This document shows, piece after piece, positions 1 to 64,000 of a stretch of DNA of 64,000 bases. Origin of the DNA: Candidatus Parcubacteria bacterium (GTDB taxonomy: Bacteria > Patescibacteriota > Minisyncoccia > Phycocordibacterales > Phycocordibacteraceae). The notes beneath the pieces are model-generated. The model worked only from the letters and a program-made list of their open reading frames with translations, had not been told where the DNA came from and did no database searches. The translations under genes and the position numbers were made by a program. The stretch spans positions 52,260 through 116,259 of the forward strand of contig JAXDML010000010.1 of the NCBI GenBank assembly GCA_034666125.1. The letters run 5' to 3'. How positions within the stretch are numbered: the first letter of the stretch is position 1; every line of letters starts with the position of its first letter.

Positions 1-325
1 GTCGTTCGCGAAGCTCATGGCGCTTGTGGGGGAGGGAACGCTTTCCTCGCGTGGCGCGAAGGATACGCTCCTCTATATGCATGAGAAGGGAGGGGATCCG
101 GAAGACGTGGCGCGCGCCGAAGGGCTTATCCAGGTGAACGATACCGAAGCGCTTCGCGAAGCGGTGCGCACGGTCATACGCGAGCACGAGGCGGTGGCTG
201 CAGAGTATCGGTCGGGGAAGGACGCCGCGCTCCAATTCCTCGTAGGGCAGTCGATGAAGGCTACCCGAGGGGCGGGGAATCCGGGAGCCATAAAAGATCT
301 CCTGATTGAAGAGCTGAGCAAGTAG
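1..325 (+). CDS. gatB: Asp/Glu-tRNA amidotransferase subunit B, C-terminal (GatB/YqeY) part; 5' end lies outside the window
   Basis: Frame 2 is open from base 2. Translation ...FAKLMALVGEGTLSSRGAKDTLLYMHEKGGDPEDVARAEGLIQVND...KATRGAGNPGAIKDLLIEELSK matches the conserved GatB C-terminal tail. Stop TAG at 323-325. Confidence 0.8.
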   Translation, partial: SFAKLMALVGEGTLSSRGAKDTLLYMHEKGGDPEDVARAEGLIQVNDTEALREAVRTVIREHEAVAAEYRSGKDAALQFLVGQSMKATRGAGNPGAIKDLLIEELSK

Positions 326-381
326 AAAAAGAGTGCAGATTCCGCTTTTGGATTACGCGAAGCGGAATCTGCACTCTTTTT
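326..381. terminator. Perfect 22-bp inverted repeat hairpin (aaaaagagtgcagattccgctt / aagcggaatctgcactcttttt), loop 12 nt; bidirectional intrinsic terminator after gatB
   Basis: Read directly: 326-347 pairs with 360-381. The A-run and T-run are built into the stem ends, so it can terminate on either strand. Confidence 0.65.
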
Positions 382-385
382 CTAC

Positions 386-1324
386 ATGTTGATATCTATT
401 CTATTCGAGACGAGAAACCCTTATACTACATGTATGGATGAACTTACTATCGGAGACAAGATCTACATCTCGTCCAAGCGTGCAGCAGCGATTACGGGCT
501 ACGCTAAAGACTATGTGGGCCAGCTATGCCGGGAAGGGCATGTAGAGGCGAAAATGGTTGGCCGAAGCTGGTACGTGCTCGAAACAAGCATACGTGAGCA
601 TCGCTTCGGAAAGACGGAGGAAAAGCTCCCTGGCGCCGCCGAACAGGACGCGGAGAACGCAAGGATCGCCGCAGCGACCGGTGCGCTTATCGATGTCACC
701 GATGCCGTTGTTTCGCATATGCCGGAAACCTGGGAAGCGTCGAGGTATCTGCCGGAAGAGGCGCCAAGGATGCCCGAGTTGGCGCCTCCTGCTCCCGTAC
801 TCGAGGCCCGTGAAACTATGCAGACATTAGATATGTCGGAAAGCCGGGAATCGCTTGCGGAAATGCAGGCCGCCTGGAAAGCATGGTTCGAGGGTGAACG
901 CGAGCCGCTTTTGGAATCTCCTGAGGTGATTGACGCCAGGGAAGAAGAAAGGGAAGAAGAAAGGGAAGAAGAGGTGATCGAAGACGAGCCGGAGCTTCCT
1001 GAGGCTTCAGAGGAAGCCGTACCGGTGATGGTCCACAGAATTCCCGAGGAACGTCCGCAGACCATCGAAAGGCCCCAAAGGGCGGCCGTTCGGCCTCAGC
1101 TTTTTCAGCAGCCTGTTGCCGCCACGCCGCCACGCCGCGCGCGTCGTCCAAAGTCACGCAAGAACAGCGGATCAGGTTCGAATCTCGTCGTCGTAGCCCT
1201 TATGGTCGCCTTTGCCGGGATAGTTATCTCAATCGGGATCATAGGCTCGGGATTCGCGGACACCTATGTGCAAAGCAACGCCATTACGAAGTTTCTCGGA
1301 GGCACGAGTTCTATAAGTAAGTAG
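386..1324 (+). CDS. Membrane-tethered HTH protein: N-terminal excisionase/MerR-like HTH (HTH_17-like), acidic EEREEEREEE repeat, Pro/Arg-rich linker, C-terminal TM anchor; probable true start ATG 434 (MDELTIGDK)
   Basis: 'ISSKRAAAITGYAKDYVGQLCREGHVEAKMVGRSWYVLETSIREH' fits the excisionase-family HTH consensus. Hydrophobic stretch LVVVALMVAFAGIVISIGIIGSGF near the C-terminus, preceded by RRARRPKSRK. N-terminus is paralogous to the N-terminus of the giant ORF at 1839. Confidence 0.6.
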   Translation: MLISILFETRNPYTTCMDELTIGDKIYISSKRAAAITGYAKDYVGQLCREGHVEAKMVGRSWYVLETSIREHRFGKTEEKLPGAAEQDAENARIAAATGALIDVTDAVVSHMPETWEASRYLPEEAPRMPELAPPAPVLEARETMQTLDMSESRESLAEMQAAWKAWFEGEREPLLESPEVIDAREEEREEEREEEVIEDEPELPEASEEAVPVMVHRIPEERPQTIERPQRAAVRPQLFQQPVAATPPRRARRPKSRKNSGSGSNLVVVALMVAFAGIVISIGIIGSGFADTYVQSNAITKFLGGTSSISK

Positions 1325-1397
1325 TTCTATATTGCATTTCTTGTCTCGGCTATACAAGAAAACGAAGGAATCATACAGATTGGTGCATTAAGTTGGA

Positions 1398-1425
1398 AAA
1401 AGCAGAAGCATTCGCTTCTGCTTTC
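1398..1425 (+). terminator. Hairpin aaaagcagaagc-attc-gcttctgctttc followed by T-rich tract; candidate terminator of the 386..1324 gene
   Basis: Inverted repeat gcagaagc/gcttctgc at 1402-1421, read directly. Confidence 0.4.
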
Positions 1426-1838
1426 CTCGTTCCACTCACCCGAAAGTGACGCTGTAAGGAGCGTAAAGGCTTCGAAGAGAATTGCAGCATGCAATAAATC
1501 GCTCCGGCCTATGAGTCACGTCACGCGGAGAAGGGCTCATTTGCTTTATCCTGCGCTGTGTGGACAAGGGTATCCAAGGCTCCGCTTTTTCAAAATCTCT
1601 ATTTGCTTCGACTTCATGAAGCGCGGGACATTTTTTGTTCGAGCCTAAACAATCCGGAACAGGTCATAGCTCGGAAGATTTTTCTCAAATTTTGATCCTC
1701 GATTGCTCCAAAAAGCTCATTTTCGAGGATTGCAACATCGACACGCAAGTGCGGCAGACTTATCCCCAAACGAGCTCAAAAATCCTTAGTCGATTGCCGT
1801 TATACCAAGCTATTATTTAGGTAAATCGGATATCCGAC

Positions 1839-4800
1839 ATGTCCTCGCTCCTTACTAACGATCTCATCTCAACGAAAGAGGCCTCGATCATTTCGGGATA
1901 CAATCCCGATTACCTCGCGCGTCTTTGTCGTGCCGGAGTGATTGCCGGAAAGAGGATCGGACGCACCTGGTGTCTCGAGCGAACGTCGCTCGACACGTTC
2001 ATTCGAACGCAACAAGCGCATAAGCAGGAGATTGCGCATACGCTTTCGGAAACGCGGAGCCGTGAATACCGCGAGGCGCATCAGGAGCCTGTCACTCCGG
2101 GAGTTCCTTCAGCAGAAAAAGCTGCTCCTGCCGCGTACGTGCCGCTCGTGCCCGCTCGAAGGAGTGTTCCGATACACCTGCGTCCCGGCTTCGCCTTCGC
2201 TCTCGCGCTCTGGGTGGTCGCTTTGAGCGGATATGCGTCGGTCTCGGACGCTTTTATAGGTACGGCACGGGATGCAGGCCGGCTTGCATACGATCTTGCG
2301 GTGGTGCGGGCCATAACGTACGACGGGCCGGCAGTATTCCTCGCCTCACGCGACGAGCCGGCGCCTAACGTGCCCGACCTGCATATTCCCGATCAGGACG
2401 TTCTTGTCGCGGAAGCCGCGCAGGTAGCGGCAAGCGATGTCACGCTTCCGGACATGGCTACGCGCCATAACGAATCGCGCAGCGCCGCAACGTTGGCGGG
2501 ATCGGTCGGCGCGTCGCGCATCGCTGCCGTATCGGCTTTCTTCCGTACGCCCGGCGCTTCGTTCGCGATGTTGCGCGATACCGGCGTCGGCGCATACGTG
2601 CGCATGGGAGCATCGATCGAGCGTTTCGCGCATGACACGCTCGTGCAGTATGCGACGACGGTTGAATCTGCCGGAGCGGATTCGCTCGAGCTCGCTTCCG
2701 CCGCGCGCGACATGGCCGCCTTCGCGCCCGCGCGCGCGGAGGCGATACGCATCGCGTACGAACGCGGCATCTATGCTTGGGTCGAAAGGACGCCGGATGT
2801 CGCACGCGGGATCACCGAGAGGACGCTCGCGCTCGGCGACGCGCTCGGGGGCGGGGCGACGCTCGCGCCAAACGTCGTCGGGAACGCGTCGCGCGATGTC
2901 GCGATCGCCGTGGCTGCGGGCATTGCCACTCCTACGCGAGGCCCTGTCGATAGCACGACGCCGACCGGGATAGCTGCTGCTTCCGACGCGCATCTCGCTG
3001 CGGGAGTCGCGGCCGCACCGGCAGCGCTCGTGCGCAGCCTGGAGCAGTCGGTCTTCTCCGCCGTGCGCGCCGCGCATATCGCGCTCACGGGAGGCGTACG
3101 CTTGCTTGCCGGTCTTTTCGACGACCTCTCCGTGGCGCTTACGTCTGCCCCCGAGAGGATCGTGACGATACTCACCCCGGCCGCATCCGGTCCAGGCGCC
3201 TATACCGCCACTACCACGAACACGACGTACGTCGACCGGTTCATCGGGGACACGACCGTCGTACGTAACTACTACCCGCAGACGTTCCTCGGGGGCGTGA
3301 GCCGGGAGGAGATAGACGCGCGGTTCACCGCCTTCGACAGCCTCATGCGCCGGAATATCGAATCTGCGCTCCGAAGACGGGGCGGAGGAGGGGGCGGCGG
3401 AGGCGGAGGCGGCAGCATTTCTCTGAATGATCCCACCTTCACGGGTACCCTCACGACGGACGACGCGGTCGTGAACAATAACCTTTCGGTAGGGAACGAT
3501 ACGACCATTGGCGGGAACCTGGATGTCGGCGGCGACGCGAATGTCACCGGCACGCTCACCGTGGGGTCCTTCAGCGTCTCGAACCTTTCGGCGAACAATA
3601 CGGTCGTGGCACCCCGCTTCATCGGCACGTCCACGAGCGAAGCGTCGGTATTCCCGAACATCATCGCGACGACGTCGGTCACGGACAACGCGACGTCCAC
3701 GAACCTGTACGCGACGAACTTCGGCATCGGGAACTCGTACTTCACGTCGCTCCTCGGCAACGGCCTCGTGAACACGGGAGGCATGCTGTCAGTATCGACC
3801 TCGTCGCTCGCGAGCGGATTCTTCCAGAACGGCGGGAACGCCTTCGGCGTCCCCGCCGTTCTCGGCACGACCGACAATCAGCCGCTCTCGCTCATCACGA
3901 ACAACACGACGGCTGCGACCATCCTCGGGAACGGCAATGTCGGCATCGGCACGACGTCGCCCTTTACCAAGCTCTCGGTCGGCGGCGATGCGTACGTCGG
4001 CGGGAACGTGACCGCGACCGGCACGGCGACCGTGCAGGGCCTTTCGATCGGATCGCTTTCCGGGTTCCTCAAGGCGACCGCCGGCACGGTGGCGACCTCG
4101 CTCGTGTCGCTCGCCTCCGACATCACGGGCACGCTTCCGGTCGGGAACGGCGGCACGGGCTCGACTTCGCTCACCGGACTCCTCGTCGGCAACGGCGCGA
4201 GCCCGGTGCAGACGGCATCGGTCACCGCGCCGCTCGTACTCACCGGCACGACGCTTTCCATAAACCAGGCGAACGCGTCGCAGGACGGTTATCTTTCTTC
4301 GACCGACTGGAACACTTTCAACAACAAGATCGCCTCGACCTCGCTTTCGGGTGGCACGGGCATCTCGTACAACCCCGCGACCGGCGTCATCACGAACACG
4401 GGCGTCACGTCGACGACAGGCGACTGGACCGGCACCTTCGACGGGCAGGAGGGAAGCTACTATCTCGCGAACTCGTTCAGTACGACCTCCGCCGCGTACT
4501 TCCTCTCGCAGAACGGCGGCTCGGCATTCTCGACCACTTCGGCCAATTACTGGCTCTCCACGAAATCCACGTCCGACCTTGCCGAGGGCTCGAACCTGTA
4601 CTACACCGACGGACGCGTAAATACGTTCATCAATGGATCTTCCACGATCCCAAAGACATACACGAATAACGTATTCACAGGCGGAAATACGTTCACGAAC
4701 GCCAGTTCCACCGATCTCTACGTAGCAAACACCTTCCGCGGCGCCGGCCTCACTGCCTGCAACACTTCGGCCAGCAAGCTTCTCTATGACGCCGTTACCG

Positions 4801-7800
4801 GCCAATTCAACTGCGGCGCGGATGCGGGAGCGGGCGGCGGTATCACTGCCATCGGTGCCCAGTACTCGCCATATCAGACAGGCTCAACCCAGACCTTCGC
4901 GACCACGAGCGACACGAACATAGGCCTCGTGATCACGTCGGCGGGCGACACCCATACCTTCACCCCGACCTTCACGGGCACGCTTGCGGTGCCCCGCGGC
5001 GGTACGGGAAGCAGCACGCTCTCCGGCATCCTTCTTGGCAATGGTGCGGGCCCCGTACAGACGCTCGGTATCGGTCCGGGACTCGCGCTTGCGGGCGGAA
5101 CGCTCTCCGTTTCCACGACTTCCTTCTCCGGTCCCGGCTCGAATTTCAATGCGGACCTCCTGGATGGCCAGGACGGGACCTACTACCTGGACCGCGCCAA
5201 CCATACCGGTACTCAAACCGCTTCGACCATCAGCGACTTCAATGCTGCAGTGAATACGTATATACACGGATCGACCACTATCCCGAAGACGTATACCGCG
5301 AACACCTTCACGGCCACGCAAACGTTCGGAAATCTCGTTGCGACGAATGCCACCACCACCTCCCTCGGCCTGAACAGCGAAACCTTCACCGACCTCACCG
5401 GTTCGGGACTTCTCAACGTCGGCGGTACTTTGACGCTGGACCGCACCGGGGACTGGACCGGCACGCTCGACGGACAGGAAGGCGCATACTACCTCGCCCG
5501 CGCGAATCACACGGGGACGCAACTCGCGTCGACCATCAGCGATTTCTCCACGACCGCCCGGGGGCTTTTCGCCGCCACCTATCCAATTCAATACGACAGC
5601 GGCACGGGCTTGTTCAACCTCGCTTTCGGCACCACTACCTCGAATACCTGGGCGGGCACGCAGACCTTCAACAACCTCGTCGCCACCAACGCGACCACGA
5701 CCAGCTTCGGCATCAACGGGGAGACCTTCACCGATCTGACGGGCTCGGGACTATCGAACGTCGGAGGGGTCCTCACGGTCTCCACATCCTCGCTCGCGAA
5801 CCTGAATGCCGATCTCCTCGATGGGCTCGACTCCACGTATTTCCTCGCGAACTCCTTCTCGACCACGTCCGCGAACCACTGGCTCACGACCAAGTCGACC
5901 ACGAACCTCGCTGAAGGATCGAACCTCTACTACACCGACGCACGGGTGAATAGCTATATACACGGCTCGACGACAATACCGAAGACCTATACGAACAATA
6001 CGTTCACTGGCACCCAGACCTTCAACAACCTCGTCGCCACGAACGCCACGACCACCTCGCTCGCCGTGGGCACGGACTACATCACCGACCTTACGGGCTC
6101 GGGCCTCACCATCACCGGAAATGCGCTCACATTGGATCGCACCGGGGACTGGACCGGTACGTTCGACGGCCAGGAAGGTACCTATTATCTAAACCGAGCG
6201 AATCACAGCGGTACGCAGCTCGCTTCCACGATCAGCGACTTCTCCGAAGCCACCGACGACCGCGTCGCCGTCCTCATACAAAACGGCACTGGCATCTCAT
6301 GGTCATACAACGACGGGGCGAACACTTTCACGCCGACGGTCACGCTCGCGCCGTTTACGACCACGAATCTCGCTGAGGGCAGCAATCTGTATTACACGGA
6401 CGGACGCGTTGCCTCGTACATCAACGCTTCCACCACCATATTGAACGACTCTACCGAAGCGGGACTTGAGACCTTCCTCACCGATGTCGCGAATGTCTTC
6501 ACCAACAACGATGGCGCGCTCTCAGACGACGACCTCAGCAATAATTCGATAGAGGATCTCTCCGACGTCGCCGCGATGACCGAGAACTATGGCGACCTCC
6601 TCGGGTGGAACGGTACGACCTGGACGGACTTCGCGACGAGTTCGCTAGGACTTATTACTTCAGCGGTCCAGAATATCGGTCCCGCCGGCCAAACTGCGGA
6701 CGGCCCCACGGTCACCTTCGCCACTACCACCTCAACCACCAACGGCATCACTTCGGCCCTCACCGTCACTGGCTCGGGAGATACCCTCACGTTCACCCCG
6801 TCGCAATCAGGAACCTTAACGGTTCCGGGCGGCGGCACCGGCGCCTCCTCCTTCACCGCCGGGAATCTCATATATGGCGCAGGCACCGGCGCGCTTCAAA
6901 GCGTCGCGACCTCCTCGGTCTCAAGCGGCACCGGCATCTCCTTCACTGGAACCCCTGGCGCGCTTGTCGGCGGAACGCCGCTCACGATCAGCAATACCGG
7001 CGTGCTCTCCTTCAACGGACGCACGGGAGCTGTTACACCGCAGTCAGGCGATTACACGACGACCATCGTGGCCGAAGGCACGAACCTTTACTACACCGAC
7101 GCACGGGTGAACAGCTACATACACGGCTCGACGACAATACCGAAGACCTATACCGCGAACACCTTCACTGCGCTTAATACATTCAGTGCGGGCGCTTCGA
7201 CTACCCAACTCACCGCTACTGGCAACGCGTATCTCGCGACGGCGGGAGGGAACGTAAGCGTCGGCGGCACTACTGCAAGCGAGAAGCTCACCGTCACCGG
7301 CAACATACTCTCGAGCAATCTTGCAGGCGTCGGCAACCGGTGCGTATACGCCGATCTCAACGGCGTCCTGCGCGTGGCGGCAGACAACTGCGGTCTCGCA
7401 GGCGCAGGCGGCGACGACCTGGGCAATCACATCGCTACGCAGAACATCCAGCTCAACAACAACTGGCTCTCGAACGACGGAGGAAGCGAAGGCGTCAGCA
7501 TAGATAACAGCGGAAACGTGACTATGTCCGGCGATGCTTCGGCGGCATCGTTCACCCGCGGCGGCGATACGATCACCGATTTCACGGGTACGGGACTTAC
7601 GGTGATAAGCGGCGCGCTCACCGTCTCGACCTCGTCGCTTGCGAACCTGAATGCCGATCTTTTGGATAGCCTTGATTCGACGTATTTCCTTGCCAATTCC
7701 TTCAGCACTACTTCCGCCAACTACTGGCTTACCACCAAGGATACCGACGATCTCGCGGAGGGAAGCACCAACCTCTACTACACCGACGGCCGCGTGAACA

Positions 7801-10800
7801 CCTTTATCGCGGGTTCCACTACCATCCCGAAGACCTACACGAACAACACATTCGGAGGCACCCAGACCTTCAACAACCTTCTCGCCACGAACGCTACGAC
7901 CACCAGCTTCGGCATCAACTCCGAGACCTTCACCGACCTCACTGGTTCAGGACTCCTCAACGTCGGCGGCACTTTGACGCTGGACCGCACGGGAAACTGG
8001 ACGGGGACGTTCGACGGGCAGGAAGGAACCTACTACCTCGCACGCGCGAATCACACGGGGACCCAACTCGCGTCGACCATTAGTGACTTCAACGATGCGG
8101 TCGCCAACTATGTCAACGCTTCCTCGACTATCCTCAACGACTCCACCGAAGCTGGCCTCGAAGCTTTCCTCACGGACGTCACGAACGTATTCACGAACAA
8201 CGACGGCGCGCTCAACGACGACGATTTGACCAACAATTCGATCGAAGACCTCTCTGATGTCGCGACCATGACCGAGAACTATGGCGATCTCTTGTACTGG
8301 AACGGTACCGCATGGGCAGACATTGCGACGAGTTCCTTGGGACTCCCAACCGCGAGCATCACGAACATCGGCCCTACCGGCCAGATGGCCGACGGTCCGA
8401 ATGTGACGCTTGCGACTTCAACGAGCGCATTCAACGGCCTCACTTCTTCGCTCACCATCACAGGAAGCGGCGATACTCTTACCTTCGTTCCGGCACTCTC
8501 CGGCACCCTCAACAACGCTGGCCTCACTAACTCCACCGTCTCGTACGGCGGCGTGACGCTTTCTCTCGGTGGAAGCGATGCAACTCCGGCCTTCGACCTG
8601 ACCGATGCGACGAACCTTCCGATCGTCGGCGGCACGACCGGTACTCTGACGGTCCCGCGCGGCGGCACGGGCCAGGTTTCGTTCACCGCCAGCAACCTTA
8701 TATATGGAGCAGGTACGGGGGCACTCCAAAGCGTCGCTACTACCACCGTCTCAGCAACCGGGCCCCTCTCCTTCACCGCGAATCCCGTCGTCATCGGCGC
8801 ATCCCCGATCACGCTCTCTCTGGGGACGGTCGATATATCGTCGAATACGAACCTCGCGGCGACGTATCCGATCGTTCTCACCGGGGATACGCTCTCCCTC
8901 GCCTTCGGCACCACCACCTCGAACACCTGGGCGGGTACCCAGACGTTCAACAACCTCGTCGCGACGAACGCCACGACAACATCCCTCGGCCTTAACGGCG
9001 AAACCTTCACCGACCTCACTGGCAGCGGCCTCTTGAACGTCGGTGGCACTTTGACGTTGGACCGCACCGGCGACTGGACGGGGACGTTCGACGGGCAGGA
9101 GGGAAGTTATTACTTAAATCGTGCCAACCATACTGGTACTCAAGCTGCTTCCACGATCAGCGACTTCTCCGAAGCCACCGACGACCGTGTCGCCGTCCTC
9201 ATACAAAACGGTACTGGTATCAGCTGGTCATACAACGATGGCGCGAACACCTTCACGCCGACCGTGACCCTCGCACCGTTCACTACCACGAACCTCGCGG
9301 AAGGCACGAATCTCTACTACACCGATGCACGGGTGAATTCCTTCGTGCACTCTTCGACCACCATCCCGAAAACCTACACTGCGAACACCTTTACGGGAGC
9401 ACAGACGTTTAACGGCGGACTCACCCTCGGAACCTTGAACGGCCCGCTGCAAGCGAACAACGGAATTGTCTCTGCCACAACCAGCATTGGCGTTCTGTAT
9501 GGAGGAACCGGCCTCACTATCGCGCCGACGTACGGACAGCTTTTGGTAGGGAATTCAAGCGGAGGGTACACCCTTACCTCAACCTCTTCACTCGGGCTTA
9601 TCACCCAGGCAGTCCAAAACATCGGCCCGGCAGGGCAGATGGCCGACGGGCCGAACGTCACGTTCGCTACTTCGACTGCGTCCTTTAACGGCCTTACCCA
9701 GGGCATAACCATCACCGGAAGCGGTGACACCATCACGTTCACGCCATCCCTGTCGGGTACTCTCGGTGTCGGCGGGGGAGGCACCGGCGCTGCCTCCTTT
9801 GCGTACGGTCTCGTGCTTTCTCCGGGAGGCACCGGAGCCCTCACCAATATAGCGACTTCCTCCCTCGGCCTCCTCACAACGAACGTCGCCGAAGGAAGCA
9901 ATCTGTACTTCACCGATGAACGCGTCGACGACCGCGTCGCCGTCCTCATACAAAACGGTACGGGCATCTCCTGGAGCTACAACGACGGTGCCAACGCCTT
10001 TACGCCGACCGTGACCTTGGCGCCCTTTACGACGACCAATCTCGCAGAAGGCAGCAATCTGTATTATACGGATGCACGTGTCGCCTCATATATAAACGCC
10101 TCCACCACCATACTCAACGACTCCACAGAAGCTGGTCTTGAAGCCTTCCTCACGGACGTCACGAACGTGTTCACCAACAACGACGGTACCTTAGCCGATG
10201 ACGATCTCACCAACAACAGCATCGAAGACTTGAGTGACGTCGCGGCAATGACCGAGAACTATGGCGATCTCCTCTATTGGAACGGCAGTGCGTGGGCGGA
10301 TATCGCCACTTCCTCGCTCGGACTCCTCTCCACAGCCGTCACTAACATCGGTCCTGCGGGCCAGATGGCGGACGGCCCCACAGTCACCTTCGCCACCACC
10401 ACCTCGACCACCAACGGCATCACCTCGGCGCTCACCATCACGGGTTCGGGAGATACCCTCACCTTTACTCCGTCGCAGTCGGGAACTCTCACTGTTCCTG
10501 GAGGCGGCACGGGAGCCACCTCCTTCACCGCCGGGAACCTCGTCTATGGCACGGGAACCGGCGCACTTCAGAGCGTGGCGACGACGACTCTCTCGGGAAA
10601 TTCCCAGATCGCGCTCTCTCAGCCAGTGGTCGTGATCGGCGCGTCACCTTCTGTCCTCTCTATCACCGCCGACTCCATCGGAGACGCGCAGCTCGCCTTC
10701 AACACCGGGCAGAACCTGACGACCGCGTCGAGCCCGACGTTCGCGAGCCTTACGCTCACGAATCCGCTCGCGGTAACCTCAGGCGGTACCGGGTGGGCGG

Positions 10801-13800
10801 CCATACAGGCAGGTGCGATCCCGTATGGAAACGGTACGGGAGCGCTTGCGACCACGACTGCGGGCACCAACGGAAATATCCTCGCCCTCTTGAACGGCAT
10901 TCCGACCTGGACCTCGACCTCGACATTCCTGCTTGAGACGGAAGTCGATACCGAAGCCGAACTCGAGACGCTCCTCACCGATGTTACGAACGTCTTCACG
11001 AACAACGACGGCGCTCTTGCTGACGACGACCTCACTAATAACTCCATCGAAGACCTCTCGGACGTCGCCGCCATGACCGAGAACTATGGCGACCTGCTCT
11101 ATTGGAACGGAACCGCGTGGGCGGATATCGCCACTAGTTCCCTCGGCCTCGTGACAAGCGCGCTCACCTCGATCGGTCCGGCAGGGCAGCAACAGACCGG
11201 TCCTGCCATCACCCTCGCAAGCTCCACTGCAGGAACGGACTTCACCATCACCGCCGCAGGGAACACAGTGACGTTCAATCTCCCGACCGCTTCGGCTACG
11301 AATCGTGGCTTGCTATCAAGCGCCGATTGGTCGACCTTCAACGGCAAGGAGAACGTGCTTTCCTTCACCTATCCGCTGGTGCGCACGGTTAACAACATCT
11401 CCCTCGCCTTCGGCACGACGACCTCGAACACCTGGGCGGGCACCCAGACGTTCAACAACCTCGTCGCCACGAACGCAACCACGACTTCCTTCGCTATCGG
11501 AAGCGATTACATCACCGACCTCACAGGCTCCGGTCTCACGGTGACCGGAAACGCACTCACCCTCGACCGCACCGGCGACTGGACCGGTACCTTCGACGGC
11601 CAAGAAGGCACGTACTATCTCGCACGCGCCAATCACACCGGGACGCAACTGGCGAGTACGATCAGCGACTTCTCCGAAGCCACCGACGACCGCGTCGCCG
11701 TCCTCATCCAGAACGGCACCGGCATCTCGTGGAGCTACAACGACGGCGCGAACACGTTTACGCCGACCGTGACCCTCGCACCGTTCACCACAACCAACCT
11801 CGCGGAAGGCACGAACCTCTATTACACGGATGCACGGGTGAACAGCTATATCGCGGCCTCCACCACCATCCCGAAGACGTATACCTCTAATACGTTCACC
11901 GGGCTCCAGACCCTGAACGGAGGACTCACGCTCGGCACACTCAACGGCCCGCTCCAAGCGAACGTGGGCGTCGTCTCCGCAACGACCAGCATTGGCGTTC
12001 TGTATGGAGGAACCGGCCTCACTATCGCGCCGACGTACGGACAGCTCCTCGTGGGCAATGCCTCGGGAGGGTATACGCTGACGGCGACGTCGAGCTTGGG
12101 ACTGGCCTCCGCAGCGACCGCCTTCATCCAGAACGGCAACTCGTTCGGCGCGACCGCCGTACTTGGTACCAACGACGCGAACGACCTCCAGTTCGAGACG
12201 AGCGGTACGACGAAACTCACGATCCTCCAGAACGGCAACGTCGGCATCGGCACGACGACTCCGTCGAATCTTTTGCATGTCTTTTCTTCCTCCGCAAGCC
12301 CCCGTATTCGCGCAGAAACTTCACTCACGAGCGGATCGAGCGGATTTACCGCAGCAGGAGAAAGTACCACGGGTTTCGCGTCGTTCAGTTGGAATAATTC
12401 AGGCGCAGCGAATTCGACTTTCTTAACGTTACCGAATGCCGGACTCGTACGGGCAGGTTCAGGAGCATCCGGTGGGCTGGTTCTGGTCAATGAAAATACT
12501 TCCGCGCCCATTATCTTTGCGACGGGAGGAAGTTCCTTCAGCAACGAACGGTTGCGCATCGACAGCGCAGGCAATGTCGGTATCGGCACGACTACGCCGT
12601 TCACGATGCTTTCGGTAAATGGGAACATAGCAGGGAATCATCTCGTCCCGAACGGCGCCTACACGGATAACCTGTCTCCGTACGATCTCGGCGCGATCGG
12701 GAGCCGATGGAATGCGCTCTGGGCCGGAACGCTCAACATCGGCACAAGCACGTGGAGCATCAATAACGGGAGCGATGGAAGGCTCAGTGTGTTCGATGCG
12801 GCATCAGGCGGCGGCACTGAACGATTCTCAATACTTACGAACGGTAACGTCGGCATAGGCTCGACCACGCCATTCGCCAAACTGTCGCTTGCTGGGGGCA
12901 ATTTCTGGCAGACAGCCGGTGATCCGGTGATCGCAAGCAGTACTGACACGACCGCTGCGGTGAACGGAGTCTATGTCGCCGGCAGATATGCCTACCTGAC
13001 GCCGAACTCCGCGAGCCCCGGGCTCGTCATCATGGATGTTTCCAATCCGAGAAGTCCCGCTCAGGTCGGCTCAGCTAACACGACCGGTAACGCTAAGAGG
13101 GTCGTTGTTTCCGGAAGGTACGCCTACGTGCTCTCGGCTCGGCTACACATCTTCGACGTCACGAATCCGGCGAGCCCTTCCGCGGTGGGGAACTACAATC
13201 CCGGTGTCAACATACCGAACGACATATGGGTGTCGGGCAAGTACGCTTACCTCGCACGCAGTAACTTCAGCACGGGCGCCGGTTCCCTGGCCATCGTAGA
13301 CCTTTCGAATCCTGCACTCCCGATAGCGGTCAGTAGTATAAACTCTCCGGACAGCACACGGCCTTTCAATTCCATTTATGTATCGGGCAGATATGCCTAC
13401 GTCGGAACGACGGAAGTATCCGGCACCACGGGCAGGCTCTATATTTATGACATTTCGAATCCGACCGCACCGAGCCTTGTTGGAACCTTCAACGCGACCA
13501 ACCGCGTGACCGGCGTCTATGTTTCGGGCAGATATGCCTACTTATCAGGACTCGGAACGACGTCGGGGCTCGAGATCGTGGACGTTTCAAATCCCGCGTC
13601 CCCAGCGCTTGCCGGTTCCTTCAACACGGCGAATGACGCTATGCGCGTACAGGTGTCGGGCAACTACGCCTACATCGCCGAGGCCGGGACCACGGACGGT
13701 ATCGTCGTGGTCGACGTGTCGCAACCGGGCAGTCCAGTGCAGGTCGGGTCCTACACCACCGCCAATAGCGCCAATAACCTCTACGTGTCAGGCAAGTACA

Positions 13801-16800
13801 TCTACGTCGCGACCAACGGCACTACTGGCGGATTCCAGGTACTTGATGCGGGAGGAGCGCAGCTGCCGCTTGCAAGTATAGGAAATATAAATACCAACCT
13901 GCTTACAGTGGACGAGAACGCGAACTTCGGCGGCGAAATCTATGCGCAAGGCGGCATCAACGCCGGTATCTCCGGCATCTTCTCGCGTGGCACAATCTCC
14001 GCGTACGTCGCATCGTCGACTCAAACCAATCCCACGGTCGCCAACTTCATGGGTGGTTCGGTCGGCATCGGTACGACAACGCCATATGCGGCGCTTTCGG
14101 TGGTCGGGATCAACACCGCCGTGCCGACGCTCTCGATCAAACCGGCGGCGTCGCAAACAGCAAATATTCTCGACCTTTACACGTTCGGCTCACTTACGTC
14201 AGTCATCGATGCGGCGGGTAACTGGGGCATCAGTACCACCTCTCCCTGGAAAACGCTCTCGGTCGGTGGTGATTTTTCGCTCACTGGCGCGTTCTTTGAT
14301 AGTGGAGCATCCTCGGGGACGAACGGCATGGTGCTCCAGACCACCGGGTCGGGCACGCAATGGGTCGCCACTTCGTCGCTCGGCATCAGCGCCGGCCTCA
14401 CGGGCTCCGGCTGCTGCGGTCAGGTCGCGTATTGGAACGGTGCGAGTTCCCTTACCGGTGACGCGGCCTTCACGTTCGACGGCACGAACCTCTCGCTCGG
14501 TACCGGCCAGTACCTGGTCACCGATTCGGAAGGCGCTCCCGGCTACTCCTGGACGGGGGACACGACGACCGGCATATATCACGCGGGTGCCAGCACGATC
14601 GGCTTCTCGACCGGCGGGATCGAACGGATGCGCATAGACGGGAACGGCTATCTCGGCATATCGACGACATCGCCGGGACAGATGCTATCGGTGGAAGGAG
14701 ACGCATACATAAGCGGCGCCACGGTGATCGGGGATACCGGGCTTCCGCTCGTCGGTCCAGCGCTTACCGTGAACGGCTTTACGGGCATCGCTTCCTCATC
14801 GCCCTGGGGCCTGCTCTCGGTGAATCCGAACGCAATCGGTACCGCTCCCTCCTTCGTCGTCGGTTCCTCGAGCGCAACGAACTTCATTGTCGCGAACGGC
14901 GGCAGCGTGGGGATCGGTATGACGGCACCCTCATCGCGGTTCCAGGTGGCCGATATCAATAGGTTGTCGGGCACGTCGGTAAGTTCGGCCGGTTTTGGAA
15001 ACACGAATCTCTCGGTCTACACGACTGATGCAGCAGCTACCAACGTGGGAGCCGTCATTGGGCTCGGAGGAGCGAACCTATACGGCGGTCTGAAGGGCGC
15101 AAGTCAGAGCGGCACTTCAGCCGGATACCTTGGCTTCTATACGAATTCCTTCAGTATCATCACTGGGAACACGTTCGCAGAGCGAGCCCGTATAACGTCT
15201 AGCGGCCAGCTTGGCATCGGAACGACCACGCCGTTCGGCCTGCTGGCGGTCGCCGGGCCTATCGCTGGCAATCATATCATCCCGAATGGTCCATATACCG
15301 ATAATCTTTCTGCGTACGACCTTGGCGCAACCGGAAGCCGCTGGAACGCGCTGTGGGCCGGTACGGTCAATATCGGCACGAGTACCTGGAGCATCAATAA
15401 TGGCAGCGATGGACGACTATCGTTCTTCGACGCCGCATCGGGCGGCGGGAACGAGCGCCTCTCCCTGCTTACGAACGGGAATGTCGGCATCGGTACGACT
15501 AGTCCTGCGGCCCGTCTCGCCATTACAAGCAATGCAGCCATTACAAGCGATAGCATCGATACGTACTTAGCAAACACCGTGAATGCTGGAACTGTGTCGG
15601 GTACGGATCGACTTATTACTGGCAACTATACTACGCTTTCCCCTACAGTTACGCTTGAAGGCGCTACCCTAAGCGCTATCGCAAATAAAACACTAGTTAA
15701 TGCTGGAAACGTTACTCTTGGCAGTACCGCGCTCTCTGGTGTTTCAGGAAGTCTCATTGGAGACTCTATAGAAGTTACCGGGAGCCCCATATTTAACGAC
15801 CCGGATGGTAACGACGAGCTGAATGCCACGTTTATCGGAACCCAATCTTATGTCAACCTTGTACCCTCGGTTACCAGTGTCTCAGGCGGTAACCTAGCTT
15901 CGTATGGAGGATTGTTCACTAACTCTTCTTCCAACAGTAGCGGCAACCTTGGTGCCGGCGCGTACGGAGTTTCAGCGTTAGTAGGTGGCAACCCTCTTGT
16001 TAATGGATATCGTTACGGTTTTTATTCCACAGTTTCAGGTACATCTAACGAAAACACGGGTTACTGGGGAGCCGTTAGTGGAGGCACGGGTTCAAACTAC
16101 GGCTCAACTCTTATTGTCAGCGGTGGAGCCGTCAGTAATTACGGAAACTACGTGGGCATAAGCGGAGGTAATAACAATTACGGGTCGTATATATCCCTAC
16201 AAGCTAGTTCTACCAACTATGCGATTTATGCGACAGGTGGCGCGCAAAGCTATTTTTCTGGGAACGTCGGTATTGGTACCACCACTCCGTGGGCAACACT
16301 TGCGGTAAATCCAGTCGCTGGGGGAGCATCGAACGCTTTCGCCATCGGCTCTTCAACAGCTACGAGGTTCTTGGTGACTAACGGTGGAAATGTCGGTATC
16401 GGCACTACCACCCCAGGCACCCTCCTCTCGCTTGGAGACACCGGTGCGAACACAATCAATATTTCGGCTACGGCGACCTCGACATTCGGCAGCGGTATCA
16501 ACATCCGGACGGGCTGCTTTGCGGTGAACGGAGTGTGCGTCGGCGGAGGCGGAGGCGGGACGATAAACTCTGGAACGACCGGCCAGTTCCCGTACTACGC
16601 CGCGAACGGCACGACGCTCACGGCGACCTCGACGCTGCTCGTATCTACGGCATCGAACGTCGGTATCGGTACCACTACTCCTTCCGCACGACTCGCCATC
16701 ACGGGTACCGGTACGGGTACCGGACGAGCCTTCGCCATCGCGAACTCGTCCGACGCTGAACGGCTTTCGGTTCTCGATAACGGCAGTACCGCCATCATAA

Positions 16801-18953
16801 GCAGCTCGGCTACGGCATTCACTGTCGGTCCAAGCGGCGCGACGAATCCCGTGCTTACCTTAAACGCTTCCACGGGAAGCGGCGTGACCGGTATATCGAT
16901 AACCAACGGGACTACGGGTGGCACTACCGCTATCGTAGCGACCGATTCAGGCTCCAACTCGTCCCTAAGCATTAACCCGAAGGGAACCGGCACCCTTAAT
17001 TTGGGCACGACAAATACGGGTAACGTTGCTATAGGAAACAACTCAGCAGGGTCCAATATAAATGGATCCTCCGTCGCACTACGTGTAGCCGGCTCTGATC
17101 GTATAAGTCATATAGGATCTGCGGTCGCCTTTACAGTCACAACAGCCGCTACGGCGTCATCCATCCGCTATTCCTTTGCCGGTGCTGCAGATACGAACCT
17201 CACTGCCTCAACCGAAGCTCCAAGCACCTACTTCAATCTCGGCCAGACCCGTCAGCACGCGACTGGCGCGTTGACGCTTCAGCGCGACTTCCGCATCACG
17301 CCTTCCACGCACTCCTTCGCCGGCGCCTCGGCGCTGACGACCGCCGCTACTTTCGCCCTCGATTCCGGCCCCATCGGCAGCACGAACGCGACCATCAGCA
17401 CGTCGACCGCGCTCCTCATCGGCGGTGTTGGCAGCACCGCGCTTGCCAATACGACCAACGGCTACGGCCTCATGGTCTTCGCGCCGACCGGCGCCACCAA
17501 TAACTACGGCGCGTCGTTCGTGACCGGCAACGTCGGCGTTGGTACGACCTCGCCGTGGAGCAAGTTCTCGGTTACGGGTACCGGCGCCTGGGACGGTCTC
17601 GCGGGAACCGGCGATACGCTTCCGCTCTGTATCAATAACACTACGAAGGAGATCGTCGCGAAGGCGACTGGCGCGTGTACGACCGGCTCGGACGCCCGGC
17701 TGAAGGAGAACATCGTACCGCTGCGGGATTCGTACGGCCTTTCCTCGATCGATGCGCTCCGTCCGGTGGAGTTCGACTACAAGGACCCTTCGTTCGGTAC
17801 AGGTCACCAGGAAGGCCTCATCGCCCAGGAGGTCTTGAGCATCTTCCCGAATCTCGTGAGTACGTCGACGCCGACCAGATTCACGCCCGATGTGACCTAT
17901 ACCCTCAACTACCAGGGGCTCGTGATCCCGATGGTAAAAGCGATCCAGGAGCTGTCCGGACGTACCAGCGCGCTCTCGCTCGCCACGTCGACGCTGTCAG
18001 TGCGCCTTGGCGTGGTCGAAGCCGGCCTGGCTGACGCAAACGGAACCACGGTCGGACCTATAACAGCGACTACGCTGAGCGCAGATTCGGCCAACGTGCG
18101 CGGTACCGTACATGCCGCGCGCGTAACGGCTGACGCATTCATGAGCGCGCCGCGCTACTTCGCTCCGGATACGGAAGAATCGTTCGCGGTCGGCTCGACG
18201 ACCCAGATCGTGCACGCGCCGGCCGAAGCGCTCACGTCCTCCGGCGTCGATATCTATAAGCTCGCGACGTACAGCATCGCCCGTATCCAGTCGCTCGAAG
18301 GCCGTATGAGCGAGTTCGCCTCGCGCCTCGATCTTATCGATGCGCGTCTTGCCGCACTTGAGAGCCAGGCAGGCACTGGTCTCGGCGGGCTCTTCGCCGG
18401 CGCATTCGAAAACGTGGACGCGATCGTCGAGAACGGCATCGCGTACTTCAGGAACATCAAGATCGGCTCGCTCCTGGTCGCGAAGAACGACAACGGCACC
18501 TCCGCAGCCGGAGTAGGCACCATCCTGGAAGGGAATACCGTGGTCGAGATCGCGAACCCCCTCGCGCGTCCTTCAAGCAAGATATTCATCACCCTTACGT
18601 CGCCGCTCGAAGGCTCGTGGTACCTCTCCGACAAGGGAGACGGCAGCTTCCGCGTCAGACTTTCGCAAGCGCAGTCGTCGGACGTGACGTTCGACTATTT
18701 CATCGTCCAGACGGAAGGGAACGACCAGACGCCGCAACCGCCGCAGGAAGGGGACGAGCCTCCGCCACCTGACCCAGAGCCGAACCCAGAGCCGAACCCA
18801 GAGCCAGAGCCGACTCCGACACCAACCCCCGAGCCGGAACCAGAACCAACGCCCGATCCTGAGCCGGCTCCGAACCCAGAGCCGGAGCCGGAGCCGGAGC
18901 CCGAACCGACCCCGGAACCTGAACCTGCTCCGGAACCACCTCCCGCGCCCTAA
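1839..18953 (+). CDS. Giant (5704 aa) membrane-anchored surface fibre/adhesin: N-terminal HTH_17-like domain, single TM helix, Ala-rich stalk, poly-Gly, about 8 kb of tail-fibre-like tandem repeats, LVIVD beta-propeller, Peptidase_S74 intramolecular-chaperone autoprocessing domain, (EP)n tail
   Basis: Single uninterrupted ORF in the supplied six-frame track with strong GC3 codon bias. N-term 'LISTKEASIISGYNPDYLARLCRAGVIAGKRIGRTWCLERTSLDTFI' (HTH). TM 'GFAFALALWVVALSGYASV'. Repeated 'NVGIGTTTPxxxLSV', 'GGTG', 'LAEGSNLYYTDGRVN' motifs. Seven 'YAY...hhDVSNP' LVIVD repeats. 'TGSDARLKENIVPL' S74 motif. C-terminal PEPEPTP run. Confidence 0.85.
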   Translation: MSSLLTNDLISTKEASIISGYNPDYLARLCRAGVIAGKRIGRTWCLERTSLDTFIRTQQAHKQEIAHTLSETRSREYREAHQEPVTPGVPSAEKAAPAAYVPLVPARRSVPIHLRPGFAFALALWVVALSGYASVSDAFIGTARDAGRLAYDLAVVRAITYDGPAVFLASRDEPAPNVPDLHIPDQDVLVAEAAQVAASDVTLPDMATRHNESRSAATLAGSVGASRIAAVSAFFRTPGASFAMLRDTGVGAYVRMGASIERFAHDTLVQYATTVESAGADSLELASAARDMAAFAPARAEAIRIAYERGIYAWVERTPDVARGITERTLALGDALGGGATLAPNVVGNASRDVAIAVAAGIATPTRGPVDSTTPTGIAAASDAHLAAGVAAAPAALVRSLEQSVFSAVRAAHIALTGGVRLLAGLFDDLSVALTSAPERIVTILTPAASGPGAYTATTTNTTYVDRFIGDTTVVRNYYPQTFLGGVSREEIDARFTAFDSLMRRNIESALRRRGGGGGGGGGGGSISLNDPTFTGTLTTDDAVVNNNLSVGNDTTIGGNLDVGGDANVTGTLTVGSFSVSNLSANNTVVAPRFIGTSTSEASVFPNIIATTSVTDNATSTNLYATNFGIGNSYFTSLLGNGLVNTGGMLSVSTSSLASGFFQNGGNAFGVPAVLGTTDNQPLSLITNNTTAATILGNGNVGIGTTSPFTKLSVGGDAYVGGNVTATGTATVQGLSIGSLSGFLKATAGTVATSLVSLASDITGTLPVGNGGTGSTSLTGLLVGNGASPVQTASVTAPLVLTGTTLSINQANASQDGYLSSTDWNTFNNKIASTSLSGGTGISYNPATGVITNTGVTSTTGDWTGTFDGQEGSYYLANSFSTTSAAYFLSQNGGSAFSTTSANYWLSTKSTSDLAEGSNLYYTDGRVNTFINGSSTIPKTYTNNVFTGGNTFTNASSTDLYVANTFRGAGLTACNTSASKLLYDAVTGQFNCGADAGAGGGITAIGAQYSPYQTGSTQTFATTSDTNIGLVITSAGDTHTFTPTFTGTLAVPRGGTGSSTLSGILLGNGAGPVQTLGIGPGLALAGGTLSVSTTSFSGPGSNFNADLLDGQDGTYYLDRANHTGTQTASTISDFNAAVNTYIHGSTTIPKTYTANTFTATQTFGNLVATNATTTSLGLNSETFTDLTGSGLLNVGGTLTLDRTGDWTGTLDGQEGAYYLARANHTGTQLASTISDFSTTARGLFAATYPIQYDSGTGLFNLAFGTTTSNTWAGTQTFNNLVATNATTTSFGINGETFTDLTGSGLSNVGGVLTVSTSSLANLNADLLDGLDSTYFLANSFSTTSANHWLTTKSTTNLAEGSNLYYTDARVNSYIHGSTTIPKTYTNNTFTGTQTFNNLVATNATTTSLAVGTDYITDLTGSGLTITGNALTLDRTGDWTGTFDGQEGTYYLNRANHSGTQLASTISDFSEATDDRVAVLIQNGTGISWSYNDGANTFTPTVTLAPFTTTNLAEGSNLYYTDGRVASYINASTTILNDSTEAGLETFLTDVANVFTNNDGALSDDDLSNNSIEDLSDVAAMTENYGDLLGWNGTTWTDFATSSLGLITSAVQNIGPAGQTADGPTVTFATTTSTTNGITSALTVTGSGDTLTFTPSQSGTLTVPGGGTGASSFTAGNLIYGAGTGALQSVATSSVSSGTGISFTGTPGALVGGTPLTISNTGVLSFNGRTGAVTPQSGDYTTTIVAEGTNLYYTDARVNSYIHGSTTIPKTYTANTFTALNTFSAGASTTQLTATGNAYLATAGGNVSVGGTTASEKLTVTGNILSSNLAGVGNRCVYADLNGVLRVAADNCGLAGAGGDDLGNHIATQNIQLNNNWLSNDGGSEGVSIDNSGNVTMSGDASAASFTRGGDTITDFTGTGLTVISGALTVSTSSLANLNADLLDSLDSTYFLANSFSTTSANYWLTTKDTDDLAEGSTNLYYTDGRVNTFIAGSTTIPKTYTNNTFGGTQTFNNLLATNATTTSFGINSETFTDLTGSGLLNVGGTLTLDRTGNWTGTFDGQEGTYYLARANHTGTQLASTISDFNDAVANYVNASSTILNDSTEAGLEAFLTDVTNVFTNNDGALNDDDLTNNSIEDLSDVATMTENYGDLLYWNGTAWADIATSSLGLPTASITNIGPTGQMADGPNVTLATSTSAFNGLTSSLTITGSGDTLTFVPALSGTLNNAGLTNSTVSYGGVTLSLGGSDATPAFDLTDATNLPIVGGTTGTLTVPRGGTGQVSFTASNLIYGAGTGALQSVATTTVSATGPLSFTANPVVIGASPITLSLGTVDISSNTNLAATYPIVLTGDTLSLAFGTTTSNTWAGTQTFNNLVATNATTTSLGLNGETFTDLTGSGLLNVGGTLTLDRTGDWTGTFDGQEGSYYLNRANHTGTQAASTISDFSEATDDRVAVLIQNGTGISWSYNDGANTFTPTVTLAPFTTTNLAEGTNLYYTDARVNSFVHSSTTIPKTYTANTFTGAQTFNGGLTLGTLNGPLQANNGIVSATTSIGVLYGGTGLTIAPTYGQLLVGNSSGGYTLTSTSSLGLITQAVQNIGPAGQMADGPNVTFATSTASFNGLTQGITITGSGDTITFTPSLSGTLGVGGGGTGAASFAYGLVLSPGGTGALTNIATSSLGLLTTNVAEGSNLYFTDERVDDRVAVLIQNGTGISWSYNDGANAFTPTVTLAPFTTTNLAEGSNLYYTDARVASYINASTTILNDSTEAGLEAFLTDVTNVFTNNDGTLADDDLTNNSIEDLSDVAAMTENYGDLLYWNGSAWADIATSSLGLLSTAVTNIGPAGQMADGPTVTFATTTSTTNGITSALTITGSGDTLTFTPSQSGTLTVPGGGTGATSFTAGNLVYGTGTGALQSVATTTLSGNSQIALSQPVVVIGASPSVLSITADSIGDAQLAFNTGQNLTTASSPTFASLTLTNPLAVTSGGTGWAAIQAGAIPYGNGTGALATTTAGTNGNILALLNGIPTWTSTSTFLLETEVDTEAELETLLTDVTNVFTNNDGALADDDLTNNSIEDLSDVAAMTENYGDLLYWNGTAWADIATSSLGLVTSALTSIGPAGQQQTGPAITLASSTAGTDFTITAAGNTVTFNLPTASATNRGLLSSADWSTFNGKENVLSFTYPLVRTVNNISLAFGTTTSNTWAGTQTFNNLVATNATTTSFAIGSDYITDLTGSGLTVTGNALTLDRTGDWTGTFDGQEGTYYLARANHTGTQLASTISDFSEATDDRVAVLIQNGTGISWSYNDGANTFTPTVTLAPFTTTNLAEGTNLYYTDARVNSYIAASTTIPKTYTSNTFTGLQTLNGGLTLGTLNGPLQANVGVVSATTSIGVLYGGTGLTIAPTYGQLLVGNASGGYTLTATSSLGLASAATAFIQNGNSFGATAVLGTNDANDLQFETSGTTKLTILQNGNVGIGTTTPSNLLHVFSSSASPRIRAETSLTSGSSGFTAAGESTTGFASFSWNNSGAANSTFLTLPNAGLVRAGSGASGGLVLVNENTSAPIIFATGGSSFSNERLRIDSAGNVGIGTTTPFTMLSVNGNIAGNHLVPNGAYTDNLSPYDLGAIGSRWNALWAGTLNIGTSTWSINNGSDGRLSVFDAASGGGTERFSILTNGNVGIGSTTPFAKLSLAGGNFWQTAGDPVIASSTDTTAAVNGVYVAGRYAYLTPNSASPGLVIMDVSNPRSPAQVGSANTTGNAKRVVVSGRYAYVLSARLHIFDVTNPASPSAVGNYNPGVNIPNDIWVSGKYAYLARSNFSTGAGSLAIVDLSNPALPIAVSSINSPDSTRPFNSIYVSGRYAYVGTTEVSGTTGRLYIYDISNPTAPSLVGTFNATNRVTGVYVSGRYAYLSGLGTTSGLEIVDVSNPASPALAGSFNTANDAMRVQVSGNYAYIAEAGTTDGIVVVDVSQPGSPVQVGSYTTANSANNLYVSGKYIYVATNGTTGGFQVLDAGGAQLPLASIGNINTNLLTVDENANFGGEIYAQGGINAGISGIFSRGTISAYVASSTQTNPTVANFMGGSVGIGTTTPYAALSVVGINTAVPTLSIKPAASQTANILDLYTFGSLTSVIDAAGNWGISTTSPWKTLSVGGDFSLTGAFFDSGASSGTNGMVLQTTGSGTQWVATSSLGISAGLTGSGCCGQVAYWNGASSLTGDAAFTFDGTNLSLGTGQYLVTDSEGAPGYSWTGDTTTGIYHAGASTIGFSTGGIERMRIDGNGYLGISTTSPGQMLSVEGDAYISGATVIGDTGLPLVGPALTVNGFTGIASSSPWGLLSVNPNAIGTAPSFVVGSSSATNFIVANGGSVGIGMTAPSSRFQVADINRLSGTSVSSAGFGNTNLSVYTTDAAATNVGAVIGLGGANLYGGLKGASQSGTSAGYLGFYTNSFSIITGNTFAERARITSSGQLGIGTTTPFGLLAVAGPIAGNHIIPNGPYTDNLSAYDLGATGSRWNALWAGTVNIGTSTWSINNGSDGRLSFFDAASGGGNERLSLLTNGNVGIGTTSPAARLAITSNAAITSDSIDTYLANTVNAGTVSGTDRLITGNYTTLSPTVTLEGATLSAIANKTLVNAGNVTLGSTALSGVSGSLIGDSIEVTGSPIFNDPDGNDELNATFIGTQSYVNLVPSVTSVSGGNLASYGGLFTNSSSNSSGNLGAGAYGVSALVGGNPLVNGYRYGFYSTVSGTSNENTGYWGAVSGGTGSNYGSTLIVSGGAVSNYGNYVGISGGNNNYGSYISLQASSTNYAIYATGGAQSYFSGNVGIGTTTPWATLAVNPVAGGASNAFAIGSSTATRFLVTNGGNVGIGTTTPGTLLSLGDTGANTINISATATSTFGSGINIRTGCFAVNGVCVGGGGGGTINSGTTGQFPYYAANGTTLTATSTLLVSTASNVGIGTTTPSARLAITGTGTGTGRAFAIANSSDAERLSVLDNGSTAIISSSATAFTVGPSGATNPVLTLNASTGSGVTGISITNGTTGGTTAIVATDSGSNSSLSINPKGTGTLNLGTTNTGNVAIGNNSAGSNINGSSVALRVAGSDRISHIGSAVAFTVTTAATASSIRYSFAGAADTNLTASTEAPSTYFNLGQTRQHATGALTLQRDFRITPSTHSFAGASALTTAATFALDSGPIGSTNATISTSTALLIGGVGSTALANTTNGYGLMVFAPTGATNNYGASFVTGNVGVGTTSPWSKFSVTGTGAWDGLAGTGDTLPLCINNTTKEIVAKATGACTTGSDARLKENIVPLRDSYGLSSIDALRPVEFDYKDPSFGTGHQEGLIAQEVLSIFPNLVSTSTPTRFTPDVTYTLNYQGLVIPMVKAIQELSGRTSALSLATSTLSVRLGVVEAGLADANGTTVGPITATTLSADSANVRGTVHAARVTADAFMSAPRYFAPDTEESFAVGSTTQIVHAPAEALTSSGVDIYKLATYSIARIQSLEGRMSEFASRLDLIDARLAALESQAGTGLGGLFAGAFENVDAIVENGIAYFRNIKIGSLLVAKNDNGTSAAGVGTILEGNTVVEIANPLARPSSKIFITLTSPLEGSWYLSDKGDGSFRVRLSQAQSSDVTFDYFIVQTEGNDQTPQPPQEGDEPPPPDPEPNPEPNPEPEPTPTPTPEPEPEPTPDPEPAPNPEPEPEPEPEPTPEPEPAPEPPPAP
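3376..3411 (+). repeat. (GGN)11-12 codon run encoding poly-Gly inside the giant gene; slippage-prone
   Basis: ggcggaggagggggcggcggaggcggaggcggc read directly. Confidence 0.7.
4400..12100 (+). repeat. Zone of nested tandem coding repeats inside the giant gene (at least three families, 170-230 bp each, about 4-5 diverged copies per family)
   Basis: Family A (LNDSTEAGLEAFLTDVTNVFTNNDGAL..DDDL.NNSIEDLSDVAAMTENYGDLLYWNG..W.D.ATSSLGL) at about 6439-6655, 8141-8345, 10115-10325, 10957-11150. Family B (ETFTDLTGSGLLNVGGTLTLDRTGDWTGTFDGQEGSYYLARANHTGTQLASTISDF) at about 5380-5550, 6085-6250, 7920-8095, 8995-9170, 11510-11670. Family C (SEATDDRVAVLIQNGTGISWSYNDGANTFTPTVTLAPFTTTNLAEG.NLYYTD.RV) at about 6240-6420, 9165-9340, 9910-10085, 11655-11840. 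Confidence 0.8.
12610..12850 (+). repeat. Copy 1 of a duplicated 240-bp coding segment (IAGNHLVPNGAYTDNLSPYDLGAIGSRWNALWAGTLNIGTSTWSINNGSDGRLS...)
   Basis: Near-identical peptide recurs at 15245-15490. Confidence 0.7.
12955..13860 (+). other. LVIVD-repeat beta-propeller domain of the giant protein (7 blades)
   Basis: Repeats 'GRYAYLTP..GLVIMDVSNP', 'GRYAYVLS..LHIFDVTNP', 'GKYAYLAR..LAIVDLSNP', 'GRYAYVGT..LYIYDISNP', 'GRYAYLSG..LEIVDVSNP', 'GNYAYIAE..IVVVDVSQP', 'GKYIYVAT..FQVLDAGG'. Confidence 0.75.
15245..15490 (+). repeat. Copy 2 of the duplicated 240-bp coding segment (IAGNHIIPNGPYTDNLSAYDLGATGSRWNALWAGTVNIGTSTWSINNGSDGRLS...)
   Basis: See the copy at 12610-12850. Confidence 0.7.
17640..18010 (+). 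other. Peptidase_S74 / intramolecular chaperone autoprocessing domain (tail-spike and endosialidase C-terminal type)
   Basis: 'CTTGSDARLKENIVPLRDSYGLSSIDALRPVEFDYKD...GHQEGLIAQEVLSIFPNLV' contains the S-D-x-R-x-K-x-N-I hallmark. The predicted cleavage Ser is near codon 5284. Confidence 0.7.
18769..18950 (+). repeat. Low-complexity gagccN/gaaccN repeat encoding the (E/D/N/T-P)n tail PEPNPEPNPEPEPTPTPTPEPEPEP...
   Basis: Read directly. Confidence 0.8.
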
Positions 18954-19017
18954 CGCGTACCATAGATAGACCGGTGCCGTGCTACACTTTGCCCATATTC
19001 CTAGCCATTTTTAACGT

Positions 19018-20037
19018 ATGATCCGTGTCGCAATCAACGGTTTCGGGCGCATCGGACGCGCCTTCGTGCGCGAGGCGTGGAGTGATCCAGACATCACGCT
19101 CGTTGCCGTGAACGATCTCGGCTCGATCGAGAACCTCGCGTATCTCCTCAAATACGACACGGTGTACGGCCGCGCACCTTTCCCGGTGTCGGTTGCCGGC
19201 GGTTCGCTGGTCATCGACAACGAGCCAGTGAAGTTCCTGTCCGAGAAGGACCCTGCGGCGCTCCCGTGGAAGGAACTCAATATCGACGTGGTCGTGGAGT
19301 CGACCGGGTTCTTCGCCGAATACGAGAAGGCTAAAGCGCATATCGACGCTGGTGCGCGTCGCGTCGTCATCACCGCGCCTGTAAAGGACGAGTCACCGCT
19401 CGGCGCGACCGTTCTCATGGGACTCGACGAGGAGGGGGAGTCGGAGAAGTTCAAGACCTGCCCGATAACGAGCAACGCCTCCTGCACGACCAACTCCGCG
19501 AGCCCGGTCATCGCGATCATGGATGAGGCGATCGGCATCGAGAAGGCCATCCTCTCGACGACCCACGCGTATACCGCAAGCCAGTCGATCGTCGACGGAC
19601 CGTCGAAGAAGGACATGCGCGAGGGAAGGGCGGCAGCGCAGAACATCGTCCCGACCTCGACCGGCGCCGCCATCGCCGTTACGAAGGCGTATCCGTCCCT
19701 GGCCGGGAAGTTCGACGGCATCTCGCTGCGCGTTCCCGTTCCCGCAGGTTCCATGGCGGACATCACGTTCCTCGCGAAGCGTGATACGACCGCGGAAGAG
19801 GTGAACGATATCCTGCGGAAGGCAGCCTCGGACCCTCGGTGGAAAGGCATCTTCAGCGCGACCGACGAGGAGCTCGTCTCAAGCGACATCGTGGGACAGC
19901 GCTTCGCGTCGATCGCTGACCTCTCCATGACGCGCGTCGTGGACGGGAACCTGGTGAAGGTGCTCGCCTGGTATGACAACGAGGCGGGATATACCCACAC
20001 GCTCGTCGAGCACGTGCGGAAAGCGGGGAAAGCCTAG
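19018..20037 (+). CDS. gap: Glyceraldehyde-3-phosphate dehydrogenase
   Basis: 'MIRVAINGFGRIGRAFVREA...SNASCTTNSASPV' (catalytic Cys motif); full-length 339 aa. Confidence 0.95.
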   Translation: MIRVAINGFGRIGRAFVREAWSDPDITLVAVNDLGSIENLAYLLKYDTVYGRAPFPVSVAGGSLVIDNEPVKFLSEKDPAALPWKELNIDVVVESTGFFAEYEKAKAHIDAGARRVVITAPVKDESPLGATVLMGLDEEGESEKFKTCPITSNASCTTNSASPVIAIMDEAIGIEKAILSTTHAYTASQSIVDGPSKKDMREGRAAAQNIVPTSTGAAIAVTKAYPSLAGKFDGISLRVPVPAGSMADITFLAKRDTTAEEVNDILRKAASDPRWKGIFSATDEELVSSDIVGQRFASIADLSMTRVVDGNLVKVLAWYDNEAGYTHTLVEHVRKAGKA

Positions 20038-20079
20038 CGTTCACTGTTCCTACACGCCGTATCCGCTCTACTCATCCTA

Positions 20080-20589
20080 ATGACTGATCCTGTGACCCAA
20101 CCCAAGCAGATCGTATTCATCGCCGCCGACCATGCGGGCTTCCGCCTCAAGGAGGCGCTCAAGGAGCACCTGGCGATATTGGGGCAGGACGTGCGCGATT
20201 GCGGCGCATTCGAACCCGACCCGGAAGACGATTACCCGGACTTCATGACGCCGCTCGCAAAGTCGGTGGCGGAGACTCCTGGCGCGTACGGCGTCATGTG
20301 CGGCGGCAGCGGGCAGGGGGAGGCCATGTGCGCGAACCGCGTATCCGGCGTCCGCGCCGCCGTCTTCTATGGACCTATCTCCGCGAAGGAGGTACTCGAC
20401 CGCGAAGGCGGGTTCTCTGAGGACGGATACGACGCCGTGCGGCTGTCCCGTCGCCACAACAACGCGAACGTCCTTTCCTTGGGCGCACGATTCGTTTCCA
20501 TACTCGAAGCGACCGAAGCCCTCCGCATCTTCCTTTCCACCGAATACACGGCCGACCCGCGCCACGTGCGGCGGCTGGGGAAGTTCTAA
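20080..20589 (+). CDS. rpiB: Ribose-5-phosphate isomerase B
   Basis: 'IVFIAADHAGFRLKEALKEHL...GVMCGGSGQGEAMCANRVSGVRAA' matches RpiB/LacAB family motifs. Confidence 0.9.
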   Translation: MTDPVTQPKQIVFIAADHAGFRLKEALKEHLAILGQDVRDCGAFEPDPEDDYPDFMTPLAKSVAETPGAYGVMCGGSGQGEAMCANRVSGVRAAVFYGPISAKEVLDREGGFSEDGYDAVRLSRRHNNANVLSLGARFVSILEATEALRIFLSTEYTADPRHVRRLGKF

Positions 20590-20622
20590 ACCTAGGAAGT
20601 GCGTTGCTAGTACACTAAAGAC

Positions 20623-20874
20623 ATGTCGGAGGTTCAATTCACAGAGGAGTCCTTCCATACAAGCACTAAAAAGAAGCCTTCTCGCGGCCTTACCGCGCTC
20701 CTTATCCGTGCCGGCTTTGCGAAAGACGAGCGTCAGGCAGGCATGCTCATGCTCGTGGTAGCGGCTATCTGCATCGTTGCGGCGATAGCCTTCATCGCGC
20801 TCTCCACCGGCGGCCCAGGGCCGCTTTCCCCGGAGGAGCGGCGTCAGCTCGAGGAATCGACGCGCCCTCGCTAG
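20623..20874 (+). CDS. Small single-pass membrane protein, unknown function
   Basis: Hydrophobic segment MLMLVVAAICIVAAIAFIALS. Stop overlaps the start region of the pilin gene (TAG 20872-20874, ATG 20877). Confidence 0.4.
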   Translation: MSEVQFTEESFHTSTKKKPSRGLTALLIRAGFAKDERQAGMLMLVVAAICIVAAIAFIALSTGGPGPLSPEERRQLEESTRPR

Positions 20875-20876
20875 CC

Positions 20877-21374
20877 ATGGTCACGTTGCGCCAGCGCGGC
20901 TTCACCCTCATCGAACTCCTCGTAGTGGTAGCTATCATAGGTCTCCTGTCTTCGATCGTCCTCGCTTCGCTCAATGCGGCCCGGATAAAGGGAAGGAATT
21001 CAGCTGTGCAGCAGGAGATGCGCCAATTCGCGACCCTGCTCGAACTCGAGTTCGACGATACTAAGTCGTACAACGGCCTCAAGTGGACTTGGATGTATAC
21101 GCCTGCGGATTGCACGAACGCCTTCTCATCCGCGAGCCGCTACGTGGCGAACGCGCGAAGCATATGCGCGAACATCGTCTCGAACAGCCGTGCACTCTCG
21201 ATACAATCTCCGCAAAGCAATCCTACCGCCCAGATGGTGACCTATTCGATCATGGTGATGCTCAAGGACTCCGATATCTACTACTGCCGCGGAAGCAACG
21301 GCGCATCTTCATGGAACGTACCCATCTCGGGTCCGACGAACAACCCCGGCTGCTACAACGACCCCACGCTCTAA
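20877..21374 (+). CDS. Type IV pilin / pseudopilin (prepilin-type N-terminal cleavage-methylation domain)
   Basis: 'LRQRGFTLIELLVVVAIIGLLSSIVLASL' class III signal peptide; C-terminal Cys pair (YYC...GCYNDPT). Confidence 0.75.
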   Translation: MVTLRQRGFTLIELLVVVAIIGLLSSIVLASLNAARIKGRNSAVQQEMRQFATLLELEFDDTKSYNGLKWTWMYTPADCTNAFSSASRYVANARSICANIVSNSRALSIQSPQSNPTAQMVTYSIMVMLKDSDIYYCRGSNGASSWNVPISGPTNNPGCYNDPTL

Positions 21375-21426
21375 TACGCACCGCGTCCCGGATGCTTTGA
21401 AGTAAAAGCGCTATACTTCTTATGTT

Positions 21427-22140
21427 ATGGTTGCAATCATCCCTGCCATCCTGCCGACCTCGCGCGAAGACCTCGACGCGCGGCTTAACCGGCTCCACGG
21501 CATCACGGAGCGGGTGCAGATAGACGTCGTCGACGGGCGGTTCGTCACGCCCGCGTCCTGGCCCTATGCGCAGAAAGTGGACGTGCAAAAGCTCACGGAA
21601 GATTCGCTTCCCGAACTCGGCTCGTTCCGCTTCGAGATCGACCTCATGGCGGAAGAGCCTGAGAAGTCCATCGGTCCCTGGATACGGGCAGGAGCGACGC
21701 GCATCACGGTGCATGCTGAAACCACGCGGAGACTCCCCGACCTCATCCGCGACTTCCAGGTCACGTACGGGCATGACAAGGGCTTCGCGCCGGGGCTCAT
21801 CGCCTTCGGGCTCGCGATCAACCTCGCGACCGACACCTCGCTCATCGAGCCGTACCTCGACCAGTGCGACTACGTCCAGTTCATGGGCATCGCGCGGATC
21901 GGGAAGCAGGGCGAGCCGTTCGCTCCGGCAGTCCTCCCGAAGATCCATGCGTTCCATCGCAAGTACCCCGACATGCTCATACAGGTCGATGGCGGCGTAT
22001 CCCGCGAGACCGCGCCGCGCCTCCTTGCGGCCGGCGCGTCGCGGCTTATCGTGGGCTCCGATCTCTGGAACGCCCCTAACCTCGGACGCGAGATGAAGGA
22101 GCTCTGCGACATCGCGGAGACGCGCGGGCTCTACACGTAA
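21427..22140 (+). CDS. rpe: Ribulose-phosphate 3-epimerase family
   Basis: 'IPAILPT...RVQIDVVDGRFV' and 'IQVDGGVSRETAPRLLAAGASRLIVGS' resemble Rpe motifs. Confidence 0.75.
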   Translation: MVAIIPAILPTSREDLDARLNRLHGITERVQIDVVDGRFVTPASWPYAQKVDVQKLTEDSLPELGSFRFEIDLMAEEPEKSIGPWIRAGATRITVHAETTRRLPDLIRDFQVTYGHDKGFAPGLIAFGLAINLATDTSLIEPYLDQCDYVQFMGIARIGKQGEPFAPAVLPKIHAFHRKYPDMLIQVDGGVSRETAPRLLAAGASRLIVGSDLWNAPNLGREMKELCDIAETRGLYT

Positions 22141-22160
22141 CGCGTGGTATCCTTTCGTTG

Positions 22161-23018
22161 ATGGCCCTTACGGACTCCGAAGTACAGGCGCTCGAAGAAA
22201 GGGCGACAGCGATACGCGAGACGATACTCTCCATGCTCGTATCGGCGGGAAGCGGGCACACCGCAGGTCCGCTCGGCATGACCGACATCTTCACCGCCTT
22301 CTATTTCCATATCCTCGCCCACGATCCGAAGAGCCCTGACGATCCCTCACGCGACTATCTGATACTTTCGAACGGACACATCGCCCCGGTACGATACGCG
22401 ACGATGGCGCATGCGGGATACTTCCCGGTAGAGGAGTGCCAGACGCTCCGCAAGTTCGGCTCGCGCCTGCAGGGGCATCCGGAGCGCACCAAGCTCCCCG
22501 GGCTCGAGACCACGTCCGGGCCGCTCGGTTCAGGACTTTCGCAAGCCTCCGGTATCGCGTACGCGCTCCGCATGGACGACAAGAAAAACCGGGTGTATTG
22601 CTTGATGAGCGACGGCGAGCAGCAGGAGGGGAATACGTGGGAGGCCGCAATGTTCGCGGGAAAGTATAAGCTTTCGAATATGACGGCGGTCATGGACCGC
22701 AACAATATCCAGATCGACGGCATGACGGAGGACATCATGCCGCTCGAGTCCCTGCGCGCGAAATACGAGGCCTTCAACTGGCACGTGCTCGAGGTGAACG
22801 GACACGACATCCCGGCCTTCATCGCAGCGGTCGAAGAGTCGAAGGCCATCTATGAGAAGCCGACCCTCATCATCGCGCATACCATCCCCGGCAAGGGCGT
22901 GAAGGAGATCGAGTTCGACTATAGATGGCATGGCAAGCCGCCGTCTAAGGAAGAAGTCGTGCGGTTCTTGAAGGAAATTCGATCGCTGAAAGGCCGGGTG
23001 CCGGGAGAATATGCATAG
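22161..23018 (+). CDS. tkt: Transketolase, N-terminal (TPP-binding) subunit
   Basis: 'GSGHTAGPLGMTDIFTAFYF...LSNGHIAPVRYATMAHAGY...GHPE' is the TK N-terminal region; stop after about 286 aa. An upstream TTG at 22158 is also possible. Confidence 0.9.
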   Translation: MALTDSEVQALEERATAIRETILSMLVSAGSGHTAGPLGMTDIFTAFYFHILAHDPKSPDDPSRDYLILSNGHIAPVRYATMAHAGYFPVEECQTLRKFGSRLQGHPERTKLPGLETTSGPLGSGLSQASGIAYALRMDDKKNRVYCLMSDGEQQEGNTWEAAMFAGKYKLSNMTAVMDRNNIQIDGMTEDIMPLESLRAKYEAFNWHVLEVNGHDIPAFIAAVEESKAIYEKPTLIIAHTIPGKGVKEIEFDYRWHGKPPSKEEVVRFLKEIRSLKGRVPGEYA

Positions 23019-23412
23019 TATGGAAGCACTTGAGGACGAGATTCGCGAATACCTTGTCGAGCGCAAGTGGGACCAGCTCCGGCCCGGCGACCTCGCCAAA
23101 TCGGTCGCCATAGAGGCCGGGGAACTCCTGGAGCTGTTCCAGTGGGACAATCCGTCGCTTGCCGAAGTGAAGGCGAATCCGGAGCGTCTCGCGGAGATAC
23201 GGAAAGAACTTGCCGATGTCCTGCTCTACTGCCTCGATATAGCGGTGCTGCTTGAGTTTGATACGGTACAGGTCGTAAAGGACAAGCTTGAGAAAGTGAG
23301 GCACAAGTATCCTGCAGCGCTCTTCAAGGATCGCGCGGAGGGGACCGACGCCGGTACCGAGGATATTTATTGGCAGATAAAAAGAGAGCACCGCCAAAAA
23401 GGAACATCATGA
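23011..23412 (+). CDS. MazG-like nucleotide pyrophosphohydrolase domain protein
   Basis: 'EYLVERKWDQ...SVAIEAGELLELFQW...LADVLLYCLDIAVLLEFD' is a small all-alpha MazG/NTP-PPase-like fold. Overlaps tkt-N by 8 nt and tkt-C by 3 nt. Confidence 0.6.
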   Translation: MHSMEALEDEIREYLVERKWDQLRPGDLAKSVAIEAGELLELFQWDNPSLAEVKANPERLAEIRKELADVLLYCLDIAVLLEFDTVQVVKDKLEKVRHKYPAALFKDRAEGTDAGTEDIYWQIKREHRQKGTS

Positions 23413-24398
23413 TCAGTCCCGCTGCAAAACTCGTCGAGAACGTTTTCGATAAGGATATAGAAAGGAAACCGACGCGCGACGGTTTCGGTCTCGGCACCGT
23501 GGAAGCGGGGAAAGCCGACCCGAACGTGGTCGTCCTTTGTGCCGACCTCAAGGAATCGACGCGCGCCGAGTGGTTCGAGAAGGAGTTCCCGGACCGCTTC
23601 GTCGAGATGGGAGTGGCCGAGCAGAATATGGCGACCGTAGCCGCAGGCATGGCTGCGGTCGGGAAGATACCTTTTATAGCGTCGTACGCGGCCTTCAGTC
23701 CCGGACGCAACTACGAGCAGATACGCACGACCATCGCGTTGAACGACGTGCCGGTGAAGGTCTGCGGCATGCACGCGGGCGTGTCGGTGGGTCCCGACGG
23801 CGCGACCCATCAGATGCTCGAGGATGTCGGCATGATGCGCATGCTGCCGAATATGGTCGTCATCAATCCCGGAGATGCTGAGGAGGCGAGGAAGGCCGTA
23901 GTCGCTGCAGCGAAGCATCCGGGTCCCGTGTACCTACGGTTCGGGCGTTCGGGGGTGCCGGTCTTCACGACTGCCGATACGCCGTTCGAGATAGGGAAGG
24001 CGCTCACGCTCTGGGAGGACGAAAGACCGAAGGTGGCGCTCCTTTCGACCGGCGGACTTTCATACGCGGCGGTCCAGGCGGCGCGCGCGCTGAGCGCGGA
24101 CGGCGTCGGTGCCATCGTACTGCACGTGCCGACCATCAAGCCTCTCGACGAGGAAGCGGTCATAGCTGTCGCGAAGCGCGCAGGAAAGGTCGTCACCATC
24201 GAGGAGCACCAGACCATGGGCGGCTTCGGGAGTGCGGTCAGCGAACTCCTATCAGAGAAGTTTCCCGTACGCATCAAACGGCTCGGCATCGACGACCAGT
24301 TCGGTCAGTCGGGAGAGCCAGACGAGCTTCTCGCCCACTATGGGCTTTCGGCTCCGGGTATCGTCGAAGAGGCGCAGAAACTGATACGAAATGCTTAA
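23410..24398 (+). CDS. tkt: Transketolase, C-terminal (pyrimidine-binding plus C-terminal domain) subunit
   Basis: 'DGFGLGTVEAGKADPNVVVLCADLKESTRAEWFEKEFPDRFVEMGVAEQNMATVAAGMAAVGKIPF...GPDGATHQMLEDVGMMRMLPNMVV'. Start chosen at ATG 23410 (MISPAAKL); the ORF is open from 23370. Confidence 0.9.
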
Positions 24399-24595
24399 GC
24401 GCCATATCAGTATCTATATGGGTGCGCTCCTTATAACGGTTTTGGGTGCCGCAGCGACAGTAGCGATTACACGCACGGCAGCAGAGGTCGATTCTTTTAT
24501 GTATACGGATACATATTTTGCGCCTACAGGCGAAGGGTCCGAGAGTGCTGAATAGTCGAGTTCGAAACCTACTCTCTCAACAAATAAACAGAAGA

Positions 24596-24635
24596 CCGCC
24601 CACCGAGAAAGGGGACCCGGTGGGTCGGCTTTCTG
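24596..24635. terminator. Stem-loop (cccaccg/cggtggg, 12-nt loop) with T-rich flank on the minus strand; likely terminator of minus gene 24668..24901, possibly also of the tkt operon
   Basis: Read directly; the minus-strand reading is followed by tcttctgtttatttg. Confidence 0.4.
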
Positions 24636-24667
24636 CGATGAGCGGGTGCTCAGCGACTTTGGCTTCC

Positions 24668-24901
24668 TTAGCCGAGATTCGTTCTTCCTGCCTCGCGACC
24701 GAGCATAAGGAGGAACGCGACGACTGCGATAATGATCAGGTTGGCGATCCAGTCCCATTGCAGCCACAGGTGAAGAAGGGCGGCGTTGGCCAGCAGCAGG
24801 GCGGCGAAAATCACGAACGTGTGCCACCTCACTTCACCAAGGAACCGCATGGAAAGGGCGGACAGGGCCAGAGCCCAGAGGTAGAGGTAATAGGGGTACA
24901 T
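24668..24901 (-). CDS. Small two-TM membrane protein, unknown function
   Basis: 77 aa, two hydrophobic helices (YLYLWALALSALS...; ANLIIIAVVAFLLML). Followed by a minus-strand hairpin plus T tract. No homology recognised. Confidence 0.35.
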   Translation of the reverse strand: MYPYYLYLWALALSALSMRFLGEVRWHTFVIFAALLLANAALLHLWLQWDWIANLIIIAVVAFLLMLGREAGRTNLG

Positions 24902-25040
24902 CCCAGCCTCCTCACATTCGAGTTTCAGAACGTCATCACCATATCAATACTCTCAACTCTTGTCTACGACAAGAAGGCGGGATGTCTTTGGGAAGTTCCA
25001 ACATCGTCCCAGACTGCCAGCAATAAGTTAGAATTTCTGA

Positions 25041-25508
25041 ATGCGTTCAGTGGAATCTCTAATAGATCCAGAGAAATATCAGGTATTTCTTATGAGTTGC
25101 CCGGCGAGTTTGCCGCTTAGCTTTGCGGTACACCCGTGGTTTGTAGTTAATAGGAAGGGAGAAGTCTCACGTTGGGAAGTCACCTGGCGACCGACAATGC
25201 GTTCAACAGAAAAGTCATGGACTCATCTTAGGCGCAATATGCTGCCTCCGTTCTATGGGCTTCGCATCCTTCGTTCTTGGGAGAGATGCCGATGGAAGGG
25301 TAAGCTGCTTGATTTTATCGAAGGAGACGAATCGTCTTTGGCAGCACGTATGGTTAAAAGTATTGAAGAGTCTTCAACTACCTACCCGAACAAAGATACC
25401 TATTCTTTTACCGGTCCCAACAGCAACACGTATATTCAGTGGATCCTTGATCAGTTCCCGGAGGCGCATATGAACCTTCCCTGGAATTCGTTCGGCAAGT
25501 CCTGGTGA
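25041..25508 (+). CDS. Conserved protein of unknown function, 155 aa (paralog of 27265..27738)
   Basis: Shares 'YQVFLM...HPWFVVN.KG.VSRW...LPPF.G..IL......GPNSNTY.QW.LDQFPE..L.LPWN.FGK' with the second copy. Confidence 0.6.
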   Translation: MRSVESLIDPEKYQVFLMSCPASLPLSFAVHPWFVVNRKGEVSRWEVTWRPTMRSTEKSWTHLRRNMLPPFYGLRILRSWERCRWKGKLLDFIEGDESSLAARMVKSIEESSTTYPNKDTYSFTGPNSNTYIQWILDQFPEAHMNLPWNSFGKSW

Positions 25509-25538
25509 ACAACCCGCAAGACTCCCGGCTACTTCGCA

Positions 25539-26375
25539 CTAAGCGGTTGTCGTAGATTGAGGTTCTACTTCAACCGACAAAGCCAGATGGTCCGAGCCGG
25601 AGGCGACGGTCTCTGCATGAACCCTGGTCCAGTGCGGCGATATGAAAATATGGTCGAGGGCTCTCTGAAGAAATCTAGGAAGGAAGACTGGGCAGGTCAG
25701 TTTCTCATCCGGGTCTGCAGATACGAGCCCTAACAACCTGAAGCTGGGGTTTGCATACAGTGCGGTTTCATTCTCATTCCAATCGCCCGCAAGGACGGCC
25801 TCATTTCCGAGTGCACGCTCCTTCGTAGTCATCTCTGCGATATACGCGAGCTGTTTGACGAACATGGCGGGATTCCGGTAAGTGAGGTGCACGCCGAATA
25901 TAGTTAGCGGTCTTGCCTTTAGGCGAATGCCCGCCATGCCGGCTCCGCCTCCCATGCTTGGGCGCTGGGGCATGGAACACGGAATGATCTCGCCCGGCTC
26001 TTTCGTTGCGACCACGATGGAAATGGTCGTGCCGGGGTAATGCTCGCTTAAACCCCATGCGATGGTCTGGAATCCCATAGCACGAAGCTCTCTTTCGATG
26101 CGCTCGTGGTACAGCTCGTATAGCGCCTCGTTAAGTATCAAGATATCCGGTGCTATACGCTGTATAAGCTCTAAATACGGGTCAAGATACTGATGCTTCT
26201 TCACATAGGCGATCCGCTTCCCCTTCGATATGCGGGAACTCCTGCCGCGCAGGAAAGGGAAGAACTCATACGTCAGTACGCCCCATCCATGCATGTGCAG
26301 ATGGCGCTTAAGGTTCGTGGCAAACCGATCCATGCCGGTGAAGCCGAAGGCAGTATTGATCGTCAGGATCTTCAT
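25539..26375 (-). CDS. Endonuclease/exonuclease/phosphatase (EEP) family protein
   Basis: 'DILILNE' (N-terminal catalytic Glu motif), 'GDWNE', 'SDHLAL' (catalytic His motif). 278 aa, no signal peptide. Confidence 0.75.
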   Translation of the reverse strand: MKILTINTAFGFTGMDRFATNLKRHLHMHGWGVLTYEFFPFLRGRSSRISKGKRIAYVKKHQYLDPYLELIQRIAPDILILNEALYELYHERIERELRAMGFQTIAWGLSEHYPGTTISIVVATKEPGEIIPCSMPQRPSMGGGAGMAGIRLKARPLTIFGVHLTYRNPAMFVKQLAYIAEMTTKERALGNEAVLAGDWNENETALYANPSFRLLGLVSADPDEKLTCPVFLPRFLQRALDHIFISPHWTRVHAETVASGSDHLALSVEVEPQSTTTA

Positions 26376-26387
26376 AGAAGCTAACCG

Positions 26388-27221
26388 CTAAGGACTTATT
26401 AGTTCCGATACGACTGCTAAGTGATCGGATCCGAACGATCTGTAGTGCGTATCGGATGCGCGCCATCCGGGAGGCAGGAATACGTGGTCGTAGTCGAACC
26501 GGAGGAACGTGGGCCCGAGGAGCGTAGTCGGTTGCTTGGTAACGGTCGATAATCCCAGCGCCCTGAATGAAGGAATGCGATCGAGGCCTTTCGCACGTTG
26601 GTTGAAGTCGCCCGCAAGGATGCATATTCGACCGTTGCTCCCTTCGGTCTTGTAGATGCCGATCAGGTCTTGAACCTGGCGTTCCGATAGGCTGCGTAGG
26701 CCCACGGTCAGATGCGCACCGACGATAGTCACCGCTTGTTTTTCAAGCCTCAATCCCGAGATGCCGGCACCGCCTGAGATCTGCTGGAGCTGCGTCATCG
26801 TCGGCGCGAATCCATCATCAAGGCACGGTAGGCGTGAAGCGACCACGGCCGTAGCCGTAAGGTGGGGAGGCTGCAAACTCTTGCCCCAACCGATATGAGC
26901 GAATCCTAACTCCTCAAGTCCTTTTCTCAAAGGTTCCTCGTGGATCTGATGCAGGATCTCGGTCAGTACGACGATGTCTGGCTTTTCTTCCGCAATGAGC
27001 GCAAGCACGGGACGTACTGTGCTATGCGCGGAGAAGAAGGCGATACCTTTCCGACCTGGCCCCGTATTGTAATTGAAAATACTCCCGAACCGGCCGCTGG
27101 TGAGTAGGTAGGGAAATATCTTCCAACCATAAAGCTTGATGAGCGAAGATAAACATCGGACCACTGAATCCGAACCCGGGATCCCGAGCGCGATATTCGC
27201 GGTCATGATCTTCAATGACAT
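26388..27221 (-). CDS. EEP family protein, paralog of 25539..26375
   Basis: 'DIVVLTE', 'GDFNQ', 'SDHLAV'. Start chosen at M9 (MSLKIMTANIALG) by alignment to the paralog; the ORF is open to 27245. Confidence 0.75.
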   Translation of the reverse strand: MSLKIMTANIALGIPGSDSVVRCLSSLIKLYGWKIFPYLLTSGRFGSIFNYNTGPGRKGIAFFSAHSTVRPVLALIAEEKPDIVVLTEILHQIHEEPLRKGLEELGFAHIGWGKSLQPPHLTATAVVASRLPCLDDGFAPTMTQLQQISGGAGISGLRLEKQAVTIVGAHLTVGLRSLSERQVQDLIGIYKTEGSNGRICILAGDFNQRAKGLDRIPSFRALGLSTVTKQPTTLLGPTFLRFDYDHVFLPPGWRASDTHYRSFGSDHLAVVSELISP

Positions 27222-27264
27222 GGAAAGATAGTAACACCGAGCCAACAGTTGCTATGCTGGAAAC

Positions 27265-27738
27265 ATGGACGGAAAAGCGGCAGAAAAGCTCCTTAGACCG
27301 GATCGATATCAGGTCTTTTTGATGATAGGCCGATCACAGGTCCTCTTCGCACCGCACCCCTGGTTTGTAGTGAATAAGAAGGGAATCGTATCCCGCTGGG
27401 CGATCGGTCTCAGGACTATGAGGAGAAATCCCCGGTGGGGTTACATAAACAAAGACGCCCTCCCTCCTTTCGCGGGCGTCCCGATACTTTGGCCGATCTG
27501 GAAAAGTACGCTGGTGGGATACGTTGAAGGAGGGGAGGGCTCCTTAGCGGCGCGAATGATAGAGCGCATTGAGGGCTCCTATGAATCTTATCCGTACCGC
27601 GATAGGTACACTCTCACCGGCCCCAACAGCAACACGTACGTACAATGGCTTCTCGATCAATTTCCGGAGTCGGGACTCAAGCTTCCATGGAACGCGTTCG
27701 GGAAAGGGTATAGAAGGTTCGGAGCCCCCGTGACGTAG
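27265..27738 (+). CDS. Conserved protein of unknown function, 157 aa (paralog of 25041..25508)
   Basis: See 25041..25508; diverges from the second EEP gene. Confidence 0.6.
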   Translation: MDGKAAEKLLRPDRYQVFLMIGRSQVLFAPHPWFVVNKKGIVSRWAIGLRTMRRNPRWGYINKDALPPFAGVPILWPIWKSTLVGYVEGGEGSLAARMIERIEGSYESYPYRDRYTLTGPNSNTYVQWLLDQFPESGLKLPWNAFGKGYRRFGAPVT

Positions 27739-27759
27739 AAGCCGCGCTATACTTTATGT

Positions 27760-28161
27760 ATGGAAGAGAAAAAGCCGGCGGAACGCTTCTCGGTCGTTAA
27801 GCGCGCGAAGAGCTTTACCCACGCCGGGCGAGGTCTTTGGATCTTCGTGCGAACGACGCACAACGCTTGGGTGCACCTCTTCGTCCTGGTCTTGGCGATA
27901 CTGCTCGGGATCTATTTCCACATTTCGTACATCGACTGGATGCTCCTTATTTTTGCAGGTGGCATGGTACTTGCCGCCGAAGCGTTCAATACGGCGATCG
28001 AAATAGATATCGATCTGACCTCGCCCGAATATCATCCCTATGCACGGGACACCAAGGATGTTGCCGCTGGCGCCGTCCTTATCTCGGCAGTGACCGCCGC
28101 GCTGATAGGCGTCGGCATATTCGGCCACTACTTCGTCGACCTCCTGGGCGGACTGCACTAA
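27760..28161 (+). CDS. dgkA: Diacylglycerol kinase / undecaprenol kinase family (prokaryotic DgkA)
   Basis: Three TM segments and 'EAFNTAIEIDIDL', 'AKDTKDVAAGAVL'-like motifs typical of DgkA. Confidence 0.7.
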   Translation: MEEKKPAERFSVVKRAKSFTHAGRGLWIFVRTTHNAWVHLFVLVLAILLGIYFHISYIDWMLLIFAGGMVLAAEAFNTAIEIDIDLTSPEYHPYARDTKDVAAGAVLISAVTAALIGVGIFGHYFVDLLGGLH

Positions 28162-28194
28162 GGGAGAATGTCGTTTGGGCGAGTTAGCGAGTAT

Positions 28195-29187
28195 CTAGAA
28201 CTCCGAAAGCCTATACTCCGGCGGCGCGGCATGCAGATATCCTTCGAGCTGCGCGCGCGTAAGCAGTCCCTTCTGCGCGCCGACCTCCTGCACTACGGCC
28301 ATGGAATTGACCGGTCCCCAGAGGAGCGCTTCCTCGAGCGGCACGCTTGCGGCAATCGCGCTCGTGACGGTGGATGCGAATGCGTCTCCCGCACCCGTGC
28401 GCTCATAGGGTCCTCGCACGTCCGGATACATCGGAATGCGCAGCCGCTTATTTCCCGCAAGCGCATACGCGCCGTTGGTGCCGTCGGTGATGACGACGAT
28501 GGCGGGACCCAGGTCGCGGATGCCTTGCAGAAGCATCTCGATCGGGGGGACGGACGATAGCTCAAGGATACGTGCCGCCTCCTCCTTGTTGCAGAAGAAA
28601 AGGTCCGTTCGTTTGTATAACGGCAGGAGTGCGTCCACGCCGAGCTTCATCTGGAACGTGCCCGGCTGGAAGGCGAGGCGCGTGTTCGGCACGGTGTCGA
28701 GGAGACGCATAAGAGCCTGGTGATAGGGGAGAGAATTCGCGGCGAGTGAAGAGAGGTAGATCCACTTCGGCTCGTGGTCGAGGACGGGCACCTGATACGA
28801 GAATTCCTCGTGCTTCACGAGGATCGTGCGCTCGTTGCCGTACCAGAGGACGTAGTGGTAGTTCGTTAACTTGCCGCGCTCGGTGACCATGTAGTCCGTG
28901 CGGACGCCTTCGCGGGCGAGTACGTCGAGGCACTCCGGTCCGTACCGGTCGTCGCCCACGTACGCGCGGAGCGCCGACGTAAGACCAAGCCTCGCAGCCG
29001 CCACCGCCGCGTTCGAGGCGTTCCCGACCGCAGGCACCAGGGTTGCGCTCTCATAAGGGATCTTGTCGCCGAAGCGCATGCAGATCGTACAGGTGCCCGC
29101 GTCCATATTGCAGTGCGTCTCCGCGTCTTTAAGCTTGATGAAGGGCTCGGTGACAATGTCGCCAATGGCCAGAAAATCGAGTTCCAT
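28195..29187 (-). CDS. PfkB-family carbohydrate kinase (ribokinase-like)
   Basis: 'GAGDAFASTV' C-terminal PfkB signature. Start chosen at ATG (MELDFLAIGD) to avoid overlap with fba; the ORF is open to 29355. Confidence 0.75.
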   Translation of the reverse strand: MELDFLAIGDIVTEPFIKLKDAETHCNMDAGTCTICMRFGDKIPYESATLVPAVGNASNAAVAAARLGLTSALRAYVGDDRYGPECLDVLAREGVRTDYMVTERGKLTNYHYVLWYGNERTILVKHEEFSYQVPVLDHEPKWIYLSSLAANSLPYHQALMRLLDTVPNTRLAFQPGTFQMKLGVDALLPLYKRTDLFFCNKEEAARILELSSVPPIEMLLQGIRDLGPAIVVITDGTNGAYALAGNKRLRIPMYPDVRGPYERTGAGDAFASTVTSAIAASVPLEEALLWGPVNSMAVVQEVGAQKGLLTRAQLEGYLHAAPPEYRLSEF

Positions 29188-29239
29188 GTTCGCAGTATAG
29201 CAGCGAAGCCCGCTTCCATATGCGCTATACTCTCCGTAC

Positions 29240-30235
29240 ATGCTTGACCTTTCAGATATCGCACAGCGGCTTGTTGCGCCAGGGAAGGGAATCTTAGCTG
29301 CCGATGAAAGCGACGAGAGCGCAGACAAGCGGCTTGCCTCGTACGGCATAGGCAAGGGAGAGGAAATGCACCGGAAGTTCCGGGAGCTCTTTCTCGATAC
29401 TCCCGAGATCGAAGACTATCTTTCGGGAGTCATTCTCTATAAAGAGACGCTGTACCAGAAGGACGACCAGGGTATTCGCTTCGAGGAAGGGCTGCGCGCG
29501 CGCGGCATCCTCCCCGGCATCAAGGTGGACGAGGGTCTCGAACCCTTCCCGGAGAGCCCGAAGGAGTCCATCACGAACGGGCTGCTCGGACTTTCCGACC
29601 GCCTCCTTATATATAAGATGAAGCACGATACGGGCTTCACTAAGTGGCGCGCGGCCATAACCATCGAGGGCGATTCGCTCCCGACCCAGCAGGCCATACA
29701 CGAGAACGCGAAGCGCCTCGCCGCGTATGCCCAGTGCGTGCAGCACGCCGGCATGGTGCCCATACTCGAGCCGGAGGTGCTCTTGGAAGGGAAGCACAGC
29801 CGCGTGCGCTCGCGCGAAGTGCTCACGAACGTGCTCGAGACCCTGGTGGCCGCGCTCGAGGACCGCGCGGTGGACATGAGCGCCGTCATCGTGAAGACGG
29901 CGATGGCCATCTCCGGGAACAAGAGCGGGCGCATGGATGCGCCCGAGGAGGTCGCGCAGGATACCGTCGCCGCGCTCATGGAGGCCGTGCCCGCGCAGGT
30001 CCCCGGCATCGTGTTCCTGTCGGGCGGACAGACCCCCGACCAGGCGACCCGGAACCTTGCAGCGATAACCAGGGAAGCGCGCGCGAAGCATGCGCCCTGG
30101 CCCCTCACCTTCAGCTACTCGCGCGCGCTCCAGGACGAGGCGCTGGCTATATGGAAAGGGAAGGACGAGAACGTCCCTGCCGCGCGCGAAGCATTCCTCG
30201 CACGCCTCAAGCAGGTCGCCGAGGCGATTGCCTAA
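29240..30235 (+). CDS. fba: Fructose-bisphosphate aldolase, class I
   Basis: 'APGKGILAADESDESADKRL' class I aldolase N-terminal motif; 331 aa. Confidence 0.85.
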   Translation: MLDLSDIAQRLVAPGKGILAADESDESADKRLASYGIGKGEEMHRKFRELFLDTPEIEDYLSGVILYKETLYQKDDQGIRFEEGLRARGILPGIKVDEGLEPFPESPKESITNGLLGLSDRLLIYKMKHDTGFTKWRAAITIEGDSLPTQQAIHENAKRLAAYAQCVQHAGMVPILEPEVLLEGKHSRVRSREVLTNVLETLVAALEDRAVDMSAVIVKTAMAISGNKSGRMDAPEEVAQDTVAALMEAVPAQVPGIVFLSGGQTPDQATRNLAAITREARAKHAPWPLTFSYSRALQDEALAIWKGKDENVPAAREAFLARLKQVAEAIA

Positions 30236-30250
30236 CAGGCTACAGACTTG

Positions 30251-30270
30251 CCCGAAAGCGCGCTTTCGGG
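30251..30270. promoter_or_regulatory. Perfect palindrome cccgaaagcgcgctttcggg between fba and rplY (hairpin/attenuator or terminator without U tract)
   Basis: Read directly. Confidence 0.3.
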
Positions 30271-30285
30271 CATACTCTCCCAATC

Positions 30286-30933
30286 ATGACCATTACGCTC
30301 AACGCTACGAAGCGCCAGGAGATCGGCAGGGCTTCCCGGAAACTCGCCGCTGACGACCGGATGCCGGCCATCGTATACGGGCCGAAACAGAAGGCCGAAG
30401 CCATAACGCTCTCGGTTCCGGAATTCAAGAAAGTGCTCCGCGACGCGGGAGAGTCCTCCGTCATAGAACTCAAGGGCTTGGGCAGCACGCTCCAGGTGCT
30501 CATCCACGAAGTGGACCGCGACCCGGTGACGACCATACCGCGCCACGCCGACCTGTACGCCATCGAGAAAGGCGCGAAGGTGGAAGTGGCGGTGCCGCTC
30601 ACGTTCGCCGGCGAATCCTTCGCAGTAAAGACCGGCGCCAACCTGGTGAAGGTCATGCACGAGCTTCCGATCGAGGCAGAAGCTGCGGATCTCCCGCACG
30701 AGATCGAGGTGGATATTTCAGTATTGAATGCCGTAGGCGACCAGATACACGTAAAGGACCTCAAGCTGCCCAAGGGAGTCATCGCGCAAGTGGAGGAAGA
30801 CGAGGTCGTCGCGCTCATCCAGGAAGTCGAGGTAGAGGCCGAGGAGGAGACCGCCGCGCCGGACATGGCCGCCATCGAGGTGGAGCAGAAGGGCAAGGAA
30901 GAGGGAGCGGAGGAGAAGAAGGAGGGAGAATAG
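30286..30933 (+). CDS. rplY: Ribosomal protein L25 / general stress protein Ctc with acidic C-terminal tail
   Basis: 'MTITLNATKRQEIGRASRKLAADDRMPAIVYGPKQKAEAITL' L25 N-terminus. In-frame ATG at 30286 within the longer artefactual ORF 29644..30933. Confidence 0.85.
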   Translation: MTITLNATKRQEIGRASRKLAADDRMPAIVYGPKQKAEAITLSVPEFKKVLRDAGESSVIELKGLGSTLQVLIHEVDRDPVTTIPRHADLYAIEKGAKVEVAVPLTFAGESFAVKTGANLVKVMHELPIEAEAADLPHEIEVDISVLNAVGDQIHVKDLKLPKGVIAQVEEDEVVALIQEVEVEAEEETAAPDMAAIEVEQKGKEEGAEEKKEGE

Positions 30934-30945
30934 CCTATACGTGCT

Positions 30946-30985
30946 GAAGCGAAAAGCCGCGGGTTCACCCACGGCTTTTCGCTTC
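30946..30985 (+). terminator. Hairpin gaagcgaaaagccg-N12-cggcttttcgcttc after rplY
   Basis: Perfect 14-bp stem read directly. Confidence 0.5.
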
Positions 30986-31028
30986 ATGAAGTAAATCCGG
31001 TCCGTTTTGCGGCGTCTGATATACTGAC

Positions 31029-32387
31029 ATGCATATGTTATTTGTTCGCCGGCACCCGCTCCTCGCTGCTGCTGCGCTCGGTACCATCCTTCTTTCCGTA
31101 GCGCTCGTGACGCCGCTTTTCACGAATGCGCAGGTCGCCACGGGCGAGCGCAGAGCCGAACTTCAGCGGCAGTTGAACGAGATAGAGGCGCAGATACGGC
31201 AGACCGATACCGTCATCACGGGACTCCAGGGTGAGGGCATGTCCCTGCAGCGCGACATCAACGTCCTCGACGGACAGATCAAGAAGACCCGCCTCCAGAT
31301 ACAGGCGACCGACATCGCCATCTCGGCGCTCTCCGAGAATATCGTGCTCCACTCGAGCGCGATCAATACCCTGACGGACCAGCTTGGCGAACAGAAGGAA
31401 GGGCTCGCCGAGATCATCCGCCAGACCCAGCACTATGACGATTACTCGCTCATCGAGGTGGTCCTCTCGACCGAGGATGTATCGGAGTTCTTCGGTGACC
31501 TCGATTCCTTCGCGAGCCTGAAGACAGCCATCGGGGAGTCGTCGCGCGTGCTTGCGAGCACGCGCTCCGCGACGGAAGTCGAGAAGGACGGGCTTGAGAC
31601 GCAGCGAAGCCAGCAGGAGGAGCTCCGCCAGCTGCGCGTTCTCGAGGAAGCGCAGGTGAAGCGGCAGGAAGCGGAAAAGGCGCGGCTCTTGTCGCTCAAT
31701 AAGAACGAGCAGGCGCGGTACCAGGGCACCCGGTCGGCGCTCGAGCGTTCGGCCGCGCAGATCCGCGCGGAGCTGTTCGGCCTTGCCGGAGGCGGCGGCG
31801 CCATCCCGTTCGGAACCGCGTACGAGCACGCGAAGACCGCATCGCGCATCACGGGAGTCCGCCCGGCGATGATACTCGCCATCCTCTCGCAGGAGTCGGA
31901 CCTCGGCCGCAACGTCGGCCAGTGTTACATTACGAGCCTCGTAACGGGCGACGGGAAGGGGAAGAATACCGGCACGCCGTTCTCGGGCACGATGAAGGTG
32001 CCGCGCGATACCGTACCGTTCGAGCGCATCATGAATGCGCTCGGCCGCGACTGGTCGACCACCCCGGTCTCATGTCCTCAGCCAGGCGGGTACGGCGGAG
32101 CCATGGGCCCGACCCAGTTCATCCCGTCAACGTGGGCAGTCTACGAGCCGCGCATCAGGAGTTCGCTCGGCGTCGCCGCGACCGACCCTTGGAATCCGCT
32201 TCATGCCATCGTCGCCACCGGCCTCTACCTGGCCGACGTCGGAGCCGCAGGCGGCTCCGAGCACACCGCAGCCGCGAAATACTACGCGGGAGGCAACTGG
32301 GCTTCGGCAGGACAGGTCTACGCCGGAAGCGTCATGAGCAAGGCCGCCGCCTTCCAGGCCGATATCGATACCCTCGAAGGAGAATAG
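31029..32387 (+). CDS. Secreted coiled-coil protein with C-terminal lytic-transglycosylase-like (MltB/SLT-like) domain
   Basis: Signal peptide; about 250 aa heptad-rich region; 'ILSQESDLG...GAMGPTQFIPSTW' resembles family-3 lytic transglycosylase motifs. Confidence 0.55.
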   Translation: MHMLFVRRHPLLAAAALGTILLSVALVTPLFTNAQVATGERRAELQRQLNEIEAQIRQTDTVITGLQGEGMSLQRDINVLDGQIKKTRLQIQATDIAISALSENIVLHSSAINTLTDQLGEQKEGLAEIIRQTQHYDDYSLIEVVLSTEDVSEFFGDLDSFASLKTAIGESSRVLASTRSATEVEKDGLETQRSQQEELRQLRVLEEAQVKRQEAEKARLLSLNKNEQARYQGTRSALERSAAQIRAELFGLAGGGGAIPFGTAYEHAKTASRITGVRPAMILAILSQESDLGRNVGQCYITSLVTGDGKGKNTGTPFSGTMKVPRDTVPFERIMNALGRDWSTTPVSCPQPGGYGGAMGPTQFIPSTWAVYEPRIRSSLGVAATDPWNPLHAIVATGLYLADVGAAGGSEHTAAAKYYAGGNWASAGQVYAGSVMSKAAAFQADIDTLEGE

Positions 32388-32423
32388 GAGCGCGCTAAAA
32401 CACCTAACTACGGCCTTGTCCAC

Positions 32424-32443
32424 ACAGGGCGCCCTGTTTTTCT
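32424..32443 (+). terminator. Hairpin acagggcgccctgt followed by tttttctt
   Basis: Read directly; after the 31029..32387 stop. Confidence 0.5.
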
Positions 32444-32467
32444 TGGCCTCTCCCGTATGGGTGTATC

Positions 32468-33430
32468 ATGAGCCTATATATGGATACCCCTACAACCATT
32501 ACCCCCGCCGCAAGCCAGCATTCGAAATTCCCCCTCACTCCTATCCAGCGCCGCTCGCTCGCCATCGTCGTTCTCATCGCCGCAGTCGCCCTCATCGGAT
32601 ACTTCGCCTACCGTCACTGGCAGGGATCACAACTGGTCCCTGCGGGCCAGATGGTCACGATCGCGTCCGACGGTCTCCCGCTCGCCGCGATGCAGCGGAT
32701 CGATTTGGAAGACGGATCGCTCGTGCCGCTCAATACCGAAGGGCAGGGAACGGCGGTCGTCCTGGACGCCGCGCATACCGATGCCAAGGGCTACTACCTC
32801 ATAGGGGATCCCGGCTTCAGCCGTTCGAATCTGTACCGCCAGGACCGTGAGAATCCGGGCGTAGGACTCGAGGAACTCACGCACTCGACGACCCTCAAGT
32901 TCGATCTGGCATACGACGATCTTTCGGGCGTCGCCGCGTACGTGTCCGTGCCGGAAGCCGGTGGGGACGGCCATATAACGGTATGGAGCCCGCTCACGAA
33001 GAAGGAAACGGACATCGGCGCCGGCATGCATCCGGTCCTGCTTCCGGGCGGATTCTTCGTCGTCCTCGAGCGGGACGGGAAGGTGATGTCCGTAAATGTA
33101 GAGACAGGGGAGGCCTACGAGCTGCTTTCGCTCGCGCCGGACGCGGTCTTCGCGGTCGACGCTCAGAATATGAAACTCGCGCTGTACGTTCCGGCCCTAG
33201 GGACGATCCAGCAGTTCTCGATAGCCAACAGCGTCGGGGCGAGCTTCGAGTCCGCCATCCAGGCGCCGTCCGCGCCCGGCGAGATGGCGTTCTCGGGCGG
33301 GGCGCTCGTGACCGGCACTATCGACGCCGGGACCGGCGAGCTCGTCCTCGCGCGGGGCGACGAGACGTTCCGGGTACATCCGCCCGCGCCGTTGCCGGGC
33401 GATTACAAGCTTTCGATACTCCATGACTAA
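32468..33430 (+). CDS. Membrane-anchored hypothetical protein (N-terminal TM, extracytoplasmic beta-rich domain)
   Basis: TM 'LAIVVLIAAVALIGYFAY'; no recognisable family. Confidence 0.45.
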   Translation: MSLYMDTPTTITPAASQHSKFPLTPIQRRSLAIVVLIAAVALIGYFAYRHWQGSQLVPAGQMVTIASDGLPLAAMQRIDLEDGSLVPLNTEGQGTAVVLDAAHTDAKGYYLIGDPGFSRSNLYRQDRENPGVGLEELTHSTTLKFDLAYDDLSGVAAYVSVPEAGGDGHITVWSPLTKKETDIGAGMHPVLLPGGFFVVLERDGKVMSVNVETGEAYELLSLAPDAVFAVDAQNMKLALYVPALGTIQQFSIANSVGASFESAIQAPSAPGEMAFSGGALVTGTIDAGTGELVLARGDETFRVHPPAPLPGDYKLSILHD

Positions 33431-35720
33431 GACCCACGTTATCTCTTCGACACGGCGCTTGCTGCCTTTTGCTCTCGTATTCGCTTTCGGACTTTTCCTA
33501 TGCGTGGCGTATGCACACGCGCAGGGCGGTAAGAACGTCTCCCTTAACGCGAATCCTCCATCGAGCTCGCCGGGCGCTCCGGTCACCCTCTCGTGGAGCG
33601 CCTCGCCCCCGATGGACCCCGTGACTGGCGAGACTCCCAATTGCGTCGGGACCGGCTTCTCGACCGGAGGCGCACGAAACGGGAGCGTGACAGTCAACCC
33701 TACGGTGACGACGACCTATAGCGTGAACTGCTACAGCATCACCAGAACCGCGACGGTGACCATCTCGAGCAATCCGCCTACGGTCAGCATGTCCGCGAAT
33801 CCGACCTCCTTGATATACGGCAATTCGGCCACCCTTTCGTGGTCTTCGACCAACGCGACGTCATGCACCAATGTCGTCGACCAGCACACCGGACAGGCCT
33901 ATGCGACGAATGGCGCGACGAGTGGATCGGTATCGGTAACGCCGAGCGCCAGCGCGAGCAGCAACCGAACCTACAGCATCACCTGCAGCGGTTCCGGCGG
34001 AAGCATAGGGACGCAAGTGACTATAACCACTCAGCACGGCGCAGGCGTGCAGCTCTACGTGAACCCGTCCTCGATCCAGACCGGCAACTCGGCAAGCCTC
34101 GCCTGGTCGTCGCAGTACGCCACGTCCTGCACCGGCACGAACTTCTCGACCGGGGGAGCGACATCCGGCAACGTGTCCGTCTCGCCGACCCAGACGACGA
34201 CCTATTCCGTCACCTGCACCGGAAATCAGGGCAGTACGGCCTCCGACTCGAAAGTGCTCGGCGTCAACGCGCCGCCCATCGGCGTGAGCTGTTCCGTAAA
34301 CCCGTCGCCCGGCCGGGTCAACCAGCCGGTCACCTGGTTCGCAAGCGCGTGGGGCGGCACCTCGCCGTATTCGTACTCATGGATCGGCGACCTGCTCACC
34401 GGCCTCACGGGTTCGAGCGTCCAGGCCACCTATGACTCACCCGGCAGCAAGAACGCCATCGTCGAGGTGACCGACTCCTCGTCGACCGGCGCGAGTGGCT
34501 GGGCTTCGGCCTCGTATGACAATCAGCGCTGCACCGGACCCGCGATCGACAGTGACTCGTTCACGCAGGATGGCGGTACGACAGGCAATGCGAGCGGCGT
34601 CGCGAAGTCCTGGGCGCGGTCCAAGATCAACGATCCGAACTTCGGCCCGGCTGACTTCCATGTGAATCCCCAGAACTACTGCATGCAGGCGCACACGGCA
34701 CAGGGCTGCAACCCGAACGGGACCGGCTTCGGCGCCGGTACCTGTCCGCACAGCGTTGAGGTGTCGCTCCATAGCGGCAACGGTCGCCGCGCCACGAACT
34801 CCTCGGACTATCAGGTCGTGAACGGGTGGACCGTCGATAAGTACTGGGGAGTGGTCATATACGACGGTACGCAGACATCTTCCAGCGCGCAGACTGTGAG
34901 CTACCAGTGCCCGGTCCTCACGGTCAACCCCCCGGACGCGCCCACGGCGACCCTGTCGGCGAACCCGATCTCGGTCGTGCAGGGGAGTTCCTCCACGCTC
35001 ACCTGGTCGTCGACCAATGCGACGTCCTGCAGCATCGACCATGGCGTCGGCTCGGTGACTCCCAACACGACCGGCACCAGCTCGGTCACGCCCGCCGCGA
35101 CCACGCTCTATACGCTCACCTGCAACGGGACCGGGGGTACGGCCACTGCGGCGGTGACCGTTTCGGTGACCACGACTCCGGAAGATCCGGAAGACCCAGA
35201 TGATCCGGGCCCGCTTCTTTCCTGTGCGGTATCGAGCCAGAGCGTGAACGTCGGCCAGTCGGTAACGTATACCGCTTCGGGAGCTTCGGCACCCTATATC
35301 TGGACGCCTGCGGACGGCGTCGGCAGCTACGGCACCGGAGATACGGCGAACCGCACGTTCACCGGCGTCGGCAGCTTCGGTATGACCGTGTCGAAATCCG
35401 GCTATACGAGCGGCAACTGTCCGGTCGTAGCCGTCGGTCCGGTCGCTTGCGGCACCGCCGATGTCACCATCACCGCAAGTCCCAACCGCGTCCGCGAAGG
35501 CCAGACATCAACCATCTCCTGGACCGCGTCGAAGGTCGACTCTTCCTGCACCATCACCGGTCCGGGCGTGAGCCAGGCCCTGGGCACCTCCTGCGCCCTT
35601 CAGAGCGGCCAGGCCACGCCGACCATCTCCAAACAGAGCGTATATACGATCAGGTGCGACGACGGGGAAGCGAGCGCGCAAGCGATCGTGAACCTCATCC
35701 CGAAGTTCATCGAGTTCTAG
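33423..35720 (+). CDS. Secreted cell-surface protein with about 7 Ig-like repeat domains ('SA/SVNP...G.S.TLSWSS.NATSCT...TTTYS..C.G' repeats)
   Basis: Signal peptide LLPFALVFAFGLFLCVAYAHAQG. Repeated about 90-aa modules, each with a conserved Cys pair. Confidence 0.65.
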   Translation: MTKTHVISSTRRLLPFALVFAFGLFLCVAYAHAQGGKNVSLNANPPSSSPGAPVTLSWSASPPMDPVTGETPNCVGTGFSTGGARNGSVTVNPTVTTTYSVNCYSITRTATVTISSNPPTVSMSANPTSLIYGNSATLSWSSTNATSCTNVVDQHTGQAYATNGATSGSVSVTPSASASSNRTYSITCSGSGGSIGTQVTITTQHGAGVQLYVNPSSIQTGNSASLAWSSQYATSCTGTNFSTGGATSGNVSVSPTQTTTYSVTCTGNQGSTASDSKVLGVNAPPIGVSCSVNPSPGRVNQPVTWFASAWGGTSPYSYSWIGDLLTGLTGSSVQATYDSPGSKNAIVEVTDSSSTGASGWASASYDNQRCTGPAIDSDSFTQDGGTTGNASGVAKSWARSKINDPNFGPADFHVNPQNYCMQAHTAQGCNPNGTGFGAGTCPHSVEVSLHSGNGRRATNSSDYQVVNGWTVDKYWGVVIYDGTQTSSSAQTVSYQCPVLTVNPPDAPTATLSANPISVVQGSSSTLTWSSTNATSCSIDHGVGSVTPNTTGTSSVTPAATTLYTLTCNGTGGTATAAVTVSVTTTPEDPEDPDDPGPLLSCAVSSQSVNVGQSVTYTASGASAPYIWTPADGVGSYGTGDTANRTFTGVGSFGMTVSKSGYTSGNCPVVAVGPVACGTADVTITASPNRVREGQTSTISWTASKVDSSCTITGPGVSQALGTSCALQSGQATPTISKQSVYTIRCDDGEASAQAIVNLIPKFIEF

Positions 35721-35760
35721 GGCGTTTGCGGGGAAGCGGCTCATTTGCTATAGTCGCCGG

Positions 35761-36015
35761 ATGAAGAAAGACATCCATCCAGCCGATCATCGCCTGGTCA
35801 TCTTCGAGGACATGTCCTCGGGAAAGCAGTTCCTGGTAGGCTCGACTATCAAGACGAAGGAGACCGGCACCTTCGAAGGCAAGGAGTATCCGAAGGTCGT
35901 TGTCGAGATCTCCTCGGAATCCCATCCGTTCTATACCGGCGAGGACCGCACTCTCGACAAGACCGGACGCGTCGAGCGCTTCAAGCAGCGCGCCTCGAAG
36001 GCAGGGAAGAAATAA
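35761..36015 (+). CDS. rpmE: Ribosomal protein L31
   Basis: 'MKKDIHPADHRLVIFEDMSSGKQFLVGSTIKT...HPFYTGE' matches L31. Confidence 0.9.
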   Translation: MKKDIHPADHRLVIFEDMSSGKQFLVGSTIKTKETGTFEGKEYPKVVVEISSESHPFYTGEDRTLDKTGRVERFKQRASKAGKK

Positions 36016-36031
36016 AAGAAGAGTAGAACGC

Positions 36032-36065
36032 AAAAAGCCGCAGGTTGCGGCTTTTTGCGTTTTCG
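36032..36065 (+). terminator. Intrinsic terminator aaaaagccgcaggttgcggctttttgcgtttt after rpmE
   Basis: GC stem plus U tract read directly. Confidence 0.75.
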
Positions 36066-36216
36066 TGAGACACGAGCCACCTCAACTCTCATCAAGAATT
36101 AATGGAGACTAGGGCGGCTCCGAGCCCGCCGGCACGTAGTCACTATAAGAAATGCATGGTTATAGAATCTTGCCCGGAACATAGGTAAAAGCTGAGTTTT
36201 TGTTACTATTTACTGC

Positions 36217-37149
36217 ATGGAATACTCTCCAGAATTCAAGTCGAACCATAAGACCGCGTACCTTGCGGAGGAATACGAACGCCTCGAGCGGGACGTGCAG
36301 GGCGGTCGCACCGCGGCCGGCGGTGACGCGGTGCTGCTCGAACTCGCGGAAGAGGACGCTGAACGCGCGGAGACGCGCAAGAAGGAGATACTCGAAGAGA
36401 TAGCGCAGATCCTCAGCAAGGATAAGGAAGAGGAGTCGTTGCCGAAGGCGGTCGTGCTCGAGTTCCGCGCGGGGGCAGGCGGGGACGAAGCAAGCCTGTT
36501 TGCCGCGGAACTCCGCGATATGTACCAGAAATACGCCGAAGGAAAGAAGTGGAAGGTGCGCATGGTGGACGACGCGACGCTCGAGATAGAAGGCGCTGAC
36601 GCGTACACGGCGCTGCGCTATGAGACCGGCGTGCACCGCGTGCAGCGCACCCCCGTGACCGAGAAGATGGGACGCATCCACACTTCTACGGCCTCCGTCG
36701 CCGTACTGCCCATACGTACGAAGCCGAAGTTCGAGATCAATCCGGCCGACATCGAGATGGAATTCTCGCGTTCCGGAGGCGCGGGCGGCCAGAACGTGAA
36801 CAAGATCGAGAGCGCGGTCAGGCTCATCCATAAGCCGACGGGCATCGATGTACGCTCGACGAGCGAACGATCGCAGCTCGGCAACCGCGAGAAGGCCATG
36901 AGTATCCTCGCCGCGAAGCTCGAGACCTTATATGAAGAGGAAGAGGCGAAGAAGCACGCCGACCTCAGAAGTGGCCAGATCGGCACCGCCGACCGCTCCG
37001 AGAAGATACGCACCTACAACTTCCCGCAGGATCGCGTCACGGACCACCGCATCAAGGAATCCTGGCACAACCTGCCGAAGATCATGCTCGGCGCGATCGA
37101 TCCGATCGTAGAGGCGCTCGCCGCAGCGGGGAAGGAGAGCGCTAAATAA
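36217..37149 (+). CDS. prfA: Peptide chain release factor 1 (short form)
   Basis: '[26 protein letters not shown]' GGQ motif; 'TPVTE' tripeptide motif of PxT type indicates RF1. Confidence 0.85.
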
Positions 37150-37193
37150 CGAGATTCGAAACCTCGTCTCCCAGCAACCTTAAATAAGTATTC

Positions 37194-37223
37194 AAGGACT
37201 AGAACGGATCCGTTCTAGTCCTT
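37194..37223. terminator. Perfect palindromic hairpin aaggactagaacggatccgttctagtcctt between convergent prfA and the PhnB-like gene
   Basis: Read directly; overlaps the minus-gene stop by 2 nt. Confidence 0.55.
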
Positions 37224-37698
37224 AACCCCGTCGCGCTGCGTCAATAGCGGCTACGTCGATTTTCTTCATGGTCATCATCGCTTTAAAAGCGCGTTCTGCT
37301 TCTGCGCCACCAAGAGCAAGTGCCTCAATCAGCGTACGCGGCGTGATCTGCCATGATACTCCCCAGCGGTCCTTGCACCATCCACACTCACTCTCCTTAC
37401 CGCCATTCCCAACAATCGCGTTCCAATAGCGATCCGTCTCTTCCTGGTCTTCCGTTGCGATCTGAAAGGAAAATGCCTCACTTTGAGTAAACGTAGGGCC
37501 GCCATTCAGACCGATACAAGGAATTCCACAGACGGTGAACTCCACTGTTAGCACGTCGCCCTTCTTGCCACCCGGAAAGTCACTGGGAGCATGAAAAACA
37601 GCATTTACTTTACTATCAGGAAATGTAGCGGCGTAAAAACTCGCCGCGTCTTCCGCATCCTTATTAAACCAGAGGCAAATGGTATTTTTGGGTATCAT
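37222..37698 (-). CDS. PhnB-like / 3-demethylubiquinone-9 3-methyltransferase-domain (VOC superfamily) protein
   Basis: 'ICLWFNKDAEDAASFYAATFP...VLTVEF.V.G' N-terminal signature of the PhnB-like family. Confidence 0.6.
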   Translation of the reverse strand: MIPKNTICLWFNKDAEDAASFYAATFPDSKVNAVFHAPSDFPGGKKGDVLTVEFTVCGIPCIGLNGGPTFTQSEAFSFQIATEDQEETDRYWNAIVGNGGKESECGWCKDRWGVSWQITPRTLIEALALGGAEAERAFKAMMTMKKIDVAAIDAARRG

Positions 37699-37809
37699 GT
37701 TAGGTTATGTTTCCTTAAGTATAGCAATAAAAGTTCTAGCCTTGTCTCAGAGGACCAGGAATCAGGCCCATATTTGCAGGCCAATTAAGCCTGTGGTATC
37801 TTCTTTGGT

Positions 37810-38523
37810 ATGACTACCGATACTTCGGCCAAAGCCGATGGGGGGATTGGCGTTGACCGTCTTTTCGAGACGGGCGCTCACTTCGCGCAGGTGAAGAGCC
37901 GCCGCCATCCTTCCATGAAGCCCTTCGTGATCGGCACGAAGTCCAAGGTCGAGATATTCGACCTCCAGAAGACCGACGAGCAGCTCGCGAAGGCGAAGCA
38001 GGCGATGGGAGCGCTCGCGCGTGACGGCAAGACCGTACTCTTCGTGGGCGGGAAGCGCGAGGTCTCCGACAGCGTTCGTGAAGCCGCTCGCCGCATCGGA
38101 CAGCCGTATGTCGCCGGCCGCTGGCTCGGCGGGACCCTCTCGAACTTCGTCGAGATCAAGAAGCGCATCGATCGCCTGTCCGACCTGACGCAGAAACGCG
38201 AATCCGGCGAGCTCGCGAAGATTTACACCAAGCTCGAGCGTGTCTTCATCGACCGCGAGATCACCCGCCTCGAGGAGCGCCTTGGTGGTATCGCCGCTCT
38301 CGCAAAGCGCCCGGACGCCATGGTCATCGTGGATACGAAGCACGAGGCGCATGCGTCGAAGGAGGCGCGCGACGCCGGCATCCCGGTCATCGGCATCATG
38401 AGCTCCGATTGCGATCTTACCGACGCGGCATTCCCGATCGTAGTGAACGACGCGTCGCGCGCGACCGTCAAGCTCGTGCTCGACGAGCTCGCAACGGCCT
38501 TCGAGACGGGCAGCAAGGCCTAA
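37810..38523 (+). CDS. rpsB: Ribosomal protein S2
   Basis: 'AHFAQVKSRRHPSMKPFVIGTKSKVEIFDLQKT...VLFVGGKRE' S2 family. Confidence 0.9.
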   Translation: MTTDTSAKADGGIGVDRLFETGAHFAQVKSRRHPSMKPFVIGTKSKVEIFDLQKTDEQLAKAKQAMGALARDGKTVLFVGGKREVSDSVREAARRIGQPYVAGRWLGGTLSNFVEIKKRIDRLSDLTQKRESGELAKIYTKLERVFIDREITRLEERLGGIAALAKRPDAMVIVDTKHEAHASKEARDAGIPVIGIMSSDCDLTDAAFPIVVNDASRATVKLVLDELATAFETGSKA

Positions 38524-38577
38524 TTTCCGTACGGGCAGCGGGGCAATTTACGTAATCAAACCTTAAGCACTTTCGAC

Positions 38578-39159
38578 ATGGACATCTCAATGGACGCAGT
38601 GAAGGGACTCCGCGACAGGACGGGCGTTTCCGTCATGCAGTGCCGCAAGGCTCTGGAGGAAGCGGGAGGCGACCTTGAGAAGGCAGAGGTGATCCTCAGG
38701 AAGAAGAGCGGCGCGGCTGCCGACAAGAAGTCCGATCGGGACCTGGGAGCCGGCGCGGTCGCCACGTATGTCCATGGCGGCGAGATCGGCGCGATGGTGC
38801 TCCTTTCCTGCGAGACCGACTTCGTTGCGCGCAACGAGGAGTTCCCGCAGCTCGCGCGCGAGATAGCCATGCAGGTCGCCGCGAGCAACCCCACCTACCT
38901 CAACGAGTCCGATATCGCCGAGGACGCGCAAGCGGCAGCGAAGTCCGTATTCATGGAGGAAGTGAAGGACAAGCCCGCCGCCATGCAGGAGAAGATCCTG
39001 GAAGGGAAGATGGCGAGCTACTTCAAGGACCAGGTCCTCATGAACCAGCCGTATATCAAGGACGAATCGAAGACTGTCCGCGATCTCATTACGGAAGCCT
39101 CCCAAAAGTTTGGAGAGCGTGTTGAAGTCACCAAGTTCGCACGTTTTTCAGCGCGCTAG
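38578..39159 (+). CDS. tsf: Elongation factor Ts (short form)
   Basis: 'VKGLRDRTGVSVMQCRKALEEAGGDLEKAEVILRKKS' UBA-like N-terminus plus EF-Ts core. Confidence 0.85.
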   Translation: MDISMDAVKGLRDRTGVSVMQCRKALEEAGGDLEKAEVILRKKSGAAADKKSDRDLGAGAVATYVHGGEIGAMVLLSCETDFVARNEEFPQLAREIAMQVAASNPTYLNESDIAEDAQAAAKSVFMEEVKDKPAAMQEKILEGKMASYFKDQVLMNQPYIKDESKTVRDLITEASQKFGERVEVTKFARFSAR

Positions 39160-39242
39160 AAGCGGCCGGTGCGCATACCGTCGCCCCACCAGGATGTCAG
39201 TATGCGCGCCGGTCGCGTCTGGTGATACAATAGTCCGAACGT

Positions 39243-39671
39243 ATGCCGTATCTCATCAGTATCCTCGTCGCAGGGGCCCTGTTCTTGGCCTTTCTCCTGC
39301 TGACCGCGTATGAGGCGAGACGGGGTAGTCGTTTCTTCGCGACGTTCCGCTATAGGCTCGACTCGAAAGTGTCCCGCGCTCAGTTCCTCGTCGAGCACAT
39401 CGACTGGGGCGCGCTCACCGCGCATCTGACCCGCACCTCGCTCAATACGGTGGCTCACGACGCCGCGCATGGCACGCTTATCGGGGTCCGTGCCGTGGAG
39501 CGCAACCTCACGCGCGCCGTGAGCGTCCTGCGCACGCGGCGCGAAAATACCGCCCCGCCTCCCCGCATAGCGACGGCCGGTGAAGACGCGCCGCGTTCCG
39601 CCCCCGACGTGCTTCTCTCGCAGAGAGCTCATACGATGGGCGACATCGTGCGAAAGGAAGGGGAGGGGTAA
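39243..39671 (+). CDS. Hypothetical membrane-anchored protein
   Basis: N-terminal TM 'LISILVAGALFLAFLLLTAY'; no family recognised. Confidence 0.4.
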   Translation: MPYLISILVAGALFLAFLLLTAYEARRGSRFFATFRYRLDSKVSRAQFLVEHIDWGALTAHLTRTSLNTVAHDAAHGTLIGVRAVERNLTRAVSVLRTRRENTAPPPRIATAGEDAPRSAPDVLLSQRAHTMGDIVRKEGEG

Positions 39672-39690
39672 ACTACGTACATAGACACTT

Positions 39691-39763
39691 GCCGGTGTAG
39701 CTCAGTTGGTAGAGCAGCTGTTTTGTAAACAGCAGGTCGTGGGTTCGAACCCCTCCGCCGGCT
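39691..39763 (+). tRNA. tRNA-Thr (anticodon UGU)
   Basis: Cloverleaf folded by hand: acceptor gccggtg/cgccggc (one G-U pair), D arm gctc-agttggta-gagc, anticodon arm gctgt-ttTGTaa-acagc, T arm gtggg-ttcgaac-ccctc (one U-U mismatch), discriminator T. CCA is not encoded. Confidence 0.8.
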
Positions 39764-39788
39764 CCGGTTTTCCCATAAGGACGGCGCA

Positions 39789-40346
39789 TTGCCCCAAGCC
39801 ACGGTATGGGCATATACTTTATCCATGACAGCCATGGAGCACGCGCTTGGCCGCCTGCCCGCCGACTCCGGCAAAGGCGAGGCGTTGCCCGCACGACTCG
39901 AGACGGCTTTACGGGAACTCCGGGAACGGCTGCTCGCCCGGTATCCGCGTCAGTTCACGAGGGAAGAGGCCGTTCCCGAAGACCTCGTTGAGGACGAGGA
40001 AGACGATGACACGATGGAGAGCGACGACGGTCCGACAGCCTTACCCGAGGAGCGGGAAATGGTCGTCCTTGAGGCTGAGGAGATCCTGGAAGACAGGATG
40101 AAGCGCTTCGCGGGACTCATGGCCATGCTCGCGCCCGGGCTGCTCTTCACGAATCTGCTCGTGCGGCTTACGCAGGGAGGCCCCGACTCCTCTCAGCTTG
40201 GCGCGCTCTTTAATATGGGAACGGTCGGAGGCGCAGCGGTCGCTACGATCCTTGCGGTAACGAACATGATGAAGGCGGACCGGGTATACGAGACCATCGA
40301 TCCTAATGATCCGGACGATATCGCGCGGCTCTCCGCGAAGATTTGA
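39789..40346 (+). CDS. Hypothetical protein with acidic central stretch and C-terminal hydrophobic segment
   Basis: ORF only; possible real start at ATG 39825 (MTAMEHALG). Confidence 0.4.
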   Translation: MPQATVWAYTLSMTAMEHALGRLPADSGKGEALPARLETALRELRERLLARYPRQFTREEAVPEDLVEDEEDDDTMESDDGPTALPEEREMVVLEAEEILEDRMKRFAGLMAMLAPGLLFTNLLVRLTQGGPDSSQLGALFNMGTVGGAAVATILAVTNMMKADRVYETIDPNDPDDIARLSAKI

Positions 40347-40348
40347 CT

Positions 40349-40471
40349 ATGGACCAGAACGACTACACGCTCATCGCCAAGGAGCTCGACGAGAAGCTCT
40401 CGCTTGAGCAGAAGCTGGAACTCATCGCGGAATTGAATGCGCTTCTTGACGGACCTGGAACCAGGGACTAA
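40349..40471 (+). CDS. Possible small helical protein (40 aa: MDQNDYTLIAKELDEKLSLEQKLELIAELNALLDGPGTRD)
   Basis: ATG 3 nt after the preceding stop; below the length cutoff of the ORF track, found by reading. Confidence 0.25.
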   Translation: MDQNDYTLIAKELDEKLSLEQKLELIAELNALLDGPGTRD

Positions 40472-41157
40472 CGCCGGAGCGGGGTCGTGAATGTCGAGGT
40501 AGACGTGGTCGCGAAGAAGTTCTTCGGAAAGTTGAGCTTGAACTCGTCGACCTCCGTGAAGCCGTACGTACGCACGCCGTCGATGACGAAGGCCGGGAAC
40601 CTCGGTTCCACCTTCTCGACCGCGATGAGCGTCTTGAGCGCGCCCAGGTCGAGATTGTAGTCGAAGGAGTAGACGCGCAGATCGGGGTTGGTCTCATGGA
40701 GATACGAGAGCGCGTAGCTCGCGCGGTCGCAGTCGTCGCACGCGCCGGTCTCGTTCGAATAGAAATACAGCGCGACGGTCGGGTCGAGGTCGCAGGCCTC
40801 CGCAAGGCGCTTCGTGAGGAGATAGTCGCGTATCTGTACGAGCGTGTACTGCTTCCTGAGCTGGATCACCTGATCGTTGTCGTTCCCGAGCTGGGTCTCG
40901 GCGAAGGCGAGCCGGTCGCCGAGGTCCGTCATCTCGCGCGAGAGGGTATTGCCCTCGGAAAGGTTCGCGCAGGAGGTCTCTTCAAGAAGCGCGAATTGCG
41001 TCTCGATGGAAAGGGTGTCGGTCGCGAGGCGGGTCTGGAGGTCGTTCAGCTGGGCGACGCGTTTCCGATCGAGGTAGTTGATCGCGTAGATGACGCTGCC
41101 GATGATGGCAAGCGTGATGACCAGGGCGATGACGGCGTTCCGGGCGGGCAGTGACAT
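40468..41157 (-). CDS. Membrane-anchored thioredoxin-fold (CxxC) protein, DsbA/TlpA-like
   Basis: N-terminal TM; 'ETGACDDCDRASY' CxxC followed about 45 aa later by 'RFPAFVIDG' (cis-Pro-like motif). Confidence 0.45.
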   Translation of the reverse strand: MSLPARNAVIALVITLAIIGSVIYAINYLDRKRVAQLNDLQTRLATDTLSIETQFALLEETSCANLSEGNTLSREMTDLGDRLAFAETQLGNDNDQVIQLRKQYTLVQIRDYLLTKRLAEACDLDPTVALYFYSNETGACDDCDRASYALSYLHETNPDLRVYSFDYNLDLGALKTLIAVEKVEPRFPAFVIDGVRTYGFTEVDEFKLNFPKNFFATTSTSTFTTPLRR

Positions 41158-41180
41158 ATATCTATCAGTTTAGGGGAATT

Positions 41181-42422
41181 CTAACGCCAAGGGCGCTTGG
41201 TGCCTAGGGCGACGTCCTTGAGGGACCTGAGGAGCCATAGGGGAGCGATGAGGCGGAAGATGAGCGTATACGCGAGGATGCCCGTGAAGAGCTTCGCCGG
41301 AGTGTTCGACACTCTCTTTCCGATGATGATGAACAGGATGATGCCGGCGCTCGAAACGATGGCGAGGACCGAAAGGACGGAGAGCGGTATGAAGAACCAC
41401 TCGTGCGGTATCTGGGAGAAGGTGTAGGAAAAGGGGATGCCGCGGTGCACGAGGTATCCCTGGACGACATCGTCCACGATCGAGAATATGAGCATGCCGA
41501 AGAGTACGATGCCTCCCAGGATCGCCAAGAAGCCGAGCGGAAGGACCATGAGGCCGAGCACACCGAAGCGGGGATTGGCGATCATGCCGCGGTAGTCGAA
41601 GGCCACGTTCCGGAGAAAGCCCGACGTCCAGCGGGTGCGCTGCTTGATGAGGCCGCGTACGCTCGCGGGGACCTTGGTGTACACGCGGGCTTTAGGCGCG
41701 TTCTCGATCCAGTACCCTTCGCGCTGCAGGCGGAGCGCCATCTCCATGTCCTCGGTCTGATGCCCGAACCGGAAGCCGCCGACCTTGAGCACGATGGCTC
41801 GGCGATAGAGGGAGAACGGCCCCGGGGTCACGTAGATGCCGTTCACGGCCGACATAACGTGCCGGAGCGCGATGCCGAGGATATATTCGACGTGCTGCAT
41901 GACCTCGAGCGGCTTCTTGGGGTCGTGGACGGACATGGCGACGGTCGCCGCCGCCACGCGCGGGTCGTCGAAGCAGGAGATGATCTCGCGCAGCGCGCTC
42001 TTCTCGACGTACGAATCGGCGTCGAGGCAGCCGACCAGTTCGGCATCCTTCGCGTATTCGATGCCGGTGTTGAGCGCGGCGTGCTTCCCGCCGTTCAGCT
42101 GGTGGATGATCTTCACGCGCGGATGGTCCGCGAACGCCTCGTCGAGGATCTCGCCCGAACGGTCGGTCGAGCCGTCGTTCACGACGATGATCTCAAGCCT
42201 GTCCTCGGGATAGTCGAGGGTGAGGAGGGACTCGACGTTCCCCTTGATGGTCGGCTCCTCGTTCCAGCAGGGGACGATCATCGCGACGTGGGGCGTGCGG
42301 GTGCTCAACGGGCGGGCGCGGCGCTCCCGGGCGGGGCCCGAAAGGAAGGTCAGCAGGACGAAGACCTCGAAGTAGAGGCCTATGAAGAGGAGCCCGTAGA
42401 TGAGCACTTCGATGCCACCCAT
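41181..42422 (-). CDS. Family-2 processive glycosyltransferase (cellulose-synthase/PgaC/NodC-like), membrane-integrated
   Basis: 'MIVPCWNEEPTI...VVNDGSTDRS', 'GCLDADSY', 'QRTRWTSGFL' (QxxRW) and flanking TM helices. Start chosen at M24 (MGGIEV) to avoid overlap with pheS; the ORF is open to 42491. Confidence 0.8.
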   Translation of the reverse strand: MGGIEVLIYGLLFIGLYFEVFVLLTFLSGPARERRARPLSTRTPHVAMIVPCWNEEPTIKGNVESLLTLDYPEDRLEIIVVNDGSTDRSGEILDEAFADHPRVKIIHQLNGGKHAALNTGIEYAKDAELVGCLDADSYVEKSALREIISCFDDPRVAAATVAMSVHDPKKPLEVMQHVEYILGIALRHVMSAVNGIYVTPGPFSLYRRAIVLKVGGFRFGHQTEDMEMALRLQREGYWIENAPKARVYTKVPASVRGLIKQRTRWTSGFLRNVAFDYRGMIANPRFGVLGLMVLPLGFLAILGGIVLFGMLIFSIVDDVVQGYLVHRGIPFSYTFSQIPHEWFFIPLSVLSVLAIVSSAGIILFIIIGKRVSNTPAKLFTGILAYTLIFRLIAPLWLLRSLKDVALGTKRPWR

Positions 42423-42483
42423 GATGGGGAAAGTATAGCAAAATAAGGTGTTTTTTCCATGGAGTACGGTATATTCTGGAGAT

Positions 42484-43215
42484 ATGGCCAACGGACGTCT
42501 TCACCCCCTGACCGCCGCTACCCGCGAGATCGCGGACATCTTCGGACGCATGGGCTTCGGTATCGCGGAAGGGCCGGAACTCGAGGACGAGTGGCACAAC
42601 TTCACGGCGCTCCGCATTCCCGAGGACCATCCGGCCCGCGACATGCAGGACACCTTCTGGACAAAGGAAGAGCCTTCCCGCGTCCCGCGCACGCATACGT
42701 CACCGACCCAGATCCGGTATATGGAGGAACAGATGAAGAAGGGAATGCCGCCGCCGTACCGCATCATCGTGCCCGGCAAGGTCTTCCGCAACGAGGCGAC
42801 CGACGCGACCCACGAGGCGCAGTTCTATCAGAACGAGGGACTGGCGGTGGGAGAGGGCATCACGCTCGCGCACCTCAAGGGAACGCTCGACCGATTCTTC
42901 AGGGACTATATCGGCGAGAGCGCGCAGGTGCGCTTCCGCCCGAGCTACTTCTCGTTCACCGAGCCGTCGGTGGAAGTCGACGTGTGGTACGAAGCGCCGG
43001 GTAAAGAAGGCAAATGGCTCGAGGTCATGGGCGCGGGCATGGTGCATCCCGACGTCTTGCGAAACGCCGGAGTTGACCCTGAGAAATACCAGGGTTTCGC
43101 CTTCGGCGTGGGCATCGAGCGGCTCGTCATGATTAAGCACGGCGTAACCGATATCCGAGGCTTCCACTCGGGTGATATCCGCTTCGTGCACGCCTTCGAC
43201 ACGACCGTGCAGTAG
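42484..43215 (+). CDS. pheS: Phenylalanine--tRNA ligase alpha subunit (catalytic core only)
   Basis: 'HPARDMQDTFW', 'FRPSYFSFTEPSVEVDVW', 'GAGMVHPDVL...GFAFGVGIERL' class II motifs. An alternative GTG start at 42448 is possible. Confidence 0.85.
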   Translation: MANGRLHPLTAATREIADIFGRMGFGIAEGPELEDEWHNFTALRIPEDHPARDMQDTFWTKEEPSRVPRTHTSPTQIRYMEEQMKKGMPPPYRIIVPGKVFRNEATDATHEAQFYQNEGLAVGEGITLAHLKGTLDRFFRDYIGESAQVRFRPSYFSFTEPSVEVDVWYEAPGKEGKWLEVMGAGMVHPDVLRNAGVDPEKYQGFAFGVGIERLVMIKHGVTDIRGFHSGDIRFVHAFDTTVQ

Positions 43216-43223
43216 CTAATCAT

Positions 43224-43559
43224 ATGGAAAACGTTTCTTACCAGGATTTCCTTAACGTTGAGCTGAGAGCCGGGACCATTCTCGAAGTCCAAGACTTTCC
43301 CGAGGCTCGACATCCCGCGTTAAAGCTGCAGGTCGATTTTGGCGAGTTCGGTATCAAATGGTCGAGTTCGCAGATCACCACCCTTTACGCGAAGGAAGAT
43401 CTCGTTGGCAGGCAGATCATCGGGGCGGTCAATCTAGGCGACAAGAAGGTCGGGGCTTTCACGTCTGAATTCCTCACCACGGGATTCAAGGACGCTGACG
43501 GGAATATCGTGCTTGCCCAGCCCGATCGACCGGTACCGAACGGCGAGAAGCTCCTCTAA
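43224..43559 (+). CDS. Stand-alone tRNA-binding domain protein (Trbp111/CsaA/PheT-B1-like)
   Basis: 'FLNVELRAGTILEVQDFPEARHPALKLQVDFGE...IGAVNL' matches the tRNA_bind OB-fold. Stop TAA 43557-43559 is 2 nt before the pheT start. Confidence 0.7.
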   Translation: MENVSYQDFLNVELRAGTILEVQDFPEARHPALKLQVDFGEFGIKWSSSQITTLYAKEDLVGRQIIGAVNLGDKKVGAFTSEFLTTGFKDADGNIVLAQPDRPVPNGEKLL

Positions 43560-43561
43560 CC

Positions 43562-45457
43562 ATGAAAGTCTCCCGTAACTGGCTGCAGAAGTTCTTCGAA
43601 GCGCCTCTGCCGGAGGCAGAGGCGCTCGCGGGCGCCCTTACCTTCCACTCCTCGGAAGTCGAAGAGATCCAGGGAGACGTGCTCGACGTGAAGGTGCTTC
43701 CCGACCGCGCCTGCTACATGCTCTCGCACCGCGGCGTCGCAAGCGAGGTTGCCGCCGCGCTCGACATCCCAATGAAGGACGACCCGCTGGCAGCGCCCTT
43801 GCCTGCATGGCCGACCACGGAACAACTTGAACTAACGATACGCATTGACGGCTGCCTGCGCCACCTGGGAGCATTGGTCAGAGGAGTGAGGGTCGGGCCG
43901 TCTCCCGATTGGTTACGGAAAGCGCTCGAATCCGTGGGACAGCGTTCCGTAAACAACATCGTGGACGCTACCAACTACGTGACGCTCAATATGGGTCAGC
44001 CGCTCCACGCGTTCGACGCTTCGAAGATCGGATCGGATCGTGGGATACTCCGCGTAGGAGTGCGCGACACCCTGGAGGGAGAATCGATACAGGTTCTCTC
44101 CGGAGAGACCTACGTCCTTCCCGAAGGAACGCTCGTGATCTGCGAGGGCGTCGACGGAAAACTGCTTGATATCGCGGGCATCAAGGGAGGCATGGCATCG
44201 GCGATAACGGAGCAGACGACGGATCTGTTCATATCGGTCGCGAATTTCGACGGTACGTCCATACGGCGCGCGGCACAGGCACTGAAGCTCTTTACCGACG
44301 CGTCTGCGCGTTTCCAGAACCGCCCGTCATCGGAGCTCGTCGCGTACGGCATGCGGGACGTCCTCAGCCTCATTAGGGAAGTCGCGGGAGGTGAGGTGGT
44401 CGGCGTGACGGATCAATATCCGGCTCCCGAGAGCATGCCCCGCTTGAGCGTGTCCCTGGAGCGCATAAACAAGGTTCTCGGCACGGCGTACGCCGCTTCC
44501 GACGTGACCGGCGCTCTGGATCGGCTCGGCATCCCGCATACGCTGGAAGGCGAGACATTCCATGTCACGCCGCCATTCGTGCGTTGCGACCTCCGCATCC
44601 CGGAAGACATAGCCGAGGAGGCGGGGCGCGTACTCGGGTATGAGCACGTGCCGCCGACGCTACTCCCGGCTTCGGACGGTGCGCCCGACCAGCTTCGCCA
44701 GCGCGGCATCGAACGCATCAAGGACCTGTTGCTTGAGCGCGGGTACGTGGAGATACTCACGCCGTCGTTCGCGAAAGCGGGGGAAATAGAGCTTGCGAAC
44801 CCGCTTCAGATGGATCGTCCATATCTGCGCCCGGACCTGGCGGGGAATATGCGCGACGCGCTCAGGCGCGCGCGCTACGAGGCGCCGCGCACCCTCGGTC
44901 CCGAGCCGTCTCTCAAGCTTTTCGAGATAGGGACGGTCTTTGCGAGCGCGGGTGAAAGCCTGTCGCTCGCGCTTGGGTACGAGTCGCTTACCGGCAAGAC
45001 GTCGAAGCTTATCCTGGATGACGACATCGACGCGCTTATGGAAACGATGCCGGATGCCGGATTCGCGAAGTCCGTGCTGCACGACGGAACCGTCGCCGAG
45101 CTTTCGCTTGCAGACGTGAATCTTGGGTCTCTCGGAGAAGGGTACGAGCCAAAGCGTCTCATACTGGGTCCGTATCGGCCCTATTCGATCTACCCGTTCG
45201 CGCTTCGCGACATCGCCGTCTGGACGACCGAGGTAACGGAAGAATCGGAGGTTGCGCTTCTGATACAGAAGGAGGCCGGAGAGCTGCTCCTGCGTATGGA
45301 TCTGTTTGATAGGTTCGATAAGGACGGGCGCACGTCGTACGCGTTCCGTCTCGTCTTCGAGGCTCCCGACCGCACGCTTTCAGATGCCGACCTCGATCCG
45401 GTCATGGAACGCATCACCGCCGCCCTGAACTCCCGCGATGGGTGGGAGGTGCGCTGA
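43562..45457 (+). CDS. pheT: Phenylalanine--tRNA ligase beta subunit lacking the internal tRNA-binding (B1-type) domain
   Basis: 'MKVSRNWLQKFFEAPLP...' resembles the bacterial PheT N-terminus, which then proceeds directly to the B3/B4 and B5 regions. C-terminal FDX-ACB-like region present. Confidence 0.85.
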   Translation: MKVSRNWLQKFFEAPLPEAEALAGALTFHSSEVEEIQGDVLDVKVLPDRACYMLSHRGVASEVAAALDIPMKDDPLAAPLPAWPTTEQLELTIRIDGCLRHLGALVRGVRVGPSPDWLRKALESVGQRSVNNIVDATNYVTLNMGQPLHAFDASKIGSDRGILRVGVRDTLEGESIQVLSGETYVLPEGTLVICEGVDGKLLDIAGIKGGMASAITEQTTDLFISVANFDGTSIRRAAQALKLFTDASARFQNRPSSELVAYGMRDVLSLIREVAGGEVVGVTDQYPAPESMPRLSVSLERINKVLGTAYAASDVTGALDRLGIPHTLEGETFHVTPPFVRCDLRIPEDIAEEAGRVLGYEHVPPTLLPASDGAPDQLRQRGIERIKDLLLERGYVEILTPSFAKAGEIELANPLQMDRPYLRPDLAGNMRDALRRARYEAPRTLGPEPSLKLFEIGTVFASAGESLSLALGYESLTGKTSKLILDDDIDALMETMPDAGFAKSVLHDGTVAELSLADVNLGSLGEGYEPKRLILGPYRPYSIYPFALRDIAVWTTEVTEESEVALLIQKEAGELLLRMDLFDRFDKDGRTSYAFRLVFEAPDRTLSDADLDPVMERITAALNSRDGWEVR

Positions 45458-45459
45458 AT

Positions 45460-46059
45460 ATGGATTCCCTCACCGTACTCTTTTTCGGCAGGCCCGGCTC
45501 AGGCAAGGGGACTCAGATGCGCTCCCTGCATAAGCATCTTGTAGGAAAGAAGGTTGGCGAAATAGTGCCGTTTGAATGGGCACCGCTGATCCGTTCCTTC
45601 ACAGAAGGGGATTCGAGGATACAGCGCCAGGCTAAGACCGCTATTGATAAGGGGGAAAGGCTTCCCCTTTTCCTCGCTCCGACCCTCTGGCTCCCGGTTT
45701 TCGAGTCCACGCCAGAGAACGCACATTTGCTCGTTGACGGGGTTCCCCGTCACAAGATAGAAGGCGAGCTATTTCACTCGTTGCTCAGTTTTTATAGGGG
45801 TACGCGAGTGGACGTCATTAATCTCGAAGTTCCGGAACAAATATCCCGATTACGTTTACAGCAACGTGGGGAAGCAGAGGGAAGGTCGGATGACCTTACC
45901 GAGGAGTCCATACAGAAACGCCTCGATTGGTTCGTTACCGATACGCTCCCGCTCCTCGATTTCTTTAGGCAGAACGCACTATACCGAGTACATGATATAG
46001 ACGGGACTCAAGGTCGAGACGATGTCGCACAAGCAATTAAAGACTCCGTACTCCCTTAG
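45460..46059 (+). CDS. adk: Adenylate-kinase-family nucleoside monophosphate kinase (short-LID variant)
   Basis: P-loop 'FFGRPGSGKGTQ', 'LLVDGVPRH', 'RSDDLTEESIQKRLDWF'. Start ATG 45460 (MDSLTVLFF). Confidence 0.6.
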   Translation: MDSLTVLFFGRPGSGKGTQMRSLHKHLVGKKVGEIVPFEWAPLIRSFTEGDSRIQRQAKTAIDKGERLPLFLAPTLWLPVFESTPENAHLLVDGVPRHKIEGELFHSLLSFYRGTRVDVINLEVPEQISRLRLQQRGEAEGRSDDLTEESIQKRLDWFVTDTLPLLDFFRQNALYRVHDIDGTQGRDDVAQAIKDSVLP

Positions 46060-46538
46060 CGAGAAAGCTCTTTCTCAAGGCCGCTAAGGTCAGCGTAGAT
46101 AGCGTCGAAGCCTTCAGAGACTTCGGGTGGTTCGGTCCTCATCTTCTCCTCCATCCACTGCATGACCTTAAGAGGAACGACACGATCCCTGGCTACGTTC
46201 CGTTCCTGTGCTACGGCAAATGAAACGTCGAACAGCACTCCAACTATCCGGTTAGCGTTATGGTCGCGGAGGAAATCGATCATCGATTTTCGCTTCCACC
46301 TCTCAAGGAACGTGGCATCCAGGACTACTCCCTGACCCGCTCCGAGAGCTTCCGCAGTACGAAGATTCGCTTCTTCCCAGACAGCTTTCTGGTCCGAATG
46401 GTCCCGCGCATCGCCTAGATGCTCTTCCCGGATCTCGTCCCGATTGATGTACGCAAGACCGTACTTTTCGGCTAGCGGCTTCAAGAAGGTCGTCTTTCCA
46501 GAACCCGGGAGCCCGATGGCCATGATGGCGATCCTCAT
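46056..46538 (-). CDS. P-loop kinase (AAA_33/zeta-toxin-like or polynucleotide-kinase-like ATP-binding protein)
   Basis: 'IAIMAIGLPGSGKTTFLKPL' Walker A; 'VVLDATF' Walker B-like. Confidence 0.5.
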   Translation of the reverse strand: MRIAIMAIGLPGSGKTTFLKPLAEKYGLAYINRDEIREEHLGDARDHSDQKAVWEEANLRTAEALGAGQGVVLDATFLERWKRKSMIDFLRDHNANRIVGVLFDVSFAVAQERNVARDRVVPLKVMQWMEEKMRTEPPEVSEGFDAIYADLSGLEKELSR

Positions 46539-46585
46539 TAGGTCAGAGGATACCACGCTTGACTTGCGGCCTACATTAGCTTTAC

Positions 46586-47344
46586 ATGAAGAGCGGGGAG
46601 GCCTTTAAGAAAGGGACTCAAGTCATGCATCCATACGCTGATCCTACGGTGATCATGTGGTGGGTGCGTCATCCACACAGCGTCGCCATCCAAGACGATA
46701 CCTATTACGGTGATGGGTGCGACATCACCAAGCGCGGAAAGAAGCAGCTTATGCGACTGGGCAGGGAGATCGAGCGCTTGCGCCCCGACCTTATCCTGTG
46801 CAGTCCGGCACTACGGTCCGTGAGGGTCGTACAAGAGTCGGACATCCACTTGTGTGACCGCTTGCGGCGAGAACCCGCTGTCGGGGAGTGGCCGCGTGCG
46901 ACCTGTATGCTCGGAAAGCCGAATTCGAGCGAAGAGGTGATGGCTTATCTGGAGAGCCGGATCAAGCGGTTCGGTCCCGGTCAGGAGGTGTTGCCGGGCG
47001 AGGAATCGTTCGAGCAGACATGCGAGCTCATGGGGGACATCTCCGAAAAGCTCGTCCTCCAGGGCGCACCCATCCGCGCAAAGCATAAGCGTCCTGCCAG
47101 GATCATCATCCAATCGCACGGGAATCGCGGGCGCCAGTTCTTCGCATGGGCGCTTGCAAACGGCGATCCTGAGCTCTTCAGGGGACTGTTCCATCTGTTC
47201 TATAACAAGATCGGCATCGATCCGACCGGCATCATGCCACCGCTCTGGTACGGCCGGTTCTTCCGCGGAGGAGACCTGGGCTGGAATTCCGACTGGGGTT
47301 CGGTCCGGCATCTTCCGCAAAACTTGCGCGACAGCGCGATCTGA
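46586..47344 (+). CDS. Histidine phosphatase superfamily protein (phosphoglycerate-mutase-like)
   Basis: 'IMWWVRHPHS' RHG-type catalytic motif near the N-terminus; 'IIIQSHGN' second His motif. Confidence 0.55.
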   Translation: MKSGEAFKKGTQVMHPYADPTVIMWWVRHPHSVAIQDDTYYGDGCDITKRGKKQLMRLGREIERLRPDLILCSPALRSVRVVQESDIHLCDRLRREPAVGEWPRATCMLGKPNSSEEVMAYLESRIKRFGPGQEVLPGEESFEQTCELMGDISEKLVLQGAPIRAKHKRPARIIIQSHGNRGRQFFAWALANGDPELFRGLFHLFYNKIGIDPTGIMPPLWYGRFFRGGDLGWNSDWGSVRHLPQNLRDSAI

Positions 47345-47346
47345 AA

Positions 47347-47384
47347 GGGGCCCCTCCGCATCGCGCGCGGCGGGGCCTTTTCAT
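47347..47384 (+). terminator. GC-rich stem-loop followed by ttttcatat
   Basis: ggcccc/ggggcc stem read directly. Confidence 0.35.
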
Positions 47385-47388
47385 ATAG

Positions 47389-48141
47389 CTAGGGCTGGTC
47401 GAGCTGACACCAATACGCCCAGCGCTGCCGCTTGCCGGTCTTCCGCTTTATGAGCTTGCCGCCGCAGTGCGGACAGGTACCACGGCCGTGAGCTTTCAGA
47501 TTCTTGCGGAGGATGAACTTTTTCCGCCATCGGTAGAATTGCTTCGAAAAGGCGCGCGTCTCGGTAATGATCTCGCGGAGCTTTTCGGGAGGAAGTGCGC
47601 CGACCCGCAGGGTCGGCGCCGTCCGCGTTATCGACAGGACTTCGTTCTTGATGATATTGCCCACGCCCGCGAAGACATCCTGGTCGAGCAGCACGTCGGC
47701 GATCTCCTCGTCGGGCATCGCGCGTACGCGCTCGTATGCCGCCTCCGCATCCCACTTCGCGTGCATGATGTCGCGGGTGAAGTCGTACTCGCGCTTCGCG
47801 TTCCTGGACTCGATGACCTTCACCGAGCAACTGAAGGCGAGGAACTGCCCGTTCGGGAAGGCGAGCGCAAGCCGCGGCTCCCGCGCCCGGCGGTAGTCTC
47901 CCGTGACCCATACTCCTTCCACTTCCGCCTCGAACGTGCCGAAGAGCATGAAATGGATGCGGATGGCGAAGTCGTCGAACTGGAATACGAGATGCTTGCC
48001 CCAGCTGAAGATGTCCTTCACCTCCTTGCCGGCCAGGCCGGCCGACTCAACGGCCTTCGTATTGCCTGAGGCGGTCTCTACGACCTGTTTCCTGAACGGT
48101 CTGAGCTGTTCCTGAGCAAGGAATAGGGAGGGGCCTTCCAT
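47389..48141 (-). CDS. Fpg/Nei-family DNA glycosylase with C-terminal zinc finger
   Basis: H2TH 'LLDQDVFAGVGNIIKNEVL'; zinc finger 'CPHCGGKLIKRKTGKRQRWAYWCQ'. N-terminus reads M-E-G-P rather than M-P-E. Confidence 0.7.
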   Translation of the reverse strand: MEGPSLFLAQEQLRPFRKQVVETASGNTKAVESAGLAGKEVKDIFSWGKHLVFQFDDFAIRIHFMLFGTFEAEVEGVWVTGDYRRAREPRLALAFPNGQFLAFSCSVKVIESRNAKREYDFTRDIMHAKWDAEAAYERVRAMPDEEIADVLLDQDVFAGVGNIIKNEVLSITRTAPTLRVGALPPEKLREIITETRAFSKQFYRWRKKFILRKNLKAHGRGTCPHCGGKLIKRKTGKRQRWAYWCQLDQP

Positions 48142-48238
48142 GCTCATCAGTATAAAAGGCAAAGAAAAAGCTGGGGTGAAGACAAAACGATAGCCGCCTC
48201 GGGTGAGGAAGCGGCTATCGCTCCCGTCCCTCGGACGG

Positions 48239-48553
48239 CTATATAGGGTTGAGGAGCTCGCCGCTGAATTGGCCGGTGAGCTCGACGGTGCTCCCCTCAG
48301 GCCTCAGGCGCAGCCATTGAGAGTGGCCTACAGTCTTGCGCAACGGCTGCATGTTGCGGCCGGCGAAGTTGTTCGGACACTGGCCGTATTGCCGATGCTC
48401 CGTATCTTCCATCGGTTTCCCGCACCCACAATTGTCGGGAACCTCCTCGGTCGACGCGACGACGAATGGACCGGGTCCGAATGCCGCGAGCGTGACGGAA
48501 CAGACCTTTTCCGGGTCCCAATCGACACGTTGGCCTTTTCTAAAAATGTGCAT
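48239..48553 (-). CDS. Hypothetical small Cys-containing protein
   Basis: ORF only; fills the fpg-gyrB gap. Confidence 0.3.
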   Translation of the reverse strand: MHIFRKGQRVDWDPEKVCSVTLAAFGPGPFVVASTEEVPDNCGCGKPMEDTEHRQYGQCPNNFAGRNMQPLRKTVGHSQWLRLRPEGSTVELTGQFSGELLNPI

Positions 48554-48617
48554 TTCGTGGCCCTCCAGACCGGTTTGAGGCGGCAGTATCCGCGAGTTGA
48601 TCCTGGGTATATTATAG

Positions 48618-50837
<2,220 letters not shown>

Positions 50838-50853
50838 GGTAATTCCCGAAAAT

Positions 50854-50895
50854 ATGAAGAGAGGCCGGCTCCTTAAGGAGTCGGCCTCTCTTCAT
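50854..50895. terminator. Near-perfect 20-bp palindrome atgaagagaggccggctcctt/aaggagtcggcctctcttcat between convergent gyrB and the 50903..51679 gene
   Basis: Read directly; one mismatch. Confidence 0.65.
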
Positions 50896-50902
50896 TCTGA
50901 AA

Positions 50903-51679
50903 TTAGCTCTCGATATCAACCTGCGCGGAGTCGCTGTTGTTGTTCTCGTTGCTTTCGCCCACGTCGCGGCCGCTGTCGACCGTGATGCGCGCCGTGCGGT
51001 TGTTGCCCGAGCGGGGCTCCGTGAAGCAGAGGGTGTAGTCCACGCGGTCGCCGGCACCGAGGGAGCGCTGATTCGATACCGTCCGCGAGAGAGCCGGAGA
51101 AGTGGGGAGGTCATATTCGAAGTCCCACTGGCCCGACGTGTTGGTACCGGCGTTGCGGACCTGGAACTGGATGCCTCCGTTCTCACCGTCAGGCACTTCG
51201 TTGCCGCGACGGAAGGAGGATACGCGGTCGCTCGTGCAGTATCCGACGGCGGTGATCTCGACGGTAAGGTCCGCACGGCCGTAGGGTGCCTGGGGCGGTA
51301 CCGTGACCGGTACGGTGACAGTACTCGGCTGGGTGTACGTGACAGTGCGCGTAGTAGCTGCAGGCGCCGCCGTGTATGTGGGAGTTACCGTAACGACGCT
51401 TGTCTCCGTCGACGTCGCGACGGGTTCGAAGGGAACGGATGTCTCCGTGACGACTACTACGGCTTCCGGTTCAGGCGCTTCCTCCGCCGGAGTAAAGACC
51501 GAAGAGAAGGAGACGGCGCCCGTGCCGAGGCGGTTGAGCGCGACGGGTACGAAGCGCGCCGCGTATATGGCGAGCCCGATGCCGATAAGGATAAGGACGA
51601 TGAAGCCCACGATCGCAAGGGCGCTGAGCGCCGCCTGCCGGCGGGGGGTCTTGTCAGTGGTCGTGGTGGTGATTTCCAT
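50903..51679 (-). CDS. Membrane-anchored surface protein with Thr/Val-rich linker and C-terminal beta-sandwich (CARDB-like?) domain
   Basis: TM 'ALAIVGFIVLILIGIGLAIYAA'; TVT-rich linker; C-terminal region of Asn/Gly-rich beta character. Confidence 0.45.
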   Translation of the reverse strand: MEITTTTTDKTPRRQAALSALAIVGFIVLILIGIGLAIYAARFVPVALNRLGTGAVSFSSVFTPAEEAPEPEAVVVVTETSVPFEPVATSTETSVVTVTPTYTAAPAATTRTVTYTQPSTVTVPVTVPPQAPYGRADLTVEITAVGYCTSDRVSSFRRGNEVPDGENGGIQFQVRNAGTNTSGQWDFEYDLPTSPALSRTVSNQRSLGAGDRVDYTLCFTEPRSGNNRTARITVDSGRDVGESNENNNSDSAQVDIES

Positions 51680-51802
51680 AATGGGTACTGTGTACCACGG
51701 CTCGTCTGGCGTGTCAAGAGGTAGGTCGAAGGCCTTGCTTTACGCCATATTTCGGGTTGCTATTAGAGAACCTTGACAAGGGGTCAATAGTAGTGTAAAT
51801 AT

Positions 51803-52480
51803 ATGCAAGACCATATGGCACATCACGGACACAACCAGGCAGGGCACCGGAAAGCTTCCGGGGTCGCGAGCAAGACGTGGGGCAGGAAGTGGAGCTTCCT
51901 GGGCGTTTTCCTGTTCATGCTCTTCGCGACCACGGGGGTCCTTGGCGCGCTTGACCTGCTTCCTGAGGGAGGTACGGTAGCGGTAGAGAACGGGGACTCG
52001 CTCTCGGCTTCGGCGTCGCTCGCCCTCGAGGATACCGAGAAGCCGACGAGGATCGAGATCCCGTCCATCGACCTTTCGGTCACGGTCGCGAATCCGACCA
52101 AGACCGACGTGGCGACGCTCGATGCCGCGCTCCTTAACGGGGTCGTGCGGTACCCGACCTCCGCCGACCTCGGCGAGAAAGGGAACGTCATCATCTTCGG
52201 CCACTCGAGCTACCTGCCCATCGTCCGTAACGAAGCCTTCAAGGCCTTCAACGACATACAGAAACTGAAGAAGGGCGAACGCATCCTCGTCACGGGGAAC
52301 GACCGCACCTATGTCTACGAAGTGGAAAGCGTGAAGGAGGCGGACGCCGAGGAGGACGCTATCCCGCTTTCGGTCACGGGCAGCAAGCTCACCCTTGCGA
52401 CCTGCGACTCCTTCGGGACCAAGTCCGACCGGTTCATCGTCGTCGCCAATCTTGTCGAGAGCTACCCGGCCGGGAACTAA
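51803..52480 (+). CDS. Sortase-family transpeptidase
   Basis: N-terminal TM; 'VIIFGHSSY' His region; 'LTLATCDSFG' TLxTC catalytic Cys motif. Confidence 0.65.
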   Translation: MQDHMAHHGHNQAGHRKASGVASKTWGRKWSFLGVFLFMLFATTGVLGALDLLPEGGTVAVENGDSLSASASLALEDTEKPTRIEIPSIDLSVTVANPTKTDVATLDAALLNGVVRYPTSADLGEKGNVIIFGHSSYLPIVRNEAFKAFNDIQKLKKGERILVTGNDRTYVYEVESVKEADAEEDAIPLSVTGSKLTLATCDSFGTKSDRFIVVANLVESYPAGN

Positions 52481-52627
52481 CGTTCCTGGACGGATAGCTC
52501 GCTGCAAATCAAATGCATCGGGAAGTCGGATCGCGCAAGCGGTAGCGGCCAAAGATCTTCATAAGACCAGAACTGCACGACCTAGTGCAGCCTAAACCTA
52601 AACCCAGCCGCATTGGCGGCACAGCAC

Positions 52628-52633
52628 AAGGAG
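52628..52633 (+). promoter_or_regulatory. Shine-Dalgarno AAGGAG 8 nt upstream of ATG 52641
   Basis: Read directly. Confidence 0.5.
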
Positions 52634-52640
52634 AAGTCCG

Positions 52641-53729
52641 ATGAGGAAACTCGTCAACGCTCTGCTGACGCCGCTGGTGGCGTTCGCTCTGATCATCACT
52701 TCGTTCATCGCCCCGACGGCCAGTCTGGCCCAGTCGTACCGTTCGCTCGACGCCTATCCGGCGATCTGCCGTTCGGTGATGACCGAGCAGCGCATGCACG
52801 GTACCGCCATGTATCGCGGTGCCGACAACCCCGCTCAGCTTGCCGAGGTCATCCAGGCTTCCCTGGATGACGACGAGACGGGCATGACCCGCGTCCGCGC
52901 AAAGCCGGGCGATCAGGCGTTCGCGCGCCCGATCGACTGGTTCTGCACGCTCAAAGCGGTCGACTCGCGGGCGGCCAACCTCAATTCGGTCGCCGACCTG
53001 CCGGCCTATATGCGCACGCTCGTTGCGGCCAACCCGCCGCAGGGCCGCGTGTGGTCGGCATGCATCACGCAGGCGGGGGTTCTCCTCCACTGCATGCTGC
53101 GTCATTACGAACCCAACGAGAAAGTCTGGGTCAATCCCCAGACCGCTGTGGGCGTGATGCAGGGCAACTGCGCGAACACCATCGAAGGGCCCGAAGTCCC
53201 GAACGTCTGCTACGTCTTCGAGCACAATTACTACCAGCAGCGCGACGTGCGGTGGTTCGAAAGGGGCAATACGACCTACGCCCTGGTCTCGACCCACATG
53301 TCCCTCACGGAGCAGCAGATGCGCCGCGTTTACGCGGACGATTGCTACTTCGTCGAGGACGAGACCGGCCGATACAAGCCCCGGCCGGACTGCCCGTTCC
53401 TGTTCTGCCCGCCCGGCAGCACGTGGCCGAACCTCGCGCTTGCGCGGGCGGTCGGGCTGCCGGCCAGCCCGCCGGACACCACGATCCATTATTGGCTGGC
53501 GAACGGAAGAGGCCGCCTGTCGGTCCCGCTGTGGGCGGCGCGCATTCTCGCGCAAGACAATGGGGAGGTTATCCCCTGCGTCTACACCGTCGACTATTTC
53601 GTTTCGGTGGCGGGTTTCGAGCGTTGGAGAGCGTTCGCGCGCTTCGACCGGGCTCGGGGGCCTCAAATTCGGCCGACGCTCCGCGCCGGTCGCTACAGCG
53701 AGGTTTTCCAAGGGCGCGTCAGCTACTAG
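52641..53729 (+). CDS. Secreted Cys/Trp/Tyr-rich protein of unknown function
   Basis: Signal peptide 'LLTPLVAFALIITSFIAPTASLAQS'; 12 Cys; no family recognised. Confidence 0.55.
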   Translation: MRKLVNALLTPLVAFALIITSFIAPTASLAQSYRSLDAYPAICRSVMTEQRMHGTAMYRGADNPAQLAEVIQASLDDDETGMTRVRAKPGDQAFARPIDWFCTLKAVDSRAANLNSVADLPAYMRTLVAANPPQGRVWSACITQAGVLLHCMLRHYEPNEKVWVNPQTAVGVMQGNCANTIEGPEVPNVCYVFEHNYYQQRDVRWFERGNTTYALVSTHMSLTEQQMRRVYADDCYFVEDETGRYKPRPDCPFLFCPPGSTWPNLALARAVGLPASPPDTTIHYWLANGRGRLSVPLWAARILAQDNGEVIPCVYTVDYFVSVAGFERWRAFARFDRARGPQIRPTLRAGRYSEVFQGRVSY

Positions 53730-53859
53730 GTCGCGGTTCTGGCAACGGGGAGGGGGTGGCGGGTCTTCGGATCCGCCACCACCACCTCTTTTTGTACGCC
53801 GCGGAAGCGGCAGAGGAATTCATTATCACAAGATTATCCGAAGCGTTACTTCAAAAAAT

Positions 53860-55611
53860 ATGACCATCGTAAATGACTCAATCGCATACGCAAAGACTCG
53901 CCCGATCGCTGTCGGCGTGTTCACCATTGTCGCCGTACTTGCGGTAGGCTTCGGTATCGGGATGGTGGGCGGCGTAGTGAACGTCGGGAAGGCCGACGCG
54001 TGTTGCGTGCTTCCTCCGACTCCGCCACCCCCACCCCCTCCTCCGCCACCCCCGCCACCCCCACCCCCTCCTCCGCCAATCCCGACTCCGCCGCTACCCC
54101 CGACCCCGCCTGAGGAGGATGAGGGCCGCTGTATCTCTCTTTCCGCTTCCCGTTCCGTTATCACGGCACCCGGTCAGGCAGTCGTCCTTACCTGGTCCAC
54201 CGAAGACGTCGATTCGATCAGCATCAATAACGGCGTCGGCACCGTTTCGCCTACCTCGGGAGGCTCGGTCACCGTGTACCCGACCGGAGATACGACCTAT
54301 GTCGCGACCGTAGAAGGCGGCGACCAGAACGATAACTGCCGTGCAAGCGTACGCCTTGAGACGGTGGTCATCACTGATGAACCTCGCTGCGTCGACCTGT
54401 CGATCAGCAAGAGCCGCATCGAGGAAGGGGAGTCGGTCATTCTTTCCTGGGCGACCCGGAACGCGAGCTCCATCAGCATCAATAACGGCGTCGGTTCCGT
54501 GACTCCGGTATCGAGCGGCTCCGTTACGGTCCGTCCCACCCGCGATACCACGTACGTCGCCACCGTACCCGGCGCACCGTACAACCCGGACTGCGAAGTG
54601 ACCGTCCGTATCGACGAGGATGAGGACGAACCGCGCGAACGCGACCATGATCGCGATGATCATGACCGCGAACGTGAGCGTCCCGAAGTCTTCATCGGTT
54701 CGGAGGAACGCCCGAACGAGCCACCGCTCGCGAGCGTCTACCTCTCCGAGATCCCGTATACCGGCCTTGACCTCGGTCCCGCAGGCACCGTCGTGTACTG
54801 GACCATGCTCGTTCTCTGGAGCGGTGCCGCAGCGTACCTGGTCCTCTTCAACTTCCTGCCGTACCTCTTCCGCCGCGCAGCCACCGACGCCCTCGCCGAG
54901 TCCGGTCATCTGCCCGGATGGGGCCCTGCAGCATCCGCCGCACCTGCCGCGGCACCGATCGCGCGCTCCGCGCCTTCGGCACCCGCACCGGCCGTGCACC
55001 AGGCAGCGCATCGCGCAGCCGTCGTGACCGCGCTCCCGCAGCGCTCCGTGGCGGCAGCACCGGCCCCTGCATCGTCCCGCGTGTACTCGCCCCATGAAGG
55101 ATTCCGCTCCTTCGCCTCGAGCGGCTCGCTCACCATCGACGACATCGTGAAGGGCCTGTCCCGCGAGTCGGGCATGGAACTCGAGATCGCGCCCGTAGCG
55201 CCGAGCGCGCCTGTAGAGGCCATCGCTCCCGTAGCAAAAGCCGCTCCTGCGCCCGCGCGTGCCGTAAAGAACGCGACCGAGTACGCTGACGATATCCCCG
55301 GCTTCATCGAGGCGCTCATCAGCGGCGACCGCGACCATGTCTTCGGGACCGTCCGGAATGTCACGAAGCAGGGCGGCAACTCCGAGGAATTCCTCTCCGA
55401 AGCCGTCTGCGCGCTCGACGACGCGTACCGTGCCCGCACCGAAGGCGCCGACGTGCATCCCGAGATCGCCCGCGTGACGAAAGAGTGCCATACGTCCTTC
55501 CTCGAGAAGCTCGTAGCCTCGCTCGCGACCGCGCTCGACTCGAGCTACTCGGCAGGCATGACCGGCACGAAGCTCGCGCTCACCCGCGCGCTCGCCGTAG
55601 TCAACGGATAA
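53860..55611 (+). CDS. Bitopic/dual-TM surface protein: N-terminal TM, poly-Pro stalk, two Ig-like repeat domains (same type as in 33423..35720), acidic stretch, 'IPYTG' plus TM plus RR segment, Ala/Pro-rich region and C-terminal cytoplasmic domain
   Basis: In-frame ATG 53860 (MTIVNDS) inside the longer artefactual ORF 53440..55611. 'LTWSTEDVDSISINNGVGTVSPTSGGSVTVYPTGDTTYVATV' x2. Confidence 0.55.
   Translation: MTIVNDSIAYAKTRPIAVGVFTIVAVLAVGFGIGMVGGVVNVGKADACCVLPPTPPPPPPPPPPPPPPPPPPPIPTPPLPPTPPEEDEGRCISLSASRSVITAPGQAVVLTWSTEDVDSISINNGVGTVSPTSGGSVTVYPTGDTTYVATVEGGDQNDNCRASVRLETVVITDEPRCVDLSISKSRIEEGESVILSWATRNASSISINNGVGSVTPVSSGSVTVRPTRDTTYVATVPGAPYNPDCEVTVRIDEDEDEPRERDHDRDDHDRERERPEVFIGSEERPNEPPLASVYLSEIPYTGLDLGPAGTVVYWTMLVLWSGAAAYLVLFNFLPYLFRRAATDALAESGHLPGWGPAASAAPAAAPIARSAPSAPAPAVHQAAHRAAVVTALPQRSVAAAPAPASSRVYSPHEGFRSFASSGSLTIDDIVKGLSRESGMELEIAPVAPSAPVEAIAPVAKAAPAPARAVKNATEYADDIPGFIEALISGDRDHVFGTVRNVTKQGGNSEEFLSEAVCALDDAYRARTEGADVHPEIARVTKECHTSFLEKLVASLATALDSSYSAGMTGTKLALTRALAVVNG
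54010..54115 (+). repeat. Poly-Pro-coding CCN tract containing a direct duplication of about 30 bp (ccacccccaccccctcctccgcca x2)
   Basis: Read directly. Confidence 0.7.
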
Positions 55612-55630
55612 TCGAGCCTTTATCAACGAC

Positions 55631-55662
55631 GAAAGCCGCCGGCCCTAGGGCCGGCGGCTTTC
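55631..55662. terminator. Perfect 15-bp inverted repeat gaaagccgccggccc/gggccggcggctttc between convergent 53860..55611 and thrS
   Basis: Read directly. Confidence 0.65.
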
Positions 55663-55673
55663 GCGTTACGCCC

Positions 55674-57419
55674 CTACTTCCTTCCGAGTACCTCCTCCGT
55701 GATCCGCTTGATGAAGGCCGTGACCTTCATCGCGTCGAGCTTGCCCTCGTCGCGGCTCTCGACCGAGACCGTACCGTCCGACGTCTCCTGGTCGCCCACG
55801 ACGAGCAGGTACGGGATCTTCTCGTGCTTGGCATTGCGAATCTTCTTGCCGAGCGACTCGCTTGCATCGTCGACTTCGACGCGTACGTTCACGGCCTTGA
55901 GCATAGCTTCGACTTCCTCCGCGTACCCGTTGTGCTTATCGGAGACCGGAAGTATCCGGGCCTGCACGGGAGAGAGCCAGGCGGGGAAGTTGCCGGCCGT
56001 ATGCTCGATATAGACCGAAAGGAAACGTTCAAGCGAGCCCGCGATGGCGAGGTGAGTCATAACCGGTGTCTCGTCCGAACCGTCTTCTGCCGTATAGGTG
56101 AGACCGAAGCGGGCGGGTTGTACGAAGTCGAGCTGCGCGGTCGCCAGCTGGTGCTCCCGGCCGATGGCGTCGATCGCCATGAAGTCGATCTTGGGGCCAT
56201 AGAACGCCGCTTCGCCCTCGGCGATAAAGTAGTCGAAGCCCCCGCCTTTAGCTATGAGCTCAAGCTTCTCCTCCGCTTCCTTCCATAGCGACTCCTCGCC
56301 AAGGTACTTTTCCGGCGCCTTGAGGTCTCGGAACGAAAGACGCGCGCGGAAGTCCATGCCCATGGTCTTATAGAAGGCGAGAACCATTTCCATGATCGAG
56401 CGATACTCCTCTTCGATCTGGTCGCGTCTGCAAAACACATGGCTATCGTCCTGCGTGATCGAGCGCACACGGGAGATTCCGGCGAGCTCGCCCTTCTTCT
56501 CGTCACGGTAGACGGTCGTGGTCTCGAGATAGCGAATGGGTAGGTCGCGGTAGCTTCTGGGCTGGCCGGCGTAGATCTGCGTATGATGCGGGCAGTTCAT
56601 CGGCTTCAGAACGAACTCGTCGCTCGTCTCCTGGCTCTTTACGAGGAAAAGCTCGTCACCGAACTTGTCCCAGTGACCGGACGTCTTGTAGAGATCGGTC
56701 TTCGTGATATGCGGTATCCAGACCTTCTTGAATCCGCGAGCAATTCGCAGTTCCTGAGAGTACGTATGTATTTCCTCACGAAGAATGGTGCCCTTGGGCG
56801 TAAAGAGAGGAAGGCCCGACCCAACGAGCTCCGAGAACGTAAAGAGGTCGAGCTCCTTCCCGATCTTCCGGTGGTCGCGCTTCTTCGCTTCCTCCTGTTG
56901 TGTCTCATATGCCTCAAGGTCCTCCTTCGTGCCGAAGGCGAGACCGTAGATACGGGTGAGCATCGCGTTCTTCTCGTCGCCGCGCCAGTACGCGCCCGCA
57001 ATGCGGTCGAGCTTGAATGAGTCGGAAGCGATCTCCTTGGCCGGGTTCTCGCTGTGTCCGCCGCGGCAGAGGTCCCAGTAGTCGCCCGATCGGTAGAAGG
57101 TGAGCGTCTGCCCGTCCTTCGAGAACTCCTCTATAAGCTCGTGCTTATAGGGGTTGTCCGGATATTCGTCCTTGGCCTGTTCCGGGGAGAGCTCGAAGCG
57201 CTCGAAGGAGGTCCAGGTCGGAAGGAGCCGGCGCATCTCCTTCTCGAGGGCGGGGAAGTCCTTCTCGGAGATGGCATTCGTCGGGAACTCGAAGTCGAAA
57301 TAGAAGCCGTCGTCGATAGCGGGACCGATGGTCCGTTTCGCGTCCGGGCGAAGCGTAAGCACCGCTGCGGCTAGAAGATGCGCGAGCGTGTGGCGTCTGT
57401 GTTCAAGTTCCTGGTCCAT
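55674..57419 (-). CDS. thrS: Threonine--tRNA ligase (lacking the N-terminal TGS domain)
   Basis: 'HRRHTLAHLLA' editing-domain His motif; class II catalytic core and anticodon-binding domain; 581 aa. Confidence 0.9.
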   Translation of the reverse strand: MDQELEHRRHTLAHLLAAAVLTLRPDAKRTIGPAIDDGFYFDFEFPTNAISEKDFPALEKEMRRLLPTWTSFERFELSPEQAKDEYPDNPYKHELIEEFSKDGQTLTFYRSGDYWDLCRGGHSENPAKEIASDSFKLDRIAGAYWRGDEKNAMLTRIYGLAFGTKEDLEAYETQQEEAKKRDHRKIGKELDLFTFSELVGSGLPLFTPKGTILREEIHTYSQELRIARGFKKVWIPHITKTDLYKTSGHWDKFGDELFLVKSQETSDEFVLKPMNCPHHTQIYAGQPRSYRDLPIRYLETTTVYRDEKKGELAGISRVRSITQDDSHVFCRRDQIEEEYRSIMEMVLAFYKTMGMDFRARLSFRDLKAPEKYLGEESLWKEAEEKLELIAKGGGFDYFIAEGEAAFYGPKIDFMAIDAIGREHQLATAQLDFVQPARFGLTYTAEDGSDETPVMTHLAIAGSLERFLSVYIEHTAGNFPAWLSPVQARILPVSDKHNGYAEEVEAMLKAVNVRVEVDDASESLGKKIRNAKHEKIPYLLVVGDQETSDGTVSVESRDEGKLDAMKVTAFIKRITEEVLGRK

Positions 57420-57444
57420 AAGTCTTAAGTATAGCGTTACTAAA

Positions 57445-57479
57445 ACGAAATACCCCCGCGCTTGGCGGGGGTATTTCGT
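57445..57479 (-). terminator. Perfect 15-bp hairpin acgaaatacccccgc/gcgggggtatttcgt downstream of dnaE, T-rich on the minus strand
   Basis: Read directly. Confidence 0.55.
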
Positions 57480-57573
57480 GCGTGACGTAGGACCACCGCC
57501 GGAGGCGCTAGGGGGTAGTGGTCGTCGTGGTCACGAAAGCCATGGGGAAAGTATAGACCCGTCGTATTTTCTG

Positions 57574-60500
57574 TCAAAGCGCCTTGAGGTTCTCGAGCGC
57601 GAGGGTGGTCTCGCCGTTCCGGATGGATACCGCTCCCTTGATGAGCACGCAGGTCCCGGAAACGACCGCGCGCGCCTGCTCCTTGTACAGCTTCGGGAAG
57701 ATGACCGCCTCGATGGAACCGGTCTTATCCTCGAAGGTCACGAAGGCCATCTTCTCGCCGCTCTTGGTGAGGTACGTCTTCACTTCGGTGATGAGCGCCG
57801 GGAGGATGACCGGGAATCCGGGGCGCGGTTCCGCGAGGATGCCTCCGATGGTCGCCGTGGCCTTCATGCGGGTCTCTTCGTGCACGTCGAGCGGATGCCC
57901 GGACACGTAGATGCCGAGGAGCTCCTTTTCCCAGGCGAGCTTGTCGGCTGCGGACGTTTCCTGGCCGGAGGCGGCGGGAAGATGGAGCGTGGGCGCCATG
58001 GCCATGGCCCCGAACAGCGACTCCTGTGCCGCCGCCTGCGTGGCATCCCGGTGAAAGGCGAGCTGCATCTCGATGTTGTCGAGCAGGTACGTGCGGTCGC
58101 CGAAACGGTCGAGCGCGCCGCATTTGGTGAGCGATTCGAGCGATTTTCGGTTCAAGCTCTTCGCCGCGACGCGCGACAGGAATTCGGAAAGCGTCGCGTA
58201 CGGACCGTTCTTCACGCGTTCGTCGAGGATGGCATGCGATACGCCCTCGCCGAAGTTCTTGATGGAGGATAGACCGAACCGTATGGCGCCTGCCTTGTTG
58301 CCTTCCATCGGCACCACGGTAAAGTCCGTACCGCTCTCGTTCACGTCGGGCGGCAGCAGGGGGATCCGGAGGCGCTCGCATTCGGCGGAGAAGTTCGCGA
58401 TGGCGTCGGTATCGCCCGAATCCGCAGTCAGCACCGCAGCCATGTACTCGACCGGATAGTTCGCCTTCATGTACGACGTCTGGTACGCGACCTTGCCGTA
58501 GCAGGCGGCGTGGGCCTTGTTGAAGCCGTACGCGGCGAAGGGCTCGATGAGCTTCCAGATCTTCTCGCTCTTGGCCGGGGGGAGCCCTCCGTGCTCCTTG
58601 AAGCCCTCCATGAGCTTCTCCTTCTGCGCGGCCATCTCTGCCGGGATCTTCTTGCCCATGGCCTTGCGGAGCGTATCGGCCTCGAGCCACGAGTACCCGC
58701 CGAGCGTGATGGCCGTCAGGAGCACGTCGTCCTGGTACACCAGGAGGCCGTATGACGTGTCGAGATACTCCTTCATGCGGTCATCGATAAAGTTGACGAG
58801 CGCCGGATTATGCTTGCGCTCGATATAGGCGGGAATGGTTTCCATCGGGCCGGGGCGGTACAGGGCGACCATGGCGTTGATGTCGTGGATGGTCGTGGGT
58901 TTGAGCTCCTTCAGGTACCGGGTCATCCCCGATCCGTTCAGCTGGAACGTGCCCTCGGTCTCGCCACGCGCGAGCATGGCGAAGGTCCGCGCGTCGTCGA
59001 GCGGCACGTTCTCGATGTCGATATCAGTGCCGAGCGTCTCCTTCACGCGCGCGACGGCATCCGAAAGTATGGAAAGGTTCTTGATGCCGAGGAAGTCGAA
59101 CTTGAGGAGCCCCACGCCGCCGTATTCGTCGGTGATCGAGTACATGTCGTACTGCGTGATGAGCTTCCCGGTGCCCTTGGGATCGGGCTGGAGAGGCGTC
59201 CACTCGATGAGCGGAGTAGGGGAGATGACGACGCCGGCGGCGTGCACGCCGACGTGCCGCACGCAGCCCTCGATGCGGCGCGCGAGCTGGAGGACCTCGC
59301 GGGCATCCTCGTCCTCGTCATACAGTGCCTTGAGATCCGGCTCAATCTCGAGGGCCTTGTCGATGGTCATCGGAAAGCCCTGGGAGCCGATGGGAATGAG
59401 CTTCGCGATGCGGTCGCCCACGCCATACGAGTGCCCGAGCGCGCGCGATACGTCGCGCACGGCAGCGCGCGCCATGAGGGTCCCGAAGGTACCGATCTGC
59501 GCGACATTCTCGTCCCCGTACTTCTGCTTCACGTACCGGATCATGTCGTCGCGGCGGTTGTCGGCCATGTCCATGTCGATATCCGGGGCCTTCGGGCGCT
59601 CGGGATTCAGGAAGCGCTCGAACGGAAGCTTGTACTCGATCGGATCCACGTTCGTGATGCCCGTAAGGTACGACACGATGGAGCCCGCAGCCGAGCCGCG
59701 GGTGGTCGTGAGGATCCCTTCCTCCTTCGCGTGATTGAGCAGGTCCGAGACGACCAGGAAGTATCGGGCGAATCCCTTGCCTTCGATGATGTTCAGCTCG
59801 TATTCGATGCGTTCTTCCACCTCGGGGGTCTTTTCCATGTTTCGCGTCTCGAGCCCCGCGTACGTCTTCGCGCGCAATTCGTCGCCATGGGTCTTAAAAC
59901 CTTTGCCAAGCGGCACGTTCGGGAATGTCCACCTCCCGAGCTCGAAGGTGACGTTGCAACGGGCCGCGATATCGCCGCTGGCCCCGACCGCGCCCGGCAC
60001 GTGCCCGAACCAGCGGTCGATGTCCTCGACGCCGACGAACGAGAAGTCCTCGTCCTCGTTCCCACCCGTGCTCGTGCTCCCGTAGCGGATGCGTCGCATC
60101 ACTTCCGTCGCCTCGCGGTCGTCGGGCTTCACGTAGTAGACGTCATGCTGCGCGAGGAGCGGCACCTTCGCGCGAGTGCCGATCTCGATGATCCTTTCCA
60201 TGCGGTCCATGTGCCCCGGTACCTTCGGGTGATGCGTTATCTCCAGGAAAAGATTGTCGGGGCCCATGATGACCATGTATTCGGCGAGTGCGGCCGCGGC
60301 GCCGTCAGCGTCGCCCGCAGCCAGCAGCTTCGCCACGTCGCCGGCGAAGGACGGCATGATGGCGATGAGCCCCCCCTTATGCTCGCGCAGGAGCTCCCGG
60401 TCAATGCGCGGCCTCTCGAAAAAGCCTTCTATGTGAGCCTTGCTCACGAGCGCAAGCAGGTTCTTGTACCCCGCGATATTCTCCGCGAGGAGCACGATGC

Positions 60501-60762
60501 GCGAGTACTTCGCGTCGTGAACCGGATCCTTGTCGAAGCGGGACCGCGGCGCCATATGCAGATCGACTCCGAGTATGGGCTTGATCCCGCGCTTCTCTGC
60601 CGCCTTATAGAACTCGATGGCGCCGTGCATGTTCCCGGTGTCGGTGAGCCCGACGGCGTCCATGCCCTGCGCCACGGCGGCATCCACCAGCTCGTCCACC
60701 TTCGGCAGAGCCTCGAGGAAGCTGTAGTGGCTGTGGGTGTGGAGGTGGACGAAGCGCGACAT
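57574..60762 (-). CDS. dnaE: DNA polymerase III alpha subunit
   Basis: PHP 'FVHLHTHSHYSFLEALPKVDELV'; polymerase core and C-terminal OB region; 1062 aa. Confidence 0.9.
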   Translation of the reverse strand: MSRFVHLHTHSHYSFLEALPKVDELVDAAVAQGMDAVGLTDTGNMHGAIEFYKAAEKRGIKPILGVDLHMAPRSRFDKDPVHDAKYSRIVLLAENIAGYKNLLALVSKAHIEGFFERPRIDRELLREHKGGLIAIMPSFAGDVAKLLAAGDADGAAAALAEYMVIMGPDNLFLEITHHPKVPGHMDRMERIIEIGTRAKVPLLAQHDVYYVKPDDREATEVMRRIRYGSTSTGGNEDEDFSFVGVEDIDRWFGHVPGAVGASGDIAARCNVTFELGRWTFPNVPLGKGFKTHGDELRAKTYAGLETRNMEKTPEVEERIEYELNIIEGKGFARYFLVVSDLLNHAKEEGILTTTRGSAAGSIVSYLTGITNVDPIEYKLPFERFLNPERPKAPDIDMDMADNRRDDMIRYVKQKYGDENVAQIGTFGTLMARAAVRDVSRALGHSYGVGDRIAKLIPIGSQGFPMTIDKALEIEPDLKALYDEDEDAREVLQLARRIEGCVRHVGVHAAGVVISPTPLIEWTPLQPDPKGTGKLITQYDMYSITDEYGGVGLLKFDFLGIKNLSILSDAVARVKETLGTDIDIENVPLDDARTFAMLARGETEGTFQLNGSGMTRYLKELKPTTIHDINAMVALYRPGPMETIPAYIERKHNPALVNFIDDRMKEYLDTSYGLLVYQDDVLLTAITLGGYSWLEADTLRKAMGKKIPAEMAAQKEKLMEGFKEHGGLPPAKSEKIWKLIEPFAAYGFNKAHAACYGKVAYQTSYMKANYPVEYMAAVLTADSGDTDAIANFSAECERLRIPLLPPDVNESGTDFTVVPMEGNKAGAIRFGLSSIKNFGEGVSHAILDERVKNGPYATLSEFLSRVAAKSLNRKSLESLTKCGALDRFGDRTYLLDNIEMQLAFHRDATQAAAQESLFGAMAMAPTLHLPAASGQETSAADKLAWEKELLGIYVSGHPLDVHEETRMKATATIGGILAEPRPGFPVILPALITEVKTYLTKSGEKMAFVTFEDKTGSIEAVIFPKLYKEQARAVVSGTCVLIKGAVSIRNGETTLALENLKAL

Positions 60763-60802
60763 GGGTACAGGATACCAAATTGAGAACTGCTATAGTTTTC
60801 GG

Positions 60803-61402
60803 ATGAGATTCGTACTCGGCGTGGACGAGGCGGGACGGGGCCCGTTGGCCGGGCCGGTCGCCGTGGGGACGGTATGCGTGCGTAAGGATTTCGATATCCC
60901 TACGGCCTTCCCGGGACTCAACGATTCGAAGCAACTGACGGAGAAGAAACGGGAGAAGCTCTTCGAGCTCCTGCTTGAACGCGTCGTCGCAGACGACGCG
61001 TCATACCACGTCGAGCTCGTAGGCCACGACGTCATCGATAAGCGCGGCATCGTGCACGCCGTACGGCGTGGCGTCGAGAAGGGGATACGGAAGCTCCTGC
61101 CGGAACCCGCAGAGGGCAAGATATGGCTCGATGGCGCGCTCCGCGCGCCCGACACATACGAACAGGAAACCGTCATCAGGGGAGACTCCCTCATCCCGGC
61201 CATCATGCTCGCTTCGGTCGCCGCGAAGGTCACGCGCGACCGCTACATGACGCGGCTGGCGGAGCGCTACCCGCTCTACGGCTTCGAGCGCCACAAAGGC
61301 TACGGCACCTCAGCGCATTACGACGCGCTCCGCGCACACGGACTCTGCGACCTCCATCGCCGCAGTTTCATCCATCTGGCCGAGCCCGCCGTTGTCCGAT
61401 AA
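60803..61402 (+). CDS. rnhB: Ribonuclease HII
   Basis: 'LGVDEAGRGPLAGPVAVGTV' catalytic DEAGRG motif. Start ATG 60803 (MRFVLGVDE) within the ORF open from 60737. Confidence 0.85.
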   Translation: MRFVLGVDEAGRGPLAGPVAVGTVCVRKDFDIPTAFPGLNDSKQLTEKKREKLFELLLERVVADDASYHVELVGHDVIDKRGIVHAVRRGVEKGIRKLLPEPAEGKIWLDGALRAPDTYEQETVIRGDSLIPAIMLASVAAKVTRDRYMTRLAERYPLYGFERHKGYGTSAHYDALRAHGLCDLHRRSFIHLAEPAVVR

Positions 61403-61448
61403 GAAGCCGAATTTCCTTTTTATACGGCCCTGTGCTACGGTGGGACGC

Positions 61449-61820
61449 ATGTCAGTACGAATGCGCCACACCAGTTCCCATACCAAGAACCGCAGGAGCC
61501 ACCATGCCCTGAAGGCTACGAACCTCGTGAAGGACAAGGAGAGCGAAGCTCTCCGCCTTCCGCATCGCCTGGACGAATCCACGGGCATGTACCGCGGCAA
61601 GCAGATCGTCCCGACCGACGAGCTGAAGCGCCGCGAGGAGCGCATGAAGAAGCGCCGGAGCGCGAAGGAGAACCCTTTGACCGAAGGCGTCCGCGAGCCG
61701 GTGCACGCCACCGAAGACCCGATCGCCGCGCCGAAGGCGCCGAGCAAGGAAGGCCTTCTCGGCCGTTTCACCAAGGGCCGCGCGAAGGCGCGCTCCGGTT
61801 TCGGCGGGAACGCCGGATAG
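61449..61820 (+). CDS. rpmF: Ribosomal protein L32 with about 65-aa basic/acidic C-terminal extension
   Basis: 'MSVRMRHTSSHTKNRRSHHALK...ESTGMYRGKQIV' aligns with the E. coli L32 motifs RRSHDAL and GYYRGRKV. Confidence 0.75.
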   Translation: MSVRMRHTSSHTKNRRSHHALKATNLVKDKESEALRLPHRLDESTGMYRGKQIVPTDELKRREERMKKRRSAKENPLTEGVREPVHATEDPIAAPKAPSKEGLLGRFTKGRAKARSGFGGNAG

Positions 61821-61940
61821 TGGCTATACGCATACGTTCGAGCGAAGCGCGGCCGTACGGCCGCGCTTCGCTATGCACATACGGGTGCAGTTGCGCCTTT
61901 GCGCTTAATCCTGGTACTCTATGCGCACAGCTCTTTCCAT

Positions 61941-62849
61941 ATGGCCAACCGCCACCTTGCACGTTCCGTAGTCCTTCAGACGCTCTTCGAGTGGGATACG
62001 ACGCATGCCGATGAGGCGGGGGTGAACGAGATCCTCGCCCGGAACGTCGAAGAGTTCGGCGGCGATGATTCGGACCGGCCATTCACGGAAGCTCTCCTTT
62101 CGGGCGTCATCAGCAAGCGCCCGGACCTCGACCTCGTCATCACGAAGGCCGCGCCCGACTGGCCGCTCGAGAAGATCGCGCCCGTGGATCGTAATATTCT
62201 AAGGATCGGGCTTTTTGAATTGCTTTTCGCCGACCGCGCGCAAGTGCCTGCGAAGGTCGCCATCAACGAAGCCATCGAGCTTGCGAAGGTGTTCGGCGGC
62301 GATTCGTCGGGACGCTTCGTCAACGGAGTCCTCGGCGCCGTGTACAAGGAGATGGGCGAGCCCGGCAAGGACGAGAAGGGGAAGAAGGACCGCGTGCGCC
62401 GCGAGGACCTGCCGCTCGAGAAATTGGGAGGCGCCATCGTGTACGCCGAGCACGAGGGCCAGTACTATCTCGCGCTCGTGCACGATGTCTTCGGCCGGTG
62501 GACGCTGTCCAAGGGCCATATCGAAGAGGACCCGAGCCCGGAGGAGGGAGTGAAGCGCGTGGTGATGGAGGAGCTCGGGATCGCGTCAACGGTCGAGGAG
62601 ATGGTCGGCGAGAACGAGTACGTCGCCTCGCACCCGGAAAAAGGGAAGATCCGGAAGCACGTCTGGTTCTTCCTCGTGCATGCGGAGTTCGAGACGCTGA
62701 CCCTGAAGAAAAGCGGTGGGCTCGACGACGCCAAGTGGTTCCGCCTCACCGACATCCTCGACCTCAATTTCTATGACGACATGCTCCCCATCGTGACCGC
62801 CGCAGTGCAGAAGCTCCTCGACAAGGCCCGCGCGAAGTCCGTGGCATGA
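61941..62849 (+). CDS. nusB: NusB antitermination factor fused to a C-terminal NUDIX hydrolase domain
   Basis: NusB: 'ARSVVLQTLFEWD', 'PAKVAINEAIELAKVFGGDSSGRFVNGVLG'. NUDIX-like box 'GHIEEDPSPEEGVKRVVMEELGI'. Start chosen at ATG 61941 (MANRHLAR); the ORF is open from 61899. Confidence 0.7.
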   Translation: MANRHLARSVVLQTLFEWDTTHADEAGVNEILARNVEEFGGDDSDRPFTEALLSGVISKRPDLDLVITKAAPDWPLEKIAPVDRNILRIGLFELLFADRAQVPAKVAINEAIELAKVFGGDSSGRFVNGVLGAVYKEMGEPGKDEKGKKDRVRREDLPLEKLGGAIVYAEHEGQYYLALVHDVFGRWTLSKGHIEEDPSPEEGVKRVVMEELGIASTVEEMVGENEYVASHPEKGKIRKHVWFFLVHAEFETLTLKKSGGLDDAKWFRLTDILDLNFYDDMLPIVTAAVQKLLDKARAKSVA

Positions 62850-62882
62850 TTTTGAATTAGGGCGGATTCGAGTTCCGTTGAC

Positions 62883-62958
62883 CGCGCCTTCACACAAAGC
62901 CGTCTCTGGACGGCTTTGTGACGATAAAAAGAAGACAGGACGCGTGACGACGTCCTGT
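62883..62958. terminator. Two hairpins (cacaaagccgtc/gacggctttgtg and caggacg/cgtcctg) flanking a T/A run between convergent nusB-NUDIX and the minus gene
   Basis: Read directly. On the minus strand the second hairpin is followed by tcttcttttta. Confidence 0.45.
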
Positions 62959-64000
62959 CAGAGTTCGGAAGCAAGCTCAGGATAAGCGCTCCTGAGTAAC
63001 TCCCGAAGCGAGAGCCCAACGTTCTTGCTGGAGAGCATTCCAGCTAGCCCATATTTTCTGAATAGTGAAGGGGTAACTAAAGGAGAAAGAGGCGATATCT
63101 CCAGATGTTCATCAAGCAGCCACATGGTAGCTAATGCGGCCGTCACCCTTCCCTCGCTGCCCACCCACTTACCTTGGGTGCAGAAGCTCCACGGAAGAAA
63201 CTTATCAGGATAGACAAGGCGCAGGATAGGTTCAGGAGACCCATACGCCTTTATAATTGCCTCAAGACCGTGCTCACTAAAAGCCCGTCTTGTCAGGGTG
63301 GTTTCTAGCCGTCTGTCCCAAATCTCTCCCGCAGTGAGGGTTAACATCGGTATTCCGAGCTTTTCCTCAACAAGCCACCGAGTTGCCCTGATCACATTCT
63401 CTTTCAAGTCGAAATAACCCTTAGGCGTTTTTGCAAACTCCCATGGGTGATATCGATTCGGAAATGCTTGATTCAGATACGCAAATCTATCCCGTCCGAA
63501 CAGTGAAGTCAGGGGACTGAATAAACCTGCGTTCTCAAAGAAACTCCTAGTAAGCAATTTCGGATACTCTTCAGGAGGGCGGCCGGTTTCCCTCAATGCG
63601 TTCTGCAAGGACTCAACCGCTCGCTCCAGATTCCAGTAGTTTCGTGGGGCACGCACCATGTGATGGCCAAGAAATCTCTTTTCCGGGAATGCGAATTTGA
63701 TGGCGTCAAACGGTGAGCTGTGGAAGAAAACCTGGAGCCACCCCCCAAGCCCGTGTTCTTTGAACGTCACTTGTCCGATTTTCCGGGGAGCCTCGTCCGG
63801 GGTTATACCAAGGACTTTAACTAATACGAAAACCACCAGCCTATGGCTTTCTGGGGTCCTGTGCCTGTACGCATTCTCCTTGGCTTGTCTCAGAACTGCT
63901 TGCGGATCGATTTGTTCTCGATCTCCCGCAAGCAAAACGTAGAGCTGATTTTGCTCAAGCCAGGAGGGAATCTCTTCGGGAGTCACGTCCCAAAGCACTT
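62958..64000 (-). CDS. Hypothetical protein (lower-GC gene; N-terminus may extend beyond the window)
   Basis: ORF 346 aa running to the window edge; no family recognised. Confidence 0.5.
   Translation of the reverse strand, partial: VLWDVTPEEIPSWLEQNQLYVLLAGDREQIDPQAVLRQAKENAYRHRTPESHRLVVFVLVKVLGITPDEAPRKIGQVTFKEHGLGGWLQVFFHSSPFDAIKFAFPEKRFLGHHMVRAPRNYWNLERAVESLQNALRETGRPPEEYPKLLTRSFFENAGLFSPLTSLFGRDRFAYLNQAFPNRYHPWEFAKTPKGYFDLKENVIRATRWLVEEKLGIPMLTLTAGEIWDRRLETTLTRRAFSEHGLEAIIKAYGSPEPILRLVYPDKFLPWSFCTQGKWVGSEGRVTAALATMWLLDEHLEISPLSPLVTPSLFRKYGLAGMLSSKNVGLSLRELLRSAYPELASEL

Follow-up and report, generated by a model that had tools for sequence, protein, structure and literature searches.

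The genome of a Candidatus Parcubacteria bacterium carries, between tktC and pfkB, two genes for proteins of the endonuclease/exonuclease/phosphatase (EEP) fold and two genes for small proteins of the DUF3750 family. This arrangement raises the questions of how the genes came to stand there and whether their products act together. A first-pass annotation had seen in them a duplicated two-gene module of toxin-immunity or defence type, or an EEP enzyme with a small substrate-targeting subunit. We examined the locus within its window, the whole stretch of 64,000 nucleotides that was analysed.

Gene layout and origin of the block

The features of the locus are as follows.

24399..28194, no strand: inserted block of about 3.8 kb between tktC and pfkB, containing all of the genes below
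24668..24901, minus strand: hydrophobic small protein of 77 aa, an ORF that JGI also calls as a gene (KD19 maximum 2.28)
25041..25508, plus strand: DUF_A, DUF3750 protein of 155 aa (PF12570, E 7e-19; GC3 0.49)
25539..26375, minus strand: EEP_A, 278 aa, Mg-dependent phosphoesterase of the EEP fold, second in the EEP_B-EEP_A tandem and convergent with DUF_A
26388..27245, minus strand: EEP_B, 285 aa from a TTG start, a divergent paralogue from the same narrow EEP family as EEP_A
27265..27738, plus strand: DUF_B, second DUF3750 protein, 157 aa (PF12570, E 3e-17)
27760..28161, plus strand: dgkA, prokaryotic diacylglycerol kinase family (PF01219, E 1e-31)

The four central genes span 25041-27738 in the order DUF3750(+), EEP(-), EEP(-), DUF3750(+), as first described, and the motifs quoted for both families are all present in the sequences. 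The gaps between them, given earlier as 14-20 nt, are 30, 12, and 19 nt. The last widens to 43 nt if EEP_B starts at the ATG at 27221 (277 aa), which is the likely start because the alignment of the family and JGI's own gene call both favour it. The description of each EEP as paired with a small partner was overstated: DUF_A is convergent with EEP_A, and DUF_B and EEP_B are divergent, with dgkA 21 nt downstream of DUF_B on the same strand as DUF_B. Neither DUF3750-EEP pair in the window is co-directional; therefore, the layout gives no indication that the two are co-transcribed. DUF_B and dgkA, with the same strand and the 21-nt gap, are probably co-transcribed. Promoter and terminator scans performed no better than on shuffled sequence, and no non-coding RNA was found by Rfam or ARAGORN in the 640-nt gap at 24399-25040. 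Searches of Pfam, NCBIfam, PADLOC, and PHROG gave no match for the 77-aa protein, and none of the fetched loci contains a homologue. Signal peptides, reported as lacking in the EEPs, are not evident in any of the four central proteins, and neither are transmembrane segments (maximum Kyte-Doolittle 19-residue mean of 1.36 or less).

The impression of compositionally distinct DNA was confirmed by a GC scan of the window. The GC content of 24400-27760 is 0.531, against 0.606 in the rest of the window, and is the lowest among 607 windows of the same length. GC3 is 0.49-0.64 in the islet and 0.74-0.85 in rpe, tkt, pfkB, and fba; that of dgkA is intermediate (0.70). In three relatives (L108, L110, and L111; TktC 81-88% identical), tktC is followed by 0.2-1.6 kb of unrelated small genes and then by pfkB(-)-fba-L25-SLT, with no DUF3750, EEP, or dgkA gene between tktC and pfkB. 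Since tktC stands almost directly before pfkB in these close relatives, the whole block at 24399-28194, including dgkA, is a lineage-specific insert. Consequently, dgkA, which is absent from the site in the relatives, is part of the insert and not the flanking gene that it was taken for. Two marks of a horizontally acquired islet are thus present: the composition is atypical, and relatives lack the block at the orthologous site. It contains no integrase, tRNA target, boundary repeats, or phage genes (the only tRNA of the window is at 39691), and the islet has no matches in PHROGs or IMG/VR. A phage or mobile-element origin was rejected on these grounds.

The history of the paralogues was also considered. 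DUF_A and DUF_B are 51% identical, and EEP_A and EEP_B are 32% identical. Every one of the four has a closer homologue in another organism, at 59-67% identity or, for EEP_B, at 46% (P0173); the best homologues of DUF_A, at 59-62%, are in other Patescibacteria. A recent in situ duplication of a two-gene module was rejected because each paralogue resembles its window twin less than it resembles genes in other genomes. Judged from these identities, both paralogue pairs are old.

Predicted enzymology of the two families

A Pfam search placed both small proteins in DUF3750 (69.2 and 64.0 bits; cut-off 25), and 32 of 32 aligned homologues also match this family. The predicted structure has the papain-like core of the permuted papain-like NlpC/P60-LRAT-PPPDE hydrolases. 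His31 lies within the predicted strand 30-38, and Ser122 lies just ahead of the predicted helix 124-131; DUF_A has both the His of HPWF and the Ser of GPNSNTY. Of 259 sequences, 258 have the His; at position 122, 238 have Ser (about 90% of members), 18 have Cys, and 1 has Asn. Arg44 is invariant. These observations are strong in silico evidence that DUF3750 is an active Ser/Cys-His enzyme, predicted to be a hydrolase with a His31-Ser/Cys122 pair on a permuted papain-like fold. With such a conserved, catalytic-type His and a Ser/Cys-only position, the suggestion that the small protein serves passively as a targeting subunit is not supported.

The closest structural match of DUF3750 is TseH, a T6SS effector of the NlpC/P60 type from Vibrio cholerae, and other NlpC/P60-type proteins are also among its neighbours. 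However, the identity to TseH is 14%, DUF3750 uses Ser as the nucleophile, and it lacks a T6SS context and a TsiH-like immunity gene. DUF3750 differs from PPPDE/DeSI (Peptidase_C97) and CLN5 in its Ser nucleophile, its invariant Arg44, its bacterial distribution, and its very basic character. In comparison with the LRAT/PLAAT (H-box/NC) phospholipase-acyltransferases and the picornavirus 2A H-box/NC proteins, it lacks a C-terminal membrane anchor, has Ser in place of Cys, shows no evident second His of the H-H-C triad, and is not related to them at the sequence level. Sequence searches against solved structures gave no significant PDB match, and a comparison of PF05903 with DUF3750 gave nothing significant (at best, 1 of 32 members at E 0.1). 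The active site of DUF3750 has been described as positively charged (PMC10318531). The family comprises 767 clusters at 50% identity, most of them without an EEP neighbour.

EEP_A and EEP_B match Exo_endo_phos (PF03372) at 30.5 and 32.1 bits (cut-off 24.5), and structural comparison confirmed the EEP fold. Across 35 homologues, both window copies among them, the residues N7, E83, H163, D198, N200, D241/H242, D262, and H263 either do not vary or are conserved in at least 90% of the sequences. The motifs taken as catalytic in the first-pass annotation therefore hold on alignment, with the metal-binding and catalytic set intact. The family of the window EEPs has 58 detectable clusters. A helical insertion of about 60 residues (10-75), specific to this family, lies between strand 1 and the strand of the catalytic Glu. 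Neither protein has an NCBIfam equivalog, and neither was assigned to xth or another named subfamily. The top Foldseek matches are Tdp2, and the best PDB sequence match is ExoIII (E 3e-5); however, the scores of Tdp2, ExoIII, Nocturnin, and sphingomyelinase lie no more than 2 Z units apart, and the neighbours do not discriminate substrates. The window EEPs belong to none of the characterised subfamilies (neutral/bacterial sphingomyelinase C, Tdp2, ExoIII/APE, and Nocturnin/CCR4). The EEP and DUF3750 families are both basic (median pI 8.8 and 9.25), a property compatible with nucleic acid and with anionic lipid alike.

Genomic linkage of DUF3750 and EEP

Neighbours were counted within 6 kb of 80 DUF3750 loci from GTDB species representatives, sampled through DUF3750 alone. 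A non-Xth EEP was found at 5 of the 11 loci in the clade of the window and at 0 of the 69 outside it (hypergeometric p ~2e-5, computed by hand). A single NJ clade contains all of the EEP-linked DUF3750 copies and both window copies. Linkage to a non-Xth EEP is thus non-random within this clade and was found at none of the sampled loci outside it. Counted from the EEP side, DUF3750 occurs at 3 of 24 EEP loci. The linked loci involve three EEP subtypes in several arrangements and in divergent genomes (37-57% identity). EEP1 and DUF3750 share one strand in L092. In L090 and JGI contig 2526, a DUF3750-EEP2 pair with a 4-nt overlap is convergent with EEP1. The other arrangements are MFS-DUF3750-EEP2-isochorismatase (L009), DUF3750-amine oxidase-245 aa-EEP2 convergent with EEP1 (L113), and a 4.4 kb stretch that holds three EEPs, DUF3750, and MFS (L098). 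The EEP-DUF3750 linkage is real, recurrent, and limited to one clade.

Other genes appear in these neighbourhoods. P0302 is a fusion of DUF3750 with a GDPD-like domain, and the same GDPD-like gene adjoins EEP1 in L092 and L103. A profile of three GDPD-like sequences matches solved GDPDs at E 7e-6, and the Pfam GDPD model scores just under its gathering score. Two loci, L020 and L095, carry patatin genes. In Moranbacteria, a genuine xth (287-292 bits) adjoins DUF3750 in six loci. A Pfam census of 112 neighbours of the clade's DUF3750 genes showed weak recurrences (MFS 6, GNAT 3) and no dominant theme. Among the fetched loci, dgkA is linked to DUF3750 or EEP only in this genome.

The genes of the block may instead be unrelated cargo (DUF3750, EEPs, and dgkA) in a variable, recombination-prone slot, with the linkage elsewhere reflecting clade synteny. 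The small genes in the tktC-pfkB slot differ from one relative to the next. An EEP of the window's own family lies within 6 kb of 1 of the 80 DUF3750 loci, and no neighbour family occurs at more than 6 of the 80. The lack of co-directional pairs in the window and the old paralogues, each nearer to genes of other genomes, also fit this explanation. However, it does not sit well with linkage in several arrangements of divergent genomes, which includes 4-nt overlaps and same-strand adjacency, with the involvement of three EEP subtypes, or with a DUF3750 fusion that brings in a gene otherwise adjoining EEP1. We consider an absence of functional coupling rather unlikely.

Possible function of the cluster

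The DUF3750 proteins look like small Ser/Cys hydrolases; therefore, an accessory enzyme cluster, acquired horizontally, is the most likely identity of the block, rather than a toxin-immunity or defence module. The full reading, in which the hydrolases also act together, has about an even chance of being correct. The cluster would comprise two soluble, basic, metal-dependent phosphoesterases of the EEP fold, two soluble, basic DUF3750 enzymes, the small membrane protein, and DgkA. The EEP and DUF3750 enzymes may share one class of substrate in which an acyl or amide bond occurs alongside a phosphodiester. Cleavage of the phosphodiester would fall to the EEP; hydrolysis or transfer of the acyl or amide group would fall to DUF3750.

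As the substrate, we tentatively prefer a scavenged phospholipid or glycerophosphodiester. A PLC- or sphingomyelinase-like cut by the EEP would yield diacylglycerol, which DgkA would re-phosphorylate, and DUF3750 would act on the acyl chains like PLAAT/LRAT or CLN5; the purpose would be membrane salvage. Patescibacteria are reported to recycle lipids from other bacteria and to have gained lipases by HGT (PMC12455944), and CLN5, a structural neighbour of DUF3750, is an S-depalmitoylase (PMC9012467). Hints of such a substrate are these two reports together with the GDPD-like fusion and the GDPD-like neighbours of EEP1, patatin, and dgkA in the insert. Counted against the full reading of co-acting hydrolases are the undiscriminating EEP neighbours, the basic pI, the restriction of dgkA to this genome, the sub-threshold GDPD score, and the Moranbacteria xth, as well as further DUF3750 fusions (cytidylyltransferase-like, riboflavin kinase, and HAD). 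The convergent or divergent window pairs and the many DUF3750 genes without an EEP neighbour were also counted against it. More doubtful still is a wider version, in which DUF3750 would be a PLAAT/LRAT/CLN5-like lipid acyl-hydrolase or transacylase and, with EEP, GDPD, patatin, and DgkA, would form a horizontally exchanged toolkit with which CPR bacteria of the Paceibacteria type, unable to synthesise lipids themselves, would dismantle and rebuild phospholipids derived from the host.

Processing of nucleic-acid ends or repair of adducts appears unlikely. Here, a Tdp2/ExoIII-like EEP would remove phosphodiester-linked adducts from DNA or RNA, and DUF3750 would trim a peptide or acyl group. The Tdp2 and ExoIII matches, the basic proteins, the positively charged DUF3750 active site (PMC10318531), and a bona fide DNA-repair gene, xth, beside DUF3750 in Moranbacteria are consistent with this role. 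However, Tdp2 is not distinguished by its structural score from sphingomyelinase, Nocturnin, or uncharacterised EEPs, no further repair genes recur nearby, and the neighbouring GDPD-like, patatin, MFS, and dgkA genes are out of place in such a role.

Many CPR bacteria live as episymbionts, and the proteins could be attack enzymes that leave the cell by an unrecognised export route and degrade the host envelope, one type as an NlpC/P60-like amidase and the other as phosphodiesterases acting on teichoic acid or phospholipid. The TseH and NlpC/P60-type neighbours of DUF3750 and the GDPD and patatin partners would suit this role, which is nevertheless improbable in view of four proteins without signal peptides or membrane anchors and a block without secretion genes.

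Least credible is toxin-immunity or anti-phage defence, with the EEP as a toxic nuclease or phosphatase that DUF3750 neutralises or targets: the low-GC acquired DNA, the duplicated arrangement of a small gene beside a potentially harmful hydrolase with an intact active site, and the resemblance to TseH recall such modules, but the window pairs are not co-directional, DUF3750 mostly occurs without EEP and itself looks catalytic, no known defence model matches in PADLOC (E<=0.01), PHROG and IMG/VR gave no matches, and toxin-delivery domains, signal peptides, and mobility genes are absent. The first interpretation thus stands for the distinct DNA, the intact EEP catalytic set, and a clade-limited linkage, and falls for toxin-immunity, defence, and passive targeting.

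The analysis provides strong in silico evidence that DUF3750, a family without assigned function, is an active Ser/Cys-His enzyme. It also defines a clade in which this family is tied genomically to several types of phosphodiesterase, and it offers a concrete substrate hypothesis for DUF3750 and for a narrow, unstudied EEP family. Were the lipid reading wrong, the locus would still be a clean insertion of accessory genes into a conserved pentose-phosphate/glycolysis gene string of a streamlined genome. If it is true, the cluster would bear on how CPR/Patescibacteria acquire and remodel their membrane lipids.

Composition and synteny of the inserted block

The window derives from a Candidatus Parcubacteria MAG, and identical proteins are found in NCBI (QOE22_579/581) and on a 232-kb JGI contig. 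ORF calls confirmed the four genes described in the first-pass annotation, which encode two small DUF3750 proteins (DUF_A and DUF_B) and two endonuclease/exonuclease/phosphatase-fold proteins (EEP_A and EEP_B). The layout, with the adjacent dgkA, is as follows.

25041–25508, plus strand: DUF_A, Pfam DUF3750 (PF12570)
25539–26375, minus strand: EEP_A, Pfam Exo_endo_phos (PF03372)
26388–27245, minus strand: EEP_B, Pfam Exo_endo_phos (PF03372)
27265–27738, plus strand: DUF_B, Pfam DUF3750 (PF12570)
27760–28161, plus strand: dgkA, 21 nt past DUF_B and on the same strand

EEP_B and EEP_A form a minus-strand tandem flanked by DUF_A, which is convergent with EEP_A, and by DUF_B, which is divergent from EEP_B. 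The intergenic gaps are 30, 12, and 19 nt. EEP_B more likely starts at the ATG at 27221, which fits the family N-terminus (MKILTANIA) and widens the last gap to 43 nt. No signal peptide or transmembrane segment was seen in the four proteins, both families are basic, and an NCBIfam search assigned no name to any of the four.

The GC content of 24400–27760 is 0.531 versus 0.606 in the remaining window, the lowest among 607 windows of equal length, and GC3 is 0.49–0.64 in the islet genes versus 0.74–0.85 in the flanking core genes. Three relatives (L108, L110, and L111; TktC 81–88% identical) retain the order gap-rpiB-rpe-tktN-tktC-pfkB(−)-fba-L25-SLT, with 0.2–1.6 kb of unrelated small genes between tktC and pfkB. 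DUF3750, EEP, and dgkA are absent from this slot in all three; therefore, the insert spans 24399–28194 and includes a 77-aa hydrophobic ORF and dgkA. The low-GC, acquired islet proposed in the first-pass annotation is thus real, but it is larger than claimed. No tRNA, integrase, terminal repeat, phage-family match, or IMG/VR relative marks the insert.

The 77-aa ORF, on the minus strand, is the only ORF in the ~640-nt spacer that follows tktC (24399–25040); the spacer has no Rfam or tRNA match, and the ORF has no homologue among the fetched loci. The cargo of the slot differs among the relatives, comprising an NTPase_I-T gene (L108, 8990–9526), two unknown genes (L110, 6952–8402), and a 60-aa ORF (L111, 8984–9166); this variety marks the slot as a local gene-turnover hotspot. 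A second small insertion is suggested by a MazG-like pyrophosphohydrolase gene (PF12643, E 1e-9; 23011–23412, plus strand), which sits between tktN and tktC, the two genes of the split transketolase, and overlaps each of them. In the three relatives, tktN abuts or overlaps tktC without it, and its GC3 (0.65) is lower than that of its neighbours. Upstream, a single ORF of 5704 aa (1839–18953, plus strand) carries LVIVD repeats and a Peptidase_S74 domain in the JGI annotation; at the matching position, L108 and L111 have large ORFs (2308 and 1782 aa) that run past the locus end.

In 79 other loci (L004–L083), the GC content of DUF3750 genes is on average 3.7 points lower than that of their flanks, while EEP genes have no such bias. 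Some of the dip is therefore a family trait, but the low GC of the EEP genes and the broken synteny are particular to the window genome. The DUF3750 deficit occurs in GC-rich and GC-poor genomes alike and is most extreme in L012 and L034 (−18 and −22 points); it could reflect frequent transfer or a family composition bias.

Predicted activities and age of the proteins

Among 266 DUF3750 members, His31 is kept in 258 of the 259 ungapped sequences, and Arg44, Asn121, and Asn123 are practically invariant. At position 122, Ser occurs in 238 sequences, Cys in 18, and Asn in one; the closest homologues of DUF_B have Cys there. This restriction gives the position the appearance of a catalytic nucleophile, in agreement with a published assignment of DUF3750 to the papain-like families as a Ser variant whose pocket is positively charged (PMC10318531). 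His31 lies within a β-strand and Ser122 directly precedes a helix; this order of His and nucleophile is as expected for the permuted branch of the papain-like fold. DUF3750 is thus predicted to be an enzyme rather than a passive partner, and the suggestion that it is a substrate-targeting subunit is unlikely because it has its own conserved active-site residues.

EEP_A was modeled with very high confidence (pLDDT 93.8). The catalytic motifs noted at first pass are present, the complete EEP set is conserved in 35 homologues, and both enzymes are predicted to be active. The window's family (EEP1) is narrow, with 58 clusters found, and has a helical insertion of ~60 residues past strand 1.

DUF_A shares 51% identity with DUF_B, and EEP_A shares 32% with EEP_B. 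Their closest relatives elsewhere reach 59–63% for both DUF3750 proteins, 64–67% for EEP_A, and 46% for EEP_B. Judged from these identities, the paralogues are old, and recent duplication of a two-gene unit is ruled out because every paralogue is closer to proteins of other organisms than to its window twin.

Linkage between DUF3750 and EEP genes

DUF3750 is a family of 767 clusters at 50% identity. A same-family EEP lies within 6 kb in only one of 80 loci from species-representative genomes (L020), and no family of neighbouring genes is shared by more than six of the 80; from the DUF3750 side, pairing is mostly not beyond chance. From the EEP side, a link is visible, with DUF3750 within 2 kb in 3 of 24 metagenome EEP loci and more cases on contigs reached via protein matches. 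A broader iterative HMM with follow-up BLAST gave three EEP subtypes near DUF3750: EEP1, EEP2 (L090, L009, L113, L095, L010, L020, and JGI contig 2526), and EEP3 (L098, L005, and L006).

The linked arrangements vary. In L092, EEP1 is followed by DUF3750 on the same strand; in L090 and contig 2526, a DUF3750-EEP2 pair with a 4-nt overlap is convergent with EEP1; and L009 has MFS-DUF3750-EEP2-isochorismatase. The densest form observed is a 4.4-kb soil contig (L098, 1–4426) with a partial EEP1, a second, EEP_B-like EEP1, a convergent DUF3750, an MFS transporter, and EEP3 (3263–4060). The L092 DUF3750 gene is broken into two overlapping ORFs (5794–6292; 87 and 85 aa); it is a frameshifted pseudogene unless the assembly is in error.

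In a neighbour-joining tree, every EEP-linked DUF3750 copy falls with DUF_A and DUF_B in a single clade. Among loci sampled via DUF3750, a non-Xth EEP occurs within 6 kb in 5 of 11 clade members versus 0 of 69 outside it (hand-computed hypergeometric p ~2e-5, inflated by relatedness among loci). The proposed pairing is therefore genuine within one clade, but it is not a consistent co-occurrence.

Other neighbours recur. A GDPD-like gene adjoins EEP1 in L092 and L103, and a GDPD-like domain is apparently fused to a close DUF_A homologue (P0302; L114, 203–1357). A profile of these three GDPD-like sequences matched solved glycerophosphodiester phosphodiesterases (E 7e-6) with conserved His/Glu/Asp/His positions. 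Other apparent DUF3750 fusions involve a cytidylyltransferase-like domain (P0312, whose GRFQPPHVGH motif is reminiscent of NMN adenylyltransferases), riboflavin kinase (P0314), and a HAD phosphatase (P0316). L020, L095, L092, and L113 have recurrent patatin-like phospholipases and FAD oxidoreductases, and L004, L009, and L098 have an MFS transporter ahead of or beside DUF3750; among the fetched loci, dgkA linkage is confined to the window genome. A 186-aa hydrophobic protein without a Pfam match, encoded upstream of the DUF3750-EEP2 operon (L090, 7748–8308), has a 40%-identical homologue directly upstream of EEP1 (L084, 4429–4971) and is another recurrent neighbourhood member.

Possible role of the block

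The first-pass annotation favoured a toxin-immunity or defence module. That interpretation is supported in part. The islet is acquired DNA, the EEPs are predicted to be active, and a clade-limited linkage exists, but the module type does not stand: the genes are not co-directional, co-occurrence is inconsistent, the partner looks catalytic, and no defence model matched. The block genes may have no functional coupling whatever. Nucleic-acid end processing is a possible alternative, favoured by the resemblance to Tdp2/ExoIII, the basic pI, and the synteny with xth. In six Moranbacteria loci (L047, L052, L059, L061, L064, and L076), genuine xth precedes DUF3750 by 70 nt to 2.6 kb; it immediately adjoins DUF3750 on the same strand in L052 and L064, and its identity was confirmed in the three tested (TIGR00633, ~290 bits; L047, L052, and L064). 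Such proximity may hint at a nucleic-acid role or may simply follow from synteny within the clade.

Most economically, the genes can be read as a set of accessory hydrolases that would act together. EEP1–3 and the GDPD-like enzyme would form the phosphoesterase part, and DUF3750 and patatin the acyl/amide hydrolase part; the set would be exchanged among Paceibacteria-type Patescibacteria and here was probably placed into a variable slot. We tentatively favour phospholipid/glycerophosphodiester salvage as its role because of the apparent fusion with a GDPD-like domain, the neighbouring patatin genes, the presence of dgkA in the block, structural relatives that act on lipids (PLAAT4 and, according to PMC9012467, CLN5), and the reports of foreign-lipid recycling and horizontally gained lipases in Patescibacteria (PMC12455944). 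Although the Pfam families themselves are known, the gene association and the DUF3750 catalytic signature were not previously described. The phospholipid/glycerophosphodiester substrate hypothesis, although unproven, is testable.

What the first reader, a model, noticed from the sequence alone, without database searches (positions are those of the whole stretch)
61941..62849. NusB fused to a NUDIX hydrolase domain
The N-terminal 140 residues align convincingly with NusB (PAKVAINEAIELAKVFGG...FVNGVL). The C-terminal 150 residues contain a degenerate Nudix box (GHIEEDPSPEEGVKRVVMEELGI). A transcription antitermination factor covalently linked to a nucleotide-diphosphate hydrolase is not a standard architecture. 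It could link (p)ppGpp, NAD-cap or Ap4A turnover to antitermination.
Basis: partly seen in the sequence, partly recalled or inferred. Interest (0 to 1): 0.5.

Follow-up and report, generated by a model that had tools for sequence, protein, structure and literature searches.

The report
NusB fused to decayed Nudix domain
This gene encodes the transcription factor NusB joined to a Nudix enzyme-like domain that has lost key catalytic residues; the fusion is real, is inherited across a large group of ultra-small bacteria (Parcubacteria), and has not been studied.

Summary
Window 61941-62849 (+) is one uninterrupted 302-aa ORF with a full NusB domain (Pfam E=2.7e-34; TIGR01951 above its cut-off) and a C-terminal Nudix-fold domain (Pfam E=2.6e-11). 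The AlphaFold2 model has pLDDT 89.7. Its closest solved relatives are Ap4A/Ap6A hydrolases.

It is not an assembly artefact. The same roughly 300-aa architecture occurs in at least 291 species-level genomes of Kaiser-, Campbell-, Zambryski- and Taylorbacteria and other Parcubacteria. It always sits in the cluster rnhB-rpmF-nusB::nudix-rnc(RNase III)-smc.

In this genome's clade two of the four Nudix-box glutamates are replaced in 121 of 121 sequences (E7 to P/A/S, E16 to V/I). The residues that stack adenine and hold phosphates in Ap4A hydrolases are invariant, and the domain is as conserved as NusB itself. More distant fusions often keep a canonical box, so catalysis was probably ancestral and lost repeatedly.

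Best reading: a genuine BoxA/S10-binding NusB carrying a tethered, catalytically impaired nucleotide-binding module.

New here: a BoxA-like motif (G[ACT]TCTTT) lies 9-12 nt upstream of the start codon in most of the 68 of 79 related genomes that carry it. This suggests NusB autoregulation.

Databases call the protein just "NusB", and I found no paper on the fusion.

The parts
61941..62849 (+). nusB::nudix ORF, 302 aa plus TGA stop
   Evidence: Single ORF. Both Pfam domains lie on one polypeptide. The 120 closest homologues have the same length and architecture.
61941..62360 (+). NusB domain (residues 1-140, seven helices)
   Evidence: PF01029 E=2.7e-34 and TIGR01951 at 124.8 bits, above its cut-off. 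The AF2 model has 7 helices. Foldseek gives TM 0.89-0.90 and rmsd 1.8 A to Aquifex NusB 3r2c/3r2d. F126 (E. coli F122, stacks on BoxA U8) is kept in 60/60 sequences, D83 (Aquifex E81) in 58/60, and F16/Y (E. coli Y18, NusE contact) in 57/60.
62361..62411 (+). Charged K/R/E-rich linker (residues 141-157)
   Evidence: pLDDT is below 50 at residues 142-150, and pTM is only 0.62 despite a mean pLDDT of 89.7, which suggests a flexible tether. Median identity to the query is 82% in close relatives and 24% in distant fusions.
62412..62846 (+). Nudix-fold domain of the ApnA-hydrolase type (residues 158-302)
   Evidence: PF00293 E=2.6e-11. Foldseek gives target-normalised TM 0.82-0.85 to the Aquifex Ap4A hydrolase 3i7u and Thermus Ndx1 1vc8. 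phmmer's best PDB hits are CT771, Ndx1 and the Aquifex Ap4A hydrolase. Y227, Y278, K191 and K239 align with human Ap4A hydrolase Y82, F128, K42 and approximately K89.
62514..62582 (+). Degenerate Nudix box GHIEEDPSPEEGVKRVVMEELGI (residues 192-214). P198 replaces the box-7 Glu and V207 replaces the box-16 Glu.
   Evidence: Read directly from the sequence against the consensus GX5EX7REUXEEXGU (quoted in PMC2425470). The changes are fixed in the clade: box 16 is V/I in 121/121 sequences, and box 7 is P/A/S in 119/121 and never E.
61929..61938 (+). BoxA-like leader motif aGCTCTTTcc, ending 3 nt before the ATG, where a Shine-Dalgarno sequence would sit
   Evidence: G[ACT]TCTTT occurs within 30 nt upstream of the start in 68 of 79 related genome loci, against 0.66 expected from the loci's own background. 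In 64 of the 68 it starts 9-12 nt upstream of the ATG. It precedes no other credible gene start in the window or in about 0.9 Mb of related loci. It matches the first 7 nt of the gamma-proteobacterial BoxA consensus GYTCTTTAANA (PMC5725501).
61891..61920 (+). Promoter-like elements: TTGCGC (61891-61896), an 18-nt spacer, then TGgTACTCT (61912-61920)
   Evidence: Read from the sequence. TTGCGC and a TGnTA(T/C)(A/T)CT-type element recur at the same place in related loci. The consensus scanner found no promoter by its stricter rule, so this is an inference only.
61841..61872 (.). Perfect 32-nt GC-rich palindrome (14-bp stem, GTAC loop) between the rpmF stop and the nusB promoter-like region
   Evidence: Read from the sequence. 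Comparable GC-rich palindromes occupy this spacer in many related loci. There is no T-run, so a terminator role is unproven.
60737..61820 (+). Conserved upstream neighbours rnhB (60737-61402) and rpmF/L32 (61392-61820)
   Evidence: Pfam RNase_HII E=2.1e-33 and Ribosomal_L32p E=1.2e-11. The same order is found in nearly all 80 loci and in distant lineages.

Best explanation
This is the organism's NusB, the BoxA-RNA- and S10(NusE)-binding subunit of the ribosomal-RNA transcription antitermination complex. It carries a C-terminal domain that descends from an Ap4A/ApnA-hydrolase-type Nudix enzyme. The fusion probably arose once, early in the Parcubacteria (Paceibacteria), and has been inherited vertically in a fixed operon context: own promoter, then nusB::nudix, then rnc (RNase III), then smc. 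In this genome's clade (Kaiserbacteria-like) the Nudix domain has lost two of the four signature glutamates, yet it keeps the adenine-stacking tyrosines and phosphate-binding lysines and is under purifying selection as strong as on NusB. It therefore most likely acts as a poorly catalytic or non-catalytic nucleotide-binding module. The probable ligand is an adenine polyphosphate such as ApnA or ATP, or an A-initiated RNA 5' end. The domain is held by a flexible ~20-residue linker next to NusB helix alpha7, the BoxA-binding helix. From there it could modulate or stabilise NusB:S10:BoxA assembly during rRNA transcription and RNase III processing. Expression is probably autoregulated through a BoxA-like element that makes up most of the short mRNA leader. 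Shown: the architecture, the fold, conservation, synteny, the residue pattern and the leader motif. Inferred: ligand binding without turnover, the position in the complex, and autoregulation.
For: Domains and fold. The NusB residues needed for BoxA U8 and NusE contacts are invariant or nearly so across 60 diverse fusions. Distribution: the 120 closest proteins all have both domains. At least 291 species-level genomes encode a relative, and the 80 best loci that were kept all match at full length. Named lineages include Kaiser-, Campbell-, Zambryski- and Taylorbacteria. Orthologous locus: rnhB-rpmF upstream in most lineages, and rnc 1-14 nt downstream or overlapping in four divergent lineages (up to ~120 nt in two others). 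Selection: the fusion has median 79% identity against 70% for DnaE, 57% for RNase HII and 51% for L32 in the same genomes, and is higher than DnaE in 57/57 loci. Within the clade the Nudix domain, at 84%, is as conserved as the NusB domain, at 85%. Catalytic decay: box 16 is V/I in 121/121 clade members. Only 7 of 41 fusion cluster representatives keep all three catalytic glutamates, against 25 of 32 standalone relatives (Fisher p=2.4e-7). Pocket retention: W187, K191, Y227, K239, W266 and Y278 are kept in at least 88% of all fusions, and at least 90% if K239R is counted. Y227 and Y278 align with the adenine-stacking Tyr82 and Phe128 of human Ap4A hydrolase. Precedents for non-hydrolytic Nudix domains that bind nucleotides: CF Im25 binds Ap4A with Kd 2.4 uM, shows no hydrolysis, and lacks two box glutamates (PMC2425470); the NrtR Nudix domain with ADP-ribose is the third-best structural hit. 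Leader motif. Precedent for BoxA-mediated translational autorepression of Nus-factor genes: PMC5725501.
Against: No biochemical data exist for any member. R206, E210 and E211 remain, and conserved acidic residues E195 and D197 lie nearby, so residual or altered catalysis cannot be excluded. In a larger, non-dereplicated sample of other lineages 79 of 159 fusions keep all three glutamates. For much of the family the domain may therefore be an active enzyme, and the family-wide function may involve hydrolysis. The conserved aromatic and lysine residues are also conserved in standalone relatives and could be partly structural. No coordinates or PAE were available, so pocket geometry and domain contacts were not examined. 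The BoxA assignment rests on similarity to the gamma-proteobacterial consensus over 7 of its 11 positions. The lineage's own rRNA-leader BoxA was not obtained, and 29 of the 68 motifs have A at the Y position. The motif is absent in AT-rich distant lineages. Whether the genome has a second, plain NusB could be checked only within the 64-kb window, where none was found.
Confidence: 0.55

Rival explanations
1. The Nudix domain is an active hydrolase delivered to the nascent rRNA leader by NusB. It could be an RppH-like 5'-pyrophosphohydrolase, an Np4A/ApnA decapping enzyme, or a local Ap4A hydrolase. It would couple 5'-end processing or alarmone removal to antitermination and RNase III processing.
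For: The closest relatives are active Ap4A/Ap6A hydrolases. Many fusions in other lineages keep a canonical R-E-x-x-E-E box: 79 of 159, for example P0131 with GGVEKGERLEEALVREIKEEIGL. That makes an active ancestral fusion likely. RsmB shows that a NusB-like domain can target an enzyme to rRNA (one search hits). rnc lies immediately downstream.
Against: In this genome and all 120 closest relatives the box-16 Glu is V/I and the box-7 Glu is P/A/S. Box 16 corresponds to E58, which is mutated in the human Ap4A hydrolase E58A crystal entry. Loss of box glutamates abolishes metal binding and hydrolysis in CF Im25. Repeated independent loss of the glutamates, with the domain retained, argues that catalysis is not what selection maintains.
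Confidence: 0.2
2. The Nudix fold serves purely as a protein-protein or assembly module and needs no ligand. It would be a cis-acting counterpart of SuhB, the inositol monophosphatase required for stable integration of NusB/E into the E. coli rRNA antitermination complex.
For: SuhB is an enzyme-fold protein that stabilises NusB/E in the complex and binds RNA next to BoxA (PMC6614801). The fused Nudix domains are acidic (query net charge -8, pI 5.2; fusions average -4 against -0.7 for standalone relatives, p=0.007), which fits a protein-binding surface better than an RNA-binding one. The catalytic motif is dispensable in many lineages.
Against: The residues that contact adenine and phosphate in Ap4A hydrolases stay nearly invariant while the catalytic glutamates decay, which is easier to explain if a nucleotide is still bound. 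No partner was identified. Presence or absence of SuhB in these genomes was not tested.
Confidence: 0.15
3. The fusion is a functionally neutral joining of two housekeeping genes in a streamlined genome, with no mechanistic coupling. Alternatively, the Nudix domain is a CF Im25-like RNA-binding domain.
For: CPR genomes are compact, and domain fusions can arise by loss of a stop codon. CF Im25 shows that a Nudix fold can bind RNA.
Against: The fusion persists across lineages that share only 28-55% identity in the Nudix domain, at one orthologous locus. The domain is retained and strongly conserved after losing catalytic residues, which a housekeeping hydrolase role would not explain. The nearest standalone relative examined sits in an unrelated, phage-like context rather than next to nusB. 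The acidic charge argues against a large RNA-binding surface.
Confidence: 0.07
4. Assembly or annotation artefact: two adjacent genes merged by a frameshift or a lost stop codon in this assembly.
For: None beyond the unusual architecture. Reads were not available.
Against: The reading frame is continuous. The same 290-310 aa two-domain protein occurs in hundreds of independent assemblies from NCBI, JGI, ENA and Logan. The linker is conserved in close relatives.
Confidence: 0.01

Closest known systems
NusB (E. coli, Aquifex aeolicus, Thermotoga; PF01029/TIGR01951)
   Same: Seven-helix fold (TM 0.89-0.90), a score above the equivalog cut-off, and conserved BoxA-U8 and NusE contact residues.
   Different: Canonical NusB is a ~140-aa single-domain protein. 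This one carries a ~145-aa Nudix-fold domain on a flexible linker, and it is followed by rnc rather than the usual neighbours.
Asymmetric Ap4A/ApnA Nudix hydrolases (Aquifex aq_158 3i7u, Thermus Ndx1 1vc8, Chlamydia CT771 4ilq, human NUDT2)
   Same: Best sequence and fold matches. Shares the W-T-x-x-K-G-H motif, a Tyr shortly after the box, and a second aromatic residue that sandwiches adenine.
   Different: The box-7 and box-16 glutamates are replaced (P198, V207). The domain is fused to NusB and strongly acidic. Activity is untested.
Nudix-related transcriptional regulators (NrtR; Bacteroides AraR)
   Same: A degenerate, non-catalytic Nudix domain acts as an effector-binding module fused to a nucleic-acid-binding domain. 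The NrtR Nudix domain with ADP-ribose is the third-best structural hit, and AraR is a weak sequence hit.
   Different: Those proteins use a winged-helix DNA-binding domain and act as repressors at promoters. Here the partner is an RNA-binding elongation factor placed N-terminal to the Nudix domain.
CF Im25 / NUDT21
   Same: A Nudix-fold protein in RNA-processing machinery that lacks two of the four box glutamates and binds Ap4A and ATP without hydrolysing them (PMC2425470).
   Different: It is eukaryotic, a dimer, binds UGUA RNA, and lacks different glutamates (second and fourth rather than first and second). No close sequence relationship.
RsmB/Sun 16S rRNA methyltransferase
   Same: A NusB-like N-terminal domain is covalently joined to an enzyme domain that acts on rRNA. 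The RsmB models hit residues 7-150.
   Different: The enzyme domain is a SAM methyltransferase. The query's NusB domain scores as true NusB, not as the RsmB N-domain.
[quoted passage not shown]
   Same: SuhB is an enzyme-fold accessory that stabilises NusB/E on the complex. A BoxA element close to the start codon of a Nus-factor gene gives translational autorepression.
   Different: SuhB is a separate inositol-monophosphatase-fold protein. The leader motif here matches only the 5' seven nucleotides of the gamma-proteobacterial consensus and is untested.

Membership tests
NusB (TIGR01951 / PF01029) | Profile score above the curated cut-off | tested here: met
   TIGR01951 scores 124.8 bits against 88.35. 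PF01029 scores 118.9 against 23.1.
NusB (TIGR01951 / PF01029) | All-helical seven-helix NusB fold | tested here: met
   The AF2 model has 7 helices over residues 2-138. Foldseek gives TM 0.89-0.90 and rmsd 1.8 A to 3r2c/3r2d.
NusB (TIGR01951 / PF01029) | Residues that form the BoxA U8 pocket and the NusE interface (E. coli/Aquifex F122, Aquifex E81, E. coli Y18) | tested here: met
   F126 is kept in 60/60 sequences, D83 in 58/60 (acidic in 59/60), and F16/Y in 57/60.
NusB (TIGR01951 / PF01029) | Binds S10 and BoxA RNA and supports antitermination | not testable with these tools
   Needs biochemistry or genetic complementation.
Nudix hydrolase superfamily (PF00293) | Alpha/beta/alpha Nudix fold and a profile score above the cut-off | tested here: met
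   PF00293 scores 44.1 bits against 21.1. TM is 0.82-0.85 to 3i7u and 1vc8.
Nudix hydrolase superfamily (PF00293) | Complete Nudix box GX5EX7REUXEEXGU with all four glutamates | tested here: not met
   The box reads GHIEEDPSPEEGVKRVVMEELGI. Position 7 is P and position 16 is V, while R15, E19, E20, G22 and I23 are kept. The changes are fixed in 121/121 clade members.
Nudix hydrolase superfamily (PF00293) | Mg2+/Mn2+-dependent hydrolysis of a nucleoside diphosphate-X substrate | not testable with these tools
   An enzyme assay is required.
Asymmetric Ap4A/ApnA hydrolase subfamily | Aromatic residue (Tyr/Phe) a few residues after the box, plus a second aromatic, stacking on adenine; phosphate-binding Lys in the PKG motif | tested here: met
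   Y227, Y278 and K191 align with human Y82, F128 and K42. They are at least 90% conserved across the fusions. This rests on alignment only, not on model coordinates.
Asymmetric Ap4A/ApnA hydrolase subfamily | Catalytic box glutamate (human E58, Thermus Ndx1 E46) | tested here: not met
   The aligned residue is V207.
NrtR-type Nudix-related transcriptional regulators | Degenerate Nudix effector domain fused to a C-terminal winged-helix DNA-binding domain | tested here: not met
   The Nudix domain is degenerate and resembles the NrtR Nudix domain in structure. However, the partner domain is an N-terminal NusB, with no wHTH. This is an analogy of mechanism, not membership.
BoxA element (NusB/NusE RNA site) | Match to a BoxA consensus in the transcribed leader of a gene, conserved across species | tested here: inconclusive
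   G[ACT]TCTTT is found in 68 of 79 loci against 0.66 expected, and is specific to nusB. It equals the 5' 7 nt of GYTCTTTAANA, but the 3' half differs. The lineage's rRNA BoxA was not available, and binding is untested.

The most novel reading that the evidence does not exclude
NusB::Nudix is a nucleotide-gated antitermination factor. A pseudo-hydrolase domain derived from an Ap4A hydrolase senses ApnA or ATP, or grips the A-initiated 5' end of the nascent pre-rRNA. Through its tether to the BoxA-binding helix it controls assembly of the NusB:S10:BoxA module. This would couple rRNA transcription and RNase III processing to nucleotide status in Parcubacteria, with the protein repressing its own translation through a BoxA in its ~15-nt leader. 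It would be the first ligand-sensing Nus factor, and a cis-encoded functional analogue of SuhB.
Probability: 0.15. Interest if true: 0.75.

Novelty: new variant of a known kind. Interest (0 to 1): 0.5.

Why it matters
NusB is a core, intensively studied transcription factor that is normally a bare 140-residue RNA-binding protein. Here an entire major lineage of ultra-small, uncultured bacteria has replaced it with a two-domain version. The added domain is an enzyme fold that keeps its nucleotide pocket while repeatedly losing its catalytic residues, and it is more conserved than the replicative polymerase in the same genomes. That pattern points to an unrecognised regulatory or structural input into ribosomal RNA synthesis in organisms with minimal regulatory repertoires. 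It also gives a directly testable case of a Nudix pseudo-enzyme acting in transcription elongation. The conserved pairing with RNase III and the BoxA-like leader provide independent handles for experiments. Public databases currently label the protein simply 'NusB', so the extra domain is invisible to users.

Tried and rejected
(1) Second NusB or related Nudix gene in the window: a six-frame hmmsearch with family HMMs found only this ORF. The rest of the genome could not be checked.

(2) Origin from adjacent split genes: the closest standalone Nudix examined (P0153) lies in an integrase/methylase, phage-like context, not next to nusB.

(3) CF Im25-like RNA binding by the Nudix domain: disfavoured, because the domain is acidic.

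(4) The leader motif as a general translation signal: rejected. It precedes no other credible gene start in the window or in about 0.9 Mb of related loci. Other genes instead show TATACT-like boxes very close to their start codons.

(6) afdb50 fold search for UniProt entries with the same architecture: the library was unavailable.

(7) Literature: the term pairs NusB+Nudix, NusB+Patescibacteria and NusB+Parcubacteria returned no paper on the fusion.

(8) The consensus promoter scan found no sigma-70 site near the gene. The promoter-like elements I list are weaker matches supported only by recurrence in related loci.

(9) Extra domains in longer family members (P0222 at 577 aa, P0149 at 358 aa): only sub-threshold CSD and Rho_N hits, so I did not pursue them.

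(10) An early estimate that most fusions are pseudo-enzymes (7 of 41 cluster representatives intact) was tempered by a larger sample in which 79 of 159 non-clade sequences are intact.
Full report
OBSERVATION. Window 61941-62849 (+) is one open reading frame of 302 codons plus a TGA stop, with no internal stop. Pfam places NusB at residues 7-136 (E=2.7e-34) and NUDIX at residues 174-281 (E=2.6e-11) on the same polypeptide. The NCBIfam nusB equivalog TIGR01951 scores 124.8 bits, above its 88.35 cut-off. The ATG at 61941 is the true start: homologues are invariant from MANRHLARS onward.

FOLD. An AlphaFold2 model was built on a 60-sequence alignment of diverse family members (A1). It has a mean pLDDT of 89.7. 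There are seven helices over residues 2-138, a disordered stretch at 142-150, and then a beta-rich alpha/beta/alpha domain with the Nudix helix at 200-212 and a long C-terminal helix. The pTM is only 0.62 despite confident domains, which I read as a flexible tether; no PAE or coordinates were available. Foldseek against the PDB matches the C-terminal domain best to the Aquifex Ap4A hydrolase 3i7u (target-normalised TM 0.82-0.85) and Thermus Ap6A hydrolase Ndx1 (0.85). Next come the NrtR Nudix domain, mycobacterial MutT1/Rv2985, Chlamydia CT771 and the C. elegans and human Ap4A hydrolases. The N-terminal domain matches Aquifex NusB in its NusE/BoxA complexes (TM 0.89-0.90, rmsd 1.8 A). Sequence searches of the PDB give the same relatives.

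NOT AN ARTEFACT, AND WIDELY INHERITED.
- The 120 closest proteins in a 5.8-billion-protein collection are all 296-347 aa, carry both Pfam domains, and come from independent NCBI, JGI, ENA and Logan assemblies. Sources name them simply 'NusB'.
- In a one-genome-per-species collection, at least 291 species encode a relative. The 80 best loci that were kept all match at full length.
- Searching with the Nudix domain alone against 1.84 billion 50%-identity representatives gave only 831 hits. About 41-45 of the top 150 are full-length NusB+Nudix fusions, at 28-55% identity in the Nudix domain.
- A search from one of the most divergent fusions recovered members named Campbellbacteria, Zambryskibacteria, Taylorbacteria, Parcubacteria, Paceibacterota and Minisyncoccia.

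SYNTENY. In the window and in most related lineages the order is thrS(-), dnaE(-), then rnhB(+), rpmF(+), nusB::nudix(+); the Campbellbacteria locus has different upstream genes. RNase III (rnc) lies directly downstream in 78 of the 80 species loci and in all six divergent lineages examined. The gap is 1-14 nt, or an overlap, in four of those lineages and about 110-125 nt in the other two. smc usually follows. This fits a single ancient fusion at one orthologous locus.

STRENGTH OF SELECTION. Across the 80 species loci, median identity to the window protein is 79% for the fusion, 70% for DnaE, 57% for RNase HII and 51% for L32. The fusion is more conserved than DnaE in 57 of 57 genomes. One caveat: the loci were ranked by similarity to this protein. 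Within the clade the NusB domain, the linker and the Nudix domain are equally conserved (85%, 82% and 84% median identity). Among distant fusions the figures are 47%, 24% and 37%.

THE NUDIX BOX. [quoted passage not shown] The query reads G-HIEED-P-SPEEGVK-R-V-V-M-E-E-L-G-I. The first glutamate (position 7) is Pro and the second (position 16, the Glu of 'RE') is Val.
- In all 121 clade sequences, position 16 is V or I. Position 7 is P, A or S in 119 and is never Glu.
- Position 16 corresponds to E58 of human Ap4A hydrolase and E46 of Thermus Ndx1 (alignments). PDB entry 4ijx is the human E58A mutant, and 1vc9 is the Ndx1 E50Q (position 20) mutant with Mg-ATP.
- Among 41 fusion cluster representatives, only 7 keep all three of positions 16, 19 and 20. 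Among 32 standalone ~140-aa relatives, 25 do (Fisher p=2.4e-7).
- This must not be overstated. In a larger, non-dereplicated sample of other lineages, 79 of 159 fusions keep all three. Some have a textbook box, such as P0131 with GGVEKGERLEEALVREIKEEIGL.
- On a rough neighbour-joining tree the trait changes about 28 times among 169 taxa. That number is inflated by tree error, but the trait is clearly scattered.
- The simplest history is an active ancestral enzyme domain, with catalytic residues lost repeatedly and the domain always retained.

THE POCKET IS KEPT. [quoted passage not shown] Lys42, Tyr82 and Lys89 line the phosphate site, and Glu130 contacts the adenine amino group (PMC4734340; the downstream aromatic is also noted in PMC2425470). 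By alignment these are K191, Y227, approximately K239, Y278 and D280 in the query.
- Across 41 fusion representatives, W187 is kept in 41/41, K191 in 40/41, Y278 in 39/41, W266 in 39/41, Y227 in 37/41 (plus 3 Phe), and K239 in 30/41 (plus 7 Arg).
- In the 280-sequence set these positions are 88-100% conserved, and all are at least 97% if Arg is counted at K239.
- Catalytic residues decay while ligand-contact residues do not. This is the pattern seen in Nudix-fold proteins that bind but do not hydrolyse. CF Im25 binds Ap4A with Kd 2.4 uM and ATP with Kd 1.5 mM, shows no hydrolysis, and has lost two box glutamates. NrtR binds ADP-ribose (3gz8).
- The fused domains are acidic: the query has net charge -8 and pI 5.2, and fusions average -4 against -0.7 for standalone relatives (p=0.007). 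This argues against a large RNA-binding surface.

THE NUSB HALF IS FUNCTIONAL-LOOKING. In the Aquifex NusB-NusE-BoxA structure, F122 stacks on BoxA U8 and E81 reads its base. E. coli F122D is defective, and Y18D disrupts NusE binding (PMC3177189). The equivalents are F126 (60 of 60 diverse fusions), D83 (58 of 60) and F16/Y (57 of 60). F126 lies in helix alpha7, the last helix before the linker, so the Nudix domain is tethered beside the BoxA/NusE site. That placement is an inference from topology.

Immediately upstream of the ATG the window reads ...TGgTACTCTatgcgcacAGCTCTTTCCat-ATG.
- G[ACT]TCTTT occurs within 30 nt upstream of the start in 68 of 79 related genomes. The expectation from the loci's own frequency of 0.35 per kb per strand is 0.66. 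In 64 of the 68 the motif starts 9-12 nt upstream of the ATG.
- Of 15 occurrences in the 64-kb window, the only one immediately upstream of a credible gene start is this one.
- Of 99 occurrences in about 0.9 Mb of related loci that precede an ORF of at least 100 codons, 67 are nusB. The rest are scattered singletons.
- The motif equals the first seven bases of the gamma-proteobacterial BoxA consensus GYTCTTTAANA. This is the part that includes the U8 nucleotide recognised by NusB/NusE. However, 29 of the 68 have A at the Y position, and the 3' half differs.
- A divergent lineage (L083) has GTTCTTT abutting the ATG. AT-rich lineages (L086, L087) lack the motif.
- BoxA elements near the start codons of the Nus-factor genes suhB, nusE and (via ribH) nusB give translational autorepression in gamma-proteobacteria (PMC5725501).
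- With a -10-like element about 9 nt upstream, the leader would be only about 15 nt long and consist largely of this motif. NusB:S10 binding there would occlude initiation.
- This is a conserved, gene-specific element with a plausible reading. It is not a demonstrated BoxA, because the lineage's rRNA leader could not be obtained.

MECHANISM. I conclude that this is the lineage's working NusB. Its appended Nudix domain in this clade most likely binds an adenine polyphosphate ligand or RNA 5' end without efficient hydrolysis, and it modulates or stabilises the NusB:S10:BoxA module during rRNA transcription. The gene is co-expressed with RNase III, which processes the same transcripts (confidence about 0.55). 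The rivals are:
- an active, NusB-targeted hydrolase, which is plausible for canonical-box lineages and less so here (0.2);
- a ligand-independent assembly module analogous to SuhB, which in E. coli is required to integrate NusB/E into the complex (PMC6614801) (0.15);
- a neutral fusion or an RNA-binding domain (0.07);
- an artefact (0.01).

COMPARISON AND NOVELTY. The protein is a member of the NusB family: every testable feature is met. It belongs to the Nudix fold superfamily of the ApnA-hydrolase type, but it fails the defining catalytic-motif test. It therefore should not be called a Nudix hydrolase without an assay. It works most like the NrtR and CF Im25 class of Nudix pseudo-enzymes, and architecturally it parallels RsmB (a NusB-like domain plus an enzyme domain). 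Three literature searches found no description of a NusB-Nudix fusion, and databases name it only 'NusB'. I rate it a new variant of a known kind. It is of moderate interest for transcription and CPR biology, and it comes with clear experiments.

Noticed in passing
window 1839-18953 (+): A giant ORF of 5704 aa. The N-terminal 2800 aa have no Pfam hit. The C-terminal half has six LVIVD repeats (E=4e-51), a beta-propeller match and a Peptidase_S74 'chaperone of endosialidase' domain, as found in phage tailspikes.
   Followed up: partly
window 62850-64000: In 78 of 80 related genomes rnc (RNase III) follows nusB::nudix directly. In this window it does not. Instead there is a convergent 346-aa ORF (62958-63998, -) with no Pfam hit, in a lower-GC stretch (0.56 against about 0.61), with hairpins at 62893-62920 and 62934-62959. 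This looks like an insertion between nusB::nudix and rnc. A few relatives (L005, L008, L010, L011, L014) also have rnc displaced.
   Followed up: partly
window 61392-61820 (+): Ribosomal protein L32 (rpmF) carries a ~70-residue K/R/E-rich C-terminal extension beyond the ~50-aa L32 domain (Pfam match at residues 25-73 of 142). Related genomes have either the long form or a ~76-aa form.
   Followed up: no
window, upstream of many genes (e.g. starts at 21427, 31029, 48714, 57419(-), 60762(-)): Many genes have a TATACT/GGTATC-type -10-like box only about 7-15 nt before the start codon and no Shine-Dalgarno sequence. This suggests leaderless or near-leaderless mRNAs are common in this genome.
   Followed up: no
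window 61841-61872: A perfect 32-nt GC-rich palindrome (AGCGAAGCGCGGCC-GTAC-GGCCGCGCTTCGCT) lies 21 nt after the rpmF stop, with no T-run. Similar GC-rich palindromes occupy the same spacer in many related loci, often followed by TGTTGTTTGC that runs into the -10-like box.
   Followed up: partly
window 53440-55611 (+): A 723-aa ORF with high GC3 and no Pfam match, lying between a sortase/CARDB pair and thrS.
   Followed up: no
loci L004, L006, L011, L012, L017 and others (record titles): Several contigs that carry a protein 85-90% identical to this Kaiserbacteria-type protein, with the same synteny, are labelled 'uncultured Candidatus Saccharibacteria' or 'Bacillota' in their records. These labels are probably generic or mis-binned taxonomy.
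   Followed up: no
P0222 (577 aa) and P0149 (358 aa), family members from other metagenomes: Some fusions carry further extensions. P0222 has a ~315-aa N-terminal region with a sub-threshold cold-shock-domain hit. P0149 has a C-terminal tail with a sub-threshold Rho_N-like hit.
   Followed up: partly
L085 6001-6453: The closest standalone relative of the fused Nudix domain that was examined (P0153, canonical box) sits among integrase, DNA methylase and replication-protein-O-like genes, i.e. in a phage-like or mobile context.
   Followed up: no
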